From positions 893 through 64,892 of IMG/VR virus record IMGVR_UViG_3300035199_000417: a stretch of DNA of 64,000 bases. The stretch is one strand, 5' to 3'. Each line of letters opens with the position of its first letter. Within the stretch, counting starts at the first letter, position 1. Both the position numbers and the translations under genes were made by a program. This stretch comes from a virus (Duplodnaviria; Caudoviricetes). A model generated the notes under the pieces. The model had not been told where the DNA came from. It saw only the letters and a program-made list of their open reading frames with translations, and searched no databases. This document shows, in pieces, positions 1 to 64,000 of this stretch.

Positions 1-111
1 CCTGGATCACCAGACCAGCGGAATCTTCGTTTAACGATTAACCCTCCGTTTTGCTTGAGGGCAAGGCGGGGCTGTTAACCGTTGTCACTACACTGCTTTA
101 GGAGATTTATT

Positions 112-297
112 ATGACACAACAGTATGGATACATTTGCTTTTGGAAAGGGCAACGCTGTGAGGTGTATGCCGCGACTAGTTATGCCGCACAATGCAAGGC
201 GGAAACGCACTTCACTCGCTGCCGAAAACGGCATGAGATCACTGTTGTACTTGCTGAAAAGGACGGCAAGCCCGTCACGCACACTGCCGTTGACTAG
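112..297 (+). CDS. small phage hypothetical protein
   Basis: AGGAGA RBS before ATG 112; GYICFWKGQRCEVYAATSY...ITVVLAEKDG resembles a widespread small phage early protein. Confidence 0.6.
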   Translation: MTQQYGYICFWKGQRCEVYAATSYAAQCKAETHFTRCRKRHEITVVLAEKDGKPVTHTAVD

Positions 298-303
298 GGG
301 GGG

Positions 304-331
304 TTGACAGCCCCGTCCAGGTTGATACAAT
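304..331 (+). promoter_or_regulatory. sigma70-type promoter
   Basis: TTGACA (304-309), 16-nt spacer, TACAAT (326-331), intergenic. Confidence 0.6.
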
Positions 332-379
332 ATTATGAAGTCAAGGCGTTTTTCAGTTAACCCCGAAGGGGGAAATACG

Positions 380-514
380 ATGAAGTGCGAGAAGTGCAAC
401 AAGTTGGTCGGAGGGAATAATCGCCCCCGCGCCAAGGTTTACCATCAGGCTTGCCTACACAAGGCTATGTCAGCGGTTCGGGCAAGGGTACAGAAATTCA
501 GAAGGGGGAAATAA
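380..514 (+). CDS. 44-aa zinc-finger-like basic protein (not in ORF track)
   Basis: MKCEKCNKLVGGNNRPRAKVYHQACLHKAMSAVRARVQKFRRGK; CxxC...HxxC; G-rich RBS; directly downstream of promoter. Confidence 0.5.
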   Translation: MKCEKCNKLVGGNNRPRAKVYHQACLHKAMSAVRARVQKFRRGK

Positions 515-617
515 TGATCCAGCCCCCGGCAGTCGTCGTGAGATGTAGCCTGAACGGGCACGGAGCGGCGACTGACTGGGTCTGGTTTATTTAGTTCCAC
601 AAGAGAAAGGACGAACC

Positions 618-1031
618 ATGCGAAGACGACGACGGCGAAAATTCGCCACCATCGAATTCCCTGACTTCACCGATCCGGTGCCGTCGAAGGGATTTGAAGA
701 TACCCACGAGCAAAGCGAGTCGGTCTCGCCTGATGGTATCTACAAGATCATTCGAACGATCAGCGACAAGCTGAACGAAGATGGCGAACCGATTAAGTCG
801 GTCGATTACTACCCGATTGTGTTTGCAACACGGGTTGATTTTATCGACGGCGAAGTTAGCGGTTGGCAGCCCATTCATTGGGACGCGAACGAGTGGGTCT
901 TCCGCTCGTTGGCTAAGGCCCGCTTGTTGGCCGAGGCGCATTCAGCCTACGGGAAAGCGGGAATCACTGAGTTGTACGCCGCGCGGGAGCGGCGACGAAT
1001 CCGGGCCAAGGTGGCGCGGCAAACCAAGTAG
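618..1031 (+). CDS. hypothetical protein
   Basis: 137-aa ORF with AAGGA RBS, collinear with the sigma gene. Confidence 0.55.
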   Translation: MRRRRRRKFATIEFPDFTDPVPSKGFEDTHEQSESVSPDGIYKIIRTISDKLNEDGEPIKSVDYYPIVFATRVDFIDGEVSGWQPIHWDANEWVFRSLAKARLLAEAHSAYGKAGITELYAARERRRIRAKVARQTK

Positions 1032-1050
1032 CAGCGGCTGATGCCGCAGG

Positions 1051-1653
1051 ATGGAGAGCATTATGGTTTTGACTGACGAAGCACTTTTACTTCGTTACGC
1101 CCTGGAGCGAGACCCGTCGCATTTCGACGAAATAGTCGAGCGGTTCGGGCCCGCATTGAACGGCTACCTGAACAAGATTCTGGGCGACCGCCAAATGGCG
1201 GAGGATGCCCTGCAAGGCACGTTCTTGCAGGTGCATCTGAATGCGGACGCATTCGAAGATGGTCGCTTGGCGCGACCTTGGTTGTTCACGATTGCCAAGC
1301 GTCAGGCGATTGACCTGTTCCGCCGCAACCGGCGGCACGTTGTTAATCACGTTTCGCTGTCGCGTTGGACCCCTGACAATTCCTACGACACCGGCAGCGG
1401 AGACTCGTTGGCCGAAACTGTTGCTGGCAACGAGCCCACTCCCGTTGAGCGTCTCATCGACGGCGAGGAAAAGGAGTCGCTGATGGCGGCACTGGAGAAC
1501 GTGCCGCAGTTGCAATCCGAAGTGGTTCGGTTGGTTCACCTGGACGGGCTGTCGCACGGCGAGGCTGCCGCGAAGATCGGAGTTCCAGTCGGCACCGTCA
1601 AATCCCGCGCGTCAGCCGGTCGCAAGGCACTGAGAAAGCTAACAACGGCATAA
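1051..1653 (+). CDS. ECF-type sigma-70 RNA polymerase sigma factor
   Basis: Region 2 AEDALQGTFLQV...PWLFTIAKRQAIDLFRR; region 4 GLSHGEAAAKIGVPVGTVKSR. Confidence 0.93.
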   Translation: MESIMVLTDEALLLRYALERDPSHFDEIVERFGPALNGYLNKILGDRQMAEDALQGTFLQVHLNADAFEDGRLARPWLFTIAKRQAIDLFRRNRRHVVNHVSLSRWTPDNSYDTGSGDSLAETVAGNEPTPVERLIDGEEKESLMAALENVPQLQSEVVRLVHLDGLSHGEAAAKIGVPVGTVKSRASAGRKALRKLTTA

Positions 1654-1684
1654 GCCGTCCCTTAACCGAAAGAAGAACTGAGCT

Positions 1685-1906
1685 ATGAAAACGAAAGCGA
1701 AACGTCCTAACACGATCACGCTGAAACCTGTGGTCGAAACTGCCCTGCGGATTGCCGAACTGGCAGAAGAGCAGGAAGGGGAGTACCACTACAATTCGGC
1801 AGCTATCATTGACCTGTTTGTGGCTTTCAGCAGACTCAAACAAATAATGAAAGTTGTGCAAAGCGACTTCGTCGAAGAACTGGAAAACGAGATTTTGAAG
1901 GTCTAG
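1685..1906 (+). CDS. hypothetical protein
   Basis: 73-aa ORF between the sigma gene and the terminator. Confidence 0.5.
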   Translation: MKTKAKRPNTITLKPVVETALRIAELAEEQEGEYHYNSAAIIDLFVAFSRLKQIMKVVQSDFVEELENEILKV

Positions 1907-1925
1907 CGGCAACGCTGGATTCGCC

Positions 1926-1964
1926 AACGGTCCTTAGAGTTTCGATTCTAAGGGCCGTTTTTTT
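1926..1964 (+). terminator. rho-independent terminator
   Basis: AACGGTCCTTAGAGT-TTCG-ATTCTAAGGGCCGTT followed by a T run, at the point where the two strands converge. Confidence 0.85.
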
Positions 1965-2027
1965 ATGGGCTGTTCTGACTCGCGGAAGAAAAGATATCGC
2001 GTTACAGAGCAAATACGGAGGCTGGTT

Positions 2028-2522
2028 TCAGCCCTGACTACTGCGAGGGGCCCGCAGCGTGGATTTGAACAGCTTTTTACGCTGGGCACTGGTCGCTGGC
2101 ACCGAGTTGCCGATGATCCAGGATTCGACATTCAGCATGGCATCGGCAACATGAGAATGCCAAACCAGAATAGCCTGGACATCGTGGAGCGTGTACGCAG
2201 TCGCAAGCCACCAATCGTTACCGGCGAGACATGCAAGCTCGCCGTGTAGGTCGCCGCTCTTGGTCCAGCCGTTCCGCTCGAACCTTGGTAGCTGACGATC
2301 AGCAACCCCTGCGTTGTCGATGAGGATTCGGATATCGACAACATCGTGATTGGCGATTGCCTTGTCGGGCTCGAAGAGATAAGAGCCCGTCAACCAGTAG
2401 AGCGGATTCTCGCCAATAGCCGAGACAATCGCTCGTCGCTGGTCGATAGAAATTGACTGCCACAGTTTCCGACTGAGACCGTCTGGTCTCTTTGGTGACC
2501 GTCGCTTATTCTTCGTCGTCAT
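2028..2522 (-). CDS. hypothetical protein
   Basis: Last ORF of the minus-strand operon; start moved to ATG 2522, which overlaps the upstream gene end. Confidence 0.5.
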   Translation of the reverse strand: MTTKNKRRSPKRPDGLSRKLWQSISIDQRRAIVSAIGENPLYWLTGSYLFEPDKAIANHDVVDIRILIDNAGVADRQLPRFERNGWTKSGDLHGELACLAGNDWWLATAYTLHDVQAILVWHSHVADAMLNVESWIIGNSVPATSAQRKKLFKSTLRAPRSSQG

Positions 2523-3087
2523 CCGGGGCCCATTCATCAAAGAGTTCGCGGAAGAATTTCTCAGGGTCGGCAGACCATTCTTCCGTGGGTTCGGGATCAG
2601 CTTGTTTGAAACCGGCAAACTCGCCGTCCAGGATTTGCTTCAACTGATCGAACGGAAACATATCCCACTTCTTGCCCTGCACTCCTCCGCCACGTTTCCG
2701 CAGCGACTCGATTGCTTCGTCGAGTTCTGAGCGGGCGATACCAAACGTCTCACAAATCATGTGCGAAGTGATCTCGTTGGCAACCTTGCCAGCGGCTGTC
2801 ATGATCTCGGCATGCATGGTGCCGTACTCTTCTCGTGATACACCGGCACCTGCCGCGACTGCCGCCAGCGAGTTAACAACTGCCTCCGCAATCCCCATGC
2901 TAACGGCGATTGCCCCGGCTGGTCCGAGGTCGTCGCTAGACTTTTGCATGTACGGGCTCATAGCCACCCGGATTGAATCCGCGACGTGGGACTGGATGTC
3001 CTCAAACTTCTTGAACGCATCCTGAACGTCCCCGTCCCCGTCCCCGTCCCCGGCAACATCTAAACCGCTGAACCTATTCTTTTTCAT
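2506..3087 (-). CDS. hypothetical protein
   Basis: 193-aa ORF with a 4-nt overlap with the vWA gene. Confidence 0.6.
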   Translation of the reverse strand: MKKNRFSGLDVAGDGDGDGDVQDAFKKFEDIQSHVADSIRVAMSPYMQKSSDDLGPAGAIAVSMGIAEAVVNSLAAVAAGAGVSREEYGTMHAEIMTAAGKVANEITSHMICETFGIARSELDEAIESLRKRGGGVQGKKWDMFPFDQLKQILDGEFAGFKQADPEPTEEWSADPEKFFRELFDEWAPDDDEE

Positions 3088-4616
3088 ACTGAAAGCACCT
3101 CCTGGACTGCCTGATTGTCAACTTCCAAATTGGTGATCCGATGCACTACGTCGCTGACAGCGTTCATCGAGTCGCCGTTCGACGTGATCTCTCCACGCTC
3201 CGAAAGTACTAGCGTCGTCCACCGTACATTCTCTTCTGCCTTCCATTGGTTCACGTCGGCCTCGATTGTCTCGTCCACGTCCAGATAACCGTCAGTGATG
3301 CAGACAACGTCTGTCTTGCCAGCGGGGCAACCCAACGACTTCCACTTGCCCGGAAGCTCAACGAGCGGGACATGCGGGTCGGTTCCACCGCTGAAGAAAT
3401 GCTCAAGCCAGTCGAGCAGTTCCTTTGGTTTCGGCTTGTTCGGTTCGATCACTAGGTACGTGCTTTCGTCGTCGTCACCAAAACCAACGAGACATACCCA
3501 GCGGTTCTGGCTTCGAGCGATATGATACAGGGCAGCCGCGATTGCCTTAGCGTTGTAGATCAGGTCGCCGTACATTGAGCCGCTCTCATCGACTACGACG
3601 ACGATGGGCCCCTTGCCCTGCGGGTCGATGCCTTCGAGTTCATGGCAGAATATCTGCCCCTCAAGCCAGCGGTGGATTGTTTCGTCGCCAAGGTCTTCGT
3701 CGAAAAGCTTGACGATCTCGACCGGCAAGGCTCGCTCCAGGTCGCTCGAAGTGGTGATGCCCACAATCTCGTCGGCACCGTGACTGCTCTTCGCTCGCTG
3801 GAGACCAGCGGCCAATCGCAGGTAGCGACCGATGCGGTCACAGATTCTCTTTAAGTGGTGTGAGCCCCTCAGACGTAGGTACAGTCGCTTCATCTCGTCG
3901 AGCGGCATCTTGTTCAGGTCGCTCCCGCCACCATGACCGATAGCCCGCTGGACATTTTGTAGGTCTTCAACGTCCTTCTGTGCCTCCTTCGCGGCATCAC
4001 GCGCATCACGCAGTCGCTTCCGCCCCTGACGCTCGCCCTCGCCGTTGCCTTCGCCCTCGCCGTTACCATTCCCGTCCTGTTGTTCCTCTTGTTCCTGTTC
4101 AACGGTCGTCACCCACTGCTCCGCAAACGCCAGAGTTGCAATTTCGCTGGTCAGCGGGTCGAGCGTTGTCTGACGCTTGAGTGACTGAAATTCCTCGGTC
4201 TCGAATAGTGCCTTCATGTACTCGGCACGGCTCTCATCAGCCGGTCGCTCGGTGAATGTCGGGTTGGGCTCAAATGCCGCAGCGAAGAAGTCAGCCGCTT
4301 CGTTCTCAACTTCTTTTTGCCGCGAGTGGTCTTCGGTAGTAAACGGCTTGTCGGTGATCCCGTAAATCGCTCGCAGTCGCGGCGACTCTTCGACGCATTC
4401 CTTGCCCCTCGCCAGCGACCACAAATCCAACTCCAGGACGGTATCGCTCGGCGCGGCCTTGGTCTCGGACTGCGGGCTGAACTCGTCGCCCACTTCCAGG
4501 TCGTCGCCCTCGGCTGCCTCATCGAGGAAGCCTAGTTCGTCGTCCGCATTTCGCGGCATTAGGTTGTCAGCCAGTCGCTTTGCTATGTTGTTCTCGCTCA
4601 TCGACTTGTTCTCCAT
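3084..4616 (-). CDS. vWA-domain protein (ViaA-like)
   Basis: MIDAS VVVVDESGSM, FFSGGTD, CITDG; next to a MoxR ATPase. Confidence 0.88.
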   Translation of the reverse strand: MENKSMSENNIAKRLADNLMPRNADDELGFLDEAAEGDDLEVGDEFSPQSETKAAPSDTVLELDLWSLARGKECVEESPRLRAIYGITDKPFTTEDHSRQKEVENEAADFFAAAFEPNPTFTERPADESRAEYMKALFETEEFQSLKRQTTLDPLTSEIATLAFAEQWVTTVEQEQEEQQDGNGNGEGEGNGEGERQGRKRLRDARDAAKEAQKDVEDLQNVQRAIGHGGGSDLNKMPLDEMKRLYLRLRGSHHLKRICDRIGRYLRLAAGLQRAKSSHGADEIVGITTSSDLERALPVEIVKLFDEDLGDETIHRWLEGQIFCHELEGIDPQGKGPIVVVVDESGSMYGDLIYNAKAIAAALYHIARSQNRWVCLVGFGDDDESTYLVIEPNKPKPKELLDWLEHFFSGGTDPHVPLVELPGKWKSLGCPAGKTDVVCITDGYLDVDETIEADVNQWKAEENVRWTTLVLSERGEITSNGDSMNAVSDVVHRITNLEVDNQAVQEVLSV

Positions 4617-4779
4617 CGTAGTAGTACGTTAGATTTTCTGCGTATTCATCGTCCCGGACGCTGATCCAGTGACGCTCGCCGTTGGCAAATTCTAGCTGGG
4701 CCAACACGCGATTCCGATACCGTGGGCACTTCTTCGCCTTGCGAACAAGTTGCCCCTTGAAGTGCTTGGTCAAACCCAT
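4567..4779 (-). CDS. small hypothetical protein
   Basis: 70 aa, AGGGG RBS, between the ATPase and vWA genes. Confidence 0.45.
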   Translation of the reverse strand: MGLTKHFKGQLVRKAKKCPRYRNRVLAQLEFANGERHWISVRDDEYAENLTYYYDGEQVDEREQHSKATG

Positions 4780-4790
4780 AGTGTTTCCCC

Positions 4791-5903
4791 TTAGATTCCA
4801 ATTTCCAGCGCCTCCATGGTCTTTTCTTTGATCCGCACAAGCTCGTCGCGGACGTAGCTTTCGCCACTTCTCGCCTTCTCATGGTCGATCTTTTTGAACG
4901 TCTTGCGAAGCGTTTCGAGCTTCTTTGCGGAGGTCATGCAGGACTGAGTGTCCGTTACATCCAACCCCGAGATGATCTCGTCGGCCTGTAACAGCAGACC
5001 GTTGATCTTGATCCCGATGGGGTTGGCAATGCGGCCAACGACTTCGGAGACCAAGCTGGGTTGGTCGCTGGGATCAACCCACAACGTATGCTGTAGAATC
5101 TCCAGGTGATCGGGCTCGACTTCGTCAGCGCCAGCAAGCCAAGCAGCGCCTCGGATTGCTTCAACGGACTGGCGAAGGCGACGGTCGCCCGTGACGATTC
5201 CCTCTCGCCGCAGTTCCTTGATGATTTGAGTGTAAGCATGACGGGCTTCGCCTGAGACCGGCAAGGCCAATGCTTCGGTGTGCGCCTGGGCCAGTTCCTC
5301 TTGCGTGATGGTGTCCACGCCAGCGGGCTTGAGATTATCCGCCCACAGTAGCCGGTCGATTCCACGGTCGGTGGCGATGTTCCGCACCGGCTTGCGAATG
5401 AGGAAACGATCAAACAGGGCTCCTAGTTCCTCGCCCTTGCCCCACTCGTTGCTGGCACCAATGCAGGTAGCCAGCGGGCACTGAATGATGGAACCGTCGT
5501 TTTCGAACCGTCTCTCCATCAGGATTTTCAACAAAACATTGAGTATGGCCGAACTCGCCTTGAATATTTCGTCGATGAATGCCACGTCGCACTCGGGAAG
5601 TTTCGCGGTTGTGATCCGCTCGAAGTGCCCCTCTTTGTATCGGGCGATATTGATTGCCCCAAACAACTCGTCGGGCATGCTGTATTTCGACAGCGTCCGG
5701 GTGAACTTCTTGCCACCGATCAGGGTGCAGATGAGATCGACCAGGAAACTCTTGGCGCAGCCTGGGGCCCCCACAAGGAGGACGTGCTGGCGGATGACCA
5801 GAGCGGTCAGAATCAGGTCGATCTCGTCGTCCCGCTCAATGAGCGCCTTCTTGTAGGCGGCGCGGGCATCGTTGAATTTTTGCCAGATGGTCGTATGACG
5901 CAT
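4791..5903 (-). CDS. MoxR/RavA-family AAA+ ATPase
   Basis: Walker A GAPGCAKS, DELFG, Walker B FIDEIFKASSAILNVLL, GASNE, ALFDRF, sensor DRR. Confidence 0.93.
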   Translation of the reverse strand: MRHTTIWQKFNDARAAYKKALIERDDEIDLILTALVIRQHVLLVGAPGCAKSFLVDLICTLIGGKKFTRTLSKYSMPDELFGAINIARYKEGHFERITTAKLPECDVAFIDEIFKASSAILNVLLKILMERRFENDGSIIQCPLATCIGASNEWGKGEELGALFDRFLIRKPVRNIATDRGIDRLLWADNLKPAGVDTITQEELAQAHTEALALPVSGEARHAYTQIIKELRREGIVTGDRRLRQSVEAIRGAAWLAGADEVEPDHLEILQHTLWVDPSDQPSLVSEVVGRIANPIGIKINGLLLQADEIISGLDVTDTQSCMTSAKKLETLRKTFKKIDHEKARSGESYVRDELVRIKEKTMEALEIGI

Positions 5904-5990
5904 GGTAGTTGCTCCTTTTGAAGCGGGGTGATTGTAACAGGTAGTCGTACCTATTGGTAAGTACGCAAGAAGTCAAGTAGCGGTTCAAAT

Positions 5991-6040
5991 AAAACCCCCG
6001 CTAGCTATTGGCTCGACAACCGTCGTCCAGCTAGCGGGGG
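5991..6040 (-). terminator. probable rho-independent terminator
   Basis: CCCCCGCTAGCT...AGCTAGCGGGGG inverted repeat with a large loop, followed by TTTT on the minus strand. Confidence 0.55.
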
Positions 6041-6063
6041 CACACCCTACCACAAGGTATATG

Positions 6064-6666
6064 TCAATTGACGCCGGGGATGTCCCGGCGATCATATTTC
6101 TCCAAGTAGTCAACAGTCGCCATCACACCGATCAAGAACAGAACCGGCCTCATTTCGCCCAGCGACTTGGCCATCTCCGCAATCCGCTTTTGGAACGGCA
6201 AATCACTGTTGTTCACTATCTCGGCGGCTTTCTCCAACTTATCGAGAACGTGACTGACTCCACCTCCTCGCAACGCCACAAACTCTATAATTTCCTGAGT
6301 ATGCGGGGTCAAATTGTAGGGGTGCCGCTCCTCTTTGTCTTTGTCGGGTGAGGGCTCGTCGTCCCCACCATCTTCGCCAGCGACGAGTTTGCCAAGTTCG
6401 ACGGCAAACTCCTCGGACCTAGAATCGTCGTCGTTCGAAACTTCGAGCGAGGCACCGATGCCGATCATGGCGAAGTGCGCCAGTGCGTTGGCCACGCCAT
6501 CATTCTTGCAGAGTGCCCGGAGCCCCGTTGGGAGCCCGTCCCCGCTGTCGTCAGCCGCTGATAGATTCTTCTCAATCCCAGCAGCGTACATGCGAACCTT
6601 CTTTTCTCCGATCATTTGGATCAGTGTCTGCGTGGCAAGTTTTGTCACGGGTAGGTTGGTCGCCAT
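6064..6666 (-). CDS. hypothetical protein
   Basis: 200-aa ORF abutting the upstream gene. Confidence 0.6.
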   Translation of the reverse strand: MATNLPVTKLATQTLIQMIGEKKVRMYAAGIEKNLSAADDSGDGLPTGLRALCKNDGVANALAHFAMIGIGASLEVSNDDDSRSEEFAVELGKLVAGEDGGDDEPSPDKDKEERHPYNLTPHTQEIIEFVALRGGGVSHVLDKLEKAAEIVNNSDLPFQKRIAEMAKSLGEMRPVLFLIGVMATVDYLEKYDRRDIPGVN

Positions 6667-7557
6667 CTATTCTTCCTCCCAATTATTCAAAAGGGTACTG
6701 AATCGCTCGCCAATCTCAGCGGCACGGGCAGACAACCTGCCTCGGCAACCGCCGAGATACTCATGGTAAGCATTGATCTTGAACTTCGCCTCTTCCCACT
6801 CTTTAATCCTGGATTCGAGCGTGGATTTTCTCGTCTTTCGCCCCTCCGTTTCGATAGCCGCTTCCTCGATAGCCTTGGCGGCGACTTCCAGGTTGTCGAG
6901 TAGTACGGTCAGCCCGTTGTTCACCGCAGCGGTAACCGACTGCTTCGAGATTGCGTCGTCCTTCGGAACCGGGAACAAGCTCAGTCGCCCGCTGCATTTC
7001 TCTATAAACGTCTGAAGACGCAGCAGCAACGGAACATGCTCGACCGGGACGAAGTAAGCTACGCCCTTGCCGTCAACGATCTCGAAGAAATCAGCGTTGC
7101 CCTTGCAGACTTTTTGGATGATCCGGGTGATGTCTTGCCCGTTGCGGTACAGGTTCTCGGTGGCCATTCTGCCTTTGATGTCGTCAACGACTGCCGAGTT
7201 GTCGCCCGTCAGTTCGCCGTTGATGCAATTAAGAAACACAATACACTGCTTGGTGTGCTTCAATTCCTTGCCGTCGTTCGCGACCCAGGTCACCTGGAAC
7301 GATTGAAGGTCTCCAACTCGGTTGACCTTCTCAACCTTACGTCCCTCCCGCCTGTAGTCAGCGGTTGCCCGACTAAACGCCAGAGCGGGTGAAAGATCGG
7401 GGGCGTACTCCACCGGCAGATTGACATCTACCAGCGCCTCCCTGACGACATCAATTCTCGTCGGCCCCTTCGGAGTCGGCCAACCCGCTACCGCGCCGCT
7501 CAGGCCCGATATAACCGACTGAATGTCTTCGAGACTCTTGTGGATAGGACTCTTCAT
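6667..7557 (-). CDS. DUF6744-like protein (AAA-vWA module partner)
   Basis: GAVAGW...VREAL...PDLSPALAFSRA...GVAYFVP pattern recalled from proteins encoded with MoxR-vWA pairs; start placed at ATG 7557 after an RBS. Confidence 0.6.
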   Translation of the reverse strand: MKSPIHKSLEDIQSVISGLSGAVAGWPTPKGPTRIDVVREALVDVNLPVEYAPDLSPALAFSRATADYRREGRKVEKVNRVGDLQSFQVTWVANDGKELKHTKQCIVFLNCINGELTGDNSAVVDDIKGRMATENLYRNGQDITRIIQKVCKGNADFFEIVDGKGVAYFVPVEHVPLLLRLQTFIEKCSGRLSLFPVPKDDAISKQSVTAAVNNGLTVLLDNLEVAAKAIEEAAIETEGRKTRKSTLESRIKEWEEAKFKINAYHEYLGGCRGRLSARAAEIGERFSTLLNNWEEE

Positions 7558-8236
7558 CTCTTTTTCTCTCCTTGGGCCCAATTCGGCCCATGTCAAATAG
7601 GTCAGGCACCCCTAGTCGCTCAATAAGGTGAGCGTAACCGGACGTTGTATCGAGCGACGAATGCCCTGCCGCTCGCGCCACTTCAATCAAACTTCGACCT
7701 GCGTGTAGAGCGTTGGAAATCCAGGTGTGACGCCCACTGTGCAGCGTCGTCTGGCCCACTCGGTCGGGGCCCAGCACCTTGACGATTTCCCGCCATCTCT
7801 TCGACAGAGTCGAATCGGCCAGTCGGTTACCCATAACCGATCCCAACCTACCATCCACTACGGAACAAACGACGGGAGAGTTCGAATCAACCTGCGGAAA
7901 AATATCGGATTTACGGAAGTTTATCCAGGCCGCGATGTCATCGCGTGTACCGGCATCCCAATAGAGAGGAACGTAGCGTCCTCGCCGCTGGCCGTTCTGC
8001 GGTGATGCCTTGGTAGCAGACGGTCGAATGCGTATCGCAGGGTAGGTGCCCGTGAGGATCACGTCACCGATATTGAGCAGCCGAATCTCTTTGCGGCGGA
8101 GCCCGCAGCAAGCCGCTAAACGAAATATGGCCAAGCGCTGGAAGTACGTCTTCAACTTTTGCTTCTTGTGAAGACTGGCCAGCACTTGGCCAATTTCATG
8201 CGGGTGCAGAATTTCTAGTTCAGTTATGCCGCCCAT
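7451..8236 (-). CDS. tyrosine recombinase, catalytic domain only
   Basis: GLRRKEI (R), ATKA (K), HSGRH (HxxR), AGHS (H), GYAH (Y). Confidence 0.9.
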   Translation of the reverse strand: MGGITELEILHPHEIGQVLASLHKKQKLKTYFQRLAIFRLAACCGLRRKEIRLLNIGDVILTGTYPAIRIRPSATKASPQNGQRRGRYVPLYWDAGTRDDIAAWINFRKSDIFPQVDSNSPVVCSVVDGRLGSVMGNRLADSTLSKRWREIVKVLGPDRVGQTTLHSGRHTWISNALHAGRSLIEVARAAGHSSLDTTSGYAHLIERLGVPDLFDMGRIGPKERKRDEESYPQESRRHSVGYIGPERRGSGLADSEGADEN

Positions 8237-8267
8237 ATTATCATTACGAGTCGGCCAACCGACTGGT

Positions 8268-8729
8268 TCAATCTGTTATCACTGTTTTGGCGTAGGCTAG
8301 ATACGGACTGTATGACAGCAGCCCCGGAGATACTGACGAAGACTTCACTCTCCGCAGCAGCGGGAACCACTCGCGGCTGCAAGCCTCTGCCACAAGCTCG
8401 CTACAGAACCACTTGGTCGGGTCGGTCACCTGCCTTCGCGTCAGGAACCGAAACACTCCCCGGTAGTCATATTTCTTGCCAAGCTGCGAGATCAGAAATT
8501 TCTCCACCTTGTCTTTGTGGCGGGCGGTCATTGCCGGGATGCCGTACAGGTCGATCACGGTTCTAGGTGTATGTGCGACCGATAGGTCGGCAACGTGCCT
8601 CACTCCAGACTGCCACGCCTCAATCACGCTGCCGTCATCCAACAGCCACGCAGCGTGGGAGTAAACGCTTCGGGTCTGCCAGCGAATAGCCTTGGAAATC
8701 CAACTTCGGCCTCGGTACAGTGCAATCAT
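8268..8729 (-). CDS. permuted papain-like NlpC/P60 enzyme (YiiX/YaeF type)
   Basis: His first (YSHAA), GKKYD, Cys last (WFCSELVA). Confidence 0.85.
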   Translation of the reverse strand: MIALYRGRSWISKAIRWQTRSVYSHAAWLLDDGSVIEAWQSGVRHVADLSVAHTPRTVIDLYGIPAMTARHKDKVEKFLISQLGKKYDYRGVFRFLTRRQVTDPTKWFCSELVAEACSREWFPLLRRVKSSSVSPGLLSYSPYLAYAKTVITD

Positions 8730-9047
8730 TTAATTGCTCCTTCCTCTAATTTGATTAAACCTATCTAAGTCATAACCTTCCGGGTCAACGAGTTGCTTCA
8801 GCACCAATTGCCGCTCGACCGGCCAGCGGGAATAGTCGCCCATTTCTTCGTGGCAGTCCCGGCAGAGATGCAGCAGACAGCAACGCTCGGCCTGCGCCGC
8901 CAATCGACTTGGGCCCCTGGCGATTTCATGGGTGTCTGTGGCGGGCTCCCCACATAACTGGCAGAACGGGAAAAGGTTATCGTAGTGGGCCCGGACATCC
9001 TCGGCCTCCCGGTCAATTTTCGCCCGCTTCTTGCTGCGAAATCTCAT
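8730..9047 (-). CDS. HNH-like zinc-binding nuclease
   Basis: CQLC...THEI...LCRDCH. Confidence 0.6.
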   Translation of the reverse strand: MRFRSKKRAKIDREAEDVRAHYDNLFPFCQLCGEPATDTHEIARGPSRLAAQAERCCLLHLCRDCHEEMGDYSRWPVERQLVLKQLVDPEGYDLDRFNQIRGRSN

Positions 9048-9195
9048 CCCTCATATCACCAATCATGCCGAGAGCTTCCAGCATGAGTATCTGGTTTTGC
9101 CTTCGTCGCTCTGGAGTCTGCGGAAAAGTGACGAGGCTCAACGTCGCTACCGCCTTGCCCCATTTTACTCTATCGGACGGTTTTAACATCGCCAT
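9013..9195 (-). CDS. small hypothetical protein
   Basis: Fills the gap between overlapping operon genes. Confidence 0.35.
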   Translation of the reverse strand: MAMLKPSDRVKWGKAVATLSLVTFPQTPERRRQNQILMLEALGMIGDMRDEISQQEAGEN

Positions 9196-9595
9196 TCTTA
9201 GCCATAAAGACAGTAGCATTCTTCAGCCTCTCACTCAGTTTCTTGTTGCGTGATTTGAGCGCTCGAATCGCCCGTTCCTGAGACTTCACGGTCTTGGTGG
9301 CCTCGGTTTTTTCTTTGCTTAATTTGCTGGCCTGTTCCTCCGCAGCTAAAGTCCTGCGGAGCCGGGATTCGGCCAGTTCCAGTGCCTCGGTCATCGCGTT
9401 GTGGCACTGCTGGGTCGCATATTTGATAACTTCGTCAATCCGTTTGATCGCCCGCTCAGAAGTGAGGGAGTGTTTATTGTCTCTAACCCACCCCCACAGG
9501 CCCCAGGATTTGACTTCCGCTCGCTTAGAGTGGAGCCCTCTAAGGCGATTGTGAACATCCGTATCCGATTCCTTCCGCTTCAACCGTCCCATCAT
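9170..9595 (-). CDS. coiled-coil hypothetical protein
   Basis: ATG 9595 overlaps the DUF1064 stop (ATGA); helical K/E-rich C-terminus. Confidence 0.55.
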   Translation of the reverse strand: MMGRLKRKESDTDVHNRLRGLHSKRAEVKSWGLWGWVRDNKHSLTSERAIKRIDEVIKYATQQCHNAMTEALELAESRLRRTLAAEEQASKLSKEKTEATKTVKSQERAIRALKSRNKKLSERLKNATVFMAKNGDVKTVR

Positions 9596-9948
9596 GTCTC
9601 CTTGATTTCGATGTTGTACAGGCTCTCGACGATTTCCTTCTTCCGCTTGTATTCCGGTGTTTTGTAGCCCTTGACATCCTCCACTACACATTCCCCGGTT
9701 TCGCAGATAACATATTGGAAATCCGCTCGGTAGTGGTAACTGTTCTTCGTCAGCGAGCGGTCGCCATGAGAGTAAGTGGTTGTCCACCCGAAGCGGGGCT
9801 GCCGTTCTAGAAGATGAATTTCCCCGTCCTTGACCATCTCTAGCAGCGTAAGATACCGCTTCATTTCCTTCTTGCTATCGAAGACTATGTCCCCGTGCGT
9901 CCGCTGTTCCTTCGGACAGACGCTGAACTTTGATCGCTTGCGACCCAT
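9592..9948 (-). CDS. DUF1064-family PD-(D/E)XK endonuclease
   Basis: FDSKKEMKRY, LERQPRF, YRADF, VEDVKG. Confidence 0.88.
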   Translation of the reverse strand: MGRKRSKFSVCPKEQRTHGDIVFDSKKEMKRYLTLLEMVKDGEIHLLERQPRFGWTTTYSHGDRSLTKNSYHYRADFQYVICETGECVVEDVKGYKTPEYKRKKEIVESLYNIEIKET

Positions 9949-10445
9949 TACACACCCTTCGTCCTCTCCTTGGCCTGGGCCTTGACGTAGCGGAGGTGGG
10001 CTGAGATCAGGTCTCGAAACTCGTTCGTCCCCAATCCCTCGGTGACCGCCTTGTCAAGAAATTCCGTTTGTATTGCAGCAGGGAGTCTCGCTAGTGAATC
10101 ATAGTGCCCTTGCGAAAGAGTTTCGAGGGGTCTTCGGTTGGCCTTCGGTATTTTATCTGCGACAGATCGCAGTCGGTTGGCCTGGGAGAGAGAGATTGAT
10201 GGCGGGATACACTGTGCGTACTGGTCGCCAAATCGGCGGTAAGCCTCGTTTAGAAGGTCGCCTATCCACCAGGGCGATGCCTTTAAGCAGTACGCCGCAA
10301 ACTCCATCGCGTTTTCGAAGTCTTGGATGGTGGCATCGCTAGCAACCTTTGCTGATCCTGGGCCGAGATCGCACGGTCCTAGTAGCACAAGAATCGCCCT
10401 CCCTCTTCCATTTGTTCGTACCATGCCGTGTATTGATGGACCCAA
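9948..10445 (-). CDS. LmbU-like DNA-binding protein (true start probably near 10388)
   Basis: ASPWWIGDLL...FGDQY...RR..LS..HY...FLDKA..EGL...EFR pattern. Confidence 0.55.
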   Translation of the reverse strand: MGPSIHGMVRTNGRGRAILVLLGPCDLGPGSAKVASDATIQDFENAMEFAAYCLKASPWWIGDLLNEAYRRFGDQYAQCIPPSISLSQANRLRSVADKIPKANRRPLETLSQGHYDSLARLPAAIQTEFLDKAVTEGLGTNEFRDLISAHLRYVKAQAKERTKGV

Positions 10446-10996
10446 TAGTCGAGGTAGTCGTCCATACCAGGATACGGCGAGCAGACGATTTGCTCGAAGT
10501 CACGCACTCGCCATACGCCGTCTTTCCCCTCTTCCATATGGCAAACATCGAACCAGAAACGCTTGCCGCCAAACAGCCGAAGATAGCTCTGCCACTGTAG
10601 GCTTCGAACGTATAGCTCGCTGTTGATGGTTTTCTGGGTACACTTGAGATCGCGGATTTCAGCCCCGCAGATGTAGTCAGCCACCCCCACCAGATCGTGA
10701 CCGCAGACCGTGGCCTGGGCCTTGACCTGGGGGAGACGATGCTCTGGAAGCCGAGAGGCAATCCGCTCGGCGTCCTTTTCCTCGAAGTAGAAAGCACCAT
10801 GATCGCTGTCAATCTTGATGACACCGTCTGAGTGGCTCCCCTCACCATTGACCGCCGCCTCGAAGCCTGAACCAACAGCCATTCGAGGAGTCCATTCGGT
10901 CAGCCCCAGGGCCGTCCGAATCATGCTGTCCTCTTCCATCCAGTCAAAGGTTCGGAACAGACGATAGGACTCGACGGTGGTGGTGCTTAACCGCAT
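10379..10996 (-). CDS. PD-(D/E)XK exonuclease-like protein
   Basis: LVGVAD...IRDLK...SLQWQSY; located beside the SSB and Sak4-like genes. Confidence 0.7.
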   Translation of the reverse strand: MRLSTTTVESYRLFRTFDWMEEDSMIRTALGLTEWTPRMAVGSGFEAAVNGEGSHSDGVIKIDSDHGAFYFEEKDAERIASRLPEHRLPQVKAQATVCGHDLVGVADYICGAEIRDLKCTQKTINSELYVRSLQWQSYLRLFGGKRFWFDVCHMEEGKDGVWRVRDFEQIVCSPYPGMDDYLDYWVHQYTAWYEQMEEGGRFLCY

Positions 10997-11331
10997 CAGA
11001 ACGGCACGTCTGTCGCCGGTTCCGGTGTAGCCACCGGCTCAGGGTTGTTGACCCGGAACCGAAGACCTTCGGCGGAGAGGAAGTATTTGACCTCACTGCT
11101 CGGGTCTTTTTGCCAGCGGCGTCCGCTCAGTCGAAATATAATCTCGACGTTGTCGCCCACATTGAGCCCGTCAACCTGATCTACGCCGTCCTGGACGAAC
11201 TCTATTGGAATATAATTAGTAAACTTCCCGGTCTCCCTGGTGATTACGACGAGCCGTTTCCGAAAGCCTTTCTGCCCGTACTCCTTGGCGTCGTCGATTA
11301 AATGTACCTTGCCCGCAACTACGCTTTCCAT
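10996..11331 (-). CDS. DUF3127 single-stranded DNA-binding protein
   Basis: YGQKGFRKRLVV...IEFVQD...VGDNVEIIFRLSGRRW; SSB-like DVPF C-terminus. Confidence 0.85.
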   Translation of the reverse strand: MESVVAGKVHLIDDAKEYGQKGFRKRLVVITRETGKFTNYIPIEFVQDGVDQVDGLNVGDNVEIIFRLSGRRWQKDPSSEVKYFLSAEGLRFRVNNPEPVATPEPATDVPF

Positions 11332-11343
11332 AGCTCCCTCTTT

Positions 11344-11619
11344 CTAGGCGAATAGCCCACTCGATTTCGGAGGATTACAAACACTGACCACCCGATGAGG
11401 TGGAATCCAGTAGTAGTCCTCCACTGTTAACCAACCGTCTTTCCAATCTACCCAAGGCACTTCTGAAGCCTTGACTGCTATCACTGAAATTTCCTTTTTG
11501 GTTGTCGAATTTTGGTTGTCCCGAAAGGTCTCGTAAGCCTCTCGCCACGTCTCAAATTGGCCGATTAGCCAAGTGCAGGTGACGAGCTTTCTTTCGGCGT
11601 CGTCTGGCACTTTCCTCAT
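11344..11619 (-). CDS. hypothetical protein
   Basis: 91 aa, 4-nt overlap with the upstream ATPase. Confidence 0.5.
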   Translation of the reverse strand: MRKVPDDAERKLVTCTWLIGQFETWREAYETFRDNQNSTTKKEISVIAVKASEVPWVDWKDGWLTVEDYYWIPPHRVVSVCNPPKSSGLFA

Positions 11620-12563
11620 TTTGGCTTTGCCTTCTTAGTGGGTTTTCGGCGGGGCTTATCTACAAACACCTTTGCTTTCTTGTCGTAGGTTACGCCAACG
11701 GTCGGCAGGTGGCGATTCAGCGATGTCTTCAGTTGTAGCGTCGTAGAATCGGCACAGTCTAGCTCATTAACACGGTCGAGGAACTCGGTAGCCCCGGCAG
11801 CGTTCTTGATATTACCGAGTTGGTCCGAGAAGGAAGTAATAGCCCCAGCGTCAGCCTTTACCCTTTTCGATACTTGGCCCATATGTTCTTTGCAGAAACC
11901 AATGATCTGGCCCATGGTGTCGGTGTGGGCCTCCTCCTTGAAGTCACCTATCCGCATAGGCTTGAGTTGCCCCGGATTCTTACCGACAGAGTCCTCTCGC
12001 GGTGAGAAGTCGATGACGGTGTCGCTACCTGTTTTTCTCAGGTGACCGATAGCATCGCTAACCTTGAAAATCTCGCCGTAACTGCCGCCCTGGATGTCGG
12101 GGCGAACGTATAACTCGTCGCCTCGGTGATCCTCCTTGTCATGGCAAACGAAGATGATGTCCTTATCGAGACTCCGCAGCTTCTTGATCCAGCTTGTGAA
12201 CTCAGCCTTAAGCTCTCCGAAACCGGCCAGCGTCAGCCCGCCAGACGGCTTACCCATGCGACTGTTGCGACCGACAATCCAAGTCGTCAAGAGATCGAGG
12301 GCGCGACCCACGGTGTCAATAACAATGGTATCGAAGCTGTCAAGCTCCTTGGGGTTAAGGATTTCACAGGCTTCTTCCCAGGTGTCTAGTACACAAATGT
12401 CGGAGCGGAAGTGTGAGCGGTGTGCGCCTCGATCAAAGTCGAGAAGCAGGACATTCTTGGCAGACATAGCCAGGGTGCTTTTACCTATTCCCGGTGGGCC
12501 ATAAGTGGTGATGACTATGGGGCCAATCGGCAGTTCTTCTGTGGCTCGTACAATTTTTACCAT
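11616..12563 (-). CDS. Sak4-like (AAA_24) phage recombination ATPase
   Basis: YGPPGIGKS, LLLDFDRG, TIVIDT, IFVCH; start placed at ATG 12563. Confidence 0.85.
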   Translation of the reverse strand: MVKIVRATEELPIGPIVITTYGPPGIGKSTLAMSAKNVLLLDFDRGAHRSHFRSDICVLDTWEEACEILNPKELDSFDTIVIDTVGRALDLLTTWIVGRNSRMGKPSGGLTLAGFGELKAEFTSWIKKLRSLDKDIIFVCHDKEDHRGDELYVRPDIQGGSYGEIFKVSDAIGHLRKTGSDTVIDFSPREDSVGKNPGQLKPMRIGDFKEEAHTDTMGQIIGFCKEHMGQVSKRVKADAGAITSFSDQLGNIKNAAGATEFLDRVNELDCADSTTLQLKTSLNRHLPTVGVTYDKKAKVFVDKPRRKPTKKAKPK

Positions 12564-13108
12564 ACCTTCTCTTCTCTCCTGTATTGGATAACCCGCTCTT
12601 CGAGGTGGCCAGCATCGGCCAACTGTTTTGCTCTCTGCCGCGAAACGCCCAAGACCTCGGCCCAGTCGGCCATATTCTTGGTCTCTCCATTGATCTGAAT
12701 TAGGCGTCCCGGCCACTTCTTTTCATACGTCAGAAAGTTGTCCGGGCCTAATTTTTTCTCTTCAAATTGTTTTTTTACTGCCACGTCCGTGGTGCCAACG
12801 TCCTTGGCCATGCGGTCGGGTTCCATCCATTCTGGGGCTAGTTCGCCCCTCTTAAAGTAATGAACCCACCATTCATATAGCCTCGTCCCATGCAACCGAT
12901 GCGGCTTGGGTCGCCCCTTGGTTACCAGACCGCACTGTCCGCATGATTTTGTGGTCTGGTACTTTATCGACGACTTGAAGGGATTGAATACCGTGCCGCA
13001 ATCGCACCGCACCTTGATCCTGGGATTGGAGCCTTGCCCCTTCTTGTCTTCGATCACTGTAACTCGGTTTATCCTTTGGCCGGTGAGATCGACCCATGTC
13101 TTTGGCAT
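12557..13108 (-). CDS. HNH homing-endonuclease-related protein, nuclease motif degenerate
   Basis: DLTGQR, VRCDCG, KSCGQC, HGTRLY..W, INGETKNMADWAEVLG; GAGGT RBS before ATG 13108. Confidence 0.6.
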   Translation of the reverse strand: MPKTWVDLTGQRINRVTVIEDKKGQGSNPRIKVRCDCGTVFNPFKSSIKYQTTKSCGQCGLVTKGRPKPHRLHGTRLYEWWVHYFKRGELAPEWMEPDRMAKDVGTTDVAVKKQFEEKKLGPDNFLTYEKKWPGRLIQINGETKNMADWAEVLGVSRQRAKQLADAGHLEERVIQYRREEKVW

Positions 13109-13120
13109 GGCTACCTCAAT

Positions 13121-13155
13121 TAAAAAAGCCCACAAATCCTGTCGGACTGCGGGCT
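13121..13155 (-). terminator. rho-independent terminator
   Basis: AGCCCGCAGTCC-GACA-GGATTTGTGGGCT-TTTTT on the minus strand. Confidence 0.75.
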
Positions 13156-13209
13156 GGTTCTTGTGATCCACTCCTCTAACCCTTTATACGTAATCGTACC
13201 GGGGATGGA

Positions 13210-13740
13210 TCACTGATTTTTTGCTTTTTCCTCAGAAGTCGGTATGTATGGCTCAAGTCTGGTGTCGGTGTCGGTGGAAGGACTTGTGGCGGCAGGGGGG
13301 CCAGGGGAGAGCATACCCAGAGCCATGGATAACCCGGTCCCCCCAATACCGCCTAAAAGTGTCGCCAGCCCGTACTTTACGAGTGGCTTTACCAACGATG
13401 TCTTCTGCACAACAGGCGGAGGAGCAGGGACTGCAACCGTCCCGGAGGTCTCCTTGACGCTGGGGGTGTCCTTGGTCTCAGGGCCCCCTGTTATAGAGAT
13501 GTCGTCAGCAATAATGATGTCGCCCACTGGCTCCTCCTCGGACATGGCCGGGATCATTAGGTCGAGGTAACGATCAGCCTTGCGGCGGCTATGGGCCGTC
13601 ACCCCCTGTTGATCCTGGAGGCGAGTCGCCTCCTCCGCTGCCTTCAGCTTCAGGAACTTCGTCAGAACCTTCTCCCGAAGACTCTCTCCCAAGCCGTTCA
13701 AGCTGTTCGTCAACGTGTCGTCTGTAGTCTCGGAGGACAT
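13210..13740 (-). CDS. membrane protein, one C-terminal TM helix
   Basis: YGLATLLGGIGGTGLSMALGML hydrophobic stretch; Pro-rich linker. Confidence 0.6.
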   Translation of the reverse strand: MSSETTDDTLTNSLNGLGESLREKVLTKFLKLKAAEEATRLQDQQGVTAHSRRKADRYLDLMIPAMSEEEPVGDIIIADDISITGGPETKDTPSVKETSGTVAVPAPPPVVQKTSLVKPLVKYGLATLLGGIGGTGLSMALGMLSPGPPAATSPSTDTDTRLEPYIPTSEEKAKNQ

Positions 13741-13800
13741 CAGACGTATCCCCTTGCAAAAAGGCGTTGCGGAGTCGGTGAATCCACATAATACCGTGTG

Positions 13801-14076
13801 TTACGCACCGCCAGCGGTCGCGGGATCGCGATTCGGTGGCAAGTTACGGATCGCAACGGATTCTCTCATGCCTACTTTGCCTTCGAGGTGTTGGCTGCGA
13901 AGCGCGTCTGAGAAGAAGTCGCTGCTATCACTCTGTCGTTGTGCGCTCTTGTAAAGGTGTTCCTTCCAATGCAACGCAGAATCTGGGTCTAAAGCTGCCA
14001 TCCTTGGCTCCTTTATAATAATTTCGGTAGCAGTACCGTGAATAACGTCAACTCCGTTGACATTAGTCGGCGGCAT
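13801..14076 (-). CDS. hypothetical protein
   Basis: 91-aa ORF in the operon; may start at the internal MAALDP. Confidence 0.5.
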   Translation of the reverse strand: MPPTNVNGVDVIHGTATEIIIKEPRMAALDPDSALHWKEHLYKSAQRQSDSSDFFSDALRSQHLEGKVGMRESVAIRNLPPNRDPATAGGA

Positions 14077-15085
14077 GTCCCTGCACCTTGTCTACCCCCC
14101 TGAATCCTATCCGTAGCGGCACCCCCAGGGGTTTGGATTGCCGCAAAATTTCGTCATCCGTGACCGTCCCGTCGCCGTTGGCATCGAAGTAGATGTCCAG
14201 CAAAACGGGAGGTAGTCTGTTTATAATACCACGAACTACCGCATCATCCAACTGTGTGAGCGGCCCCTGTGGCCCAGTATCGCCCTGCGGGCCTTTAATT
14301 TTTGAAATGTGGTCCCTGAGCAATAAAGCGGCCACCTTTGGGGCCAGCGCATCCGCTAGCTTCTCGTAGTCGATCTTGTCGCCAACCACTGGTGGTGGCG
14401 GAGTGTTATCTACAGGAGGTGCTTCTGACTTGGGTGGACCCACCCGACTAGGGGGCTTTCACGTTCCTCCCGGAGGGCAGAGCCACTTGATCTTTGCCAG
14501 AACTCGCTTGGCGAAGTCGCCAATCACCTCGGGTTCTACAGCGTTTGTATGCGTCCACACCGGAGGGTTTCCCGTCCCGGTGATCTCAACTGCCATCCCC
14601 ACAATCTGGCACCCGTCATTGAAGATGGGCCCACCGGAGTCACCCTGGCGAACCGTCCCCTCTAGGCGGTACTTTGTCTTCAGCTTCGTAGCCTTGAATG
14701 TGCCTGATCCGTAGCCGTAAGCGAGATAAACTTTGCCAGCCTCGGCTATGCCGATGGTGTACGGCTTCCACAGTTCGCTCGTCTCGACAGCGAAAGCAGC
14801 AATGTCGTTGCCACTACCATCCATCCAGACGTGTACATTACTTCCGCCGACACTGTGGGGGATAGCTACTAGCGTCTTGTCTAGATTCTTGGCCCAGGCG
14901 TTTCCTGCCGTCGTGTCCACAACGTGCTTCGCTGTTATCATCAGCGCGTAGTGTTTGTCGCCCGTAGTTTTCGAAGCGATTACGAATCCGGTGCCCACTC
15001 GGTCACCACGTCCAACCCGGAGTATCTTCGACCCGCTAACAGGGGCCGCTACCAGGAAAATTAAGACAGCTAAGAATGTTCTCAT
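14063..15085 (-). CDS. secreted trypsin-like serine protease with in-frame UGA at 14459-14461 (candidate selenoprotein, 340 aa if read through)
   Basis: Signal peptide; triad TAKHV / DIAAF / GDSGGP; ORFs 14459..15085 and 14063..14443 are in one frame separated only by TGA; the extension has a Pro linker, Gly-X-Y triplets and an EF-hand-like loop. Confidence 0.75.
14432..14445 (-). promoter_or_regulatory. bacterial SECIS-like hairpin
   Basis: GGGUG-GGUC-CACCC, with 13 nt between the UGA and the stem; GGUC apical loop. Confidence 0.6.
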
Positions 15086-15088
15086 GCG

Positions 15089-15487
15089 TTACCTTTCTGG
15101 CCAGTCACCCCATAGACTACGGCTACCACTTGATTGCCCGTCGAATTGTTGTTCCGTTATCTCTGGATCACCCTCCGTATGCGTATATTCTACCCTCTGC
15201 GCCCGTATTACCCGAAGCACTCCGTCCTCGGCCCAGATCAGGCCGTGGGCTGATTTCCCGTTCTTAATGGGAGAGAAGCGTCGGGCGTTGGGAGCCCCTG
15301 TGCCCCACAACCACCAGGATATGGAGTAGCCAAGGGTATCGTGATAGTCCCAGAGGATGAACTGGAGGCCCCTGCCTCCGCCCACTCCCTGATTCATCTC
15401 CAATTTCTCGCACTGAACCTCCTGGAGGAAGTCATCAGTCTGCGGGACTATGGAGAGGACGATTGTTGCTCCGATGATGGGGGACAT
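15089..15487 (-). CDS. hypothetical protein, hydrophobic N-terminus
   Basis: 132 aa, directly upstream of the protease. Confidence 0.55.
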   Translation of the reverse strand: MSPIIGATIVLSIVPQTDDFLQEVQCEKLEMNQGVGGGRGLQFILWDYHDTLGYSISWWLWGTGAPNARRFSPIKNGKSAHGLIWAEDGVLRVIRAQRVEYTHTEGDPEITEQQFDGQSSGSRSLWGDWPER

Positions 15488-15870
15488 TCTTGCCCCTCTA
15501 TTTGTTCAAGAGTTAGGTGTTTCAACATTCGGCATTCGTGGATAATTTTATCTAGCTCCTCAACGTCGTTAGTCGCGTAGAACGAGTAACAACGATTGAT
15601 GATCTCTCCGAGGGCACAACCAGAACCGAAGTTCAAAAAATTCGACCGGAACGGCTGAACGGCAAACTGTCGATAGTGGTGTCCCCCAACCTGATCGGCT
15701 AGCGGCGAGCAGTCTTCGAAAAAGTTGATGCCTATCGGCTCCTCTTTGTTGACAATATGCACATCTGGACACGCTGTTCCCTGCCCCTTCTCACACTCCT
15801 TCGTAATCTCCATTCGCTCTCTCTTTGGTCTCCCGTTTCCGCTTCTGGGGGCAGGGGTCGTCGTTTCCAT
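15448..15870 (-). CDS. DUF3310/SaV-like domain protein
   Basis: DQVGGHHY...QP motif; AAGGA RBS before ATG 15870. Confidence 0.55.
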   Translation of the reverse strand: METTTPAPRSGNGRPKRERMEITKECEKGQGTACPDVHIVNKEEPIGINFFEDCSPLADQVGGHHYRQFAVQPFRSNFLNFGSGCALGEIINRCYSFYATNDVEELDKIIHECRMLKHLTLEQIEGQECPPSSEQQSSSP

Positions 15871-15883
15871 GACATCGGTTCCT

Positions 15884-16063
15884 TTATTTTTTTGGGCAAC
15901 ATTCGCTACAACTACAATCTTCGCAAATACATTCGCTGTCCGAAGAACATGCCTCGCAACACACGCAAACTTCGCACTGGCACTGTGACTTGACCCTGTA
16001 CAGGGCATAAATGCTGCCACAAACAGCAGCCAACAGTAAGAGTTTTCCTACTACACTTTTCAT
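15884..16063 (-). CDS. 59-aa membrane-anchored Cys-rich, metallothionein-like protein (not in ORF track)
   Basis: MKSVVGKLLLLAAVCGSIYALYRVKSQCQCEVCVCCEACSSDSECICEDCSCSECCPKK; GGAGG RBS; TAATG coupling. Confidence 0.7.
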   Translation of the reverse strand: MKSVVGKLLLLAAVCGSIYALYRVKSQCQCEVCVCCEACSSDSECICEDCSCSECCPKK

Positions 16064-16221
16064 TATCTTTTCCTCCGATTAAATATCCTCCGTACACCCA
16101 TCACTTCAATTATTTTGGCGGCGATAATGGCGCTGCCAATAACGATGGCTGCGTACAAGAAACCATCAGCGATATTCTGAGAGGCCGTGTCGATAGACTC
16201 GGTAAATTCGGTGAAGCCCAT
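16063..16221 (-). CDS. 52-aa single-TM protein, holin-like (not in ORF track)
   Basis: MGFTEF...FLYAAIVIGSAIIAAKIIEVMGVRRIFNRRKR; TM helix with a basic tail. Confidence 0.55.
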   Translation of the reverse strand: MGFTEFTESIDTASQNIADGFLYAAIVIGSAIIAAKIIEVMGVRRIFNRRKR

Positions 16222-16242
16222 GTGGACTGCCCCCCAAAATGT

Positions 16243-16689
16243 TTAGACGCTCGCCACAAAGAGTTCTACGGATACGGCGTTGCCACCCGGATTCACCTGA
16301 ATGCTCGCTATGTCAGCCATGGTGCCAAAGCTGGGGCTTGTGTCCGCTTCTGCCAGCATCAAATCGTCAGGGGCCCCAAGTATGTGGCTCTCTCCCGCTC
16401 CAACAGTAACTTGGTAAAGCGTAGCAGCCCCCACAACAGCTAACTCGATTGCATTGGTGCTGTCTTTATTGGTAACCCTAATGTACTTAACATCATCAAC
16501 GTCTAGCGCTTGCACAGAAGTGTGGACGCTGGCCGCAAACGTCAGTATGGTCGTAGTCTGCGAGGCCGTGCAGGTCACCTGCCGCTTGAATACGTTATTT
16601 ATCCCTGTGACGGTGCGGGTTGTGCTTCCGCCCTGATCCACACCATTTATGGTTACGTTCTCTGTAACTGTTGACGTAAATGTTGCCAT
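16243..16689 (-). CDS. beta-rich phage protein, possibly structural
   Basis: T/V/S-rich, KYIRVTNKDSTN motif also echoed in 41911..42276. Confidence 0.6.
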   Translation of the reverse strand: MATFTSTVTENVTINGVDQGGSTTRTVTGINNVFKRQVTCTASQTTTILTFAASVHTSVQALDVDDVKYIRVTNKDSTNAIELAVVGAATLYQVTVGAGESHILGAPDDLMLAEADTSPSFGTMADIASIQVNPGGNAVSVELFVASV

Positions 16690-16789
16690 CTAAATCCCCC
16701 TTTTTCTATAAAACCAGACCGCAGAGGCGATCAGCATGGCCCCTATCATTACCGAAAAGAGTTTCCATTCTGACCACGCTAAAGGTATT

Positions 16790-17449
16790 TTACATCCTCC
16801 GCAGGATATCACCAACCGTTTCAAAATCATCGCTTCCCAATATCCCATCGACAAACCCATAGTAAAGCGCGTCCTCTGATGTGAGCCACCAATCGTGCTT
16901 CTCTTGCATCCGCTTATTCAAATAATTCTTTATTTTTGTGGGGCCCATGTCCGAGAAATATTCGCCGTCTGCTACTGCGTCTACATAAGAGGCCAGCATC
17001 TCTTCCCTAATTCGTTCTTCCCACTCAGCCGTTGATTGTGCTGCCCGGAATGTCAGTCCGTCAAACTCGCTGTACCCTTCGTGTATGAGCCAGTCGCATG
17101 AGGGCATGTTCACCCGCAAACTGTCGCCCTGTCGATGGCACCCAGTTGTAATCACCGTGCCCATACTGGCTACGATGCCGTGGCATATAAGAAGTATTGG
17201 AGACGTGCTGGTAGCGATGGCGTCTCGGATGACTATTCCGCAGCACCAGTCCCCGCCGATGCTGTATAGATGGACGGTGATGGGTTGGTCGGATGCCGCC
17301 TGAAGGATTCTCAGGTTCTTTACAAAGGCGAGACCCTCATCCCCCTCGGCCACAAGCTCACCACCAACAAACAACTCTCGCTGGGCGATGACGATGCCGT
17401 AGTCGTGGGCGCTCTTAACCGTGTCATTATCTGGCTTCTTTACCGCCAC
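16790..17449 (-). CDS. clpP: ClpP-like protease subunit
   Basis: RELF, SIGGD, GIVASMGTVI (Ser), LIHE (His), DWWLTSEDALYYGFVDGI. Confidence 0.85.
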   Translation of the reverse strand: MAVKKPDNDTVKSAHDYGIVIAQRELFVGGELVAEGDEGLAFVKNLRILQAASDQPITVHLYSIGGDWCCGIVIRDAIATSTSPILLICHGIVASMGTVITTGCHRQGDSLRVNMPSCDWLIHEGYSEFDGLTFRAAQSTAEWEERIREEMLASYVDAVADGEYFSDMGPTKIKNYLNKRMQEKHDWWLTSEDALYYGFVDGILGSDDFETVGDILRRM

Positions 17450-17729
17450 GTTTCTTCTTCTCTTTCATTGTAAAGCGGTACATCTGTGTAACTGTCTTGG
17501 CGTCGGTCAACGGGCTGATGATCGTCACCCTCCCCAGCGATTCCAGTAGCCCCGCCTTCTTGAACTCCAAGAGCTTGGACAGGGCGGTTCTCGACGAGAT
17601 GCCTCGGTACTCGGCAAACTCCTTGGAAGTAAACCCACCGTCTGGCCTGCCGTCGATCCCGCTTTCATGGAACAGCGCCTCATCAGCGACCTCCGCAAAA
17701 CGCTTCAGGCTGTCAAAGTCGCCACCCAT
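17427..17729 (-). CDS. winged-HTH protein
   Basis: GFTSKEFAEYRGISSRTALSKL...AGLLE. Confidence 0.6.
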   Translation of the reverse strand: MGGDFDSLKRFAEVADEALFHESGIDGRPDGGFTSKEFAEYRGISSRTALSKLLEFKKAGLLESLGRVTIISPLTDAKTVTQMYRFTMKEKKKRGGKEAR

Positions 17730-18706
17730 TATTTCTTCTTTCGCTTTCGAGATAATGTCAGCGGCATCAGCGACGATTTCCCATCAACAATCTGGACGTT
17801 TATATGTAAAAACGACTCGTCGGGTGCCACGATTTGCAAGCTGTATCCATGTCCCCAGTCGTTTATAGATGACCGGGACAACTGCCACACCGGGACAAGT
17901 GTGCAGAGGCATCCTGGGTTAGCTGCCATGATTTGGCCCACCCCAGGTTTCCGTGAGTAGCTGATGTCAGGCCGATGACTGTGTCCGAAGACTACGTTGG
18001 TGGCGTAGCGGTCAACCGCAATCCGGGCGGCGTTCTTGGCGGTGCTGACCTCATGGACGAACAAACAGTTCCCTAGCTTCAGGGTGCCTCGCTCGCTACA
18101 GGTGTCGTTGAACTGGTCTCGTCTGTAGAATTTGATCTTCCGGGTGGCGAGATTGAGGCGATACTCCGGGTCAAGCACCTCCAACAAGAGCTTCCGGTCA
18201 TCGTCGTTCGCCAGCGTGTGGCCCATGATCCATTTCTCAACCCGCTCACAGTGATTCCCCTGAATCATGTGGTACTCCGCGCTGGGGCAGCATTCCTGTA
18301 GCTCATTGAGCCACTGGTTGGCTGCATCTAAGTCCTGTGCGTAGCTATACTTAGCCTGCGAGATTGTGAACGGACTCTGGTGTTCAGCTAGAAAACCAGA
18401 ACACTCAATGTGATCCCCCAAAAGAACTACCTGGGCAATGTCCAGGGACTTGAGGTCGGCCATGCAGGCAGCCCAGGCAGCCTTGTCGAGGTGGCATCCA
18501 TGCGTATCACCAATGATCGCCCGGATATACCCCCCCTTGGGGAGTCTTGCGGGCTTGGTGGGAGGAGTGGGCTTAGTCTGCCCAATTCTAGCTAGCTGTT
18601 TTGCAATTGCCTTATTCTGCTTGCGTGATTCAGCTAGCTCCTTTCCAAGAGCATCAACCCTCGCCTCTAATACCGCGCATTCGGCCTCCAGAGCCTTGCT
18701 GTCCAT
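17729..18706 (-). CDS. calcineurin-like metallophosphoesterase
   Basis: GDTHG, LLGD, GNH, FVH, FGHSH. Confidence 0.88.
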   Translation of the reverse strand: MDSKALEAECAVLEARVDALGKELAESRKQNKAIAKQLARIGQTKPTPPTKPARLPKGGYIRAIIGDTHGCHLDKAAWAACMADLKSLDIAQVVLLGDHIECSGFLAEHQSPFTISQAKYSYAQDLDAANQWLNELQECCPSAEYHMIQGNHCERVEKWIMGHTLANDDDRKLLLEVLDPEYRLNLATRKIKFYRRDQFNDTCSERGTLKLGNCLFVHEVSTAKNAARIAVDRYATNVVFGHSHRPDISYSRKPGVGQIMAANPGCLCTLVPVWQLSRSSINDWGHGYSLQIVAPDESFLHINVQIVDGKSSLMPLTLSRKRKKK

Positions 18707-18725
18707 ACGAACCTCTTATGAAGGA

Positions 18726-21700
18726 CTACGGTAAAATCACAAGCGGGCTTGAGTGTTTCTTTTTCTGAGCGTTCCTTCTCCTGCTATCCACACTCCCTCC
18801 ACTTGCCGCCCCCAAGCGTACCCTTTGGTATGCGGGGGATGCCCTCAGTTTCTTAAGCACACGCTTAAGAGCCGGGCTGTCGCTGTATAAGGCGATCCAG
18901 GCTTCAGCCGCCAGTTTTTTCGCCTTGAACTTCTTCATCCTCTTTTGATAATCCTCTTTTTCGTCTTCGTCGGCACGGGGATCATAGATTGGCAAACTTT
19001 CAGCCATGCTAACTATCTTAGCCTGAGACCAGACCAGCCTCTCAAATGCCTCCTGAACAACTATCTCGGAGTCGTCCACGCCCCGCCCACTCTTCCATTT
19101 CCTTACTCTCCTCTTGTGATCGGCTGCTGGCGTTTCGCCCTGAATAGGTTTGGTGCGTAGTGACGGGAAGGAGGCACCAGTGGCCTCGGCCTCAATATAC
19201 TTGTCCGAAATGGCGTTCATCTTCTTGGACGACTTCTTAATCTCCTTCTCATCGTCGGCCAAGCGGGCCTCTACCAGATCGTCCCATGTGCCTGCTGCAC
19301 CCAGCTTGACCGCATGGGCAAACTTGCCAGCGATCTGGCCGTCTACATCCTTTTCCCGAACAGCTTTATTATACCCTTTATCCGTCCGATACAGAATCTC
19401 AGTCGATCCATCGTATTTCGGCTTCGAAAAGATTGCTGGTCCTGCGATTTGCCTGACAGCATGGGTGGGAACCCCGTAGTATCCAGCCGCCTGGAGCCCC
19501 TCCTGGAAGACATTCAGGAGACCAGCAGCCGCCTTGCTCTCACCCTCGTTAGGGCCGTTTTCATATCTCTCGTCGTTCCACATGATCCTCATCTGTGCGG
19601 TCACGGATGCCAGGGAATCGAAGGTGTCCTTGATGGCCGCAATCGCTACCGTCTCGCGGAGCCTCGAATCGTAATCCTCCCTGATCGGGCCCGTCACCGT
19701 CTCGACCCCGTATCCAGCTATGTCGCCGTGGATAATCCAGTTGCCAAGCATTTTGGTGGCAAACTGTTTTGGAGTGAGCCCCAACTTCTCCCAGATGCTG
19801 ACCTCTTCATCGTCGTCGCCCCATCCGCCTAACGCCCATAGTGATTGGATAAGTGTTCGTATCCCCGCCTGCATAAACGAAATCATCATCGCATTTGAAA
19901 ATTGGCTCAGAAAAACCTTCCTCAACATCTCTCTAGGGCCAATGTCTTTGTGGCTGTAATCCAGCCAAGCCTGAATGGCAATGTTCAGGTTTTTGTTTCT
20001 CTGGGTGCTATACATGGTCAGTAGTTGCACTAAAGCGTTCTGCCTGCCCTCCATTGCTAAGTCGGATACAGTCAGCGGGTTCCATGTGGGCTGAGTGTTT
20101 TCAAATACCTCCTCCGTGCGTCTGGCGGTCGCCCTGAGAAGTTCGTCCCCCGTTAACTTCTTCTTTTTCATCTCAAGTTTGGCTGCCTTCCAGACCCTGA
20201 TGACCACTCGGCTGTCACCCCACTTGATCCAACTTAAGGCTTTGTTGGAAACCCACTCGGCCTTGGTGTCCTTCATACCGTAAAATTCCCGGAAGCCAGA
20301 CGAACTGGCCGAAGGAGTGATGATCTGGTGTGCGCCGCCCCTTATCCTCGAATACAGGATGGCCGAGTGTTTCTCAATCTCCCGCATGGCCTGCCCTGAG
20401 TAATGGATGTCATCCACGCTCAAGTCACTGAAAAGTAAACTGCCGAGTTTCATGTCAGCGGCTGCTGTGACTAGGCTGGCGGTCTGGTAGGCCATGATTT
20501 GTGGTTTGAAGCCCAGTGTGCCGGTGTGGACTATCCTCTGGAACTGCCTTGTGGCCTTCGCTATGGTTCCTTCCTCGGGCATGTCCAGCCCCTGGTATCT
20601 CTTCAGCGTCTCTCGAAGCGATTCCAGCTTCTCACCACCCATGTGGACTCGCTCACGGACTTCCCCCTCTACCTGATTGAGAAGTGTTATAGCGTCCGCG
20701 ACGGCCTCTCCCTTAGCAATGAACAGAGAACTTCTATTTATGCTTTCAAAGAAGGACACCATGCCGCCCTCGATCACAAAAGCCTTTTCGCTGTGTGCGC
20801 GTGGCTTAAAGATGTGCTGGTTTTCCAGCTTCTTTTCCGTGACCCGTCGATCCATAGCGGCCTGATCCTTAGCCTGACGCTCCCTACGTCGCGGCCAATA
20901 GTCCTCCCTGCTGGCAATCTCATGCCCGAATACCTTTCGCCACTGTTTGTTTAGTGTGTCTCGCTGTGAACCGTTGACGTAGGCGAACATCGCATTTGCC
21001 ACGGCTATCATCTTCGGGTGTCTCGCGGCCTCCTTGTATATGACTCGGATGTCATTCGCGTTCAACGCCACTGGCCTCGTCTCGGTTCCCTTGCCGAGAG
21101 CGCTCTTGAAGAGGACTCCTTCGTTTTTGTTGTCGAGTATTTCAGAGCGGGTCTCGCCGTCTGCCAGATTAAGCATCAGGCCCATGAACTCGTCCATCGT
21201 CATGTCGAGTGTGGACCCGCGAGCGCGGCTGCCATCGGTACGGTCAGGCAACCTGATGGTAAAGAAGTCCTCGTCCCAGGTCTTGAGGTCTTCCTGTGTG
21301 ATTCTATTATCGGCCATCACCTCTCGCATGTACCCCTGCGCCGCCAGGGACAACTCAGCGAACTTGCGTTCCCCATCCCGGAGATTATCAACCATTACCT
21401 TTTGTGCGGCCTTGTTGCGACCAAATATTTGGACTAGCCTCGTCTGGTAGTTCAGTTGTGAGTGAGTGGCACCCTTCCACACTCGACCGGGGAGGCTGGT
21501 CCTGGCGAGCTTCCTCTCCCTCCGTTTCCCCTTACGGTCCCTCACAAATCTGCCGCGAGTCTTTCTCCATATCTTCTTGATGGCCCCTTCGGCGCTCGCC
21601 ACCACCCTGGCCGTCTCCTTGTCATTCGCATGAGACAAGAGTTGGTTCTTGATTACTGTCTGGTGAGCCGTGGCCCGGATTATCTTGGCGAGGTTTACGA

Positions 21701-24700
21701 TGTCCTGCGTGGCCATATCGCGGATGTAGGTGGCTCCCGACTTTCGTAATATCTCGTAGGCGGCGTCTTGGAGCCACGTCGGGATTTCGCCAATGTCGTC
21801 CTGCTTCATGGCAGCGTCCAGGGTGCGGACGGCCTTTGCCAGGGTGGCCTCGTTAGGTTTAGATAAGTTAAACCCGCTAAGAATCTTCTCTAGCGATTCC
21901 TGATGCTCGGTACGAAGTTTGGAGCGGCTAGACTCCTTGACGGCATCCCTGACATCCTGAATAGCAGTATTCTTATCATAATTGTCAAGTATGCGTTGAG
22001 CGGCCTTCCAGACTCGATTTAACTCCGCTGGAGTACGGGCTTTAAGGAGGGTGGGGATCACCTTGATTAGCTCTAGCTCGGGCAGTATCTCCTTCATGTA
22101 CGAAAAGAGTAAGAGCTTCGTCTCAACCATTGCCTCTTGCCCAAACAGCCAGCCCTCTTTAATGCCTCGCCGCTTACCTACTTCGTATCCCTCCGCGCGG
22201 CCCTCTCCTCTGCCGTATCTCTCGCCAGCCTTCCAGCCCCTGTCCATCCCCTTGACCAGCGCCGTGTACGAACCCTCTGCGTCCCCGGCCTTGTATCCGT
22301 CTCGCCAGCCCTTGTTCATGCCGGTGATGAGCCCCTTAAGGAACTCTTCCCTAGCCGTATCTCTAGTGCCAGCCTTGTAGCCCTTTCGATAGTGCCTCTC
22401 CTCAAACGCCTTGGCCATCCTGACAAGCATTGACGGAGTCAGCCGGGGATCGTGGTGCTTCTCGTAGCGGATGATCTCAGATGCCAGTGCCTGTCTCTCC
22501 CTCTGATTCAAACCGGCCTTCTCACCAGCGACATCTATCAGCTTTCTTACCCCGGTTAATGGTGCCCTCTTCTTTGGCGTCTCCCTAAAGGAGGCTCGCC
22601 CTGTCGGCCTCCGCTCTTGTTTTTCGACGAACGCCCTCCAGTTACTCTCGCGAATCTTTCTCGCTTCCACGTTTTGTTTCTTTGCGTTCTTCGGCGTTTT
22701 CCCATCTTTTTCCAGCCCTATCTTGGTAACCTTTTTTACGAACACAGTGTTGCCAATGGAGATTGCCTCCTCGGCCTCAAGAACCTGCTCGCCGGTTATC
22801 TTGTTGTAAAAGAACGTCGCCTTTCGTGGATCGTAGCCGATAGGAATCCAGTCGTTAATGTCAGCCGGTATCCTATGTTGTCCGCGTTTCCCCATCTCCC
22901 CCTCGACCACAGCTATTGTCGATTTCGTTGCACCTTCCGTCAGAATTTTTAGGGCCTTGCCTTCGTCGTGGCGGAACCTAACCTTACCCACAAGCCTGAC
23001 AAAGTTGTCGTACCCAATAATCGCGCCGACTTCGCCTTTCTCGGGGTCTGCTTTTATTTTTCCACCTTTTTTAAACATGCTGTGGACGGAGATGGCATAT
23101 TTCTGTGCCTTCTCGAAATATGGGATGTTGATGCGAGCGCGAACCATCTTCCCTACAAGCCCCTTGGCTCGATTTTCAAAGACTCTTCCTTCGAAGCCAG
23201 CCCGATCCTCCAACTCCCCTTTTGTCGGCTTCATGTGGGCTTCAGCTTTCAAGTGTTCCTTGTTGCTTACTTCAACTTTTTTCCACACAGGGTACTTGAA
23301 TTTCGGCCACGGCGTGGCCTTATCTAAAGGTGGCTCCCTAAACGAATAGCGGCCCTCACGCTCGGCCTCCTTAAGTTTTCGAGATGAAGCAAGCAGCTTT
23401 CGGACTTTTTGGATCGACCTCAATTCCAATTCCCTCAGTTGCTTTTCGAGTTTCGCAATCGCCGCATCGGCTGCCTCTATCTGTGAGGGGTCTGAACCCC
23501 TCATATATAGAAAGTCTCTCTCTTGTCTCTTAGCCAATAACTTGTCGCGAAGAGATTTTGCTTCTCCCGTATCCAGTACCTTCGGCTTGAATGCTTTCTG
23601 CTCCTCTGCTTTCTCTATCTTGGCCTGGATGCGGAGGCCAGCTTCTCTGGACTCGGCCTCGTCTCGCCTCTTCAGGTCAGCCAGTGTGTCTTCCCGCATG
23701 AGTGTTTCAGATAGGCCCAGTACCTCCTCAAGCGCCGTGACCGCTTTCTTGCTCTTGATACCCAGCATGTCAACAATGGCGTTGATAAACGCCTCTAAGA
23801 GATTCTTGCCACGCAGGTGTGCAAACTTGGTAGAGCGGGGAACCTTGATGGAGGCTAGAAACTTTCGAAACTCCGGGTTAGAAAATGCCTCGGCTACAAG
23901 CTCTGCCTCATTTGTAAGGCCGTAGAATTTTGAGTGCCAACTGTTAGCGGGACGGCCAAGGTTGGGGAACGCCCGCTTCTTCTCGACAAACCGCGAACGC
24001 TTTAGAATAGTGGTCAGCCTCGCATACACCTCTTTGGTTTCGGGGCCAATGTGTTTAGACCAAGCGGTGTACATTTTCCCTTTTTCAGTCTCGGGCGACC
24101 AATATCTTCCTCCTAGCCACCGCTCTAAAGTCATCGTTCGGGTGGCGGCGTGTGTCGCTTCATGTAACAGCGTTTTCAAGACAGAGGTCGTCGCGTCTCT
24201 TCTTATCCAATCCGCTCTCGCTCCCGCCCAACTTGACTTCCTAACTGCGCGTATGGCCTGCCTAAGTAATATCGCGTCAGTAAAGAGATTGATTGTGGGG
24301 ATTGTTTGATCTGGAAGCGCCTTCTTCCTATCTATTCCCTCCATTTCTTGCCATGGATCATAGTTCCCGCCTATGGTCTTTTGATCTTTTGCTTTGTATT
24401 CATCGGAACGACCCATGACCGCCAACCTGGGGACACCTGTCCGCTGTGATTGCAATATAGGGAGAAGCTCTTTCCAGAGGAGGTGCTGGGCCGTCGCGGC
24501 TTCACTTACAGAATCCCGAGCGGCTACCTCCTGGTCATACGTCCCTGCGAGGATCGCGCGCTGGGTGTCCATCATTCGATGGGGCTCATCAGGCTGATTC
24601 ATCAGACGGTCGATAGCCTCTTCCAGCGTGTCGCCCGCCCTCGGCCAGTATTTCTCCTTATGGGCTTCGAGAGTATCACGGACCATGTCGAACACGGGGG

Positions 24701-27700
24701 CGTCGGGGTCGGTCAATTTGGATGCTTCATCAAACGGATTCCAATCTTCCGCTGGATCGCGATAAGAAAATCTCTCCTGCCCCTTCTCCTGGGCGGATGC
24801 CCTAATTTTATCGGTGAGATCGAAGCCATGACTCTCCTTCGTCGTGGTGCGGTATTCCGTCTCCATTTCCCCCCCGAAGTAGTAGGACAGTAATGCCCCC
24901 GCCCTGGCCTCTTCTCCACCAGCGTGTCGGTCCATGGCTTGCGAGAATGTGAAACCCGAGTGCATGTCTGATATCATGCCTTCCAGTTCGTCCTCAAATT
25001 CCGCTGCAACAACATCAATTGAGGGCCAGTTTTCTCTGGTATGCCGAGAGGATATAAAGGTGGGGCCATCCTCAAGCCACGGAGTTTTCCAGCTTTGGAA
25101 GCCCTGCTCGCCGCCCTCAGATACGTCTGGAGCGATGTCCCGGAATTTTTCGACTTCCTCCACTGTTCGATCCGGGCCTTTGTATCCTGTACCGAAAGGA
25201 ACTTCTCCAAGGTTAACCTCAACCGTCCCTACCTTCTCCGCCTTCTTCCCTTCCTTAAACCTTCTGAGGATGCTCCCGTTAGTGTCGTTAACTAGGTTCC
25301 TGTCGTAGAATCCCTTCATCCCCTCGCCGCCAATCGAGAGGCCGTCGCCCTCAAACACGCCGCGAGGCTGTCCCGAGGCAACCTCCTCGCGTATCTGCTT
25401 GGCCATGCGGCCACCGACCACGTCATCCAGGGTGACACCCCTGTGGTGATTTATGTCTGTCATCCCCTCCAGGGGTAAGTATTCCCGGAAGACCTGCTCC
25501 CCATCTTTGAGTGCCGTAACCTTGACTTCTTTTTCCCCAACGACTCCTTCTTGCCGCACACCCACCCACTCGATACGATCCACCTTCGAACGAAGGTCGT
25601 CCTCGTATCTCTCGATCTGCACTTCGCCCGTTGTCCAGGCTACCTTGTCGAACGGCTGTCCTTTCCCGTTGACATTCGTAGAGGCCCACTGGATAGCCCT
25701 CTTCATAGCCATCATGGGCCATGTCTTTTTCCAGGGGGCGTCGGGCATTGCCCACCGCGACCGCTTAATTGAGGCTAGGCGGGCCTCTAGCGGTTTTGTT
25801 TCCGACTCGGCCTCGGCCATTAAAACCGCCACACGCGATTTGATGTCGTAGAGTTTCTGCTCGTATTGCCCAAGCACTTCAGTTTCCTCTAATGCCTCTT
25901 CCTCCTCCTTCAACTTGTTCAACTTCCCGTCCCGTTCTTTCTTGATCTCTCCTATTTTCGCTTCGAGCTTCTCGACCTCGACCTTGATCTCGATGGGGGC
26001 CTGATATCCAAATTCCTTGGACACCAGCGTCTGTGCCTTGGCCACTATCTCGTCGTGGGTGGCACTATCAGTTAAATCATATAAGAGAGGATTATCGGTA
26101 ATTTTCCTCACAAGGCTCTTGACCTCTTCCGTGCGTAGTCCTCGGGCCTTCTGGTGCCAATCACTCTGAATCTCTTCTATGAAGAGAACAACCTTCCCGT
26201 CTTTATCTGTCCGCTCGTTAAAGCGAATGTGGGCGAAGATGTTGTCTGCCTTGTCGGCATAGTGCCCCTCGGAATACGTCTCCGTGTACCTGCCAACAAA
26301 GTCCCTAAGGTCAAGCTGGCCGTCCCGGTCTAAGACATGCGGTTCTGAATAAGGTTTCGTTAAAATATCTGGGGGCAACCCAAACTTCTTAGAGGCTTTA
26401 CGAGCCCACACTGCGGCTATATTCGGATGAAAGAGTCCAATATAAGTCTCCCCAGTGGCCCGAGTTAACCTCTCCTTTTTCAGATCACCCGGTCTCACCC
26501 CGAAGTAGTCTTTGAACCTCTTGCTAGCGGCTCCACGGGCCGGGCCTCCGTGAGGGGCCAGTGCCGCTTCCCTCTCCCAATTACGGTAGAGGAGGCTGCC
26601 TTCCTTCATCACACTAAGCGCGAACTCTCTAACTTGTAGGTATAGCTTTCGTTCGAGCTTATCTCTGTCTATCTTGGGCTTGCCATTCGCATAGCGGATG
26701 GCGTACTCTTCTTGCGTTTCTTCGTTAGCGCGGTTGTACTCCTCTATCGCCTCATCTCCCCTCATCTTGTCTGCGCGACGGCGAGCAACCTGTAACGCAT
26801 CTCTAAATTTCTCAAGATGTTTTTTCTCGAACTCGGTAGTCTCCTGCTTGGCACCCATCGTCAGAAGGATGGTGCGAGGGTTCACTGCTCCGTCAAGGGA
26901 ATAAGCGCGATGTCTGTCAGCCGCTCCCTCCAGCACCACCTCATGGAGTTCGACACCGGCAGCTATTGCGTCCAGCACCTGTTGTATCGTCACCATCTTG
27001 TCTTCGCCGCCAAGAAGTTCTGCCAAGCCGCTCCAATATATTTCCTCGCTCTTGACGCCGCCCTTGTCGAGCATCTTCAGGACTTCTTTAGCGGACTTCT
27101 TGCCGCCAAACTTCTTCTGTTTAGCTATGTCCTCGGCCTTCGAGTACCAGACATCGCTAAAGCTGGCACGGCCCGCCTTCCTAAGCGTCCTCTCCGTGTC
27201 ATCTATTTCGTCCTGAAGCTGCTCGGCAACCTGCTGTAAATTAAATTCGACATTGGGACTGACGTGTACCTGGATGGCAGCCTCCTCGACAGCCTTCTCT
27301 ACGCCTCTCTCGTACTCGATGTGGGAGACCACGTCGAAGTACATATTTCGACCAGTCTGGCGGGCCAGGGAAACCTTATCAGCCCCTGGTATTTTCCCGA
27401 GCATTTCTGTCGCGGCCTGTTCCAGTTCCAGGGAGGCTTCTCGGAAGTTAGCCTTGTTGTCCCCTAACTTGGCCAGGGCGTCTGCGAAGCGAGACGTGTC
27501 TACGTCTCTTAGGCTTGCCCTTCCTGGGCCCTCAACATCGCCTTCTTCACGTCGTTCACGATCCTGTCTTGCCACTCCTTGTTCGACTCTCCAGATATCT
27601 TCTGCGTTGGCAGGGACAGAATCAGGTCTCCCTTCGAGGATTTCTTCGAGGGTTTCGGTGACGGTGAAGGTTTCGGTGGTCTTGCCTTTGAGTTTCCGTG

Positions 27701-30700
27701 TGTAGTCTTGCGGAACGATGGGGGGCCCTGTTTTGCCATCTTCTAGTTCTTCTTTCGTTTTAATTAGAGTACCAGTTTGGAGGTCGAATATAGCGTCTTG
27801 ATCGGCCCAGATAGCTGCCTTCACGGCGTCCGCATAGGACTTCAGGGGCCACGAAGCATCCAGTATGAATCGCTCTTCCTTCTCCCCGGTCTTGGGGTTG
27901 ATGTAGTTCTCATTAAGCCAACCGCCGAGGTGCGCGCCTTCCCTCTGGAATACTTCCTTGTGTTTGTCCAGATAATCCCGAAGCGACTTCTCATCGAGTT
28001 CAACTTCGGTGGGCGTCCACTCGGTCTTCTTATCGACACTGACAGCGAACCCCTTACCGGCCATCGTCGCCTGGAGGTCTGCCGTGAAGCCGTCCGGGTT
28101 CTCGCGGATGACCGTCAAGAGATCGCTTATTTTGGCGTTATCAAGGCGAGCAGCCGCCTCTTCTGCGTAACTGTATCGCCCAACGCGAACGTCGGTGAGT
28201 GCCCGTGGCTTCGACGGGGGCCTTACTTGGGTTCGGGTTCGAGGTCGCCATCCAGCATCCCATGCAACACTCGCTTTAGCACGGAGTTCAGCAGGGCCCT
28301 GCTCTCGGGCGTATGATCTGGCCCCGTCGCTGAAGAAGGCAATTCTTGAGGCTGCGTTTCCGAGGGCGTGGTAGGTTGACTTTTCGAAGAACCAGAGAAC
28401 CGCTTGCGCGTCCTGGGGCTTGAGTCCCGTTTGCTTCCCGACTTCTCGAAAGAATCTCTTGGCATACTGTCGCTCCTTTGCTGATGGGGCATCGTGGAGA
28501 CCTGTGTCTTTGTCCGGGGTATCGAACAACCCGCCAAACTCTCTGGAAAATGTCCTGATCGCCCAGCGGTCTATGGTCTCGTCGCTTACCCCATTCATGT
28601 TCAAAAAGAATGGGCCAATTTTGTCACCGAATATGTACGCACCGGGAACTATCTTGTCGGCGCGGCCACCCAGAGACATGGTGGGCGTGTCCTTATATAT
28701 CCCTCCACCTTCTATACGCGGGTCGCGAAGACTCGGTTCATTTGCCACCTTGCGGCGTATTTTGCGTAACTCTCCAACCGAATGCTCGGACAGCAAAAAC
28801 TTAAGGGTGCCCTTTACTCCCCTTTTATTAAGCATGTACTGCATCGTAGATAAGGCGTAAGCGAGAGCATTCCCCTGCTTGCCAAATATCTCATTAGATT
28901 CTGGATTGAGCTTGGGGACGATTCCGGTTCTGTCCCACTCGCCGTAAGCTAGGCCAGCAAATCTCCAGTTCAATTCGGCGGCGTTTCCATTAGATGTGAT
29001 GGCCGCGAGCATTGAGAACACGGCCCTGGCCTGCTTGTAACCCTTTACGTTTCCCTTTAGCTCCGGGAAGATTTGTGAAGTGATGTCATACGCCGCTTTC
29101 ATGTCAAGGTTGTACCAGTCTACTCCAGTGTTTTCCTGCTGGAGTTGGTATCTTGCGTTAGCTACAGCGCGAGACACCGCTGCCGCGAAATCGGCGGGGT
29201 CTTCATAGTTTGTCCGTGGCCGGTTGATGGCTCTCCCCACGTCGGCAACTGTGATCTGTTTGCCCTTCTTTCCTCCAGATGGAACAACCTTTCCAGCATT
29301 TACCAGCAAGGCCCTCGCCTCTCTGTCTTTTTTCGTCGAGGCTTTGGCCGTGCGGTCGAGACCGGCCTTGTATGAGAAGCGGGGGGCATACGAGAAGCGG
29401 GGGGCAGCCACCGGCTTCTTCCCATCAAGAACGTCGTCCAGTTCATCTACCTGGGCCTTTACCCTTACGAATGACTTCCTAGCCGCTGTCTCAGGGGCCG
29501 CTGTCATTCCAGAGGGCTCGGCTGCGGCCAGTTCAGAGAAGACCTTCTTAAACGCCTTCGCGACTTTCTTGGGGATTCCCCTGTTCTCTGGGTCAAACCC
29601 CGTGACAAATCGTACCATTGCATGGAGGCCCCGTCTGGCCAGATTCGGGTCTTCGCTTCTGATGTAAGCTGCGATCTCGGCAGCGTGTTGCATATGTTCT
29701 AGATATTCTGACAGGGCCTCTTCTGCCATAAAATCAGGATCATTCATATTCTTCTTGTGTGTGACTATCTGTTCCTTAATGGCCGCTATTCTGTCCTTTA
29801 GCCAATTCCTTTTCGGCGATTCAAGCCAAGCCTCGTACCCGTGAGAGATACGAGGCCCCGGATCGAACATCGAGGCAAGTTCCTTTTCCAGTTCCTCCAG
29901 GGTCGCTTCCAGATGCTCCAACTCAGTGACCATCTTTTCCCGATATTCATGCCTCGACGCAATTAACCCCTGCGGGTCTCTTTCTTTAACTGTGTCGTAA
30001 ACGTCCTGCCATAACTTCTTCTCAACCTCACTGTTTTTCGCACCCCGCTTCAACGAGTGCATAAACTCATGGAACCCAACCCCGAATAGCATGTTAGGGT
30101 TCATTTCACTAACGAGATGCGAAGCGATATAGACGGTGTCCCTGTCTTCACTGTACCCATTAAATTGCCTTGCGGGGGTTTTTACGATTACAAGACGGAC
30201 ACCTGCCGAAGTTAAGATTTTCTCAAGTTCAATCTCGTTCTTTCCGTAGGTCAGGGGATTCGCAATCGTTGGAGCGCCCTCACCCTCGATGAAGAACATC
30301 TCGGGAACAGTTTCTTTTTTTCCTAACAAAACGTCTCGGGCCTCTGCAATCGAGAGATACTTCACCTTCGAGTCTGGTAACATTGACTTCAAAATCATTC
30401 TTTGCCACTTCTCTTGCTCCTCTGCAAATCTCTTCGCCCGCTCCCGCTTCTTTTCTATCTTTGCCAACTCTACGTCATCAACGGCCTCGCCCTTCGTCTT
30501 ATCCAACTCAGTCTGTTGATCCCCCTCATTCTTTTTATGTGCCTCTGCCGCCTCGGTCATCGCGGACACCGCTTCGACTGCGTCCTTTCTCTCCTGTGTT
30601 ATCAGCCCCTCCCCCTTCTTCGGTTCCGTCGTCTTCCCCTTTTTCCTGTCGCGGAAGCTGGCCCTTCCCTTGTCCTCTCCTTTAGCCTTCGCCTCCGCTC

Positions 30701-33700
30701 TCTGCCTCATCTCCTGTTTAGCGAGTTCGGCCCTAGCAGCACGAGTACCGGGGAAGGCGATGTCCACCACATGGGCAAGGGCAGAATCCGCCGAGCCAAA
30801 CTTGAGAGGCATGCCGAATTGGTCATCAAGAACCACTCTCACTCCCTCGTCCCCAAGCAACTGGGGTGCCTTACCGGGGCTGGTCACTTCGATCCGATAA
30901 TGAGGGACTTTTTGAAACCCCTCCTTACCAACCTCTTCTGTGGCACGCGCATCTGGAGGTATTATCCTGTAGGAGACATTTCCGTCACCCTTGGCGGTCT
31001 CCCCTCGATTTATAGCGTTTGCAAAGTTAGCGACCGTGTCTATCGCGCCGTGAAGGCTTCTGACCTGCTGGTCTCGCCAACCTGTTTTTTCCAGGTCGGC
31101 CTGCATGGATTCCGGTAGGCTTGCGATGTAGTTATCAACCTTCACCTCCGCTCTCTGCTTAAGCGCCTTCGTGGTTCTGGGGATATCCTTACGAGCCTCT
31201 GGCTTGTCAGCAAGATTAAGAGCCGTCTCGTTAATGGTATCGTTCATCAGGCGGATTGGCTTTGCTTCATGCTGCCGCTTGATCTTTCCTTCTCTCTGTT
31301 TTCGCTCCCCTTCGACCTTTTTCTTCTCTTTAGTAATTTCTTCCTTTGTCTTGTCCTTCTGTTTCTCACTGACGACCGGGGGGCCCGGCTTCTTGGCAAA
31401 TGTCTTCTCGGGGCGAGACGGTGGTTTGGCTGGCTCAGAACTAACCGTGGCGTATTCTGGTAAGTTTCCTTCCTTGTCGAGGTCAACTTTCCATGTTCTT
31501 CCTGGCTCGCCACGAACATTACCACTATGCCCAGTGGTCACTACCGTTGCCGTGCCTGCCTCCTCATCAACCTCCAGAACTTTTGCCTCTACAATCCTTC
31601 CACTGAAAGGTGCTTCCTCTTTTTCAGGATTAAACTCCGGTAGCCCGTGTTTCTCACTTTGCGCGGCGGTTACCTTCGCATTAAGCGTGAGGGTTTTCCC
31701 TTCCAGTTCTTTCCCTTTGGGAGCTTCAGTGACAGGGGCCTCGGTGACGACCGGGGTCGGGACTACTTCGGCTTCAGTAGTGACGGGAGTGGTGACTTCC
31801 GGGGGGGCTTCCGGGGTGGCTACGACTTCGGGGACAGTCTCTAACTCCCTTTGTTTTTTTACGAAGGCCCTTAGTTGTTTTTCAGTTGCTTTGCTGAAGT
31901 CCGTTTCTTCATATTTCGTTCCTAAAGCTATTTCTTCTGCCATCTCTACGAGTTGTGGCTTATCCGCCTCCTTTAGCTCTTGATCCGCCAATGCTATTAA
32001 CTCATCTATCTCGTCCCCAGTAGGCTCACCAGTCGTAGTAACTTCGTCCAGCACCTCCCCGGTATCCGGGTCTAACACCTCACCCGGATCAGTTACCTCG
32101 ATGTCCTCGTCGATGGCTGCGTCCGGGTCTCGTATCACTCCCGGATCATGTACCTCAATGTCATCCGGGTCTCGTACCACACCCGGATCATGTACCTCAA
32201 TGTCATCGGCTGGGTCATCCGGGTCTCGTATCACGCCCGGATCAGTTACCTCGATGTCATCGGCTGGGTCTTCTTGACGCACATCGGGGTCATCTCCTCG
32301 CTGGATGCCCGTGGCTTCCTCAAATTCCTTCTCTTGCTTTTTCCTCTCATCATCAGCCTCCTCCCCAAGTACCTCCATCACCTTTACCGCCTCTTCGGCA
32401 GCGGCCTTGCTCTCCTTCCCCTCACGCTCGGTTGGCTTCTTTTTCCCCTCTTGGTACGCTTTCCAAAACTCCTCAGCGCCCAACCGATTGCGGGATTCAA
32501 GGCGATAATATATTTCCTTAGCCTGTTCTTCACTCTCCACCCCTTCAGCGAAGGCAGCAAACTGACCCGGTTTTGACTTTTCGACAAGCAAGTTCTGCTG
32601 GTGTTCGGTCAGTTGGCCCGACATCATTTCGGAGTAGGCCATCTCTTCCGCCAGATCAATGTTCGGGTCATCCTCGACCGTGCGGTCTAAGCCTAGCTGG
32701 TCGGAGTATTTCTCCTTGAGTCTGGCAAATTTCTTGGCGTCCATGTATTTTTCTACATAGTCGTACCCTTGCTGCCCCGCATAGCGACCACCCTCTGCCA
32801 TGCCAATCAGTACAGTGGTCTGAATTGCCGTATCCTTCATCGCCTCTTCGAACTGATCGGAGTCCATGGCGTGGAAGTCCATGGAGAAAATAACGTCCGT
32901 CATTAGCTGGGCGTAGGTGGTCGCTGATTCTTCCAGAAGTTCCGGGGGGAGGTTCGTGCCGATAGCTGCAAAGGCCCCCTGAATAGCCCTGGGATTGAAA
33001 AAACTGTTAATTGGGGTGCCGTCTTTAAGTTTTCGAGATGCAGCAAGCAGCTTTCGGAATTGTGTCTTGGCCGCTCCTTTAAGGAGTCCCCTGGACATCA
33101 ATCCCTCTAAGCCATGAGCCCCCATCTTCGAGAAGGTCATCGCAATACCGGCCTCAGCGCCGCCCTGCATCAAAGAATAGGCCAGGGCCTCCCACACACT
33201 GGGCTTAACTCCTTGGGCATTGATTTGGCTCCTCTTCCGGTGGTAGCTATCAGCGCCAACTCCCACACCAAATCCGCCTCCTAGATAATACGGCAACGCT
33301 TGGGGGGTGGCTCCGAGTGCAGAAGCGGCCCTCCCAATAAGCAACATCTCGGTCAGGTTTGCGCCAGCTTCGGAGAGAACCCGCGACACCTCACCCCCTA
33401 GAAATGACTTTTCGGCGGCAAGACTTGTCTCTGCGGTGACCTGTTCCCTGGCGTCATTTAGGTATTGGCTGAAGGCACCGAGCGTGAGTATGTTCGCGGG
33501 GCCTACACCGCCCTTCCTCAACGCATCCATGGCCTCGTCAATTATCGGGATATAGAATTTCTGATCCGCTGCGATCTTAGTAGCCGAGTCGAGAGACCTT
33601 TTGAACTCATAGATATGATCCTGTTTTTCAGCGTCCGACATCGCCTCATATTGGGCCAATCCCTCCTTGGTGGACCCGAATAAACCGTCGCGGATGTTTC

Positions 33701-34523
33701 TTAAATATTTCGCCTCCATCTGGGGAAACATCTCGTATTTCCACATCATCTGTGGCCACATTTTTCGAAGAACATGGGGGCCTGGGCCCTTCTCCTCGTT
33801 TAAGAATAGCTGCTCTAAATAGTTATCCCGGTTTTTTGCAGCCCGGCCAGGAACAGCGATAGCAAACCAGTTCTTCGTTAGGAACTGGTATTTGTGCTGA
33901 AGGGAACCCTTGGGATTTTTCGGGTCACGTTGGGTCTCAAAGTTCGGCCCATATTCTCGCCATACACCGCGATCACTAAATCTCCCGGTTGCCTTAAGTC
34001 TGCCCTTCCCCTCTCCCGCAAAGAGTTTTTGGAATGTCTTTTCTCCCTCCTCGTATTTTTTCTTGTAGGAGTCCCTGTCTTTCTTTTCCTTTATGGCGTC
34101 CTCATCGGAAACCAAACGACTCGCGAGGTCTCGCCCGCTATATTTCGGTATCGAGGGAGCGTCGATGTCCCCATACTTCGCCTGTATCTCTCTAGCCCTA
34201 GTCGCTTCATCCCATGGAACAACGACATCCTCCTCCTCTACTTCCTCTATCTCTGGCTCTGGTGGAACGATGGGGGCGAGTGGTTGGGGGGCAAAAGTCC
34301 GTCGCGGAACAACACCCCTGCGTTGCGCAGAACTAACGCGGCGGCGGGCCAGAGAGAGAGTGTCGGCATTGTTTGGAGCCCCGCCCTCAATAAGGAGGCT
34401 CAGTTGCTTTTCAACTTCCGGGGTGATGGGCTCGCCGGTTGTTACATCTATGGCTCCGGGGGGGCCAGGATGTTGCAACTCTGGTAACCCAGTTGGCGTG
34501 ACGGGGGCGAGTGGTTCTGCCAT
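18726..34523 (-). CDS. giant (5265 aa) polyvalent / internal virion ejection protein
   Basis: Uninterrupted 15.8-kb ORF at the end of the virion operon; two HExxH zincin motifs (HEFMH; HEATH...ELVAEAF); IEEIQSDWHQ domain; several other modules. Confidence 0.85.
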   Translation of the reverse strand: MAEPLAPVTPTGLPELQHPGPPGAIDVTTGEPITPEVEKQLSLLIEGGAPNNADTLSLARRRVSSAQRRGVVPRRTFAPQPLAPIVPPEPEIEEVEEEDVVVPWDEATRAREIQAKYGDIDAPSIPKYSGRDLASRLVSDEDAIKEKKDRDSYKKKYEEGEKTFQKLFAGEGKGRLKATGRFSDRGVWREYGPNFETQRDPKNPKGSLQHKYQFLTKNWFAIAVPGRAAKNRDNYLEQLFLNEEKGPGPHVLRKMWPQMMWKYEMFPQMEAKYLRNIRDGLFGSTKEGLAQYEAMSDAEKQDHIYEFKRSLDSATKIAADQKFYIPIIDEAMDALRKGGVGPANILTLGAFSQYLNDAREQVTAETSLAAEKSFLGGEVSRVLSEAGANLTEMLLIGRAASALGATPQALPYYLGGGFGVGVGADSYHRKRSQINAQGVKPSVWEALAYSLMQGGAEAGIAMTFSKMGAHGLEGLMSRGLLKGAAKTQFRKLLAASRKLKDGTPINSFFNPRAIQGAFAAIGTNLPPELLEESATTYAQLMTDVIFSMDFHAMDSDQFEEAMKDTAIQTTVLIGMAEGGRYAGQQGYDYVEKYMDAKKFARLKEKYSDQLGLDRTVEDDPNIDLAEEMAYSEMMSGQLTEHQQNLLVEKSKPGQFAAFAEGVESEEQAKEIYYRLESRNRLGAEEFWKAYQEGKKKPTEREGKESKAAAEEAVKVMEVLGEEADDERKKQEKEFEEATGIQRGDDPDVRQEDPADDIEVTDPGVIRDPDDPADDIEVHDPGVVRDPDDIEVHDPGVIRDPDAAIDEDIEVTDPGEVLDPDTGEVLDEVTTTGEPTGDEIDELIALADQELKEADKPQLVEMAEEIALGTKYEETDFSKATEKQLRAFVKKQRELETVPEVVATPEAPPEVTTPVTTEAEVVPTPVVTEAPVTEAPKGKELEGKTLTLNAKVTAAQSEKHGLPEFNPEKEEAPFSGRIVEAKVLEVDEEAGTATVVTTGHSGNVRGEPGRTWKVDLDKEGNLPEYATVSSEPAKPPSRPEKTFAKKPGPPVVSEKQKDKTKEEITKEKKKVEGERKQREGKIKRQHEAKPIRLMNDTINETALNLADKPEARKDIPRTTKALKQRAEVKVDNYIASLPESMQADLEKTGWRDQQVRSLHGAIDTVANFANAINRGETAKGDGNVSYRIIPPDARATEEVGKEGFQKVPHYRIEVTSPGKAPQLLGDEGVRVVLDDQFGMPLKFGSADSALAHVVDIAFPGTRAARAELAKQEMRQRAEAKAKGEDKGRASFRDRKKGKTTEPKKGEGLITQERKDAVEAVSAMTEAAEAHKKNEGDQQTELDKTKGEAVDDVELAKIEKKRERAKRFAEEQEKWQRMILKSMLPDSKVKYLSIAEARDVLLGKKETVPEMFFIEGEGAPTIANPLTYGKNEIELEKILTSAGVRLVIVKTPARQFNGYSEDRDTVYIASHLVSEMNPNMLFGVGFHEFMHSLKRGAKNSEVEKKLWQDVYDTVKERDPQGLIASRHEYREKMVTELEHLEATLEELEKELASMFDPGPRISHGYEAWLESPKRNWLKDRIAAIKEQIVTHKKNMNDPDFMAEEALSEYLEHMQHAAEIAAYIRSEDPNLARRGLHAMVRFVTGFDPENRGIPKKVAKAFKKVFSELAAAEPSGMTAAPETAARKSFVRVKAQVDELDDVLDGKKPVAAPRFSYAPRFSYKAGLDRTAKASTKKDREARALLVNAGKVVPSGGKKGKQITVADVGRAINRPRTNYEDPADFAAAVSRAVANARYQLQQENTGVDWYNLDMKAAYDITSQIFPELKGNVKGYKQARAVFSMLAAITSNGNAAELNWRFAGLAYGEWDRTGIVPKLNPESNEIFGKQGNALAYALSTMQYMLNKRGVKGTLKFLLSEHSVGELRKIRRKVANEPSLRDPRIEGGGIYKDTPTMSLGGRADKIVPGAYIFGDKIGPFFLNMNGVSDETIDRWAIRTFSREFGGLFDTPDKDTGLHDAPSAKERQYAKRFFREVGKQTGLKPQDAQAVLWFFEKSTYHALGNAASRIAFFSDGARSYAREQGPAELRAKASVAWDAGWRPRTRTQVRPPSKPRALTDVRVGRYSYAEEAAARLDNAKISDLLTVIRENPDGFTADLQATMAGKGFAVSVDKKTEWTPTEVELDEKSLRDYLDKHKEVFQREGAHLGGWLNENYINPKTGEKEERFILDASWPLKSYADAVKAAIWADQDAIFDLQTGTLIKTKEELEDGKTGPPIVPQDYTRKLKGKTTETFTVTETLEEILEGRPDSVPANAEDIWRVEQGVARQDRERREEGDVEGPGRASLRDVDTSRFADALAKLGDNKANFREASLELEQAATEMLGKIPGADKVSLARQTGRNMYFDVVSHIEYERGVEKAVEEAAIQVHVSPNVEFNLQQVAEQLQDEIDDTERTLRKAGRASFSDVWYSKAEDIAKQKKFGGKKSAKEVLKMLDKGGVKSEEIYWSGLAELLGGEDKMVTIQQVLDAIAAGVELHEVVLEGAADRHRAYSLDGAVNPRTILLTMGAKQETTEFEKKHLEKFRDALQVARRRADKMRGDEAIEEYNRANEETQEEYAIRYANGKPKIDRDKLERKLYLQVREFALSVMKEGSLLYRNWEREAALAPHGGPARGAASKRFKDYFGVRPGDLKKERLTRATGETYIGLFHPNIAAVWARKASKKFGLPPDILTKPYSEPHVLDRDGQLDLRDFVGRYTETYSEGHYADKADNIFAHIRFNERTDKDGKVVLFIEEIQSDWHQKARGLRTEEVKSLVRKITDNPLLYDLTDSATHDEIVAKAQTLVSKEFGYQAPIEIKVEVEKLEAKIGEIKKERDGKLNKLKEEEEALEETEVLGQYEQKLYDIKSRVAVLMAEAESETKPLEARLASIKRSRWAMPDAPWKKTWPMMAMKRAIQWASTNVNGKGQPFDKVAWTTGEVQIERYEDDLRSKVDRIEWVGVRQEGVVGEKEVKVTALKDGEQVFREYLPLEGMTDINHHRGVTLDDVVGGRMAKQIREEVASGQPRGVFEGDGLSIGGEGMKGFYDRNLVNDTNGSILRRFKEGKKAEKVGTVEVNLGEVPFGTGYKGPDRTVEEVEKFRDIAPDVSEGGEQGFQSWKTPWLEDGPTFISSRHTRENWPSIDVVAAEFEDELEGMISDMHSGFTFSQAMDRHAGGEEARAGALLSYYFGGEMETEYRTTTKESHGFDLTDKIRASAQEKGQERFSYRDPAEDWNPFDEASKLTDPDAPVFDMVRDTLEAHKEKYWPRAGDTLEEAIDRLMNQPDEPHRMMDTQRAILAGTYDQEVAARDSVSEAATAQHLLWKELLPILQSQRTGVPRLAVMGRSDEYKAKDQKTIGGNYDPWQEMEGIDRKKALPDQTIPTINLFTDAILLRQAIRAVRKSSWAGARADWIRRDATTSVLKTLLHEATHAATRTMTLERWLGGRYWSPETEKGKMYTAWSKHIGPETKEVYARLTTILKRSRFVEKKRAFPNLGRPANSWHSKFYGLTNEAELVAEAFSNPEFRKFLASIKVPRSTKFAHLRGKNLLEAFINAIVDMLGIKSKKAVTALEEVLGLSETLMREDTLADLKRRDEAESREAGLRIQAKIEKAEEQKAFKPKVLDTGEAKSLRDKLLAKRQERDFLYMRGSDPSQIEAADAAIAKLEKQLRELELRSIQKVRKLLASSRKLKEAEREGRYSFREPPLDKATPWPKFKYPVWKKVEVSNKEHLKAEAHMKPTKGELEDRAGFEGRVFENRAKGLVGKMVRARINIPYFEKAQKYAISVHSMFKKGGKIKADPEKGEVGAIIGYDNFVRLVGKVRFRHDEGKALKILTEGATKSTIAVVEGEMGKRGQHRIPADINDWIPIGYDPRKATFFYNKITGEQVLEAEEAISIGNTVFVKKVTKIGLEKDGKTPKNAKKQNVEARKIRESNWRAFVEKQERRPTGRASFRETPKKRAPLTGVRKLIDVAGEKAGLNQRERQALASEIIRYEKHHDPRLTPSMLVRMAKAFEERHYRKGYKAGTRDTAREEFLKGLITGMNKGWRDGYKAGDAEGSYTALVKGMDRGWKAGERYGRGEGRAEGYEVGKRRGIKEGWLFGQEAMVETKLLLFSYMKEILPELELIKVIPTLLKARTPAELNRVWKAAQRILDNYDKNTAIQDVRDAVKESSRSKLRTEHQESLEKILSGFNLSKPNEATLAKAVRTLDAAMKQDDIGEIPTWLQDAAYEILRKSGATYIRDMATQDIVNLAKIIRATAHQTVIKNQLLSHANDKETARVVASAEGAIKKIWRKTRGRFVRDRKGKRRERKLARTSLPGRVWKGATHSQLNYQTRLVQIFGRNKAAQKVMVDNLRDGERKFAELSLAAQGYMREVMADNRITQEDLKTWDEDFFTIRLPDRTDGSRARGSTLDMTMDEFMGLMLNLADGETRSEILDNKNEGVLFKSALGKGTETRPVALNANDIRVIYKEAARHPKMIAVANAMFAYVNGSQRDTLNKQWRKVFGHEIASREDYWPRRRERQAKDQAAMDRRVTEKKLENQHIFKPRAHSEKAFVIEGGMVSFFESINRSSLFIAKGEAVADAITLLNQVEGEVRERVHMGGEKLESLRETLKRYQGLDMPEEGTIAKATRQFQRIVHTGTLGFKPQIMAYQTASLVTAAADMKLGSLLFSDLSVDDIHYSGQAMREIEKHSAILYSRIRGGAHQIITPSASSSGFREFYGMKDTKAEWVSNKALSWIKWGDSRVVIRVWKAAKLEMKKKKLTGDELLRATARRTEEVFENTQPTWNPLTVSDLAMEGRQNALVQLLTMYSTQRNKNLNIAIQAWLDYSHKDIGPREMLRKVFLSQFSNAMMISFMQAGIRTLIQSLWALGGWGDDDEEVSIWEKLGLTPKQFATKMLGNWIIHGDIAGYGVETVTGPIREDYDSRLRETVAIAAIKDTFDSLASVTAQMRIMWNDERYENGPNEGESKAAAGLLNVFQEGLQAAGYYGVPTHAVRQIAGPAIFSKPKYDGSTEILYRTDKGYNKAVREKDVDGQIAGKFAHAVKLGAAGTWDDLVEARLADDEKEIKKSSKKMNAISDKYIEAEATGASFPSLRTKPIQGETPAADHKRRVRKWKSGRGVDDSEIVVQEAFERLVWSQAKIVSMAESLPIYDPRADEDEKEDYQKRMKKFKAKKLAAEAWIALYSDSPALKRVLKKLRASPAYQRVRLGAASGGSVDSRRRNAQKKKHSSPLVILP
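23371..23404. repeat. 34-bp direct repeat, copy 1
   Basis: ttaagttttcgagatgaagcaagcagctttcgga; 33/34 identical to 33025..33058. Confidence 0.85.
32040..32290 (-). repeat. imperfect coding tandem repeat (DIEV[TH]DPG[VE][IV]RDPD)
   Basis: Four DIEV[TH]DPG units plus degenerate flanks, visible in DNA and protein. Confidence 0.85.
33025..33058. repeat. 34-bp direct repeat, copy 2
   Basis: ttaagttttcgagatgcagcaagcagctttcgga. Confidence 0.85.
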
Positions 34524-34541
34524 GATAATTTGCGCCGGTTA

Positions 34542-36455
34542 TTATTGTTGTTTTGCGTTGTCCGAAACTTCTTGCCTCAATTCTGCGGCAGCCCAGGCTT
34601 TCAACGAAATGTGTCTTTTTATGGTTTTTGTTTTTGTGCCCTTTTGGGGGTCACCATATTCCGTCCTTGTCAAAATAATCCAGCCGGTTCCACTTTTCCT
34701 CACCATCGTTGGGTCAACCGTGGCATCCCACGTCTTGCCGCTGAAGAAGTATTGACCCTTCTTCTTTCCACCCTCGGTGGAGTCTATATGCGACTGAAAC
34801 TCATCCGCGTAATACAGGTTTTCGGCTTTGGCTTTTTCTGTTTTTGCTTCTTCTTCTGTTGTCTCAGGACGAGGGTCGGGTAAACCACCGGCAGTGGGTT
34901 TGGCTACTACCCCCTCGGGGTCGTCGGCTGGGTCTACGGGCACAGTCCCCTCTTTTTCCACATCCGCCACGGGGGCGTCGGGGTCGGCGGCGGGAGCGAA
35001 GTCAAGTGGCTCTTCTGGTTCGCCTCCGGTCGGGGCTATCCCTTCGACCGATGCTTCATCCGTAGCCTCTGTTAGCTTCGCTTCGATCTCCGCCCTCAAA
35101 CTCTTCATGGCTTCCTGAACCCCAATGTTGTTCACCTTTCTCTCAAACTCCCCGAACAACTCCGGGCCCAAGGTTTCTTTAAGGTCGTTCAGATCGTCGT
35201 CGTTCATCCAGTTCAAGTTGTTTACGTTCTTCTGAGTGCCCCTGTATTCCTCGGCCCCAGATATGTCTTTCAGAAGCTCGTCGGCGTCTTCCACTTTATC
35301 CAGGTCTTCATCCGCCAACTCGGCCCGGCCTGTGGATGTCTTTTTAAGTTCTGCTCTCCTTTCCCTCTCTGCCCTGGCGGCTGCTAGCCTCTCTCTCCTC
35401 GCAGTCTTCTTGTCATCCCTCGCTCTATCTTCAGCCCCCGTCATACGGCTCGGCTTCATGATGGGCGGGTATTCTTTCGTGGCCCTGGCTTTTGCTTCTG
35501 CATCCGTGATCGTACCGTCAGCGGCTATGACTTCTTTTTTTATCTCCGCTGCCCGCTTCGCTATGTCCGCTTCGCGCTTGATAACGTTCTTGTTGTAGGC
35601 TTCCAACTCCTTCAGTTCCACTTCGTTTTCATGCTGTTGGTCGGGGCTCAGTTCGGGCCATACGAGCTTCGGAGTGAGCGGCGCACCATTTCTGCCGCCC
35701 TCCCATTCCAATATCGCGCCGTCGTCGATCATGTCTCTCTGCTGTGGAGTAAGAAGCGGCGAGACGCCTTCACCACCTGACTTTTCGTGTTCCCTGTCCA
35801 GATAGTCCCTTAGCTGTGTGCCGGTGTGGGCCTGCCCCGAATCGTAGGCTGCCTGTATTGGGGACGGGGCCCGCGTTTTGGCAAGAATTCCGTCATTCCT
35901 GATTGTCTGAATTAACTTTTGTCTGGCCTCGATCCTCGCCGCTGGTGTCGATAAGGTTGGATCACTTTCTATCTTCCTGAGTTCCTTGCGATACTTGCTA
36001 GCCAACGTCTTGTCATCTGGATCATCAAAGTTATTGGGATTTAGCTCATTGGTGAGTGAGTTGGCTTCTGTCTTGGTCTGGGCATCGCGACTGCCCTCTT
36101 CCCTTCTCTCCTCCGCCCGTGTCTCAGCGGCTACCCTCCCCTTCTCTGTACGCCTGAAGGCACCGATATCTCTCCGCTCGGCCTCTTCGTCTCGCTCCCG
36201 CTGAAACTCTCGCTGTTCGAGGTCGCGGGACTTCTGGTATTCCTGTTGCCGCTCTTCGGAAAACCGACGAGCCATCAGGTTGTCCAGGTGGGTCTGGTAC
36301 TGTATCTCCTGGCCACGGGCCTGGAGCCCTATCTGCTGTTGCCTCTGCGAAGCAGCGAGCGCATCTTTCTCCGCAGCCTCCCTCCCAACCTGCGCGGCTA
36401 ACGCCATTTCGTGCTGGCCGGTGATGTCTGCGTACTGCTTAAAATTAAAAGGCAT
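34542..36455 (-). CDS. probable internal virion protein
   Basis: 637 aa, helical and charged; position upstream of the giant protein is typical of podoviral ejection genes. Confidence 0.6.
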   Translation of the reverse strand: MPFNFKQYADITGQHEMALAAQVGREAAEKDALAASQRQQQIGLQARGQEIQYQTHLDNLMARRFSEERQQEYQKSRDLEQREFQRERDEEAERRDIGAFRRTEKGRVAAETRAEERREEGSRDAQTKTEANSLTNELNPNNFDDPDDKTLASKYRKELRKIESDPTLSTPAARIEARQKLIQTIRNDGILAKTRAPSPIQAAYDSGQAHTGTQLRDYLDREHEKSGGEGVSPLLTPQQRDMIDDGAILEWEGGRNGAPLTPKLVWPELSPDQQHENEVELKELEAYNKNVIKREADIAKRAAEIKKEVIAADGTITDAEAKARATKEYPPIMKPSRMTGAEDRARDDKKTARRERLAAARAERERRAELKKTSTGRAELADEDLDKVEDADELLKDISGAEEYRGTQKNVNNLNWMNDDDLNDLKETLGPELFGEFERKVNNIGVQEAMKSLRAEIEAKLTEATDEASVEGIAPTGGEPEEPLDFAPAADPDAPVADVEKEGTVPVDPADDPEGVVAKPTAGGLPDPRPETTEEEAKTEKAKAENLYYADEFQSHIDSTEGGKKKGQYFFSGKTWDATVDPTMVRKSGTGWIILTRTEYGDPQKGTKTKTIKRHISLKAWAAAELRQEVSDNAKQQ

Positions 36456-36486
36456 TAGATCGTGTCCCTGTTATCAGTTTCTTCTA

Positions 36487-37245
36487 TTACCAATTTCCAA
36501 GACCACGGTTGGCCCGATTTATCACGCCCCCAAATGCGTTGCCGATATTCCCGCCACCACCACCGCCATAGCGGCTCCTGTATCCCCCATAGTCGGGTTC
36601 AACCACTTGGTTAGACGCACTAGCAAGAAGATTCGCCTGCCTGCCCCACGTTCTCTCGTCGATGCCAGACCGCTGTAGGCCAAACCTCTCCTGGAGGCCA
36701 GTCAGTTCCCTCGCCCTGCGGGACTGTCCCATGGTAGCCATCTCTGGCGAGAAACCAGCAGACCCGCCGCTGGTCACGCCAGTGCCAGCGCCCATGTAGC
36801 CACCCATGCCTGCCCTATTGAGGTTTTGGAAGTCGCCGCGAGAGCCCAACTTCAAGTCGTAGTTCAGTCCAGCCATGGCAGCCCGCTGGGCCGCACCTAG
36901 TTGTTGCTTCGCCCGCAGGCCACCCATGTAGTTAGCCCGCATCGTATTGAAAAACCGCGCCATGCGGTTCTGTCTCGCGAAGTTTCTGGCGTTTGCGAGA
37001 TCAATATGCCTGATATTAGTGGGCTTGGGCATCCGAAACATTGACATCTCATCAATAGCACCCAGGTCTTTACTGGTATCAAACCTGCCCATGCCACCAT
37101 GACTCTGATAGCCACCACCGCCACCCATGTTATTGATGTTTTGCTGAGTGCGGCGGATCAGTTCTCGGTTGCCTGCGTTCACTGACCCAGGGCCTTGATA
37201 CCTACCAACCTGCTGAAAGGTTCCGCCTATAATACCGTTACTCAT
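36487..37245 (-). CDS. Gly/Arg/Met-rich probable internal virion (ejection) protein
   Basis: Low-complexity G-rich 252 aa; synteny. Confidence 0.55.
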   Translation of the reverse strand: MSNGIIGGTFQQVGRYQGPGSVNAGNRELIRRTQQNINNMGGGGGYQSHGGMGRFDTSKDLGAIDEMSMFRMPKPTNIRHIDLANARNFARQNRMARFFNTMRANYMGGLRAKQQLGAAQRAAMAGLNYDLKLGSRGDFQNLNRAGMGGYMGAGTGVTSGGSAGFSPEMATMGQSRRARELTGLQERFGLQRSGIDERTWGRQANLLASASNQVVEPDYGGYRSRYGGGGGGNIGNAFGGVINRANRGLGNW

Positions 37246-37255
37246 ATCTTCATCC

Positions 37256-37855
37256 TCAAAATGCCATTAAGTTAAGCCATGAATCGTCGTCTACCGTCCA
37301 GGTGCCATCTGATGAGTTAACAGAACCGCCAGGGAGGTTCTTTTCTACCATTGTTAATATGGCATCGCCGCTGTACAGGTATATTGCAGTGGCTGGAAAG
37401 ACCAAGCTACTCTTTACTTCGTTAACCTCAATGGCGTGGGATTTGCCTCCTACCTGGGTGTCCTCACCTGTCTTGGCAGAGCGGACATGGAGATATGTAA
37501 TTGCCTCATCCCACTCTATGTTTCCTACCGCCATGGAATATGCCTGCTCCGAATCAGATGTCCAGCTAATTGACCAAGACACTAAATATGTTCCCTCTTC
37601 ACGAACCGTAACTGCTGTGCCAAGGCTGTCCAGCCAAGGAGGTTCTACCGCATCGTCATCTCCATTTGGCGGAAGAACCGTAGTCCACTCGACGGGAGTC
37701 GCGGTGGCCCCTATCGTTCCTGACACCCCGCCAAACCTGTTGCCTTTAATTCCATTGGAAGGCCCCCCACGCGGCGATCCGTAACCCAGTCTGCGCAAAG
37801 TCTCCTCCGCGCTGGGAGAGACATCGCATGTGACTCGTACAGTTGGTAGGCCCAC
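37256..37855 (-). CDS. tail-associated protein with C1q/TNF-like beta domain
   Basis: VTVREEGTYLVSWSISW...IYLYSGDAI pattern. Confidence 0.5.
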   Translation of the reverse strand: MGLPTVRVTCDVSPSAEETLRRLGYGSPRGGPSNGIKGNRFGGVSGTIGATATPVEWTTVLPPNGDDDAVEPPWLDSLGTAVTVREEGTYLVSWSISWTSDSEQAYSMAVGNIEWDEAITYLHVRSAKTGEDTQVGGKSHAIEVNEVKSSLVFPATAIYLYSGDAILTMVEKNLPGGSVNSSDGTWTVDDDSWLNLMAF

Positions 37856-37869
37856 TTACTTTTCCTTAC

Positions 37870-38403
37870 TCAATACGAGGCGACATTAGGATCGACATTC
37901 GCTTCATCATTTGGTGGAACGTTCTTCTTGTTCTTCTTTCTTTTTCTACCCCCACCACCACCCGGACGACCAACAAAGATATTGCCACCCCTCCCCCATC
38001 CTCGTCCTCGTCTTCTTCTTCCCTTCTTCTTTTCTTTTTTCTCTTGGGGGTTAGCTGCCTCCCACCGCAGTTTAGCGATATCTTTCCGTCGCGTTTCCCT
38101 GGCCGTGATTCGTTGAGCAGACTTCTGTCTCGACTTGGCCAATAGCTTACTTCTAGGCGTATTGGAACGCGCCTCGCGAATTTCTTGGCGGCGTTTAATA
38201 GACTGAGCCGACATGGGATGCGAGGGGCGCTGTTTAGCAGCAAGAACCCTTGCGTCACGGCCCTTCATATTCGCCCTTTCCATGTTTCGTACAGCAGCTT
38301 GCCGCCTCGCGGACACCTGTTCCGGGGTCTCACTAACCCCCAGTTGGTCGGGTCTGGCGGAGCCGAACCGCGAGCGGGGGCCGTATATTGATTGATATGC
38401 CAT
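37870..38403 (-). CDS. highly basic disordered protein
   Basis: KKKGRRRRGRGWGRGG, GRKRKKNKK; translationally coupled to the nozzle gene. Confidence 0.6.
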   Translation of the reverse strand: MAYQSIYGPRSRFGSARPDQLGVSETPEQVSARRQAAVRNMERANMKGRDARVLAAKQRPSHPMSAQSIKRRQEIREARSNTPRSKLLAKSRQKSAQRITARETRRKDIAKLRWEAANPQEKKEKKKGRRRRGRGWGRGGNIFVGRPGGGGGRKRKKNKKNVPPNDEANVDPNVASY

Positions 38404-40742
38404 TAGCTTTTGTCCTTTCTAGAACGACTGGTTGTTCTAACTGTTCCCGTGACGGACTCCATGGCCCAGCGGCGGTCGCAGTCTGCGTTTTTAAGTCTAA
38501 GTCTGATCCATGTTCCTGTGACCATGGGGTAGTTGGTGTGCTGCATTCCTTCTGTTTCGTGTCCGTACCATACTCCAGTAAATGCTGGCTCTGTTTTGTT
38601 GTTGGCCCTCTCGGCGCTGGAGCCTGTGTACACCTCGTAGTCAACGTCGCCTGATCCGCTGGCCAATGAAGCGTTCAACTTCATCAGCTTGGCCTCCATG
38701 CCCTCTTCCGCTATCTGCGCGAAGAGGTCAACGTGGCTGTCAAACCCCGTGCCGTCTCGCTGGTCGCCTTTGGTTGCATCGTATGTTGAATCGTCCTGAG
38801 CCAAGCGGTGGTCGGGGTGTCTGATATATCCGTCTCTGCATCCGAATAGCGTCCACGATGTCGCGGCTGAGTAGCCCCTTCTCTGGTGGGCTATCCTCGG
38901 CTCGAAATCAGTGCTGGGGAACGTCTGCTCAAAGAAGGCAACGTCGAATTGGTCACCCTTGAACGTGGTCTTCATGTCTACCCAGTAGTGCGTCTTTGCG
39001 TCGGTGGTGGCAGACCTGAGAATGTAGAAGCCCCTCCCGTGAACGTCGGCTTCAAGAACAATGTCGTCCGCTTCATTAAGTAAGTCGTCTGGAATTTTTT
39101 CTCTGGACAGGGATATCGGCGGCGAGCCGCATTGGCCCTGCATTAGGTAGAGACCGTCGTGGCTGAGAAAAACCATGCGATGTCTCTCAAGAAAACACCA
39201 CGCATGTGGGCCGACAATTCCGATGTTTGAGTCCAGCTTCGTTAACACGCCGCCCATGGCGGGGTCTCCTCGACACACCCAGGTCGAGTTTTCAGTGAAC
39301 ACCACTAAGCAGCTATCTGCCCAATCAACGATGCCCGTGACAGGTTCGCTTAACAGACCGGCCTCGGCTGTCGTGAAGATGATGGGCCTGCCCAGGTCTT
39401 GAACATCGTCGGTTAGTTGCCAGTCGCGAGGGTCACCTTGGCGGCTCATGCGAACAACATGCGGAGACGAAGAGTCAACCATGACCATTCGTGATCGCCA
39501 GTTGACTAGAACCTTAGAACCTAGCGGCACAAAACCGTGTCCAGGCTTCGCCTTCCATTGGATTACGTCTCCGCTTCCGTCTGGGTCGATAACCTTGGGG
39601 GCTCTCTGCACGTTGTATGCTACCGTGCTAGCACCGTCGTCGATGTCAATCGCGTAGGTTAAGTCCAGCGTGCTTGCTCCAACGGCCTCGATAGGAACAT
39701 TCATCACGGTGATCGGCCCTGGCCCGCCCTTGGTTGTCTCAGTGTAAGTGATCGTGATGTCTGCTGGAGCGGATGTCGCAAGGGTGTTGGTATACGTTGA
39801 AAGCATCGGCACATCTATGCCTTCTAGGTCGTTTATGAATTTAACATCCATAGTCGTGCCACTGGACAATACATCGCTACCAGAACCGTATGTGCCACCG
39901 CCAAGGCTAACCACACAATTGCCCTTTCCTATACCAGGGAGGCCACATAGCTGAAAGCCGATAGCCTCCGCTGTATCCGTCACCGCAATGGCTTTACTTC
40001 TCCTGCCCCAGTAACCGGAGAATCTTCGCTGGTATGCCCACATGCTGTACTTGGGATCAACTTGAGGCGTGACAACTTGCTGGCGGGGGCCGAAAGAGAA
40101 ACTAACAGTTCCACTGGCCGGTACGCCACTCAGGGTGACACGCTGTATCTCCTGCACAGGGGTTCCCTGTGTCTGAATCATTAGGGCGTGTTTTTCTACG
40201 TCAACCAGTGGGGGAATACCAGAAGTGAAACCGGCCCCAGCGGACTTGGTCACCCTACTGCCAGCACTACCCTTGCTGGTGGCCGATAGGTCGGTTCCCG
40301 TAATTACGGGTGTTCCCCAGTCGGCAATGTATAGCTTGCCCGCAAACTCAGCCGCCATCAGGAGAACGTCGTCTGCGATGATACCGGCAGGGACTGCGCC
40401 GCCTGTTATCTTACTTAGAGTGGTAACCCCAGTGCCAGAATCCGTTGCCCCCCACCACACCTCTCCGTTAGCGCCAGCAACTACCTTCTCAGTGATGGTG
40501 ACGCCTGGAGTGTTGACGTAGCGGAATGACGACAACAGATTGATGTCGTAGCTTCCTCCTGCAATTTGTGGGGTATAGCCGTCCTTGACGAATGCGGGGC
40601 GGGAGCCGCCTCGCTCTCGCTGCTGGAGTGTATCGTCCGAACGGACGTTAGATGCGGAGGGGGTCGTTAACTCTGGCTGTGCCCCGTGCGGGAGACGCTT
40701 GTTGATGCCCTGTGTTGGAAATGAAAATGTTACTTCTCTCAT
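38403..40742 (-). CDS. tail nozzle / tail tubular B-like protein
   Basis: 779 aa beta-rich; VRMSRQGDPRDW, LVVFTENSTW, IGIVGPHAW, VFLSHDGLY, LFGCRDGYI; downstream of the adaptor. Confidence 0.7.
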   Translation of the reverse strand: MREVTFSFPTQGINKRLPHGAQPELTTPSASNVRSDDTLQQRERGGSRPAFVKDGYTPQIAGGSYDINLLSSFRYVNTPGVTITEKVVAGANGEVWWGATDSGTGVTTLSKITGGAVPAGIIADDVLLMAAEFAGKLYIADWGTPVITGTDLSATSKGSAGSRVTKSAGAGFTSGIPPLVDVEKHALMIQTQGTPVQEIQRVTLSGVPASGTVSFSFGPRQQVVTPQVDPKYSMWAYQRRFSGYWGRRSKAIAVTDTAEAIGFQLCGLPGIGKGNCVVSLGGGTYGSGSDVLSSGTTMDVKFINDLEGIDVPMLSTYTNTLATSAPADITITYTETTKGGPGPITVMNVPIEAVGASTLDLTYAIDIDDGASTVAYNVQRAPKVIDPDGSGDVIQWKAKPGHGFVPLGSKVLVNWRSRMVMVDSSSPHVVRMSRQGDPRDWQLTDDVQDLGRPIIFTTAEAGLLSEPVTGIVDWADSCLVVFTENSTWVCRGDPAMGGVLTKLDSNIGIVGPHAWCFLERHRMVFLSHDGLYLMQGQCGSPPISLSREKIPDDLLNEADDIVLEADVHGRGFYILRSATTDAKTHYWVDMKTTFKGDQFDVAFFEQTFPSTDFEPRIAHQRRGYSAATSWTLFGCRDGYIRHPDHRLAQDDSTYDATKGDQRDGTGFDSHVDLFAQIAEEGMEAKLMKLNASLASGSGDVDYEVYTGSSAERANNKTEPAFTGVWYGHETEGMQHTNYPMVTGTWIRLRLKNADCDRRWAMESVTGTVRTTSRSRKDKS

Positions 40743-40745
40743 GCT

Positions 40746-41087
40746 TCACGTTCCGACCCTGTCTAGCTTTTTCTCGACCTCCTCCAGCTTCTGGTAGATG
40801 ACCTCCTGTTGGATGAGCATCCGCTCTACATCAACACGAAGAGCCTGGATGTCCTTGCCGCTGTCCTTAATGGCACTAGATAAGGAAGTCAGACCATCTA
40901 GCCTGAGCATAATCAAGCGGCGATCCGCGACGTATGGAGACTCGTCGCGGATCGCTTCGCTTACGTCGTCACGGGTAGCCGCTGCCATGGCGGTGTATGT
41001 CAGAAACACCATCCATGACACTAGCCCTGTAATCGTCAACCAGACGATCCTATCCTTCAGGCTACTGAAGTCCATTTCAGTCTCCAA
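40746..41087 (-). CDS. TM plus coiled-coil protein (holin-like)
   Basis: IVWLTITGLVSWMVFLTYTAMA followed by a heptad region ending KLEEVEKKLD. Confidence 0.55.
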   Translation of the reverse strand: METEMDFSSLKDRIVWLTITGLVSWMVFLTYTAMAAATRDDVSEAIRDESPYVADRRLIMLRLDGLTSLSSAIKDSGKDIQALRVDVERMLIQQEVIYQKLEEVEKKLDRVGT

Positions 41088-41093
41088 AGGATA

Positions 41094-41471
41094 TTACGCC
41101 ACTGCTGGGCCATCAGCCTCGGGATACGGGCCGAAGATGCGCCAGCAATAATCACCACTGGAATCTGGGTCTGGAACCGAGACCAGTAGTACCGTTTCGC
41201 CACCAACACGAAACTGAACTACGTTATCGTTGTTTTGATTAAAATCCGTGGTGGCAGTAACGTCCAAGTTCGCAACATGCGTCTTGTACGTCAGTACGAG
41301 AAAGATACCAGATTGCACTGGGTCAGCGAGCGTTCGGCCCGCATCAGCCGCTACGCTAACCAACTCGACAACCGCAGGATTGCGGTCGATTGAGATTGTA
41401 CCGCCAGAACCTGGGTCTTCCACCGTGGTGTCTGCGAGATAGTTGTCAGTTAAAGCTCTATGGCCTGACAT
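41094..41471 (-). CDS. small virion protein (hypothetical)
   Basis: GGAGG RBS, beta-rich, in the tail operon. Confidence 0.6.
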   Translation of the reverse strand: MSGHRALTDNYLADTTVEDPGSGGTISIDRNPAVVELVSVAADAGRTLADPVQSGIFLVLTYKTHVANLDVTATTDFNQNNDNVVQFRVGGETVLLVSVPDPDSSGDYCWRIFGPYPEADGPAVA

Positions 41472-41504
41472 AATTTTCCTCCATGAAAATAAAGAGTTAG
41501 TGTG

Positions 41505-41900
41505 TTATTCGGAACTGGCGTCTTCCTGATAGCCAGTTACTGTTATTGTTAACGATCCTGCACTTGGAAGGGCTTCGCTGCTAAATGTAAGGTCTTCATC
41601 CTTTGCACCGTATCCAATGATCCCCTGGCCGTTGCCAATTACGATAGTGCCGCTAGTGACACCTGGACCGTCAAAGGCAACAGAGCTAGAACTGCCAGTA
41701 GCACCGGCAACTGTTATTGTTCCAAAACCCACCTTGATATCTATGCCAGCACTAACCTCTAAGGTTATCCGCAGCGAGGTGAGAACAACTCTACTCCCGC
41801 CCTGTGGATCGAAGAGTACGGTGCTGGACTGGGCATCGCCACTCGTATAAAGGACGCGATACGTCCGCATAAATGTTGCGGCTGGGAGGTTATAGTGCAT
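41505..41900 (-). CDS. small beta-sandwich virion protein (hypothetical)
   Basis: 131 aa, S/T/G/V-rich. Confidence 0.6.
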   Translation of the reverse strand: MHYNLPAATFMRTYRVLYTSGDAQSSTVLFDPQGGSRVVLTSLRITLEVSAGIDIKVGFGTITVAGATGSSSSVAFDGPGVTSGTIVIGNGQGIIGYGAKDEDLTFSSEALPSAGSLTITVTGYQEDASSE

Positions 41901-41910
41901 GGTAGATTCC

Positions 41911-42276
41911 TTATGCCTCTATGAGCAGGTATTCGATGATGACATTGCCGGTGTTAGCGATCACGAATGGCGCGGTGGCATCGGCGGCGAAGCGGAACAG
42001 AGCGAACTCGCCAGCATTGATCCTGATGAGATCGGCTACCCCTGTGGCCTGCCGAACCTCGACGTAGTTGGTTGAATCGAGGTTCTTAATCAGACAGAGA
42101 CCGGGGGTTCCAGCGTCGAGCATGCCGAGTGCCTCTTCGCCAGTGCCGACAGTCTGGGTTCTGTGGGTGATGTCCCCACCAGACATATCAATAGAGAGGC
42201 CAACCTTTGCTAACTTGTCGGTGACGCCGTCCTTGGTTACCTGTAGAGAGCCGCTAACAGTAATTTCTTCGGCCAT
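41911..42276 (-). CDS. small virion protein (hypothetical)
   Basis: GGAGG RBS; LIKNLDSTNYVEV...INAGEFALF. Confidence 0.65.
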   Translation of the reverse strand: MAEEITVSGSLQVTKDGVTDKLAKVGLSIDMSGGDITHRTQTVGTGEEALGMLDAGTPGLCLIKNLDSTNYVEVRQATGVADLIRINAGEFALFRFAADATAPFVIANTGNVIIEYLLIEA

Positions 42277-42290
42277 CCTTGGCCTCCTTT

Positions 42291-45200
42291 TTATGGTGAG
42301 TATCCTGTGTAGGTGACAAGATTAAGATCGGCGTCGTGAATGTCGTTGATAAACTGGTCACTCGGCCTGTCCGATCCGTCGTAATCCCGACCAAGTGTGT
42401 CCGGGCTGGATAGTTGTCTGTCATAGCTAATAGATGCCTGAAGACACTGCATGTACGGCATCTCATGCGGGCTTCGAGGCATCTTCATAAATAGATCGGC
42501 AGACATGAGGCAAGCCTCTAACAGCGTCTGCGTATGGGGCTGCCCCCCTAATGGGTGTTCCTGGTCCTGAACGATAAATCTGGGGTTCGTTTCATACCGA
42601 TAGTGTAACGTGTAAGCCTGATCTGGCACAGGATATAGAAGGATTTCATATCGAGTTCCAGAAAATTCCCCACCAATTATGGGTCGAATCGCAAAATACC
42701 GAGTTCTTCCGGTGTGGTCACCGGCCTGTCGTAGCTGCTCGATCTGTGATTCAGATATCTCCTCGACGTGTGGATAGAGAACCGCAGAGCCAGGGGCGAA
42801 GTGCATGGGGCCATTGAAGGTTCCGAAATCGTCAGGCAGATCGTAAGCGTATGTGTCAGCAATACATTTGAATGTTTGCTTCGGATACAAAAAGCTCCAG
42901 CGGTGCATCTCCCTTTCGTTGGGGAGAACCATCGGGTAATAGAACCTTCTCAGGCCGTCCATGACCGCTTGTTCAATCTGGGACTTCTCGTCATGTGTCC
43001 AGCCTCCTGGGTTGGGCTTTGAATACATAGCGTGGCCAACACGTCTCAGCAGCCCCTTACGGTTTAAGGTCAGGTCTTCCGGGGTATCCTCGATGGGCCA
43101 TATTTTCGCGGCGTACAAACCGGATGCCGCGCCCAGGGCGGCGTCACCAAACTTGCTGTCCCGATTGATTGAAGCTGCTAGGCATCTCTGAAATTCCGCT
43201 TCGTGGGGCCCGGTTTTATCCAGGAACCGATCCGCAGCCCACAGGCATGATTCCAAAATCGTTGTCGAGTGTAGCCGAGAGCCGTATGGGTAGGCGTTCT
43301 CATCATTGATAAAGCCTGGAATAACGTCGTACTGATACCTTAGCGTGTGGGCGGCAGTGGGTTTGGGATAGAAAACAATCTCGTAAATCTGTTGGAACCC
43401 TGCACTGACGACCTTGGGCCTGATGGCACAATACGATGGCTCCGTAGCGGTTTGGGCCAGGGTACTCCTGAGACTCCTCAAGTCCTCCTCTGTCACTAAC
43501 TTGATTGGAGCCTGGGTTCCTGAATCAAATGTGATTGTATCGGATACCAGACCGCCAAAATCCACAGGTAGATCATACGTGTCAGTGTTGGCGGCTGTTA
43601 CCAAGGAAGCGTTCGGACTCAGAAAACTCCAAGAGTGCCCTTCGGCTCCCTTTACCGGCGTATACCAATAGAAGTTAGTCAAGCCGGTAATCAATATCTG
43701 TTCTAAGCGGCTCGTCTCGTCGTGGCTCCAGGAGCCAGAATTGGGCTTGCCGAAAACATGGTGACCAAGTCGCTTCAGCAAGCCAGCCCTGTCAAACGCA
43801 AGATCACTGATCGGGTCTTCTATGGGCCAAACCCTGCCACTGTCCCCATCAGAAAGCGAGATATCCCTCTGGATAGAAGCAGCTAGGTTTTTTTGAAACT
43901 CCGCTTCGTGGATTCCGGTCTCTCCGAGCATTTTGTCGGAGGCGGCAAGACAGGACTCCAAAATCGTAATTGAGTGGAGCCGAGAGCCACGGGGGAAGGT
44001 GTCACTCTCGTTAATAAACCCCGGAATAACATCATATTCATATTTAAGAGTGTGTCCCGCCGTTGGGCTCGGGTAGAAGGAGACCTCATAAATCTGTTGA
44101 AAGCCTTCGCTGGGCTCCTTGAGTCTGATGGAACAATACGATGGCTCCGCAGCCGTCTGGGCCAGCGTCCCCTTAAGAGTCCGCAGTTCCCTCTCCGTCA
44201 CTAATTTAACGGGGGCCTGGGTTCCTGAAGTGAAGGTAAACCCGTCTAGCCTTAGCCCCCCAAAATCTGATGGGAGATCGTAGGTAGATGTGCTGGCAAC
44301 AATTGACAACGAGGCGCTGGGCCGCAAAAAGCTCCAGGAATGGGACGGGCCACCTTCGGGAGAAGTGTACCAATAAAAGTTATTGAGCCCAGTCGCCAGG
44401 GCTAGGTCTACCCGTCTCTTTTCGTCGTGACTCCACGATCCTGGATTGGGTTTATTAAAAAGCCGGTCTCCCAACCTCTGCTGAAGGTCCGCCCTATTAA
44501 GGCTTAACCCCGTGTCAACGGGCTTTATGGGCCAAATATGGGAATCCCCCCCGGTGGGAAGGGCCACGTCCCTCTGAATGGAGGCTATTAGGTGCTTCCG
44601 AAACTCCGCTTCATGGGCCCCAGATTCTCCCAGAATCTTTTCGGATGCCGCCAGACAGGCTTCTAAAATGGTGATCGAATGAAGCCTGGAACCGCGAGGA
44701 AATCTATCCTGTTTATCTATGAAATCTGGAATAACGTCGTATTCATATTTCAAGGTATGAGCGGCAGTAGGGCTCGGGTAAAAAGACACCTCGTAAATCT
44801 GCTGGAATCCTGCACTGGGCTCCTTGAGCCGAATCGAGCAGTACGAAGGCTCATTGGCCGACTGGGACAAGGTGCCCCTGAGTGTTCTCAGTTCCTCTTC
44901 GGTCACCAGCTTGATAGGTGCCTGGGCACCGGATTCAAACGTAAAGCCCCCCAGACGCAAGCCGCCGAAGTCGGTGGGCAAGTCATAGGTGGAAGTATCG
45001 GCAGCAACTGACAACGAGGCGGAGGGGCGCAGAAAACTCCAGGTATGGGCCTCGGCCCCTTCCGGGGGTGTGTACCAGTAGAAGTCATTGAGCCCGGTTG
45101 CCAGGGCTAGGTCTACCTGTTTCCTTTCGTCGTGGCTCCACGATCCTGGATTGGGAAGATCGAACATCTGCTGGCCGATCCTCTGGAGCAGACCGTCCCG

Positions 45201-48200
45201 GTCTATGCCTAGTGTCTCTGTGTCGGGCCCTATCGGCCAGATACCGGCGGCACCCGTGTCCCCCTCTGAAAACTTCTTGTCGCGGAGGATTGATGAGACC
45301 AGACATTTCTGAAATTCCGCTTCGTGTGTGCCCTTCTCGCCAAGAAACTCGTCAGCGGAAAACAGACACGCTTCTAGGATCGTTGTCGAATGCAGACGCG
45401 ATCCGTATGGATAAATGTTTGAACTATCAATGAAATTAGGAATTATGCTGTAGCGATACCGCAGCGTATGGCTGGCAGTTGGCTCTGGATAGAAGATTGC
45501 CTGATACACCTGTTCAGAGCCCGCGCTTGTGACTTTCGGCCTAATTGCACAGTAGGACGGAGCGGTAGCGGTCTGGGCCAGCGTCCCGCGAAGAGTCTGA
45601 AGTTCACTCTCAGAAACCACTCTGATGGGGGCCTGGGTTCCTGAATCAAACGTGAACTCTTTGGAATGGAGACCACCAAAATCCGCAGGTAGGTCATAAG
45701 CCGATGCACCGGACACGATAGATAGATTCTTACTCGGATTCAGAAAACTCCAGTCGTGTTCCCCTGTCCCTTCGGTGGGAGTAAACCAATAAAATCTACT
45801 CAGCCCCGCAACCATAATTTGATCCAGGCGGCGCTGCTCGTCGTGGCTCCAAGAACCTGGATTGGGCTTGTCAAAAACATGATGGCCCAATCGCTGAAGC
45901 AGACTGTCCCGATCAAAAGTTAGGCTTGTACGGGCATCCTCTATCGGCCATGCGCGGCTGGTCCTGGCTATGGACAAAAACTTCTGGTCGCGGCGGATAG
46001 AAGCGACTAGGCACTTCTGAAACTCCGCCTCATGGTTAACCGGCCCCTCAAGACCAAGCTCGCGTTGAGCGGAGGCGAGGCATGATTCCAGGATCGCCAT
46101 CGAGTACATCCGCGAGCCTAGAGGATAGACGTTGTCGTTGTCTATGAAGCCAGGGATAACTGAATAGCGGTACTTCAGAGTGTGGGCAGCGGTCGGCTTA
46201 GGATAGAAAACAACCTCATGGACTTGCTCGAAGCCCTCGCTAACGGCCTTCGGCCTGATAGCGCAGTACGATGGCTCGGAAGCCGTCTGTGCGAGAGTCC
46301 CCCTGATGGCACGAAGCTCCTCCTCGGACACTAACTTAACGGGGGCCTCTGTGCCAGAATCGAATGTGAACTCTCCAGACTCCAAGCCGCCAAAGTCCAC
46401 GGGCAGATCGTAAGTGTCGGTGCTGGCTAATAGCGACAGCTTCGCAGCGGGCTTCAGAAAACTCCACGAATGCGATTCGTCAGACCCTTCTGGCGACGTG
46501 TACCAATAGAAATTACTGAGACCATTAACTAATATCTGCTCAACTATGCTTTTCTCGTCGTGCGTCCAGGAACCGGGGCTTGGCTTATCAAAGGCAAGCG
46601 ACCCGATGCGTTGTCTCAGTCTAAACCTGTCCAGAGTTAAGCCAGTGGGCATCTCGTCCATTGGCCAGATGTGGGCGCGGTTCCCCTCATCAGAAAGTCC
46701 TCGGTCTCGGTAAATTGAGGCCACTAGGGCTTTCTGAAACTCTGCCTCCTGGGGGCCGGGGGCTCCAGCAATCTGGTCGGCTGCTGCCAGACACGCTGCC
46801 AGGATAGTTGCGGAATGCAGGCGAGAGCCATACGGGAAGACATCCGTGTCATCTATTAGCCCCGGAATGACGCTATAGCGGTATCTCAGCGTATTGGCAG
46901 CGGTAGGCGACGGGTAGAAGACTGCCTCGTAAAACTGTTCAAACCCATCAACGGTAACCTTCGGCCTAATGGCACAATACTGGGGCTCCGTAGCAGTCTG
47001 AGCGAGGGTACTCTGGATAGTCCTTAGCTCTTCTTCGGTAACCAGCTTTACAGGTGTTTTATTCCCGGTCTCAAATGTAAAGCCGTTCGAATAAATACCA
47101 CCAAAGTCAGCGGGGAGAGCGTATGTGTCCGTGTTGGCAATTAACTCACAGTATGCGGTGGGTTTTAGAAAGCTCCACGAATGCTGTTCGCCTCCCTCTG
47201 GCGGCGTGTGCCAATAAAATGAACTCAAGCCAGCAACCAGGGCCTGTTCTACTTTCCGCGACTCGTCGTGACTCCAAGAGCCTGGGTTGGGCTTAGTAAA
47301 AAGTCTCTCGCCAATCCTCTGCCGAAGGTCTAGTCTGTTGAGGCTTAGTCCCGTGTCGTCAGGCTTTGTGGGCCAAATGTGTTCAGTCTCCCCAGTAGGG
47401 ATACCACCATCCCTCCGAATGGACGCCATTAGTTTCTTCTGAAACTCCGCTTCGTGCGCCCCAGGTTCTCCACCACTCCGTTCGCCTGCTGCTAGGCAGG
47501 ATTCTAAAATGGTATCTGAGTGAACCCTGGAGCCGCGAGGGTATATGTCCTGCTCATCTATAAACCCCGGAATAACATCGTATTCGTATTTCAGGGTATG
47601 AGCGGCAGTAGGGCTCGGATAGAAAGACGCTTCATAGATTTGTTGAAAGCCCTCACTCTGCTCCTTGAGCCTGATCGAGCAATATGAGGGTTCAGTTGCA
47701 GATTCAGCCAGAGTGCCCCTAAGCGTTCTCAGTTCTCCCTCTGATACCAACTTAATGGGGGCCTGTGTCCCAGATTCAAACGTGAATCCCCCTAGACGCA
47801 GGCCACCGAAGTCTACTGGCAAGTCATAGGTAGACGTGTTGGCAACAAGCGACAACGAAGCGGATGGCCTCAGAAAACTCCAGGTGTGGGTCTCTCCGCC
47901 CTCTGGTGGCGTGTACCAGTAAAATGAAGACAAACCAGCAACCAGAACCCGCTCTACTTCCTTGGTTTCGTCGTGACTCCATGAGCCTGGATTGGGCTTG
48001 TTAAAAAGCTGGTTACCAAGTCTCTGCCGAAGGTCTGACCGATCAAGGGTTAAGTCATCCTGCGGGTCTTCAATCGGCCAGATGTTAGCGCCTTCGGCCC
48101 CGTCCGAAAACTCCTGGTCTCGACTGATCGAGGAAGCGAGACACCTCTCAAACTCGGCCTGATGATTGACGCCTCCTTCCTCCTCTGTCTCTAAGAACTT

Positions 48201-48785
48201 GCGTTGGGCGACGGCCAAACAAGATTCCAAGATCGTGGTAGAGTGGAGACGAGAACCGTATGGGTACTTATTACTATCGTCAATCAGGCCGGGAATGATC
48301 GAGTAGCGGTATCTCAGGGTGTGGGCGGCTGTCGGTGACGGGTATAACAGCACCTCATAAATCTGCTCAATTCCTTCGTTTGTTATCTTTGGCCTTACCG
48401 CACAGTACGAGGGCTCGGTCGCAGTCTGCGCCAGGGTTCCCTGCACAGCGCGAAGCTCCTCTTCGGTCACCAGCTTGATAGGTGCCTGGGTTCCTGTATC
48501 AAAGGTAAAGCCATCGGAATAGAAACCGCCGAAATCCGTGGGGAGGTCATAGGTGCTGGTGTTGGCTGAAATGCCTAGTGTTGCACTTGGCTTCAAAAAG
48601 CTCCAAGAGTGGGCCTCGGCCCCCTGGGCCGGGGTGTACCAGTAGAAGTTACTGAGCCCTGTTATCAGGACATCTTGGACATTTCGAACTAGCTCGGGTT
48701 CCCATTGCTCTGGTTCCCGCGACTGGCCAATAAACCACCCAAGTTCCCGGCGTATGTCGTCATATGTTTTGCTAAGTTCTGACAT
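42291..48785 (-). CDS. head-tail adaptor/ring-like protein made of nine tandem ~235-243-aa units
   Basis: Nine copies of GL..FY...H.WSFL.P...YDLP.DFG...YP.P....TL.Y.Y...P.G...H..TI/LL..CL; lies between the capsid and nozzle genes. Confidence 0.8.
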   Translation of the reverse strand: MSELSKTYDDIRRELGWFIGQSREPEQWEPELVRNVQDVLITGLSNFYWYTPAQGAEAHSWSFLKPSATLGISANTSTYDLPTDFGGFYSDGFTFDTGTQAPIKLVTEEELRAVQGTLAQTATEPSYCAVRPKITNEGIEQIYEVLLYPSPTAAHTLRYRYSIIPGLIDDSNKYPYGSRLHSTTILESCLAVAQRKFLETEEEGGVNHQAEFERCLASSISRDQEFSDGAEGANIWPIEDPQDDLTLDRSDLRQRLGNQLFNKPNPGSWSHDETKEVERVLVAGLSSFYWYTPPEGGETHTWSFLRPSASLSLVANTSTYDLPVDFGGLRLGGFTFESGTQAPIKLVSEGELRTLRGTLAESATEPSYCSIRLKEQSEGFQQIYEASFYPSPTAAHTLKYEYDVIPGFIDEQDIYPRGSRVHSDTILESCLAAGERSGGEPGAHEAEFQKKLMASIRRDGGIPTGETEHIWPTKPDDTGLSLNRLDLRQRIGERLFTKPNPGSWSHDESRKVEQALVAGLSSFYWHTPPEGGEQHSWSFLKPTAYCELIANTDTYALPADFGGIYSNGFTFETGNKTPVKLVTEEELRTIQSTLAQTATEPQYCAIRPKVTVDGFEQFYEAVFYPSPTAANTLRYRYSVIPGLIDDTDVFPYGSRLHSATILAACLAAADQIAGAPGPQEAEFQKALVASIYRDRGLSDEGNRAHIWPMDEMPTGLTLDRFRLRQRIGSLAFDKPSPGSWTHDEKSIVEQILVNGLSNFYWYTSPEGSDESHSWSFLKPAAKLSLLASTDTYDLPVDFGGLESGEFTFDSGTEAPVKLVSEEELRAIRGTLAQTASEPSYCAIRPKAVSEGFEQVHEVVFYPKPTAAHTLKYRYSVIPGFIDNDNVYPLGSRMYSMAILESCLASAQRELGLEGPVNHEAEFQKCLVASIRRDQKFLSIARTSRAWPIEDARTSLTFDRDSLLQRLGHHVFDKPNPGSWSHDEQRRLDQIMVAGLSRFYWFTPTEGTGEHDWSFLNPSKNLSIVSGASAYDLPADFGGLHSKEFTFDSGTQAPIRVVSESELQTLRGTLAQTATAPSYCAIRPKVTSAGSEQVYQAIFYPEPTASHTLRYRYSIIPNFIDSSNIYPYGSRLHSTTILEACLFSADEFLGEKGTHEAEFQKCLVSSILRDKKFSEGDTGAAGIWPIGPDTETLGIDRDGLLQRIGQQMFDLPNPGSWSHDERKQVDLALATGLNDFYWYTPPEGAEAHTWSFLRPSASLSVAADTSTYDLPTDFGGLRLGGFTFESGAQAPIKLVTEEELRTLRGTLSQSANEPSYCSIRLKEPSAGFQQIYEVSFYPSPTAAHTLKYEYDVIPDFIDKQDRFPRGSRLHSITILEACLAASEKILGESGAHEAEFRKHLIASIQRDVALPTGGDSHIWPIKPVDTGLSLNRADLQQRLGDRLFNKPNPGSWSHDEKRRVDLALATGLNNFYWYTSPEGGPSHSWSFLRPSASLSIVASTSTYDLPSDFGGLRLDGFTFTSGTQAPVKLVTERELRTLKGTLAQTAAEPSYCSIRLKEPSEGFQQIYEVSFYPSPTAGHTLKYEYDVIPGFINESDTFPRGSRLHSITILESCLAASDKMLGETGIHEAEFQKNLAASIQRDISLSDGDSGRVWPIEDPISDLAFDRAGLLKRLGHHVFGKPNSGSWSHDETSRLEQILITGLTNFYWYTPVKGAEGHSWSFLSPNASLVTAANTDTYDLPVDFGGLVSDTITFDSGTQAPIKLVTEEDLRSLRSTLAQTATEPSYCAIRPKVVSAGFQQIYEIVFYPKPTAAHTLRYQYDVIPGFINDENAYPYGSRLHSTTILESCLWAADRFLDKTGPHEAEFQRCLAASINRDSKFGDAALGAASGLYAAKIWPIEDTPEDLTLNRKGLLRRVGHAMYSKPNPGGWTHDEKSQIEQAVMDGLRRFYYPMVLPNEREMHRWSFLYPKQTFKCIADTYAYDLPDDFGTFNGPMHFAPGSAVLYPHVEEISESQIEQLRQAGDHTGRTRYFAIRPIIGGEFSGTRYEILLYPVPDQAYTLHYRYETNPRFIVQDQEHPLGGQPHTQTLLEACLMSADLFMKMPRSPHEMPYMQCLQASISYDRQLSSPDTLGRDYDGSDRPSDQFINDIHDADLNLVTYTGYSP

Positions 48786-49099
48786 CAGCTAAGGTTCCTC
48801 TTAACGTGAAATCCTTCAATCTCTGACTTAAATGTTCCAGTGGATAAGATTACCTGTGCCTGCATCTCCCAGTGGCCGACCTCATCCAGGTCACCGGCAA
48901 CCGTCGTGTACTTAATCTTGCCATCAGTTCCAGAGGTGCCGCCGAACTCAGCAGTTTTAGTCACAACCTTGCCGCTAGGTTTCTTGAACGTAATGTATTT
49001 TTCGTTAGAACCGGCAGACTGCACATCCACCACACTGCCTCCATCCTTCATTGTGAGCATGAAGACCGTTCCAATATCGTCCTGATGTATTTCAGCCAT
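48785..49099 (-). CDS. BppU N-terminal-like tail protein
   Basis: DIGTVF...FKKPSG...DGKIKYTTVAGDLDEVGHWEMQAQV...F.V..NL. Confidence 0.7.
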   Translation of the reverse strand: MAEIHQDDIGTVFMLTMKDGGSVVDVQSAGSNEKYITFKKPSGKVVTKTAEFGGTSGTDGKIKYTTVAGDLDEVGHWEMQAQVILSTGTFKSEIEGFHVKRNLS

Positions 49100-49114
49100 G
49101 TCTCTTCCCTCGGA

Positions 49115-49393
49115 TCATCCGTCTGTCACCCTGTTCACCCCCTGGCTAAACGAGGCATCTGTCTCCAGGGAGGCGCTCATATCTGCACACTTTGACGATG
49201 AAACACCCATGTTCACGTCCACCGCAAAGGACTTGGTCATTTCCATGGTGGAGCAAAGGAGTGTGCCGATAGAGACATCAAAGTCGATAACCTCTTCGGT
49301 TGCTACCACCTGTAATTGAAGAAGCAGTTCGCTGCCATCTTGCAGCAGCAAGGAGCCTGTTCCATCCTGTAATAGAATCCCGTCAGCCATCAC
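49115..49393 (-). CDS. small tail-associated protein
   Basis: ILLQDGTGSLLLQDGSELLLQ repeat, seen in fibre-associated proteins. Confidence 0.55.
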   Translation of the reverse strand: MMADGILLQDGTGSLLLQDGSELLLQLQVVATEEVIDFDVSIGTLLCSTMEMTKSFAVDVNMGVSSSKCADMSASLETDASFSQGVNRVTDG

Positions 49394-49411
49394 TAAACAT
49401 CCTGGTCTTCG

Positions 49412-50704
49412 TCAGATTACTTCTTCAATTTCAAATGAGGAGAAAAGATAAGGAGTGGCTGCGTCGTAGTAAACATTTCTAGCCATGCCATACGAGTGGT
49501 AGCCGTAAAGGTCGATATAATCGCCGTCGCTCAAGCTAAGTAATGTCGTTCCAGCGTTGTGACTCCAGGCATCGGCGTGACGGCGAGTTAGCTCTACTAT
49601 GTTGCTGCCGTTCTTGTAAAGGTATGAAATCTGGATGCCATACGTTACGTTTTCCCAAATTAAATTTGCTCCAACACGATAATGACCATCTCGGCGCACA
49701 GTAAATGTAGACGATGCCGCTATGTCGCCAACATCGTACACCTCAGTGCCGGTGGTTATCTTCGCAGTTGTCGCAGTGTTAACTGACTGCGCTGCGGCAT
49801 TCTTCATTTGCGCCTTGCACGGTATGCGGCCATCATGGTCAACAATCCAGGTAGTGTTCGCAACAACGCATCGCAGCTTGATATATTCGCCAGTGATAAA
49901 CAGACGCAGGCTTCCGGTGCTGTGACCCGAAATGGAATCGCCGCCTGCCGCCGCAACAATAAGATCGTAGGTGTCATCGCCGGTAGTAACAGCAATTTCA
50001 ATGACATCGCCCACCGCACAGGTTCCAGGCGTGGTATATGTACGGGTAGCACCGAAACCGGCAGTGCTGCCGAAGTAGGTCGTCTTAACTGCCATCGTTA
50101 CGTTAGCATCGGAAATTGCGGTATAGGTCAGCGATGAGCCGCCTGCGGAGGCTATCGTGACAGTATCACTGCCTGCCGTTGTCGTGATTGTTACGTTTGC
50201 ACCAGCAGCAAGGGTGAGCGTATCGGTAGCAGAATCAGCGACAACATTGTCCTGGCCCGATACGGCTATCGTTTTGAATATGTTGTTATTGCTATTTAGC
50301 AACGTGGAAATACTGGTCAATCCGGTTCCACCGTATCCAGCGGCAACAGTAGTTCCTTGCCAGACTCCAGTTGCAATCGTGCCAACGGCGGTAATCTGTG
50401 TTTGGGAGGCATTAACGGCCAGCACAGAACTTGTTGCAGTAAGGCCAGTACCGGCAAACAGGGTAGCCAAGTCGTGTACGGCTTCCTTTGAGTGTGTGCC
50501 GGTTGCCCCTCCGTCCAAGAAAAGAATATAGTCACCGTTAGCAATGGCAGCTTCGGGCGCTCCGGTCATACAGTTCCCCCAGGTGATATACCTGGACGAA
50601 CCGCTGGCGTGATCCGTCGTAGTGGAAACGTCAACGGCGTACAGAACGTCAGCGGCATCTAACGCTGTGATCGCAGTCAGGGCAGGTAGTCTTGTGTCTG
50701 CCAT
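49412..50704 (-). CDS. tail fibre with C-terminal C1q-like domain
   Basis: T/A/G-rich; GTIATGVWQG, YGGTG, FKTIAVSGQDNVVADSATDTLTL; FTVRRDGHYRV...LSLSDGDYIDLYG. Confidence 0.8.
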   Translation of the reverse strand: MADTRLPALTAITALDAADVLYAVDVSTTTDHASGSSRYITWGNCMTGAPEAAIANGDYILFLDGGATGTHSKEAVHDLATLFAGTGLTATSSVLAVNASQTQITAVGTIATGVWQGTTVAAGYGGTGLTSISTLLNSNNNIFKTIAVSGQDNVVADSATDTLTLAAGANVTITTTAGSDTVTIASAGGSSLTYTAISDANVTMAVKTTYFGSTAGFGATRTYTTPGTCAVGDVIEIAVTTGDDTYDLIVAAAGGDSISGHSTGSLRLFITGEYIKLRCVVANTTWIVDHDGRIPCKAQMKNAAAQSVNTATTAKITTGTEVYDVGDIAASSTFTVRRDGHYRVGANLIWENVTYGIQISYLYKNGSNIVELTRRHADAWSHNAGTTLLSLSDGDYIDLYGYHSYGMARNVYYDAATPYLFSSFEIEEVI

Positions 50705-50716
50705 TTTATACCAGCC

Positions 50717-51496
50717 CTATTGAATAGCCCCGATGTCAGCGACAGTGATCTGGTCTTCGTAATATTCCGCTGGGCCGCTCTCCCCCTCGGGGGTCGCCAT
50801 GATTTTTGTTACCTCTATGTCCTCGTCGGAACCATCCGGGCTAATCTTTACGGTCGTCATGCCGACATAGTTGCCGGTCACAATCTCGCCGTCCTCGCCC
50901 TCGATGTATACCTCTTCGCCCTTACTGATCCTCGACCAATCAACATTGTTATCGAGGTCAATCGTCTCTGGTTCCGCTGGCTCTTCGTAGTCATCCGGTT
51001 CATCGTCGGTGGGATAGTAATTCTTCTCGGCTTCTTCAAACGATGCCGCCAACGGGGAGATGTCCTCTAGTCGTGGATTAGTGGCCTGCTCAAACGGATC
51101 AGACTCCACTATCCTGACCAAATCCGATGTCGTGCGAGTTAACTCGACGATGTGGCCCGGCTCATTGGTCATCTCAATGGCAATCGTTCCACCGGCTACC
51201 TTGCCTCTGTATCTGGCAGGTTGCCACTCACCGTACATCATCACCTCAACCTTAGCCGAGCCGTCCTCCGGTAACGATGACCAGTCCGCAGTCATGGTGA
51301 CCTTTTTCGGAGGCTTCCCCCGGAAGGGGATGCTCAGACGGGCTACCATCTGGATTAGGTGGTCGTAGCCAATAGGCCCCGTCTGGAACATATGGCGAGC
51401 CCTCACTAGCTTGAAGTATTCCTCAGACACCTCGGAAGAAGGGGGGTGCCCCGTTATCTTGACGTACTGCTCGAAGTCTGTCGGGTGAAACTCCAT
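50717..51496 (-). CDS. acidic hypothetical protein with a duplicated small beta domain
   Basis: Two DWS...V...GE....Y.G segments; AAGGAG RBS. Confidence 0.6.
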   Translation of the reverse strand: MEFHPTDFEQYVKITGHPPSSEVSEEYFKLVRARHMFQTGPIGYDHLIQMVARLSIPFRGKPPKKVTMTADWSSLPEDGSAKVEVMMYGEWQPARYRGKVAGGTIAIEMTNEPGHIVELTRTTSDLVRIVESDPFEQATNPRLEDISPLAASFEEAEKNYYPTDDEPDDYEEPAEPETIDLDNNVDWSRISKGEEVYIEGEDGEIVTGNYVGMTTVKISPDGSDEDIEVTKIMATPEGESGPAEYYEDQITVADIGAIQ

Positions 51497-51536
51497 TTGT
51501 TGCTCCTTGCGCGCTATCGGCTGATGTCATTTGCCA

Positions 51537-51872
51537 CTACAACGGTTTGGCGTGGCCGTCCTTAATCATTTGTTGATTGAGATCGGTTCCGTCTTTCCCG
51601 ATGAGAGTGGCCAGGATTCGACCGTACTTTCCAGTCTTGTCCTTTATAGTCTTAACTATAACAGGCGCATGTTCTTGCAACAACACTTCCATGTGCTTGG
51701 TTGCTTCCCATCCCTTGAGCTTTTCCTCCTTGGTTCCACCACGCTTCTCTGGTGCGTTGATAGCATAAAGACGGAGGGTGTGGACTACTGAGATGTGGAA
51801 CCCCAGGTCGATCTGGACGACAACCGTGTCACCGTCAATTACCCGAAGTATTTCGGCCCTATATTCGAACAC
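51537..51872 (-). CDS. thermonuclease (SNase) family protein
   Basis: RVIDGDT, LRLYAINAPE, GKYGRILA, LNQQMIKDGHA. Confidence 0.9.
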   Translation of the reverse strand: MFEYRAEILRVIDGDTVVVQIDLGFHISVVHTLRLYAINAPEKRGGTKEEKLKGWEATKHMEVLLQEHAPVIVKTIKDKTGKYGRILATLIGKDGTDLNQQMIKDGHAKPL

Positions 51873-51885
51873 ATATGTGTTCCTA

Positions 51886-51921
51886 TTAAAAAGGGGAGAG
51901 GTCTCGTCAGACCATCTCCCC
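51886..51921 (-). terminator. rho-independent terminator
   Basis: GGGGAGATGGTCT-GACG-AGACCTCTCCCC followed by a T run on the minus strand. Confidence 0.7.
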
Positions 51922-51964
51922 GGCGCAATTAACCGGGATCAGCGTAAACCCGGCGCAACATAAT

Positions 51965-52816
51965 CTAGTCGATTAACTGAGCGTAGGCCCACCAGTCGAT
52001 ATCCAGGGTTTTATTAGCAGTCACGGTTTTGAGGGTAGCGTTAAACGCCAATTCCTCTCCACTGGGAAACGTAGCCGCATCAACCTGGGTATCAGTGCCG
52101 TATGTTGCATTCTCGGCATTGTCAACATACAGAGAAAGTCGCCTCTCGGGGGGGGCGTCGGGATCGAAAAGAAACCCAATCTTATACCAAGTGTCGGCCA
52201 CTATGGTCTGAATCGCCGCCTTCAAAACCTGGGCCGTCTGCCCCTCTTTCTCGTAAACAAAGTCCAACGCCGTAGGCCCACCAGCATCAACATGAAATCC
52301 AAGGAAATCCTTGTCAGCCAAATTCCCATCAGTATCCGACAGAGTGTTGTTGGCGTCCAACGCCTCTTCAGATAGCCCAATAAAAGCCATCGCACCGGAG
52401 ACTTGGCCGAATCTCACCCTGGCCTCAAAGGCTGTGAGATAAGAAGAGCCGTCATCGGGATGGGTTACCGCCCCAAGCGTTCCAATACCTCCACCTGACG
52501 TAATTGTAGCCTGATGATGAGCAGTGGTATTGGTAGCCAACTGAATGACCCCGCCGTGTTCCGTAGGCAGAGGATTGATACTTGCATCATTCGTCGTCGT
52601 GTCCGTCCAGCAGCCGTAGCCGCCAACGGTAAGCGAATCGGCAGTACCTGGATTGCCTTCAAAGTTCGTGAAGTCGTCACCAACCAGAACGAGCCTTTTG
52701 GTTCCGTCAGAGGCCATCACTGAGCCAGAAACTCGGCTCCAAAGACGAGGGGAAAGACCAGTCGTGTTCTGGCCTACATGATTAGTAAACAAATTGTGCG
52801 GTAAGAAACCAAACAT
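51965..52816 (-). CDS. probable capsid decoration / minor capsid protein (lectin-like beta fold)
   Basis: Directly after the MCP; DDF, FEARV, FIGL, ADTWYKIGF, LDIDW; AGGAGG RBS. Confidence 0.6.
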   Translation of the reverse strand: MFGFLPHNLFTNHVGQNTTGLSPRLWSRVSGSVMASDGTKRLVLVGDDFTNFEGNPGTADSLTVGGYGCWTDTTTNDASINPLPTEHGGVIQLATNTTAHHQATITSGGGIGTLGAVTHPDDGSSYLTAFEARVRFGQVSGAMAFIGLSEEALDANNTLSDTDGNLADKDFLGFHVDAGGPTALDFVYEKEGQTAQVLKAAIQTIVADTWYKIGFLFDPDAPPERRLSLYVDNAENATYGTDTQVDAATFPSGEELAFNATLKTVTANKTLDIDWWAYAQLID

Positions 52817-52855
52817 AGTCTGAACTCCTCCTAAACCACGGAGTTAAAAGTAAAT

Positions 52856-52888
52856 GCTAGGGGCTAGCGAATTTGCTAACCCCTAGCG
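52856..52888 (-). terminator. hairpin after the major capsid gene
   Basis: GCTAGGGG...CCCCTAGC inverted repeat followed by ATTTACTTTT on the minus strand. Confidence 0.5.
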
Positions 52889-52902
52889 GTTATTGGTTAC
52901 TG

Positions 52903-53937
52903 TTACTTGGACCCAACCCACATGGCTCGGCGGTTGTAACAACAATATTGCATCCAGTTATCAATATGAACTTCCCGAACCGTGTGCTGCCGGGCTGCGG
53001 GCTTCGGCGGGTTACGCCGCATGTTCGCGCCTTTCTTCACAACCGGACGGAAGTATTTCCAGTTAACCCCGTACAAGGGATCGTCGGTATCGTTAGATTC
53101 CAGATACGGAACCCACTTAATCGGCACACCACCAATGACCACACTGTTGATGTACTTCGCCACGTCGGCACCGAGATTGTCGTTGCGAGTTTCCGCAAGA
53201 CGTTCCAGCGGTTCCTGCACTCGGTAGGTCGTGTAGATGGCGTGAGAAGGACTAGCGTAGCCCAACTCGGGGTGGGGGACAGGCGGCGTAAAGTTAGTGA
53301 ACGCCAGGGATTTCTTGACCTTTTTGATAAGATCGTCGGACGCTATGGCGCTATACTGGAACGTCCAATTACTGAATCGCGGAAATGTCACACTACTAAC
53401 ATTTGCACAACCAGTAGAGTGAGTAGACGGGTTTCCGCCGTTGAATGCACCACCAGGAGTGGAGGTGTTCTTCTGAAGCCAGAAGGGAACGCCCATGGGA
53501 CGAGTGTCGGTAGTGGACGTAGGAGCCGTCCAAAGATTCTCTTCATTCAACTCTGCCATATCGGACAGAGCGTCATGCTCGCGAATCTTGAGTTCCTTGA
53601 TGATCGTCTCACGATCACTCTGGAACAAGTCCTCGTAGATGTCGTAGCTGAAGTTCGTAGTCTGCATCGCCCACGGCACACTGGCGGTGGTCGTCACATC
53701 CTCGACCTTGGTGATGTCCTGGGCATACATCCCCGTATTACGGGAGTTGCCGGTGTTCTTGTGCTTGATACGGAAGGAAATATCCTTACCGCCGCGCTCC
53801 TGCACGTTCTTCTCGGTGATGATGCCAGACGCAACATACTCCTGATGCTCCAGGCTGATGTCCGTCCACTTGTGCTTCTTAAATAACGAGAGTGTTAGAT
53901 TGACAAAGTCGTCAATTTGAAGGGGTGTCAGTGCCAT
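52903..53937 (-). CDS. major capsid protein
   Basis: 344 aa, GGAGG RBS, downstream of portal and scaffold; GGKDISF, EENLW, PMGVPFW, GVPIKWVPYL, CYNRRA. Confidence 0.8.
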   Translation of the reverse strand: MALTPLQIDDFVNLTLSLFKKHKWTDISLEHQEYVASGIITEKNVQERGGKDISFRIKHKNTGNSRNTGMYAQDITKVEDVTTTASVPWAMQTTNFSYDIYEDLFQSDRETIIKELKIREHDALSDMAELNEENLWTAPTSTTDTRPMGVPFWLQKNTSTPGGAFNGGNPSTHSTGCANVSSVTFPRFSNWTFQYSAIASDDLIKKVKKSLAFTNFTPPVPHPELGYASPSHAIYTTYRVQEPLERLAETRNDNLGADVAKYINSVVIGGVPIKWVPYLESNDTDDPLYGVNWKYFRPVVKKGANMRRNPPKPAARQHTVREVHIDNWMQYCCYNRRAMWVGSK

Positions 53938-54024
53938 TGTAAGCCTCCATGCTTAAGTAATTGACCCACTTCCTTATGGGCCAGGAATTTCGTGTAGTGT
54001 CATCGCCTACACGGCGACGACTGG

Positions 54025-54615
54025 TTATTTACCCTTACCCTTTTGTCTTTGTAATTTTGCCATTCTGGCGTCCCTCTCCATATTCGCCTCTCTTCTGGCT
54101 CGTTGGGCGTCCCCATAGGCTGACGGGCCCAATCCACCCGGAATAATATTTGGTGTCTCCTTACGCTTCTTGGCGGGGGCCTTTGGCGTCGGAGGAGTTT
54201 CAGGAGTTCGAGGAGTTCGAGGAGCCCCAGGCCGCGTTACGTTGGTTATGTTGATATTGGTCCGGGAACCACCTACGCGACCGCCCTTCTTCTTTTTCCT
54301 CTTCGGTGGTTGCAGGTCTGCGATTATGGGCCCGCCAGACTGATTTCCGCCACCGAACTTCGGCGGCTTAGTCGTCGGCTTGGGCTTACTCTTCGGCGGG
54401 CTGGGCTTAACCGCTTCTCTATGTAGCTCATCCGCTGCGCGTTCAGTCCCCGTCTTATCAGACCTCTCCTTTTTATCGGTAATCTTCGGGTGCTTCCGTT
54501 CTAATATGTTTCGAATTTCGCTGCGAGTCTTCTCCTCATTCGTCGGCTTCTTCTTATTGAAATTACCGCCCATTTTCGGGGATGACTTGTAGTAACCTTC
54601 AGTCGGAGTCGGCAT
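54025..54615 (-). CDS. K/R/P-rich basic disordered protein
   Basis: KRKKKKGGRVGG and PRTPRTPETP; between scaffold and MCP. Confidence 0.6.
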   Translation of the reverse strand: MPTPTEGYYKSSPKMGGNFNKKKPTNEEKTRSEIRNILERKHPKITDKKERSDKTGTERAADELHREAVKPSPPKSKPKPTTKPPKFGGGNQSGGPIIADLQPPKRKKKKGGRVGGSRTNINITNVTRPGAPRTPRTPETPPTPKAPAKKRKETPNIIPGGLGPSAYGDAQRARREANMERDARMAKLQRQKGKGK

Positions 54616-54627
54616 AGCTACACTTTC

Positions 54628-55074
54628 CTATCGTTGACCTGGGTTCATCCTTAAGGTATTTAATTGCCGCTGGGCATTCGTTTGAGTTGATTGTAAAGCC
54701 GTGCGCAACTGGGCCCGAGTTACTTTTTGGCGCGCTATCCGTTGGGCTAGGCTCTTTTTGGATTTCCTTCCCCCTCCTTTTGCGCCAAGTCGGCCTAGAA
54801 TGGCATCACGATTCGCAACATACCCTGGGATGGAGTGGGGACTCTGATAACTCGATGGCGATCCTGTAACATTGCCCCCACTGATTATCTGCGATTGGCG
54901 CGATTCGGGCGACTCGTCCATTGGCGTTTGCGGTCTCTTTTGTATTTGCCGATTCCCTCCGCCGAAGAACGACAGGCCCATCATGGCTCTACGCCTCTTC
55001 TCATTCCGATATTGGAGTACCTGACGATCTAAGAGTCCCATTGCTATTCGCTTTATTGCTGAGACTTTTCCCAA
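54628..55074 (-). CDS. basic hypothetical protein
   Basis: R/K/Q-rich; between scaffold and MCP; start uncertain. Confidence 0.55.
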   Translation of the reverse strand: MGKVSAIKRIAMGLLDRQVLQYRNEKRRRAMMGLSFFGGGNRQIQKRPQTPMDESPESRQSQIISGGNVTGSPSSYQSPHSIPGYVANRDAILGRLGAKGGGRKSKKSLAQRIARQKVTRAQLRTALQSTQTNAQRQLNTLRMNPGQR

Positions 55075-56051
55075 AAATCTACGAGTCGTGGGTCGTTGGC
55101 AATATCCTCGGCGTCCTTATCGGCTGATGCCACGGGGGCCTCTTTCCTAGCAGCCGATCCCACCGGACGCCTCCTCTTGGATTGCGTCTGGATGCGACGG
55201 GAAATCTTTTTGGTTTCGTCCTCTTTTATTTCGTCACCAAAAGCGAGCATCATAGCGCGATGAGCCAGCACCTTGTCGCTCGGCAGTTCCGGTTCCTGAC
55301 CGTCCCTCTCCGCGCGGCGATAGATTCCGCTAGTTATCGTATCCATCGCGTTCCATAACTTTTCGCGGTTGGAGTCATGCTCCTTTGATATGTCTTGGTA
55401 TTTCCCATCAGAATATGACAGACCAAACCTTTCCTCGTCTAAGTCGTCCACTAGGTTGTGGAACTCCATGGCTTGAGTAGCTAGAGCCTCACCCTCTTGC
55501 CGTTCTTTAATAGAGGCGATCTCGTCCCTGAGATTCTTGTTGGCTTCCCGCTCCTTAGATGTCGTTTCGTGTTGTTCACGAAACAAATCAAGAACGTCAT
55601 CCTCGTAGCCAGCCTCTCTTAGTTGTTCAATCCGATCCAGGAAGTCTTCGTTAGGGATGTCTTCTTCTGACTCTTCGCTCTCGTCGGTCTCGTCGGCGTC
55701 CTCGGCTCTGCCATCAAGCAGCGACACCGCGCTTAAGAATGACTCCTCATCCTTGAACTCGACAAGCTCGTCATCGGAAATACCATAAGCGTCAGCCACC
55801 TTGATGGTACTTTCCGTTATCCAGTCGTCGCCTACTTCAACCTCTTCTTGATCCTCATCTTCAGCAGACCCTTCAACTTCTTCAGAATCTTCTGAATGAT
55901 CGGGTTCTTCAATATCCTCAGAAACTTCCTCATTCTGGTATTCCTCGCTGTCCGGGTCACCGCCCTGGGCAATAATGAGTTCTCGCTCTGTGAGTTCAAA
56001 CTCGCTGCTTTCCGCAGGCTCGCTGGATTCAACGGATTCGTTTTCTGCCAT
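55053..56051 (-). CDS. capsid scaffolding protein
   Basis: Very acidic N-terminus, coiled coil, basic C-terminal patch; between portal and MCP. Confidence 0.7.
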   Translation of the reverse strand: MAENESVESSEPAESSEFELTERELIIAQGGDPDSEEYQNEEVSEDIEEPDHSEDSEEVEGSAEDEDQEEVEVGDDWITESTIKVADAYGISDDELVEFKDEESFLSAVSLLDGRAEDADETDESEESEEDIPNEDFLDRIEQLREAGYEDDVLDLFREQHETTSKEREANKNLRDEIASIKERQEGEALATQAMEFHNLVDDLDEERFGLSYSDGKYQDISKEHDSNREKLWNAMDTITSGIYRRAERDGQEPELPSDKVLAHRAMMLAFGDEIKEDETKKISRRIQTQSKRRRPVGSAARKEAPVASADKDAEDIANDPRLVDFWEKSQQ

Positions 56052-56091
56052 AATGTATCGCCTCTGGTTATGTTGCTTAATTGCTAATGAA

Positions 56092-56100
56092 ATTCTAGCA
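56092..56100 (-). promoter_or_regulatory. possible extended -10 promoter for the scaffold-capsid genes
   Basis: TG-C-TAGAAT on the minus strand, upstream of the scaffold ATG; hairpin at about 56134-56174. Confidence 0.35.
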
Positions 56101-56174
56101 CCATGCGAAGAAATTGCCGCAAAGAACTCATTGGGTGTTCTAGATACCCCCTTTGGGGGTGCATCTAGTACACA

Positions 56175-56603
56175 CTAGGGGGTCTCGCGGACCCTCTTTT
56201 CGGCCTTCGCTAGCATAGAAGCGTCGATTGCCGCCCCAGAATGGGGGTTTTTGTCGTAAAAGTTCCTGTGTTCGACGTATCGGAGACGCTCTTTCTCAGA
56301 AGAGAAGTGAGCATTGTAGAACCTCGGCTCCATCGGGTCTTGTTTCCACTCGACGCCGTAGCCGTGTTTCCTTGCGTCTTCCCGCCACTCGTCAACGGAG
56401 TTGTCAATACACCCCAGCGCGGAGGATACGGTCGTCACCGGGCCGGTTTTAACCTCTTGCTCAACCTTTCGTGAGATGTCGCCTTCGTGTACTCGCCTCA
56501 GTAGCTCACCGTCCACCTCAATAAACCCATCCCTTGAGTTCATCATCGTGTCGAAGTCTACTTCAACTATCGTTCCGTCTTCCTTGCGAAACTTATATGC
56601 CAC
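56175..56603 (-). CDS. hypothetical head-module protein
   Basis: GGAGG RBS, GTG start; SSALGC...YNAHFSSEKERLRY. Confidence 0.6.
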   Translation of the reverse strand: MAYKFRKEDGTIVEVDFDTMMNSRDGFIEVDGELLRRVHEGDISRKVEQEVKTGPVTTVSSALGCIDNSVDEWREDARKHGYGVEWKQDPMEPRFYNAHFSSEKERLRYVEHRNFYDKNPHSGAAIDASMLAKAEKRVRETP

Positions 56604-56769
56604 GAAGCTCCTCCCATGATGGGGCCTGAATCACCCAGGTCTCTGTGGGTAAAGAGTCCGGGGTACGAGGTGTTTGAGTCGTCCAGGTCTGAGTGTCGGT
56701 GTCCTTTAGCGGGATCAAATACTCACTCTCCAGGTAATCATTCTCCGAAGGAAGCTCGTTAGGCAACAT
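56593..56769 (-). CDS. 58-aa hypothetical protein (not in ORF track)
   Basis: MLPNELPSENDYLE...WEELRGI; AGGAG RBS; fills the gap exactly. Confidence 0.45.
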   Translation of the reverse strand: MLPNELPSENDYLESEYLIPLKDTDTQTWTTQTPRTPDSLPTETWVIQAPSWEELRGI

Positions 56770-56778
56770 CTCTTTCTC

Positions 56779-57096
56779 CTAAAATTCCTTGAACCCAGTC
56801 CTTAATAAATCACGCAGAGCAACCTCGCTCGCAAGGTCTTTTTCAACACGGGCTTCGTTAACCCTCCCCGGAGAAGATGAGTCCGTGCGATGAAGTTTCA
56901 GAACATCCTTGATGGCCCTTATCTCCTCGCACTTCGTCTTGATGTGATTTTGAACCAACTCCTCGTCACCCGGAAGTGACCTCCCCCTAGACTTGTAATT
57001 CCCCTCAAGCCTCATCATGGCCTCGTACACGGCGTCCGGGGTCTCCTCTAGGTTGTAAAGATTCAGTATGTTCTCTTTATTGGTGCCCATCGGCAT
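56779..57096 (-). CDS. hypothetical protein
   Basis: 105 aa, immediately after the portal gene. Confidence 0.5.
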   Translation of the reverse strand: MPMGTNKENILNLYNLEETPDAVYEAMMRLEGNYKSRGRSLPGDEELVQNHIKTKCEEIRAIKDVLKLHRTDSSSPGRVNEARVEKDLASEVALRDLLRTGFKEF

Positions 57097-57102
57097 CCCA
57101 TC

Positions 57103-58998
57103 TTACATTGGAAGCGGCGCTCCCTGCTGGGCCTGTAACTCCGGTAATCCACCCGGTGACTCTGCACCCGGACCTGGGCCACCCGGCCCTGCGGTGGGGG
57201 GGGCCTGCTGCTTGGAAGTATTGATTACCGATTCAGTAGCCATACTCGGAGTGCCCTGCGGACCCACCTTATTCAAACCCGCTTGAGCCAAGTCTTGTCC
57301 GCTAAACTTAATAAACTCACGCAGCCTGGGTTCGTTGGTTAACTCGGAGAACAATTCTAGCAGCCGCTCAAAATCTATCTGACCACCCTGCTGCATCAAT
57401 CCGTCCTGGAACTGAGCGAATAGATTAAGCATGTTCGTGATGTTTTGTACGCGATCATCGGGACTTTGGTATCCCATGCTGAAGATGTCAATGTCCAGGT
57501 TGTAGTCGATGAAGTCTCCCTCCCTCATCTCTGGCGTCCAAGTCGCATTTACATTGACATTCTCCGTGCCTTCGACGGTATATTTGGCGGGCATCTCCTT
57601 CACTTCATCCTGCCAGAGCATGAATCCCAGGTCTCTGACCAGCGACGTGGCTGCCTCGACCACGCGATACTGCATCTGGGCCTCCTTCTTTGACGCCTGG
57701 GACTTGACGATTTGTTCCTGGCGAGCGGTCGGGGCAGACGCCCCCAGCCCGGCCTGCATCTGAAGATTGCCAGACATCCGATCAAACATATCGACAATGC
57801 CGCCAAGGAACTGGGCATTGAGTTCGTCTACGCCGCCGATCTGCACTTCCCGTAGCTCTCCGTTCTCCTGAACCTGCACCCAGGCATCAGCGCCAGCCCG
57901 CTGCACTCGCTGCGCGTCCTTGTGTGATGCCGGGGGATAAGTATGCACCCTGCGAGCGGCCCTCGCGGAAGCGGCGTTCTTCCGCATTATATTGTTGGCC
58001 AACTTAGACAGGTTATTAAGATGGCTGGCTGGACTTGTGGGCATGATGTTCTCGGGAACGTCATTAAATGATAGAAGGTGATACGGCCCGAACTCGGGAC
58101 CATCCCAATCCATCACAGCCAGCGGTTTGTGTCGCCCCTCGAATCTCTTGGCGTGATCCATGGCGAATGTATAAATTTTGTTGTCTCGGGGGAGCCACAA
58201 ATCCATGAGGTCGATCATCGGCTCGTATTCGTCGGGGTCTGTGGCCGCGCCCCTAGAAATAAGTTCCAGCCGCTCTCTCTCTTGGTGGAACTTTGAAGTC
58301 GGATTCAACTCCTTGACGACATCCTGATCCCAGAGTTCGCTATCATCCAGGTCGGAAAAGGGGATGCGATAGCTGTCGCCAGCGTACTGCACCTCGGAAT
58401 ACTTCTTGGCCGTCATGTCATACACGAAGTTGTCGAGACTGACATTGCTGGCGAATGGTTTTCCGGGGTCCATCCATAGGTCTGGCTCGACCTCCACCTG
58501 TCCAGAGTCGGCCATGTGAACCTTGACCACGCCGACACAAAAAAATGCGTCTAGCACCCAACGACGTATCGTCTGTTCAAGACCTATTTCTTTAATCAAA
58601 TTATTAGTTGCGGTCTCAAATACCTTCGCGAAGAATAAAAGGTCGTCGTGGTGTGTGGAGATCAGAACCCTGGGGCGGTTCGCAGCGAGGGCCATTGTGT
58701 AAGCCTCGACTGCTTGGTTCATCAGGTTCATGTAGATTTCGTGTCTCGGCCCCTCTCCCTGACCGTATGAGGAGCCCACATACTCTTCGACCAAGTTGTG
58801 CATCAAGGAACGAAACGGCTGCAATTTCTCGTAAGACTTTTGGACGGAACTTAGCAGTCTGTTGCGGGTGGTCTCGTCGCCCATCCCCTTCGGCCTGAAC
58901 ACCTCTTCTCGGCCAAAGGCGTCTCGCTTCTTGTCTTTCTCACCAGTGTATTGCCCTGACTGGCTAGACTTCTCCCCGGTGTACTTACCATCTGCCAT
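57103..58998 (-). CDS. portal protein
   Basis: 631 aa after TerL; ANRPRV, GVVKV, FVYDMTA, FGPYHLLSFNDVP, APTARQEQI; Q/P/G-rich tail as in P22/podoviral portals. Confidence 0.85.
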   Translation of the reverse strand: MADGKYTGEKSSQSGQYTGEKDKKRDAFGREEVFRPKGMGDETTRNRLLSSVQKSYEKLQPFRSLMHNLVEEYVGSSYGQGEGPRHEIYMNLMNQAVEAYTMALAANRPRVLISTHHDDLLFFAKVFETATNNLIKEIGLEQTIRRWVLDAFFCVGVVKVHMADSGQVEVEPDLWMDPGKPFASNVSLDNFVYDMTAKKYSEVQYAGDSYRIPFSDLDDSELWDQDVVKELNPTSKFHQERERLELISRGAATDPDEYEPMIDLMDLWLPRDNKIYTFAMDHAKRFEGRHKPLAVMDWDGPEFGPYHLLSFNDVPENIMPTSPASHLNNLSKLANNIMRKNAASARAARRVHTYPPASHKDAQRVQRAGADAWVQVQENGELREVQIGGVDELNAQFLGGIVDMFDRMSGNLQMQAGLGASAPTARQEQIVKSQASKKEAQMQYRVVEAATSLVRDLGFMLWQDEVKEMPAKYTVEGTENVNVNATWTPEMREGDFIDYNLDIDIFSMGYQSPDDRVQNITNMLNLFAQFQDGLMQQGGQIDFERLLELFSELTNEPRLREFIKFSGQDLAQAGLNKVGPQGTPSMATESVINTSKQQAPPTAGPGGPGPGAESPGGLPELQAQQGAPLPM

Positions 58999-59080
58999 CG
59001 TGACATCCTTTTCTTGGCTGGCTATTGAGGCGGGACTACAACCCTACTTACACCATCATAATCGACTGTTTCTGGATTGC

Positions 59081-61045
59081 CTAACTCCATTGTCCCGTTA
59101 ATTTTCCCACCTCCCTGTCGTCCCACTCATCTGCATTCTTGGGCTTCTCGGCCTCGGCCATCCTAGCCGCCATGCAGTATGGAGGGATCAGACCTGTGTT
59201 GAGCGCCTCATCATTCAGACTAAGGCTTTTCCCAACCGGACGGTCGATAGCCGCTTGCACCGCTACTACAAATGCCATCACCCTGTCGCCGTGGGCCGCG
59301 CCCTTGGTGGCGTCTGATGGGCTCTTCGTTGCGGTAAGGTGTTCGATCTTTCCATTGAGCATGACATACTCGCTGCACTCCTGCCTGAGCGACTCACTGC
59401 GAATCTTGATCTCGCCCTGTTCGACCATGCGGATGAAGTCAGCGAAGCCCGCATCCTTGGACGCCGGGTTGGTGTGCCACCCTATGTCTTGCGTCTTCCG
59501 CTTACCTCGCTTACCCCATATGGTTCTCATGTAGATGTTGGGGTAGCCGATTTCCTTTACTCGCTTTGTGAACCCGCCTCCATAGTTGATTTCCCACGCT
59601 AGGTATCCCTCATGGAACCACTTGGCTATAGCGACCGCCTGCTCCCCAAACTCACTGGGCTCCACGATGTTTGTGGCGTACTCCATGACCTGGGTCATCG
59701 TTATGAGGTCTATCACCTGGATGACGGAGTTTGAGGTGTGGCTTCCGCCGAGGCCAGAAGAGATGTCTGCCGCAATGGCGTAAGACCTCAATGGTGGTCG
59801 ATTGCTGTGATCCAGGTTGCACCAAACCTTGATCGGGCCACCCCTGGCCTCCTGAAAGGACATCTCATGCTTTACCCGGTCTACTACGAGCGTCCCCTCA
59901 TATCTTATAGGCAGAACCGATTCCTTCGCTTTCTTAAAGAACCCAGGCCCCATGATACGGTGAACCGAGCCGCCGTAATCTCGATCCAGTTCCTGTGCGA
60001 TGGACTGTGGAGTTGCGCCGGGCCTATCGCACTGTCGGTCGTACCATGGAGACCTGAGCTTGTTCTCTAACTTGAACCCCTTTTGTCTCAGCCTTGAGAA
60101 CAGATCGAGAGTGTTCTGGTCGGGAGGATCGTAGTTCTTAGGCAGCGGATTTTTAACGTCCGATACCACCGGCTTCCCATGGACGAGTTTATAGAGCCCT
60201 TTGTTTCTCGACTCGTTCTGCTTCCAGTCTAGAATTAGCTTGACCATGTTGGACGGCGTGTGCATTAGCTTGTAGTATTCGCCCTCCGCACCCTTGGGCG
60301 TGGAGATTAGCACACGGGATTCCGTAACATGCTGGGTTGACGCCATGGCCTCGCTGTCTTGTGGGCGGGGAAACTTTGCGAGTTCGTCAAACAAAATCCA
60401 GTATTTACGACCACCAGTCGTAACGTCCCCCGTTGCCGAGTAGCCCACTATCTGCGAACCATTCCGATTGTTCTTCAGGATGTGCTTCGACACGTTCCGG
60501 GAATAGTCCTTTGACAGCTTGTCGGTAGTAGCCGACTTCTCGCCCGCCATCCAAGGCGGCAGCTTCGTCAACTCCCAGTCGGCCTTCCAGAACAGCGAGT
60601 CGGGGTCTTCCGGGTTGTCTACCGCCAGTTCTGTTCTCGATATGAAACCGATAGCGGACATTGGCTCAAAAATCCAATCGTGGAGAGCCAACAAGATAAA
60701 CATCCAGGATGCCCCCTCGCCACGGGACTTCTCTATGCCGACATCGGAGTAGCCAATCGCCTCCCTAGCGGCCAGAATGACGGGGTCTTGGTGTTCCCAG
60801 GTGATGAATGGGATGATGGTGGGGTATTTCGTTCCGTTCTTGGCCTTTTTCGGCCTCGGCTCATACAGCCAACAAAAGGCGTTGAAGAAGAAAAGCACGT
60901 CTTCACGGCAGGCGTCCATGATCGACTTCTGCACATTGAAGTTGTTCTCGGCCTGGGCGAGAATTATCTCTCGCTGCCTGATGTTAGTGTCGAACTCCTT
61001 ACCACCCTTGGCACAAAAGGCTTCGTAATGTCTAGTTGTGGGCAT
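59081..61045 (-). CDS. terL: terminase large subunit
   Basis: PFITWEHQ, IEKSRGEGASW, ILFDELA, ISTPKG, nuclease IAADISSG and HGDRVMA. Confidence 0.92.
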   Translation of the reverse strand: MPTTRHYEAFCAKGGKEFDTNIRQREIILAQAENNFNVQKSIMDACREDVLFFFNAFCWLYEPRPKKAKNGTKYPTIIPFITWEHQDPVILAAREAIGYSDVGIEKSRGEGASWMFILLALHDWIFEPMSAIGFISRTELAVDNPEDPDSLFWKADWELTKLPPWMAGEKSATTDKLSKDYSRNVSKHILKNNRNGSQIVGYSATGDVTTGGRKYWILFDELAKFPRPQDSEAMASTQHVTESRVLISTPKGAEGEYYKLMHTPSNMVKLILDWKQNESRNKGLYKLVHGKPVVSDVKNPLPKNYDPPDQNTLDLFSRLRQKGFKLENKLRSPWYDRQCDRPGATPQSIAQELDRDYGGSVHRIMGPGFFKKAKESVLPIRYEGTLVVDRVKHEMSFQEARGGPIKVWCNLDHSNRPPLRSYAIAADISSGLGGSHTSNSVIQVIDLITMTQVMEYATNIVEPSEFGEQAVAIAKWFHEGYLAWEINYGGGFTKRVKEIGYPNIYMRTIWGKRGKRKTQDIGWHTNPASKDAGFADFIRMVEQGEIKIRSESLRQECSEYVMLNGKIEHLTATKSPSDATKGAAHGDRVMAFVVAVQAAIDRPVGKSLSLNDEALNTGLIPPYCMAARMAEAEKPKNADEWDDREVGKLTGQWS

Positions 61046-61679
61046 CGGGGAGGTCATCCAGGATGTTGGTGATGATACTCCTGACCTCAACTAGGGTCGG
61101 GTCTTTTTTCCGAATTACCTCGGCCTCTTCCTTCTTGTGAACGACCGGCTGGGGTGGAGGCTTTTCCGCTGCCTGCAACCCCTTGAAGAACTCCTTGGGC
61201 TCGTTGCACCAATACTGCAACTTGTTTACAGCCGCCTGAGATGGGGCCTCCAGAACGTCATCAATCGACAGGATGACTTTATTGGCCTTGGGATTGCGGG
61301 CTCGTCGCCGCATGGCGGGGTGGGATGCGATCCAGTTGTTCTCGGTCTTGGGGACAGTCTTCAGCGGGAAGCGATTGACAATCGACTCGAACTCCGACTG
61401 GGCCGCGATGTCACCCTTTTGGAGGTCCGACTCCACTTGGAGGTACTGCCTGAATAGCTCTCTCTCTTCAGTGGCCCCGCGATAGTCGTGATCCCCGGCA
61501 ATCCTGTGGACAATCGTCGAGTACCCTTTCTCGCCTGTCTCCTTTTTGATCGCGAGAATCTCCCGCTTTACCTTCCTCCAGTTGCCCTCTCGCTCCAGAC
61601 GAAACTGCCACAGGGCGTGAGGATCATCATGCTCTGTATGGATTTTCTTCTTAGGTTGCGTCCTTGCCATTCGCTTCAT
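61032..61679 (-). CDS. hypothetical protein, candidate terminase small subunit
   Basis: Directly upstream of and overlapping TerL; position only. Confidence 0.4.
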   Translation of the reverse strand: MKRMARTQPKKKIHTEHDDPHALWQFRLEREGNWRKVKREILAIKKETGEKGYSTIVHRIAGDHDYRGATEERELFRQYLQVESDLQKGDIAAQSEFESIVNRFPLKTVPKTENNWIASHPAMRRRARNPKANKVILSIDDVLEAPSQAAVNKLQYWCNEPKEFFKGLQAAEKPPPQPVVHKKEEAEVIRKKDPTLVEVRSIITNILDDLPDAHN

Positions 61680-61935
61680 TTCCGAAGAGGACCGAGTCGG
61701 TCAGCCGTCTCAAGGCCCGTGTCGGAGTAGTTTCTTCAACTACCCAATTATCCTTAGCTTTTATGATCGGCAACTCTTCTCCTTCTGTCAACCCGTCCAT
61801 AGAATCAGCTATGCCAGGGGGTATCGCAATCGCAGTGTATTTGCTATCTTCATTAACGAAGAGTTGGATAGTCCACCCGTTGTCGAGTAGCTTCATACTC
61901 TCGTCTCCTGGCGCTAATGCATCAAATTCTTCCAT
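61651..61935 (-). CDS. hypothetical protein
   Basis: MEEFDAL... start with GAGG/AGGTG upstream. Confidence 0.5.
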   Translation of the reverse strand: MEEFDALAPGDESMKLLDNGWTIQLFVNEDSKYTAIAIPPGIADSMDGLTEGEELPIIKAKDNWVVEETTPTRALRRLTDSVLFGNEANGKDAT

Positions 61936-61964
61936 GATTACCACCTGCCTCGAAGGTACTTTGC

Positions 61965-62183
61965 ATGGACGCAAGGCCGCACTCCGTATGGACATGCCCA
62001 ATGTGCGGAAGAGAAATCGTTTCTCAGCCTGGACTCAGGCCCAAAAAATGCAACAAGTGCAAGACCCCTGGCGGAGACCTGTCTTACAGGGGTGGACGGT
62101 GGGAACTCAAGGAAATCAAGGAGCCAGAAGATGATAGACGTGATCCACGGAAACAGCATAAGCGTAATCCCGACCCTGGGTAA
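61965..62183 (+). CDS. small zinc-ribbon protein
   Basis: CPMC...CNKC. Confidence 0.45.
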   Translation: MDARPHSVWTCPMCGREIVSQPGLRPKKCNKCKTPGGDLSYRGGRWELKEIKEPEDDRRDPRKQHKRNPDPG

Positions 62184-62880
62184 ATTCGACTTCTGCTTCC
62201 TTGACCCACCATTCAACGTGGGCCAGAAATACCCCGGATATGACGATAATCTCCCCAGGGATGAGTTCGAGTTTAATATCCGCCTAGCCACCCTTCGCTC
62301 CTGGGATGCCTGCGATGGAGTTATGGCCTGCATGGGAACCGATGACTTGGTCAAACTCTGGCTTGCCATGGAAGACAAAGCCAACATGACGCGAGTAAAC
62401 TGGGTTCAGTGGTACTACGACTTTGGCCAAAATAACCCTCATGGCTGGACTGACTCCCGTCAGCACATCCTGATCTACGCCCGAGAGGGTTACACCCGAA
62501 ATCCGAAGGACGTTTTCATTTCCACAGCCAGGGATACCAAGTACAAAGACAAGCGCACAAAGGTAACCAAAAACCCTGGCCTAAGAATGCCCGGCAAGAT
62601 TTGGGGGCTTCCCCAGGACGGGCCCCACTGGGGCCGTGTAGTAGGCAATTCTAAAGAACGAGTACCTGAACTACCAAATCAACTGCCGCTTCGTCTACTA
62701 CAGAGACTGATCCTCTACTACACCAATAAAGGCGACCGAGTCCTTGACCCCTTTGCTGGTGCAGGCACAACAGCGATGGTTTGCAAACACGAAGAGCGTG
62801 ACTGCGTGACAATCGACGTTTCAGATGTGAACGTCAAGCTGATTAACGAGCGGCTGGAAAACGGCGTGTACCGGAGCTAG
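62131..62880 (+). CDS. DNA amino-methyltransferase (N4-C/N6-A, beta-class motif order)
   Basis: DPPFN near the N-terminus; VLDPFAGAGTT near the C-terminus; AAGGAG RBS. Confidence 0.92.
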   Translation: MIDVIHGNSISVIPTLGKFDFCFLDPPFNVGQKYPGYDDNLPRDEFEFNIRLATLRSWDACDGVMACMGTDDLVKLWLAMEDKANMTRVNWVQWYYDFGQNNPHGWTDSRQHILIYAREGYTRNPKDVFISTARDTKYKDKRTKVTKNPGLRMPGKIWGLPQDGPHWGRVVGNSKERVPELPNQLPLRLLQRLILYYTNKGDRVLDPFAGAGTTAMVCKHEERDCVTIDVSDVNVKLINERLENGVYRS

Positions 62881-64000
62881 CGCTTCGCCCACGGATAAAC
62901 CTCAACTGCCTTCTTGTGCCAGTCCGGGTCGTTCTTTACCGGGGTGTAGAGATTGCACTCAGCAAGATCAACCCTCGCGGACTCGTCATTGAAGTACGCC
63001 CGCTTGTTCTTGTTGGCAATGCCATACGCCTGACCAACCGTCATGCCCGAGTTGGCCGCTGCGAAGATTCCAGACCGGAAGAAGTCGGTATCCTTCTTAA
63101 GCCGCTTCTTCTTAATCACGGAACCAACCCTCTTAACCAGCGTCCCGTCAGACTGGAAGATTCTACGGGACGACCGCTTGAAGATATTCCCGCAGATGCA
63201 CTTGTTTGGCAATATCCTCCACGCCCGATTGCACTTCGGACAGAGAAATGGCTCCGTCTCCTCGTCCAGGGCAGATTCCCGTCTCTTGCGAGCCTTTGTC
63301 CGAATGCTTCTGATGGTGTCGTCCAGGCACCAACCCCTGTCCTCGTTTGGACTGCCGAGCCCCGGCTGCCACCAAGCCCCGGCGTGGTCTTGCAAGGTAG
63401 CATGGGTTTTGCCAGGGGCCGCTCTCAGTACCCTGCCTATGGCCTGAAGGTAAACCACAACAGATTTTGTGGGTCTACAAAAAATTGCGTGTGAAACCGC
63501 TGGCAAGTCCCAGCCCTCGGTGATGATCCCATAACTGGCCACCATCTTGATAACACCGGACTCCAGGTCGCTGAACGCTTGGTTCCTTACCTCGTCGCTG
63601 GTCTTCGCCTCCAGGTGGACACTGGGAACGCCAGCATTGGTGAAGTATTCCGCGATCCACCTAGACTCGGGGACACCCGGAGCGAACAGGACCGTGGGAC
63701 TCTGGAGCGGGTTCAATCTATGATAGTGATCCAGGATGTCGCCAATCACGGCATGTTTAACCTGATTGAAGCGATCCCGCATCGCAGACTGGACGTAGTC
63801 TTCGCCGTCGTCAGATACCCCGGTCATGTCAATCTCACTCGGACTGAACACGTCACAGGGGACGATCACGCCACGCTTTCTCAACTCGGAGTTGTAGATC
63901 AGGTTCACTAGGTCGTGGTAAATCTTGCCTAGCCCGACCGGCGTGGCTGTGAACCCGATTTGGTAGGCCCCCGCCGCCTCATGGCGTTCCATAATTTCCT
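62877..64000 (-). CDS. SF2 (DEAD/DEAH-like) helicase, 5' end outside the window
   Basis: GFTATP (III), ITEGWDLP (V), YLQAIGRVLR (VI), C-terminal CPKC...CICG. Confidence 0.9.
   Translation of the reverse strand, partial: EIMERHEAAGAYQIGFTATPVGLGKIYHDLVNLIYNSELRKRGVIVPCDVFSPSEIDMTGVSDDGEDYVQSAMRDRFNQVKHAVIGDILDHYHRLNPLQSPTVLFAPGVPESRWIAEYFTNAGVPSVHLEAKTSDEVRNQAFSDLESGVIKMVASYGIITEGWDLPAVSHAIFCRPTKSVVVYLQAIGRVLRAAPGKTHATLQDHAGAWWQPGLGSPNEDRGWCLDDTIRSIRTKARKRRESALDEETEPFLCPKCNRAWRILPNKCICGNIFKRSSRRIFQSDGTLVKRVGSVIKKKRLKKDTDFFRSGIFAAANSGMTVGQAYGIANKNKRAYFNDESARVDLAECNLYTPVKNDPDWHKKAVEVYPWAKR

What the first reader, a model, noticed from the sequence alone, without database searches (positions are those of the whole stretch)
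14063..15085. Candidate phage selenoprotein: secreted serine protease with in-frame UGA and a SECIS-like hairpin
Seen: the protease ORF ends ...KWLCPPGGT-TGA (14459-14461) and the same frame continues KPPSRVGPPKSEAPP... for 131 more residues. The downstream 'ORF' has only a GTG inside a hairpin and no clear RBS. After 13 nt the mRNA forms GGGUG-GGUC-CACCC, with the loop 18 nt from the UGA. Established: bacterial SECIS elements lie just 3' of the UGA with a G/GU in the apical loop, and E. coli fdhF has the same GGUC loop core; Sec often pairs with a nearby Cys, here C-x5-U. Readthrough adds a Pro linker, Gly-X-Y triplets (GPQGDTGPQGP) and an EF-hand-like loop (DANGDGTVTDDE). Inference: the phage borrows host SelB/tRNA-Sec (none seen here), so selenium supply would switch between a short and a long protease form. 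Sec-containing trypsin-like proteins may already be known from metagenomes, but a setting inside a phage late operon is unusual.
Basis: partly seen in the sequence, partly recalled or inferred. Interest (0 to 1): 0.9.

Follow-up and report, generated by a model that had tools for sequence, protein, structure and literature searches.

The report
Candidate selenoprotein in a marine phage
A marine phage's secreted protease gene has a conserved TGA where related phage proteases have a cysteine, then continues in frame into a second domain, so it is probably read through, most likely as selenocysteine.

Summary
On the minus strand, a 208-codon trypsin-like protease (15085..14462) ends CPPGGT-TGA (14461..14459). 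The frame stays open for 131 more codons, through a proline-rich linker and a conserved C-terminal module.

TGA is an ordinary stop elsewhere in this phage, so the code is standard. It is not an assembly error: an independent contig and contigs from 3 of 4 other marine runs carry it.

A phage relative with 56% protein identity has the same CPPGGT-TGA, the same frame and a homologous extension. Neither extension has an ATG, a Shine-Dalgarno site or a shared start position.

Distant phage homologues are single fused proteins. In 20 of 27 a Cys sits in the TGA column, in motifs such as CPGGQC and CPPGGSC.

Both TGA lineages carry GGUC at nt 22-25 from the U of UGA, as E. coli fdhF does. In the window a 5-bp stem closes it.

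My odds: selenocysteine about 0.5, near-cognate readthrough 0.2, a truly split gene 0.22.

Weak points: the hairpin is small, and the relative does not keep the same stem. The host and its sel genes are unknown. DNA was available for only two lineages.

The parts
14462..15085 (-). Trypsin-like (S1/PA clan) serine protease, 208 codons, with an N-terminal hydrophobic signal-like segment (residues 1-18, 15085..15032). Catalytic His54 (14926..14924), Asp94 (14806..14804) and Ser150 (14638..14636).
   Evidence: Pfam Trypsin_2 scores 32.1 bits against a 27.6 cut-off. H54, D94 and S150 are invariant in 29 aligned sequences. The AF2 model has pLDDT above 90 over residues 20-200. Foldseek matches DegS, HtrA, Rv3671c and V8-type proteases at probability 1.0.
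14462..14479 (-). Invariant tail C203-P-P-G-G-T208. It is the first half of the Cys-pair motif C-P-(P)-G-G-x-C found in fused homologues.
   Evidence: All 5 close homologues (56-100% identity) end with W-x-CPPGGT. Cys is in this column in 22 of 27 fused homologues.
14459..14461 (-). In-frame TGA (codon 209), the proposed recoded codon (Sec). It is followed by A.
   Evidence: Unchanged in L001 and in contigs of runs X2, X4 and X8. TGA also stands at the same place in L080. It aligns with Cys in 20 of 27 fused homologues, and in 11 of 11 chosen CxnC homologues when the codon is written X.
14432..14445 (-). Candidate minimal SECIS: a 5-bp stem GGGUG/CACCC closing the tetraloop GGUC (14440..14437, nt 22-25 from the U of UGA).
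   Evidence: dG is -6.8 kcal/mol. Loop sequence and distance match E. coli fdhF. Only 3 of 43,828 TGA triplets have such a tetraloop hairpin at this offset, including this site. The hairpin is not part of the MFE fold of 71-82 nt windows.
14375..14458 (-). Proline-rich linker, codons 210-237 (KPPSRVGPPKSEAPPVDNTPPPPVVGDK).
   Evidence: The frame is open and Pro-rich from the first codon after TGA in both the window and L080. Their length differences are multiples of 3. PPSR directly after the Cys/TGA column recurs in fused homologues P0018, P0044 and P0045.
14066..14374 (-). Conserved C-terminal module, codons 238-340: IDYEKLA helix, short Gly-X-Y run (14293..14261), LPPV strand, DxNGDG loop (14185..14150) and PLGxPLRIGF.
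   Evidence: 48% identical to the L080 extension. The same module sits at the C-terminus of fused phage proteases and of proteins with other N-terminal domains, P0012 and P0027. In the full-length AF2 model its pLDDT is 70-85.
14063..14065 (-). TAA, the stop of the long form.

Best explanation
The 14063-15085 stretch is one gene, not two. Its ancestor was a phage protein built from a signal peptide, a trypsin-like protease, a C-P-(P)-G-G-x-C Cys pair, a proline linker and a collagen-like C-terminal module.

In this clade of marine phages the second Cys codon has become TGA. I propose that host SelB with Sec-tRNA decodes this UGA as selenocysteine. SelB would be recruited by a minimal SECIS that places GGUC at nt 22-25 after the UGA. 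The result would be a C-x5-U pair and the 340-residue long form.

Ribosomes that terminate at the UGA instead release the 208-residue free protease. One gene therefore gives two products, and their ratio would depend on Sec-decoding capacity.

Shown here:
- conserved TGA, frame and extension in a second lineage;
- Cys at the TGA column in fused homologues;
- no credible separate start for the extension;
- the position of the GGUC motif.

Inferred, not shown:
- Sec rather than another residue at the UGA;
- SelB binding to the hairpin;
- a host with Sec machinery;
- any selenium dependence of the ratio.
For: 1. The TGA is real and the code is standard.
- It is present in L001 and in contigs of 3 of 4 other runs.
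- Minus-strand genes stop with 19 TAA, 15 TAG and 12 TGA. A 5265-codon ORF is uninterrupted.

2. A second lineage agrees. L080 (56% protease identity) has CPPGGT-TGA, the same frame, no intervening stop and a 48%-identical extension. tblastn aligns residues 15-333 in a single segment across the stop.

3. All 5 close homologues end at exactly CPPGGT.

4. There is no plausible separate start.
- The extension has no ATG.
- The first in-frame starts differ: GTG at the 6th codon after TGA in the window, TTG at the 15th in L080.
- The SD score is -0.1 kcal/mol, against -6 to -11.6 for many ATG genes.

5. The fused family.
- Cys fills the TGA column in 20 of 27 fused homologues and the first Cys column in 22 of 27. 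P0054 reads CPPGGSC, with the same spacing.
- With X written at the TGA, 11 of 11 chosen CxnC homologues still align Cys there.
- The nearest atlas clusters are 100% Viruses, commonest Uroviricota.

6. The module appears as a stand-alone ORF only in this TGA clade (P0007, P0009, P0041, P0043). Everywhere else it is fused.

7. GGUC position.
- GGUC sits at nt 22-25 in the window and in L080, as in fdhF. GUC sits at nt 23-25 in fdnG and fdoG.
- None of 3 Cys-form relatives has it.
- Background for GGTC at that offset is 0.51% of TGA triplets. A tetraloop there closed by 5 or more bp occurs in 3 of 43,828, including this site.

8. These are the criteria used to call new selenoprotein families in marine metagenomes: flanking conservation, Cys homologues, a SECIS-like element and at least two TGA sequences (passages of PMC2398784). 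That paper also predicted Sec-containing trypsin-like and MucD-like proteases.
Against: - The hairpin is small: 5 bp, -6.8 kcal/mol. It is absent from the MFE folds. Folding z-scores are +0.6 and -0.6, no better than shuffles.
- L080 keeps GGUC but not the tight stem. Its best fold is a 9-bp stem with a 9-nt loop, or an alternative fold that pairs G22/G23.
- A loosely defined SECIS-like hairpin of similar energy occurs at 11% (window) and 4-5% (L080) of random positions. It also occurs in 2 of 3 Cys-form controls. Gly/Pro codons (GGN/CCN) favour such pairings.
- No Rfam family matches the region.
- The host is unknown. Neither phage record carries tRNA, tRNA-Sec, selB or selD, so everything depends on an unidentified host.
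- The Cys pair looks structural, not like a classic redox motif.
- DNA was seen for only two lineages.
- In a third lineage the downstream ORF (P0009) starts at or next to the stop position and aligns Asp where the GGU Gly codon would be. This could mean a different arrangement there, such as an overlapping start in another frame.
- P0043 starts only 4 residues before IDY.
Confidence: 0.5

Rival explanations
1. Programmed leaky termination, as in the Q-beta A1 protein. The UGA is read at low frequency by a near-cognate tRNA, most likely Trp, without any Sec machinery. The cell gets mostly short protease and a minor long form with the collagen-like module.
For: The evidence for a single recoded gene applies here too: conserved TGA, frame and extension, and no separate start. 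The bases after the stop are A (window) and C (L080); I recall these as weak termination contexts in E. coli. There is no significant RNA structure. This reading needs no special host trait.
Against: It does not explain why the TGA falls exactly in the conserved Cys column (20 of 27). It does not explain why the first Cys and PPGGT stay invariant in all 5 clade members if the partner residue became Trp. It does not explain GGUC at nt 22-25 in both lineages against a 0.51% background.
Confidence: 0.2
2. A truly split gene. A Cys-to-stop mutation cut the ancestral protein in two. The TGA always terminates. The C-terminal module is made separately, by reinitiation or coupling at a weak GTG/TTG, and may associate with the protease non-covalently.
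For: Gene callers predict separate ORFs in every lineage (P0007, P0009, P0041, P0043). P0009 begins at or next to the stop position, which is compatible with an overlapping or adjacent start. An in-frame neighbour alone is common here: 8 of 46 genes. Short protease-only relatives exist, such as L233 and L236.
Against: There is no ATG, no SD and no conserved start position. TGA identity, the reading frame and an open Pro-rich spacer are all kept across 56% divergence, and indels are multiples of 3. PPSR right after the stop matches fused homologues. The module is never found as a stand-alone gene outside this clade.
Confidence: 0.22
3. A decaying pseudogene. A nonsense mutation inactivated the C-terminal part, and the open frame downstream is only a remnant.
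For: A single TGY-to-TGA change is enough to produce this arrangement.
Against: The extension is conserved at 48% identity, with invariant motifs and no stops, in a lineage whose protease is only 56% identical. The X8 contig differs from the window at 14468 and 14423, on either side of the TGA; read against the codon positions, both are third-position synonymous changes (my own mapping, no call of its own). The length polymorphism at 14068 is 3 nt.
Confidence: 0.05

Closest known systems
E. coli formate dehydrogenase H (fdhF) UGA140 with its SECIS
   Same: An in-frame UGA is followed 18 nt later by GGUC, at nt 22-25, in the apical loop of a hairpin. Cys-containing homologues of the protein family exist.
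   Different: The fdhF element has an extended lower stem (about -14 kcal/mol over 47 nt) and, as I recall, a bulged U. The phage element is only a 5-bp stem. The fdhF Sec is a catalytic Mo ligand in a cytoplasmic redox enzyme. Here the position is the second Cys of a Cys pair at the end of a secreted protease domain, in a virus.
Predicted Sec-containing 'trypsin-like serine protease' and 'secreted serine protease MucD' families from the Global Ocean Sampling metagenome (PMC2398784; passages read)
   Same: Marine origin, a protease of the trypsin superfamily, an in-frame TGA aligned with Cys in homologues, and a predicted bacterial SECIS.
   Different: In those families the Sec lies within the COG5640 trypsin domain, or in a CxxU motif. 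Here it lies in a C-x5-U motif at the domain boundary and is followed by a whole extra module. No phage context was reported there. I could not compare sequences, because figures and supplements are not held.
Fused Cys-form phage proteases (e.g. P0018, P0054, P0010, L231)
   Same: The same architecture: signal peptide, Trypsin_2 domain, Cys pair, Pro linker, IDYxKLA, Gly-X-Y run and LPPV module. The nearest atlas clusters are Uroviricota.
   Different: They carry TGY (Cys) where the window has TGA, and they are called as single ORFs of 306-475 aa.
Q-beta coat/A1 readthrough protein (recalled, not checked here)
   Same: A leaky UGA at the end of a complete functional protein adds a C-terminal extension, which gives a minor long form.
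   Different: Q-beta is an RNA phage, near-cognate Trp is inserted, and there is no Cys-aligned codon or SECIS-like element.
Mycobacterium tuberculosis Rv3671c (MarP) and the DegS/HtrA S1C proteases
   Same: They are the best structural matches of the protease domain (Foldseek E about 1e-8, probability 1.0). I recall that Rv3671c activity depends on a disulfide, which suggests that a Cys pair can regulate this fold.
   Different: Sequence identity is 15-27%. They have no collagen-like module and no recoding. The disulfide point comes from memory and was not tested.

Membership tests
Bacterial selenoprotein gene (SelB/SECIS-dependent UGA recoding) | In-frame UGA with protein conservation on both sides, in at least two independent sequences | tested here: met
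   The window and L080 both have CPPGGT-TGA and a homologous extension. The TGA is confirmed in L001 and in 3 of 4 runs.
Bacterial selenoprotein gene (SelB/SECIS-dependent UGA recoding) | Homologues carry Cys at the UGA position | tested here: met
   Cys in 20 of 27 fused homologues. 11 of 11 chosen CxnC homologues align Cys with X. P0054 reads CPPGGSC.
Bacterial selenoprotein gene (SelB/SECIS-dependent UGA recoding) | SECIS hairpin just 3' of the UGA, with G/GU in the apical loop at a fixed distance | tested here: inconclusive
   GGUC sits at nt 22-25 in both lineages, as in fdhF. The window tetraloop hairpin is rare at this offset: 3 of 43,828. Against this, the stem is only 5 bp, it is not conserved in L080, the z-scores are not significant, there is no Rfam hit, and bSECISearch was not available.
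Bacterial selenoprotein gene (SelB/SECIS-dependent UGA recoding) | selA, selB, selC (tRNA-Sec) and selD present in the translating cell | not testable with these tools
   The host is unknown. tRNA-Sec, selB and selD are absent from both phage records. selA was not searched.
Bacterial selenoprotein gene (SelB/SECIS-dependent UGA recoding) | Selenium actually incorporated (75Se labelling or mass spectrometry) | not testable with these tools
   This needs an experiment.
Programmed stop-codon readthrough | Conserved stop codon identity with a conserved, open, in-frame extension that lacks its own start | tested here: met
Programmed stop-codon readthrough | Decoding by a near-cognate tRNA, independent of SelB | not testable with these tools
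   This needs a reporter assay or mass spectrometry.
Trypsin-like serine peptidase (Pfam PF13365 Trypsin_2, PA clan) | HMM score above the gathering cut-off, a His-Asp-Ser triad and the fold | tested here: met
   32.1 bits against 27.6. H54, D94 and S150 are invariant. Foldseek matches DegS, HtrA and Rv3671c at probability 1.0.
EF-hand calcium-binding domain | Pfam EF-hand model above its cut-off | tested here: not met
   EF-hand_5, EF-hand_1 and EF-hand_6 score 12-15 bits against cut-offs of 25-26. Only a DxNGDG-type loop is present.
Collagen triple-helix repeat (PF01391) | Pfam model match, or a long Gly-X-Y run | tested here: not met
   No Pfam hit for the window protein, which has only GPQGDTGPQGP. 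Two homologues, P0055 and P0060, carry PF01391.

The most novel reading that the evidence does not exclude
This is the first selenoprotein encoded by a bacteriophage. A marine tailed phage would be borrowing its host's SelB and Sec-tRNA through a minimal, fdhF-like SECIS, to replace the second Cys of a Cys pair with Sec. The Sec-decoding capacity of the infected cell, and so its selenium supply, would then set the ratio between a free secreted protease and a protease tethered to a collagen-like module.
Probability: 0.45. Interest if true: 0.9.

Novelty: new variant of a known kind. Interest (0 to 1): 0.8.

Why it matters
UGA recoding to selenocysteine is known in cells and, as I recall, in a few viruses of animals. 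My literature searches listed no paper on a phage-encoded selenoprotein (listings only). A 2022 review of prokaryotic selenoproteins has no occurrence of 'phage' or 'virus' in its main text.

If the Sec reading is right, three things follow.
- Phages can plug into the host Sec machinery.
- The Sec trait of a host could become a host-range factor for such phages.
- A very small natural SECIS (14 nt) would be available for study.

If near-cognate readthrough is the mechanism instead, this would be a conserved case of programmed UGA readthrough in a tailed dsDNA phage. From memory I know no established case.

Either way, automatic annotation splits this gene in two, and the same is probably happening in other metagenomic phage records.

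Tried and rejected
- Alternative genetic code (TGA as a sense codon): rejected. TGA ends 12 of 46 minus-strand genes and the long ORFs are intact.
- Sequencing or assembly error: rejected.
- A suppressor tRNA or tRNA-Sec carried by the phage: none in the window or in either record.
- Rfam scan of 13900-15200 at E up to 10: only three chance-level hits, none a SECIS.
- RNAfold on 71-82 nt windows: no significant structure.
- Metagenome-contig scan: the patterns chosen were generic (GDSGGPIF).
- IMG/VR scans with P0004, the C-terminal alignment, the WxCPPGGT pattern and the fused alignment: only L080's contig is a TGA-clade relative. Of the 12 other loci, L231 (Cys pair CGPWGC) and L230 (only C-R-C at that place) carry a collagen-like C-terminal part on one ORF, and the rest are protease forms without it.
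- Genome contigs: no relative, so no prophage and no host clue.
- INPHARED phages by tblastn: no match.
- No RNA holder was listed among the sequencing runs.
- The AF2 model of the C-terminal module alone was poor (pLDDT 64, pTM 0.30), so I ran no fold search on it.
- From one search's 26 hits I fetched 13. Ten were not examined (P0013, P0014, P0019, P0020, P0022, P0024, P0026, P0028, P0029, P0031).
- From one search's 21 hits I left P0055, P0059 and P0060 out of the alignment because their coverage was low.
- Supplements and figures of PMC2398784 were not available, so I could not check whether its Sec-protease sequences overlap this family.
Full report
**What is there**

The feature lies on the minus strand. 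An ATG at 15085 opens a 208-codon ORF that ends ...KWLCPPGGT-TGA, with the TGA at 14461..14459. The same frame runs on for 131 codons to TAA at 14065..14063.

The first part is a trypsin-like serine protease.
- Pfam Trypsin_2 scores 32.1 bits against a cut-off of 27.6.
- His54, Asp94 and Ser150 are invariant in 29 aligned sequences.
- The AlphaFold model has pLDDT above 90 over residues 20-200.
- Foldseek matches DegS, HtrA, Rv3671c and V8-type proteases at probability 1.0.
- The N-terminus is a hydrophobic, signal-like segment.

The extension has three parts:
- a proline-rich linker (codons 210-237);
- a module with an IDYEKLA helix and a short Gly-X-Y run;
- an LPPV strand, a DxNGDG loop and PLGVPLRIGF.

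EF-hand models score far below their cut-offs, so I do not call the loop an EF-hand.

**Context**

The window is 64,000 of the 64,892 bases of an IMG/VR virus record. CheckV estimates it at 54% complete.

All large genes are on the minus strand. In reading order they are:
- the large terminase (59081-61090);
- a 2164-aa tail protein;
- a 5265-aa ORF;
- a metallophosphoesterase;
- ClpP;
- several small ORFs;
- this gene;
- then an AAA_24 ATPase.

'Late operon' is therefore possible but not shown.

The stretch is held, wholly or in part, by marine metagenome runs of 16 studies. One of them may be the source of the record.

**Artefact and genetic code are excluded**

An independent contig (L001) has the same TGA. 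So do contigs from 3 of 4 other runs; the fourth run's contig ends at the codon.

Minus-strand genes stop with 19 TAA, 15 TAG and 12 TGA, and a 5265-codon ORF is uninterrupted. The phage therefore uses the standard code. Neither the window nor the two phage records contain any tRNA.

**One gene or two?**

In-frame continuation alone proves nothing. 8 of 46 genes here have 131 or more open codons after their stop. Four further points argue for one gene.

(i) A second lineage agrees. L080 comes from a 67.5-kb IMG/VR contig that CheckV rates 100% complete.
- Its protease is 56% identical to the window's.
- It also ends CPPGGT-TGA and continues in the same frame, without a stop, into a 48%-identical extension.
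- tblastn aligns residues 15-333 across the stop in a single segment.
- The linkers differ in length by whole codons.

(ii) All five close homologues found among 5.8 billion proteins end at exactly ...W-x-CPPGGT.

(iii) The extension has no credible start of its own.
- It contains no ATG.
- The first in-frame start is GTG at the 6th codon after TGA in the window, but TTG at the 15th in L080.
- The Shine-Dalgarno score before the GTG is -0.1 kcal/mol. Many ATG genes of the window score -6 to -11.6.

(iv) The module is found as a stand-alone ORF only in this clade (P0007, P0009, P0041, P0043). Every other protein that contains it is a fusion.

**The ancestral architecture**

A full HMMER scan of 1.84 billion representatives, plus a follow-up search, found distant homologues of 306-475 aa that are single proteins. 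Each has a signal peptide, a protease, a Cys pair, a Pro linker and the same C-terminal module.

The nearest ESM-Atlas clusters to one of them are 100% Viruses, with Uroviricota the commonest phylum.

In the 29-row alignment, 22 of 27 fused homologues have Cys in the column of Cys203. 20 of 27 have Cys in the column of the TGA. The motifs include CPGGQC, CPGGSC, CYGGQC, CINGFC and CPDGNC. P0054 reads CPPGGSC, with the same spacing as the window's CPPGGT-TGA.

Because I had written C for the TGA in that alignment, I repeated it with X. All 11 homologues that I chose for having the motif still put Cys in the X column. The unbiased figure remains 20 of 27.

The residues PPSR directly after the Cys/TGA column recur in P0018, P0044 and P0045. 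In the window these codons lie upstream of the putative GTG start.

**Sec, leaky stop or split gene?**

A TGA that replaces a conserved Cys, is kept across deep divergence and is flanked by conservation on both sides is the standard signature of a selenoprotein. The Global Ocean Sampling study used these criteria: flanking conservation, Cys homologues, a SECIS-like element and at least two TGA sequences. It also predicted Sec-containing trypsin-like and MucD-like proteases from seawater (passages of PMC2398784).

The invariance of Cys203 and PPGGT in all five clade members is easier to understand if a partner for Cys203 is still made.

The SECIS evidence is mixed.

For:
- I fetched E. coli fdhF, fdnG and fdoG. 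GUC occupies nt 23-25, counted from the U of UGA, in all three. fdhF has GGUC at nt 22-25.
- The window and L080 both have GGUC at nt 22-25.
- None of 3 Cys-form relatives does.
- Among 43,828 TGA triplets in 3.4 Mb, 0.51% have GGTC at that offset. Only 3, one of them this site, have it as a tetraloop closed by 5 or more bp.

Against:
- The stem is only 5 bp (-6.8 kcal/mol), and the hairpin is not in the MFE fold.
- Folding is no better than shuffled sequence (z +0.6 and -0.6).
- L080 does not keep the tight stem. Its best fold is a 9-bp stem with a 9-nt loop.
- A loosely defined SECIS-like hairpin is common: 11% and 4-5% of random positions, and 2 of 3 Cys-form controls.
- Rfam finds nothing.

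Neither phage record carries tRNA-Sec, selB or selD. The host could not be identified.

In one further lineage the downstream ORF (P0009) starts at or next to the stop position. It aligns Asp where the GGU Gly codon would be. Without its DNA I cannot tell whether its first codon is simply a Leu codon read as a start, or a start that overlaps the stop in another frame.

**Verdict**

A single recoded gene is well supported; I put Sec plus readthrough together at about 0.7. Within that, selenocysteine is the best single explanation (0.5), ahead of near-cognate readthrough (0.2). A truly split gene keeps 0.22, and a decaying remnant 0.05.

Functionally, both recoding readings give two products from one gene. 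One is a free secreted protease. The other is the same protease carried on a linker and a short collagen-like module that probably oligomerises. That last point is inference: the model of the module alone was poor (pLDDT 64).

**Novelty**

My searches listed no paper on a phage selenoprotein (listings only). A 2022 review of prokaryotic selenoproteins has no occurrence of 'phage' or 'virus' in its main text. The mechanism is a known kind. The setting (a bacteriophage), the position (the second Cys of a Cys pair at a domain boundary) and the very small SECIS candidate would be new.

Noticed in passing
window 18726-34523 (-): A single uninterrupted ORF of 5265 codons, followed upstream in the reading direction by a 2164-codon tail protein (42291-48785, phrog_6013). 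These are very large proteins for a record of about 65 kb.
   Followed up: no
window 15884-16063 (-); L080 6667-7110 (+): A small ORF a few genes upstream of the protease has a hydrophobic segment and then a dense Cys-rich tail with runs of C-x-C and C-x2-C. A counterpart sits at the same place in the relative. Its function is unknown.
   Followed up: no
window 14066-14068 and 14261-14293: Population variants keep the frame. A 3-nt deletion near the C-terminus is seen in L001 and in run X2. One X2 contig lies twice over the Gly-X-Y run, which suggests a length variant of the collagen-like repeat.
   Followed up: partly
proteins P0012 and P0027: The same C-terminal module (IDxxKLA, Gly-X-Y, LPPV, DxNGDG, PLGEP) is attached to unrelated N-terminal parts, one of them a Cys/Gly-rich region. 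It therefore behaves as a mobile module.
   Followed up: no
window 16790-17449 and 17729-18706 (-): A ClpP-family protease (E 2e-18) and a calcineurin-like metallophosphoesterase lie between the giant ORF and the protease gene. The ClpP gene is syntenic in L080.
   Followed up: no
L233/L234, L236/L237, L239, L241: Other IMG/VR phages carry short forms of the protease that end a few residues after the Cys pair (e.g. CPDGKCKVAK-stop) and lack the C-terminal module. Both short and long architectures therefore occur naturally in the wider family.
   Followed up: partly

Follow-up and report, generated by a model that had tools for sequence, protein, structure and literature searches.

Locus organisation

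The window, the whole 64,000-nt stretch of marine phage DNA analysed, carries on its minus strand a single open reading frame (ORF) that starts with ATG and encodes a 2164-aa protein of nine tandem SU10_adaptor-type units, U1 to U9 (Table 1). Its start codon and the stop codon of an upstream 104-aa ORF have one base in common (TGATG), an overlap that suggests translational coupling. The 104-aa protein shows 67–73% identity in 2-unit relatives. Downstream of the array ORF, a TAA stop codon is followed by a Shine-Dalgarno-like AAGGAGG and then by the next ORF.

The 779-aa protein beyond four small ORFs is by predicted fold a nozzle, and would be the expected partner of the distal ring in the architecture proposed below. 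Its model matches the SU10 tail chain 7z4b_DW, listed at 910 residues (E 7e-19), and 7boy_s, titled T7 nozzle gp12 (E 1.2e-12). Other fold matches are A4 9k09_U, a P22 gp10-gp26 entry and the crAss001 muzzle.

Among the head genes, the 344-aa ORF likely encodes the major capsid protein, by inference; it gave no Pfam match and no PDB sequence match. The same searches were negative for the 631-aa protein, for which language-model comparison offers, as a lead only, an SU10-type portal: its nearest named Atlas clusters score 0.98, and PF23899 SU10_portal occurs in 24–57% of members. For the terminase large subunit (TerL), the tblastn matches listed are to Acinetobacter and Vibrio phages at ~26% identity, and no Crassvirales relationship was found among them. 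The phage is uncultivated and is known here from its sequence and from predicted structure.

The array has the head genes and the portal candidate on one side and the nozzle on the other, which is the site of the sole adaptor in the single-unit relative L016. Synteny of the region is kept with L016 and with the 2-unit relatives L009 and L010.

Table 1. Features of the array region (window coordinates; motif, FYW or FYY, given as aa position and window nt position)
Feature	Position	Strand	Remarks
Predicted nozzle protein, 779 aa	38403..40742	-	mostly beta strands in model; pLDDT 77, pTM 0.73
Four small ORFs, 121, 131, 125, 113 aa	40746..42276	-	between array and nozzle; partly conserved in relatives
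Array ORF, 2164 aa	42291..48785	-	nine units
U9 C-terminal tail	42294..42407	-	about aa 2127-2164, ~38 aa; low pLDDT past last helix
U9	42294-43103	-	aa 1895-2164; most divergent unit; motif 1948, 42944
U8	43104-43832	-	motif 1705, 43673
U7	43833-44537	-	motif 1470, 44378
U6	44538-45242	-	motif 1235, 45083
U5	45243-45953	-	motif 998, 45794
U4	45954-46670	-	motif 759, 46511
U3	46671-47378	-	motif 523, 47219
U2	47379-48083	-	motif 288, 47924
U2-U8 together	43104..48083	-	aa 235-1894; each opens with [IAV]WP arm
U1	48084-48785	-	aa 1-234; without WP arm; motif 47, 48647
104-aa ORF	48785..49099	-	stop overlaps array start codon by one base
344-aa ORF	52903..53937	-	most conserved module protein; 82-83% identity to L009 and L010
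Portal candidate, 631 aa	57103..58998	-	adjoins TerL
Terminase large subunit	59081..61090	-	Terminase_6N 30.1 bits; phrog_2 E 2.8e-16

Anatomy of the array

A preliminary description of this DNA had read the ORF as nine repeated units joined by a conserved [IAV]WP linker, the ninth being the most divergent, and each of these points is borne out. The protein contains nine PF24175 stretches, eight FYW motifs and one FYY motif, each motif within 10 nt of the position first reported, and eight linkers (six IWP, one AWP and one VWP). U1–U8 measure 234–243 aa and share 52–74% aa identity and 54–72% nt identity, i.e. 28–46% nt differences. U9 is 270 aa long, is 30–40% identical to U1–U8 at the aa level and differs from them at 51–58% of nucleotides; the first and last units share only 30% aa identity. 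Across all nine units 42 columns are invariant, including WSF, Y.LP.DF and YP.P....TL.Y. Tandem Repeats Finder reported no repeat for the array, as expected for a period beyond its 500-nt limit and nt identity of 54–72%.

The C-terminal tail of ordinary adaptors is kept in the last unit only, and U1–U8 have a linker in its place. The tail of U9 carries the motif PDTLG..D.SD ... VTY.G, which is common to single-unit adaptors.

Adaptor identity of the units

Searched over the whole protein, PF24175 (SU10_adaptor; curated cut-off 27 bits) scores 274.3 bits (E 1.2e-81), with 9/9 units above the cut-off at 29.4–43.6 bits each. Units searched singly score 30.6–40.2 bits (U1 40.2; U9 35.5). The possibility that the true adaptor is encoded elsewhere found no support, as the profile has no second match in the 64.9-kb record.

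An AlphaFold model of U8–U9 (pLDDT 90.0, pTM 0.82) shows a helix bundle and a beta (dock) domain; its least confident internal part is the linker (pLDDT 59 for residues 231–240 and 78 for 241–250). Structure comparison places U9 closest to the A4 adaptor 9k09_d (Z 14.4, 205/216 residues aligned), the VP1 adaptor (Z 13.4) and SU10 7z47_A (Z 13.3, 209/227 residues aligned), followed by T7 gp11 (Z 8.5–9.0); U8 matches an N4 tail chain at Z 8.7. Scores against crAss001 ring chains fall below the caution level of Z 8, both for U9 (7.5 for 7qog_B, 7.6 for 7qoi_FS) and for U8 (7.8 for 7qoj_F). Foldseek gives E 8.7e-8 to 1e-7 against podovirus adaptors and 1e-4 to 7e-4 against crAss001 ring proteins.

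The tests thus support the earlier assignment of the units as podovirus-type head-to-tail adaptor domains, with Pfam scores over the cut-off and predicted-fold similarity at Z 9–14 to A4, VP1, SU10 and T7. Because nine domains share one ORF, against one per polypeptide in known adaptors, the array is a variant of the SU10_adaptor family and not a canonical member.

Copy number and positional classes among relatives

A survey of homologues, suggested at the outset, indicates that the array is not a one-off but the top end of a large family: 2845 cluster representatives, uncultivated, with 1–9 units. Nine units is the largest form among the members examined and is new here. Crude HMM counts for 153 proteins gave 1 unit in 8, 2 in 83, 3 in 36, 4 in 13, 5 in 6, 6 in 2, 7 in 3 and 9 in 1; they cover the best-scoring 150 of the 2845 representatives, a list biased to multi-unit proteins, and were obtained with a crude merging rule. 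P0005 was wrongly counted as having 10 units because insertions split its units; P0018, P0130 and P0005 carry large insertions or other N-terminal domains.

Complete close relatives with like ends have 7 units (P0002), 6 units (P0003) or 2 units (P0011, L009, L010). First units fall together in one clade and last units in a second, each with support of 100/100. The orthologue of U1 in the 7-, 6- and 2-unit relatives is their first unit; that of U9 is the last unit in every relative, and single-unit adaptors are orthologous to U9 as well. U2, U6 and U7 arose by duplication and group with unit 2 of the 6-unit relative. In a positional test on 26 proteins with at least four units, the best match in another protein was first-to-first in 22/25 cases, last-to-last in 23/25 and internal-to-internal in 61/65. 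In 8/26 proteins the nearest relative of each internal unit lies within its own protein, which points to lineage-specific amplification. The sequences therefore indicate conserved end units, with internal units amplified separately in different lineages.

Some relatives split the array between genes. In L015, L018, L021 and L024 the first gene encodes one unit and the next encodes two, and the gene border is the unit border. In L015, L018 and L024 the second gene opens with an aromatic-Pro arm (M-V-W-P in L024; Y-P and H-P in L018 and L015), and the arm is missing from first units and from single-unit adaptors.

Age and assembly integrity

Purifying selection acts on every unit (pN 0.16–0.33 against a saturated pS of 0.68–0.88 among U1–U8). 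To judge from these saturated synonymous sites and the constrained protein, the array is old.

The preliminary description had named one danger, a misassembly of strain variants, in which versions of a single adaptor gene would have been joined into a spurious repeat array. The record does derive from a metagenome, and one low-depth contig from run X5 jumps from 46422 to 47967. Against this, the frame is open across 2164 codons, nt differences between units and their saturated pS lie far above strain variation, and arrays of 7 and 6 units, their orthologous units in identical order, are present in independent records. Four runs, each from a different other study, yielded contigs that span 8/8 unit junctions and are mostly at least 99% alike. 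Misassembly was rejected on these bridged junctions, and the chance that the array is an artefact is negligible.

Proposed architecture and its alternatives

Twelve chains probably run axially through nine stacked dodecameric rings. In this model, 12 uncleaved copies of the 2164-aa protein would lie side by side, each adaptor domain contributing to one dodecameric ring, and the nine rings would stack into a hollow barrel reaching from portal to nozzle. Scaled from crAss001 (5 rings, about 23 nm), the barrel would be roughly 40 nm long. Each chain would start at the nozzle and finish at the portal. U1 would form the distal ring that docks the nozzle, its helix bundle facing the hexameric nozzle. 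U2–U8 would be spacer rings, with the N-terminal WP arm and the short linker at ring–ring interfaces. U9 would be the portal-proximal ring, its tail, the sole free C-terminal tail, hooking into the portal clip as in ordinary adaptors. The number of units would encode barrel length, which duplication or deletion of internal units would alter.

The axial arrangement is favoured, by inference, by the unit numbers of relatives, the split-gene forms and the presence of a tail on the last unit only. In plane, a 12-fold ring is out of reach for chains of 5, 7 or 9 units, while stacking works with any number. The assignment of the U9 tail draws on the motif common to single-unit adaptors and on the published role of adaptors, in which the C-terminal tail hooks between portal subunits and the helix bundle binds the nozzle (PMC12002296, PMC9509320). 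In crAss001, N-terminal residues of ring protein R5 touch the next distal component, the muzzle (PMC10172136).

The fusion may instead be a polyprotein that is processed at, or close to, every [IAV]WP linker to release nine adaptor-like subunits of ~26 kDa, which form separate rings as in crAss001, so that fusion would secure equal dosage only. WP is invariant in 8/8 linkers and might just as well mark a processing site, model confidence within the chain is lowest at the linker, and the two genes of some relatives and separate genes of crAss001 imply that the covalent link is dispensable for function. Cleavage is nevertheless unlikely: the arm is kept at the N-terminus of separate second genes (L024, L018, L015), where a cut is needless, so that the motif seems to belong to the unit itself, and its absence from first units and single-unit adaptors fits a ring–ring contact. 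No protease was recognised within the window by Pfam or PHROGs, and adaptors are added to the exterior of the filled head, at a distance from the prohead protease. Another arrangement would have U9 alone form the adaptor ring and bind the nozzle directly, with U1–U8 as a flexible outward appendage (collar, whisker or fibre) of recycled adaptor domains. Like these internal units, the repeats of fibre and decoration-protein arrays differ in number and expand separately in different lineages, and the insertions and other N-terminal domains of P0018, P0130 and P0005 would suit an appendage. This is quite improbable, however, given that internal units retain the 42 invariant residues under purifying selection and that the first units are a separate, conserved set of orthologues, which is what docking to a fixed partner would predict. 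The predicted pTM of 0.82 for U8–U9 also suggests a fixed interface and not a floppy string, and crAss001 provides a precedent for stacked rings.

It is very doubtful that consecutive units lie side by side in plane, building pseudo-12-fold rings from fewer chains (e.g. 4 chains of 9 units, whose 36 domains would make 3 rings). Two-unit proteins are the commonest form (83 of 153 examined), and a 12-domain ring made from six such chains would match the 6-fold nozzle; neighbouring SU10 adaptor subunits take up two alternating conformations (PMC9509320). Yet the unit numbers of 5-, 7- and 9-unit relatives do not divide 12, and the original argument that nine does not fit 12 gains strength from this whole series. 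A putative portal-binding tail on one unit per chain would also leave most portal clefts empty, and first and last units, 30% identical, belong to separate conserved classes. The axial stack remains the preferred reading.

Comparison with known tail systems

The crAss001 barrel consists of five stacked dodecamers from four paralogous ring proteins (Bayfield et al., Nature 2023; PMC10172136), in line with the preliminary account of stacking from separate genes. Both systems have several paralogous adaptor-fold modules per phage (R1–R5 in crAss001: gp43, gp40, gp35, gp34) and a ring number that differs between relatives. Both would lengthen a podovirus tail with stacked dodecameric rings from the portal to a 6-fold nozzle or muzzle, a structure solved in crAss001 and proposed here. 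The crAss001 rings, however, are encoded by four separate genes and are 15–31% identical, whereas nine modules at 30–74% identity share one ORF here. The array unit also resembles SU10/A4/T7-type adaptors more than crAss rings (Z 13–14 vs about 7.7).

Podovirus adaptors (SU10 gp11, A4 gp32, T7 gp11, VP1, Pa223, GP4) share with the array the PF24175 family, the helix bundle and beta domain, the C-terminal tail (in the last unit of the array) and a gene position between head genes and nozzle. The adaptors of SU10 and A4 each form one dodecameric ring (PMC9509320; PMC12002296). Unlike the nine fused domains, such adaptors are single proteins, with matched chains listed at 195–236 residues; eight units of the array lack a free C-terminal tail and have an extra N-terminal WP arm.

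In long-tailed phages, a tape measure protein lies extended inside the tube, and separate tube subunits polymerise around it. As with a tape measure, tail length would follow the length of one gene product, but here the ruler would be the tube wall, graduated in whole domains.

Wider implications

A broader proposal, held with slightly less than even confidence, is that the tube wall consists of twelve covalent strings of adaptor domains, each threading every ring once, so that repeat number (2, 6, 7 and 9 in close relatives) digitally encodes tail length. Unequal recombination of internal units would tune that length, and neither a tape measure nor a separate tube protein would be needed. Long non-contractile tails would then have been reached by an independent route, one that starts from podoviruses and would be widespread among uncultivated marine phages.

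According to the crAss001 paper (PMC10172136), podoviruses other than crAss001 have been observed with one adaptor ring only, which left crAss001, with its five rings from four genes, as the exception. The finding that at least 145 of 153 examined proteins have at least two units, a crude count, suggests that multi-ring barrels are common in uncultivated phages and that rings can be fused, up to nine per chain. Across the natural 1–9-unit series, tail length should track gene length, and the series opens tail-length control, ring–ring interfaces, the 12-to-6 symmetry hand-over and cargo-protein space to study. A self-stacking modular ring domain is also a possible building block for protein nanotubes of defined length.

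Array gene and assembly integrity

The nine units of the window's array are carried by a single open reading frame (ORF) of 2164 aa. Its ATG overlaps the stop codon of the upstream 104-aa ORF by one base (TGATG). After its TAA come a strong AAGGAGG and then the next ORF, an arrangement that marks the array as a single gene within a compact late operon. The IMG/VR record, of which the window covers bases 893–64892, is linear, 64,892 bp long and 54% complete (CheckV). The motifs of the preliminary description were recovered: eight copies of FYW and a single FYY, none more than 10 nt from where it had been placed. The [IAV]WP linkers number eight.

Cutting at the linkers yields U1 (N-terminal) to U8 of 234–243 aa and a C-terminal U9 of 270 aa. 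Amino acid identity is 52–74% within U1–U8 and 30–40% between these and U9, which bears out the earlier view of U9 as the most divergent unit; nucleotide identity is 54–72% and 42–49%, respectively. Third codon positions are just 28–50% identical between units, and 42 alignment columns are invariant across all nine. By Nei–Gojobori counts, pS between units is 0.68–0.88, so that synonymous sites are saturated, and non-synonymous differences are 0.16–0.33 within U1–U8 and 0.42–0.51 against U9. Saturated pS together with low non-synonymous difference indicates that the duplications are old and that every unit is maintained by purifying selection. Synonymous scrambling to suppress recombination between repeats was rejected: at identical residues the same codon recurs 1784 times, where 1571.5 would be expected (ratio 1.135), which is plain saturation with slight residual homology. 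Tandem Repeats Finder returned 0 rows for 41000–50000; with diverged copies and a period of more than 500 nt, this is no argument against the repeat.

Part of the window stretch is present in 20 public runs from 14 studies, labelled marine, seawater or hydrothermal vent metagenome. Contigs from four of these runs, from four studies and with the possible source run left out, were mapped onto 41800–49300. They were mostly at least 99% identical to the window, gave depth in 26–30 of 30 bins and bridged all eight unit borders, each with at least one contig. Because each unit is unique in sequence, the bridging contigs fix the unit order, and misassembly of strain variants, raised earlier as a possible origin of the array, is rejected. 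A single contig of one public run (X5) joins U4 directly to U2 at depth 2.5, with 33 nt on the shorter side, skipping 1544 nt, which is no multiple of 3. This weak evidence could stem from a strain variant of shorter length or from a shortcut between repeats in the assembly graph.

Features of the window, with the spans of split-form loci in their own coordinates
Feature	Position	Strand	Remarks
TerL	59081-61090	-	Pfam and PHROGs
Portal candidate, 631 aa	57103-58998	-	Closest named clusters in the Atlas (protein-cluster resource with language-model scores) carry SU10_portal, score 0.98; lead only
344-aa protein among head genes	52903-53937	-	82-83% identical in relatives
337-codon open frame	52873-53886	+	Antisense to the 344-aa gene
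430-aa ORF	49412-50704	-	Between head genes and array
104-aa ORF	48785-49099	-
Array ORF	42291-48785	-	U1 to U9
U1	48084-48785	-
Unit border	48083/4		Bridged by records 8, 14, 23, 31
Unit border	47378/9		Bridged by record 7
Unit border	46670/1		Bridged by records 6, 22
Unit border	45953/4		Bridged by records 5, 13, 30
Unit border	45242/3		Bridged by records 12, 29
Unit border	44537/8		Bridged by record 2
Unit border	43832/3		Bridged by record 2
Unit border	43103/4		Bridged by record 1
U9	42294-43103	-
X5 contig joint	46422 to 47967
Putative nozzle, 779 aa	38403-40742	-
Giant ORF, 5265 aa	18726-34523	-	Five genes downstream of the nozzle
Split form L015	2-2314
Split form L018	1456-3653
Split form L021	567-3277
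Split form L024	6377-8322

Adaptor fold of the units

The Pfam family SU10_adaptor (PF24175) matches nine stretches of the array protein (274.3 bits, E 1.2e-81). Searched in all six frames, the whole record gave exactly nine matches to this family; every one exceeds the 27-bit cut-off and lies within the array. The same search of 14 control genomes gave 0. Among the units, the sole PHROGs match was a weak one of U1 to phrog_6013 ‘tail protein’ (E 0.0021), with 0 matches for the array's neighbours.

A fold model of U8–U9, built from an alignment (A2) with 63 natural two-unit relatives, has a mean pLDDT of 90.0 and a pTM of 0.82, the latter suggesting a fixed U8/U9 interface. Each modelled unit has a pair of helices at its N-terminus and a pair of long ones at its C-terminus, with a beta domain between them; model confidence is low for the final ~38 residues of U9. 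Foldseek against the PDB ranked adaptor chains highest: SU10 (E 8.7e-8), A4 (E 1e-7), VP1, Pa223, GP4, crAss001 and DEV. Realigned with VIA, U9 scores Z 14.4 against the A4 adaptor (205/216 residues), 13.4 against VP1, 13.3 against SU10, 8.5–9.0 against T7 gp11 and 7.5–7.6 against crAss001 chains, while U8 scores 8.7 against an N4 tail chain and 7.8 against crAss001 7qoj_F. These matches to solved adaptors remove the doubt that the unit might lack an adaptor fold, and the models show the units to have one. Matches in BFVD are mostly proteins of ~200–230 aa from uncultured phages; a few bear the names ‘Head to tail adaptor’ or ‘Tail tubular protein A’. The nine-unit profile matched no adaptor among PDB sequences; the adaptors came out by fold comparison. 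Complex prediction with two copies of U8–U9 (residues 8–488 of A2) scored 0.00 and gives no verdict for or against binding.

Neighbouring genes

The genes of the region all lie on the minus strand, in the order TerL, 631-aa protein, head genes, 104-aa ORF, array, four small ORFs and 779-aa protein. Folded with 21 homologues (pLDDT 77, pTM 0.73), the 779-aa protein matches podovirus tail entries, namely the SU10 tail chain 7z4b_DW (listed with 910 residues, E 7e-19), A4 chain 9k09_U, a chain titled T7 nozzle gp12 (E 1.2e-12), a P22 gp10–gp26 entry and the crAss001 muzzle. On this predicted fold it is read as the nozzle; Atlas leads for it were weak at family level and are superseded by the fold search. 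The portal candidate, the adaptor units and the nozzle by fold together point to a phage with the podovirus portal–adaptor–nozzle plan. Neither the portal candidate nor the 344-aa protein has a Pfam match or a PDB sequence match; the 344-aa protein is likely the capsid protein, and the frame antisense to this best-conserved gene is probably a shadow ORF.

The preliminary description had allowed that another gene might be the true adaptor. In the single-unit relative L016, the sole adaptor gene occupies the syntenic slot of the array, which argues against this for the portion of the genome that the record covers. The 430-aa ORF has no counterpart in the related loci L009 and L010, where several different ORFs take its place, and it looks like a variable cassette within an otherwise syntenic module.

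Relatives and evolution of unit number

Among proteins of similar length, a search turned up two complete ones that share the array's N- and C-termini, P0002 (1687 aa, seven units) and P0003 (1448 aa, six units). The closest IMG/VR loci, L009 and L010, share neighbour genes with the window and are 71–74% identical to U1, but have just two units. Searched exhaustively with a profile, 1.84 billion cluster representatives gave 2845 matches at E<=1e-3, of which 836 reach E<=1e-30. Units were counted crudely in 153 proteins, a set biased to many units (the window protein, the two near-length matches and the best 150 of the 2845 representatives): one unit in 8 proteins, two in 83, three in 36, four in 13, five in 6, six in 2, seven in 3 and nine in 1. 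A further protein, P0005, counted as ‘10’, has about five units split by insertions. Among the relatives examined (up to 3787 aa), none is a larger form than the window protein. A tblastn search of 50,697 deposited phage records with U8–U9 gave 0 matches, and a scan of genome contigs yielded just a single weak match, locus L040 of a MAG (E 4e-6), with no clue to the host.

In a tree of units from the nine-, seven-, six- and two-unit proteins, first units form one clade and last units another, each with 100/100 support; among the internal units, several are orthologous and collinear. U2, U6 and U7 group with unit 2 of the six-unit protein, which indicates internal duplication. When each unit's best match in another protein was sought among 26 proteins with at least four units, first units matched first (22/25), last matched last (23/25) and internal matched internal (61/65). 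Eight of the 26 have internal units that are all closest to another unit within their own chain, which points to independent, lineage-specific amplification.

Split forms also occur. In four loci (L015, L018, L021 and L024), a one-unit gene lacking the tail is directly followed by a two-unit gene that has it, and the gene border falls exactly at a unit border. These forms are natural controls for the role of the covalent link.

Several relatives carry additional domains. Units of P0005, P0008, P0024, P0025 and P0027 contain a beta-domain insertion with the recurring motif ..APYSTGT..GVVTL.GG.FP.WAA.GEL.., the first and fourth units of P0018 have insertions several hundred residues long, and in P0130 the single unit is preceded by an unrelated N-terminal stretch of ~570 aa. 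From these sequences, adaptor rings seem to be platforms for extra surface domains.

A proposed stacked barrel of twelve chains

Solved structures show the SU10 and A4 adaptors as dodecamers whose helix bundles are capped by a hexameric nozzle (PMC9509320, PMC12002296). A C-terminal embracing tail of A4 goes between two portal subunits (PMC12002296), and an embracing loop of SU10 is wedged between portal clip domains (PMC9509320). In crAss001, four paralogous ring proteins build five stacked dodecameric rings, a barrel of ~23 nm, and N-terminal residues 15–26 of the last ring touch the 6-fold muzzle (PMC10172136).

In the present family, a free C-terminal tail occurs on the last unit only, and its motif is the same as that of the tail of single-unit relatives. 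The WP (aromatic–Pro) arm is confined to units preceded by another unit and stands at their start; it is retained where the follower has its own gene (L024, L018, L015) and is missing from first units and single-unit adaptors. The simplest model consistent with tail, arm and published adaptors is an axial stack. U9 would form the portal-proximal ring, the chain would pass outward through rings 8 to 1, and U1 would dock to the nozzle. At every ring–ring interface, the C-terminal end of the distal unit would meet the N-terminal arm of its proximal neighbour, the two being simply joined there, and the whole barrel would comprise twelve chains. Scaled from crAss001 by our own arithmetic, nine rings would measure ~41 nm and two rings ~9 nm.

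Other readings of the array are less consistent with these data or alter only part of the model. For units packed side by side in one plane, unit numbers of five, seven and nine allow no closure of a 12-fold ring, while any number can stack; given also the positional conservation of first, internal and last units, such packing is highly improbable. A string of beads projecting outward likewise agrees less well with unit numbers and positional conservation than the stack does, and is decidedly unlikely. Cleavage at the WP linkers, releasing separate ring subunits, would affect the covalent-string aspect alone and not the stacked barrel itself; it, too, is unlikely.

The proposed axial stack has a precedent in the crAss001 group, the one phage group known for multi-ring barrels, which builds them from separate genes, whereas the window array is fused in one ORF. 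This precedent limits the novelty of the proposed barrel. No account of fused or tandem adaptor/ring proteins was found in the open-access text searched. The data are evidence for a large, previously undescribed family in which ring number is encoded in the gene and evolvable.

Genome size and the giant ORF

CheckV rates the nine-unit 64.9-kb record (G000) as 54% complete and the 67.5-kb record of a two-unit relative (G001) as 100%; either the nine-unit genome is much larger or CheckV estimates are unreliable for this lineage. A giant-ORF length that scales with unit number was dropped as a simple rule, since two-unit G001 also has a giant ORF. There it spans at least 3862 codons in locus L037 and continues into an open frame at the end of L009, giving ~4480 codons by our own arithmetic versus 5265 in the window. 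The first 1200 aa of the window's giant ORF had no match in the records G001–G003, and in Pfam no family exceeded the cut-off. Its C-terminal ~1500 aa are 27% identical in G001 (tblastn), and the product may be a candidate ejected or cargo protein.
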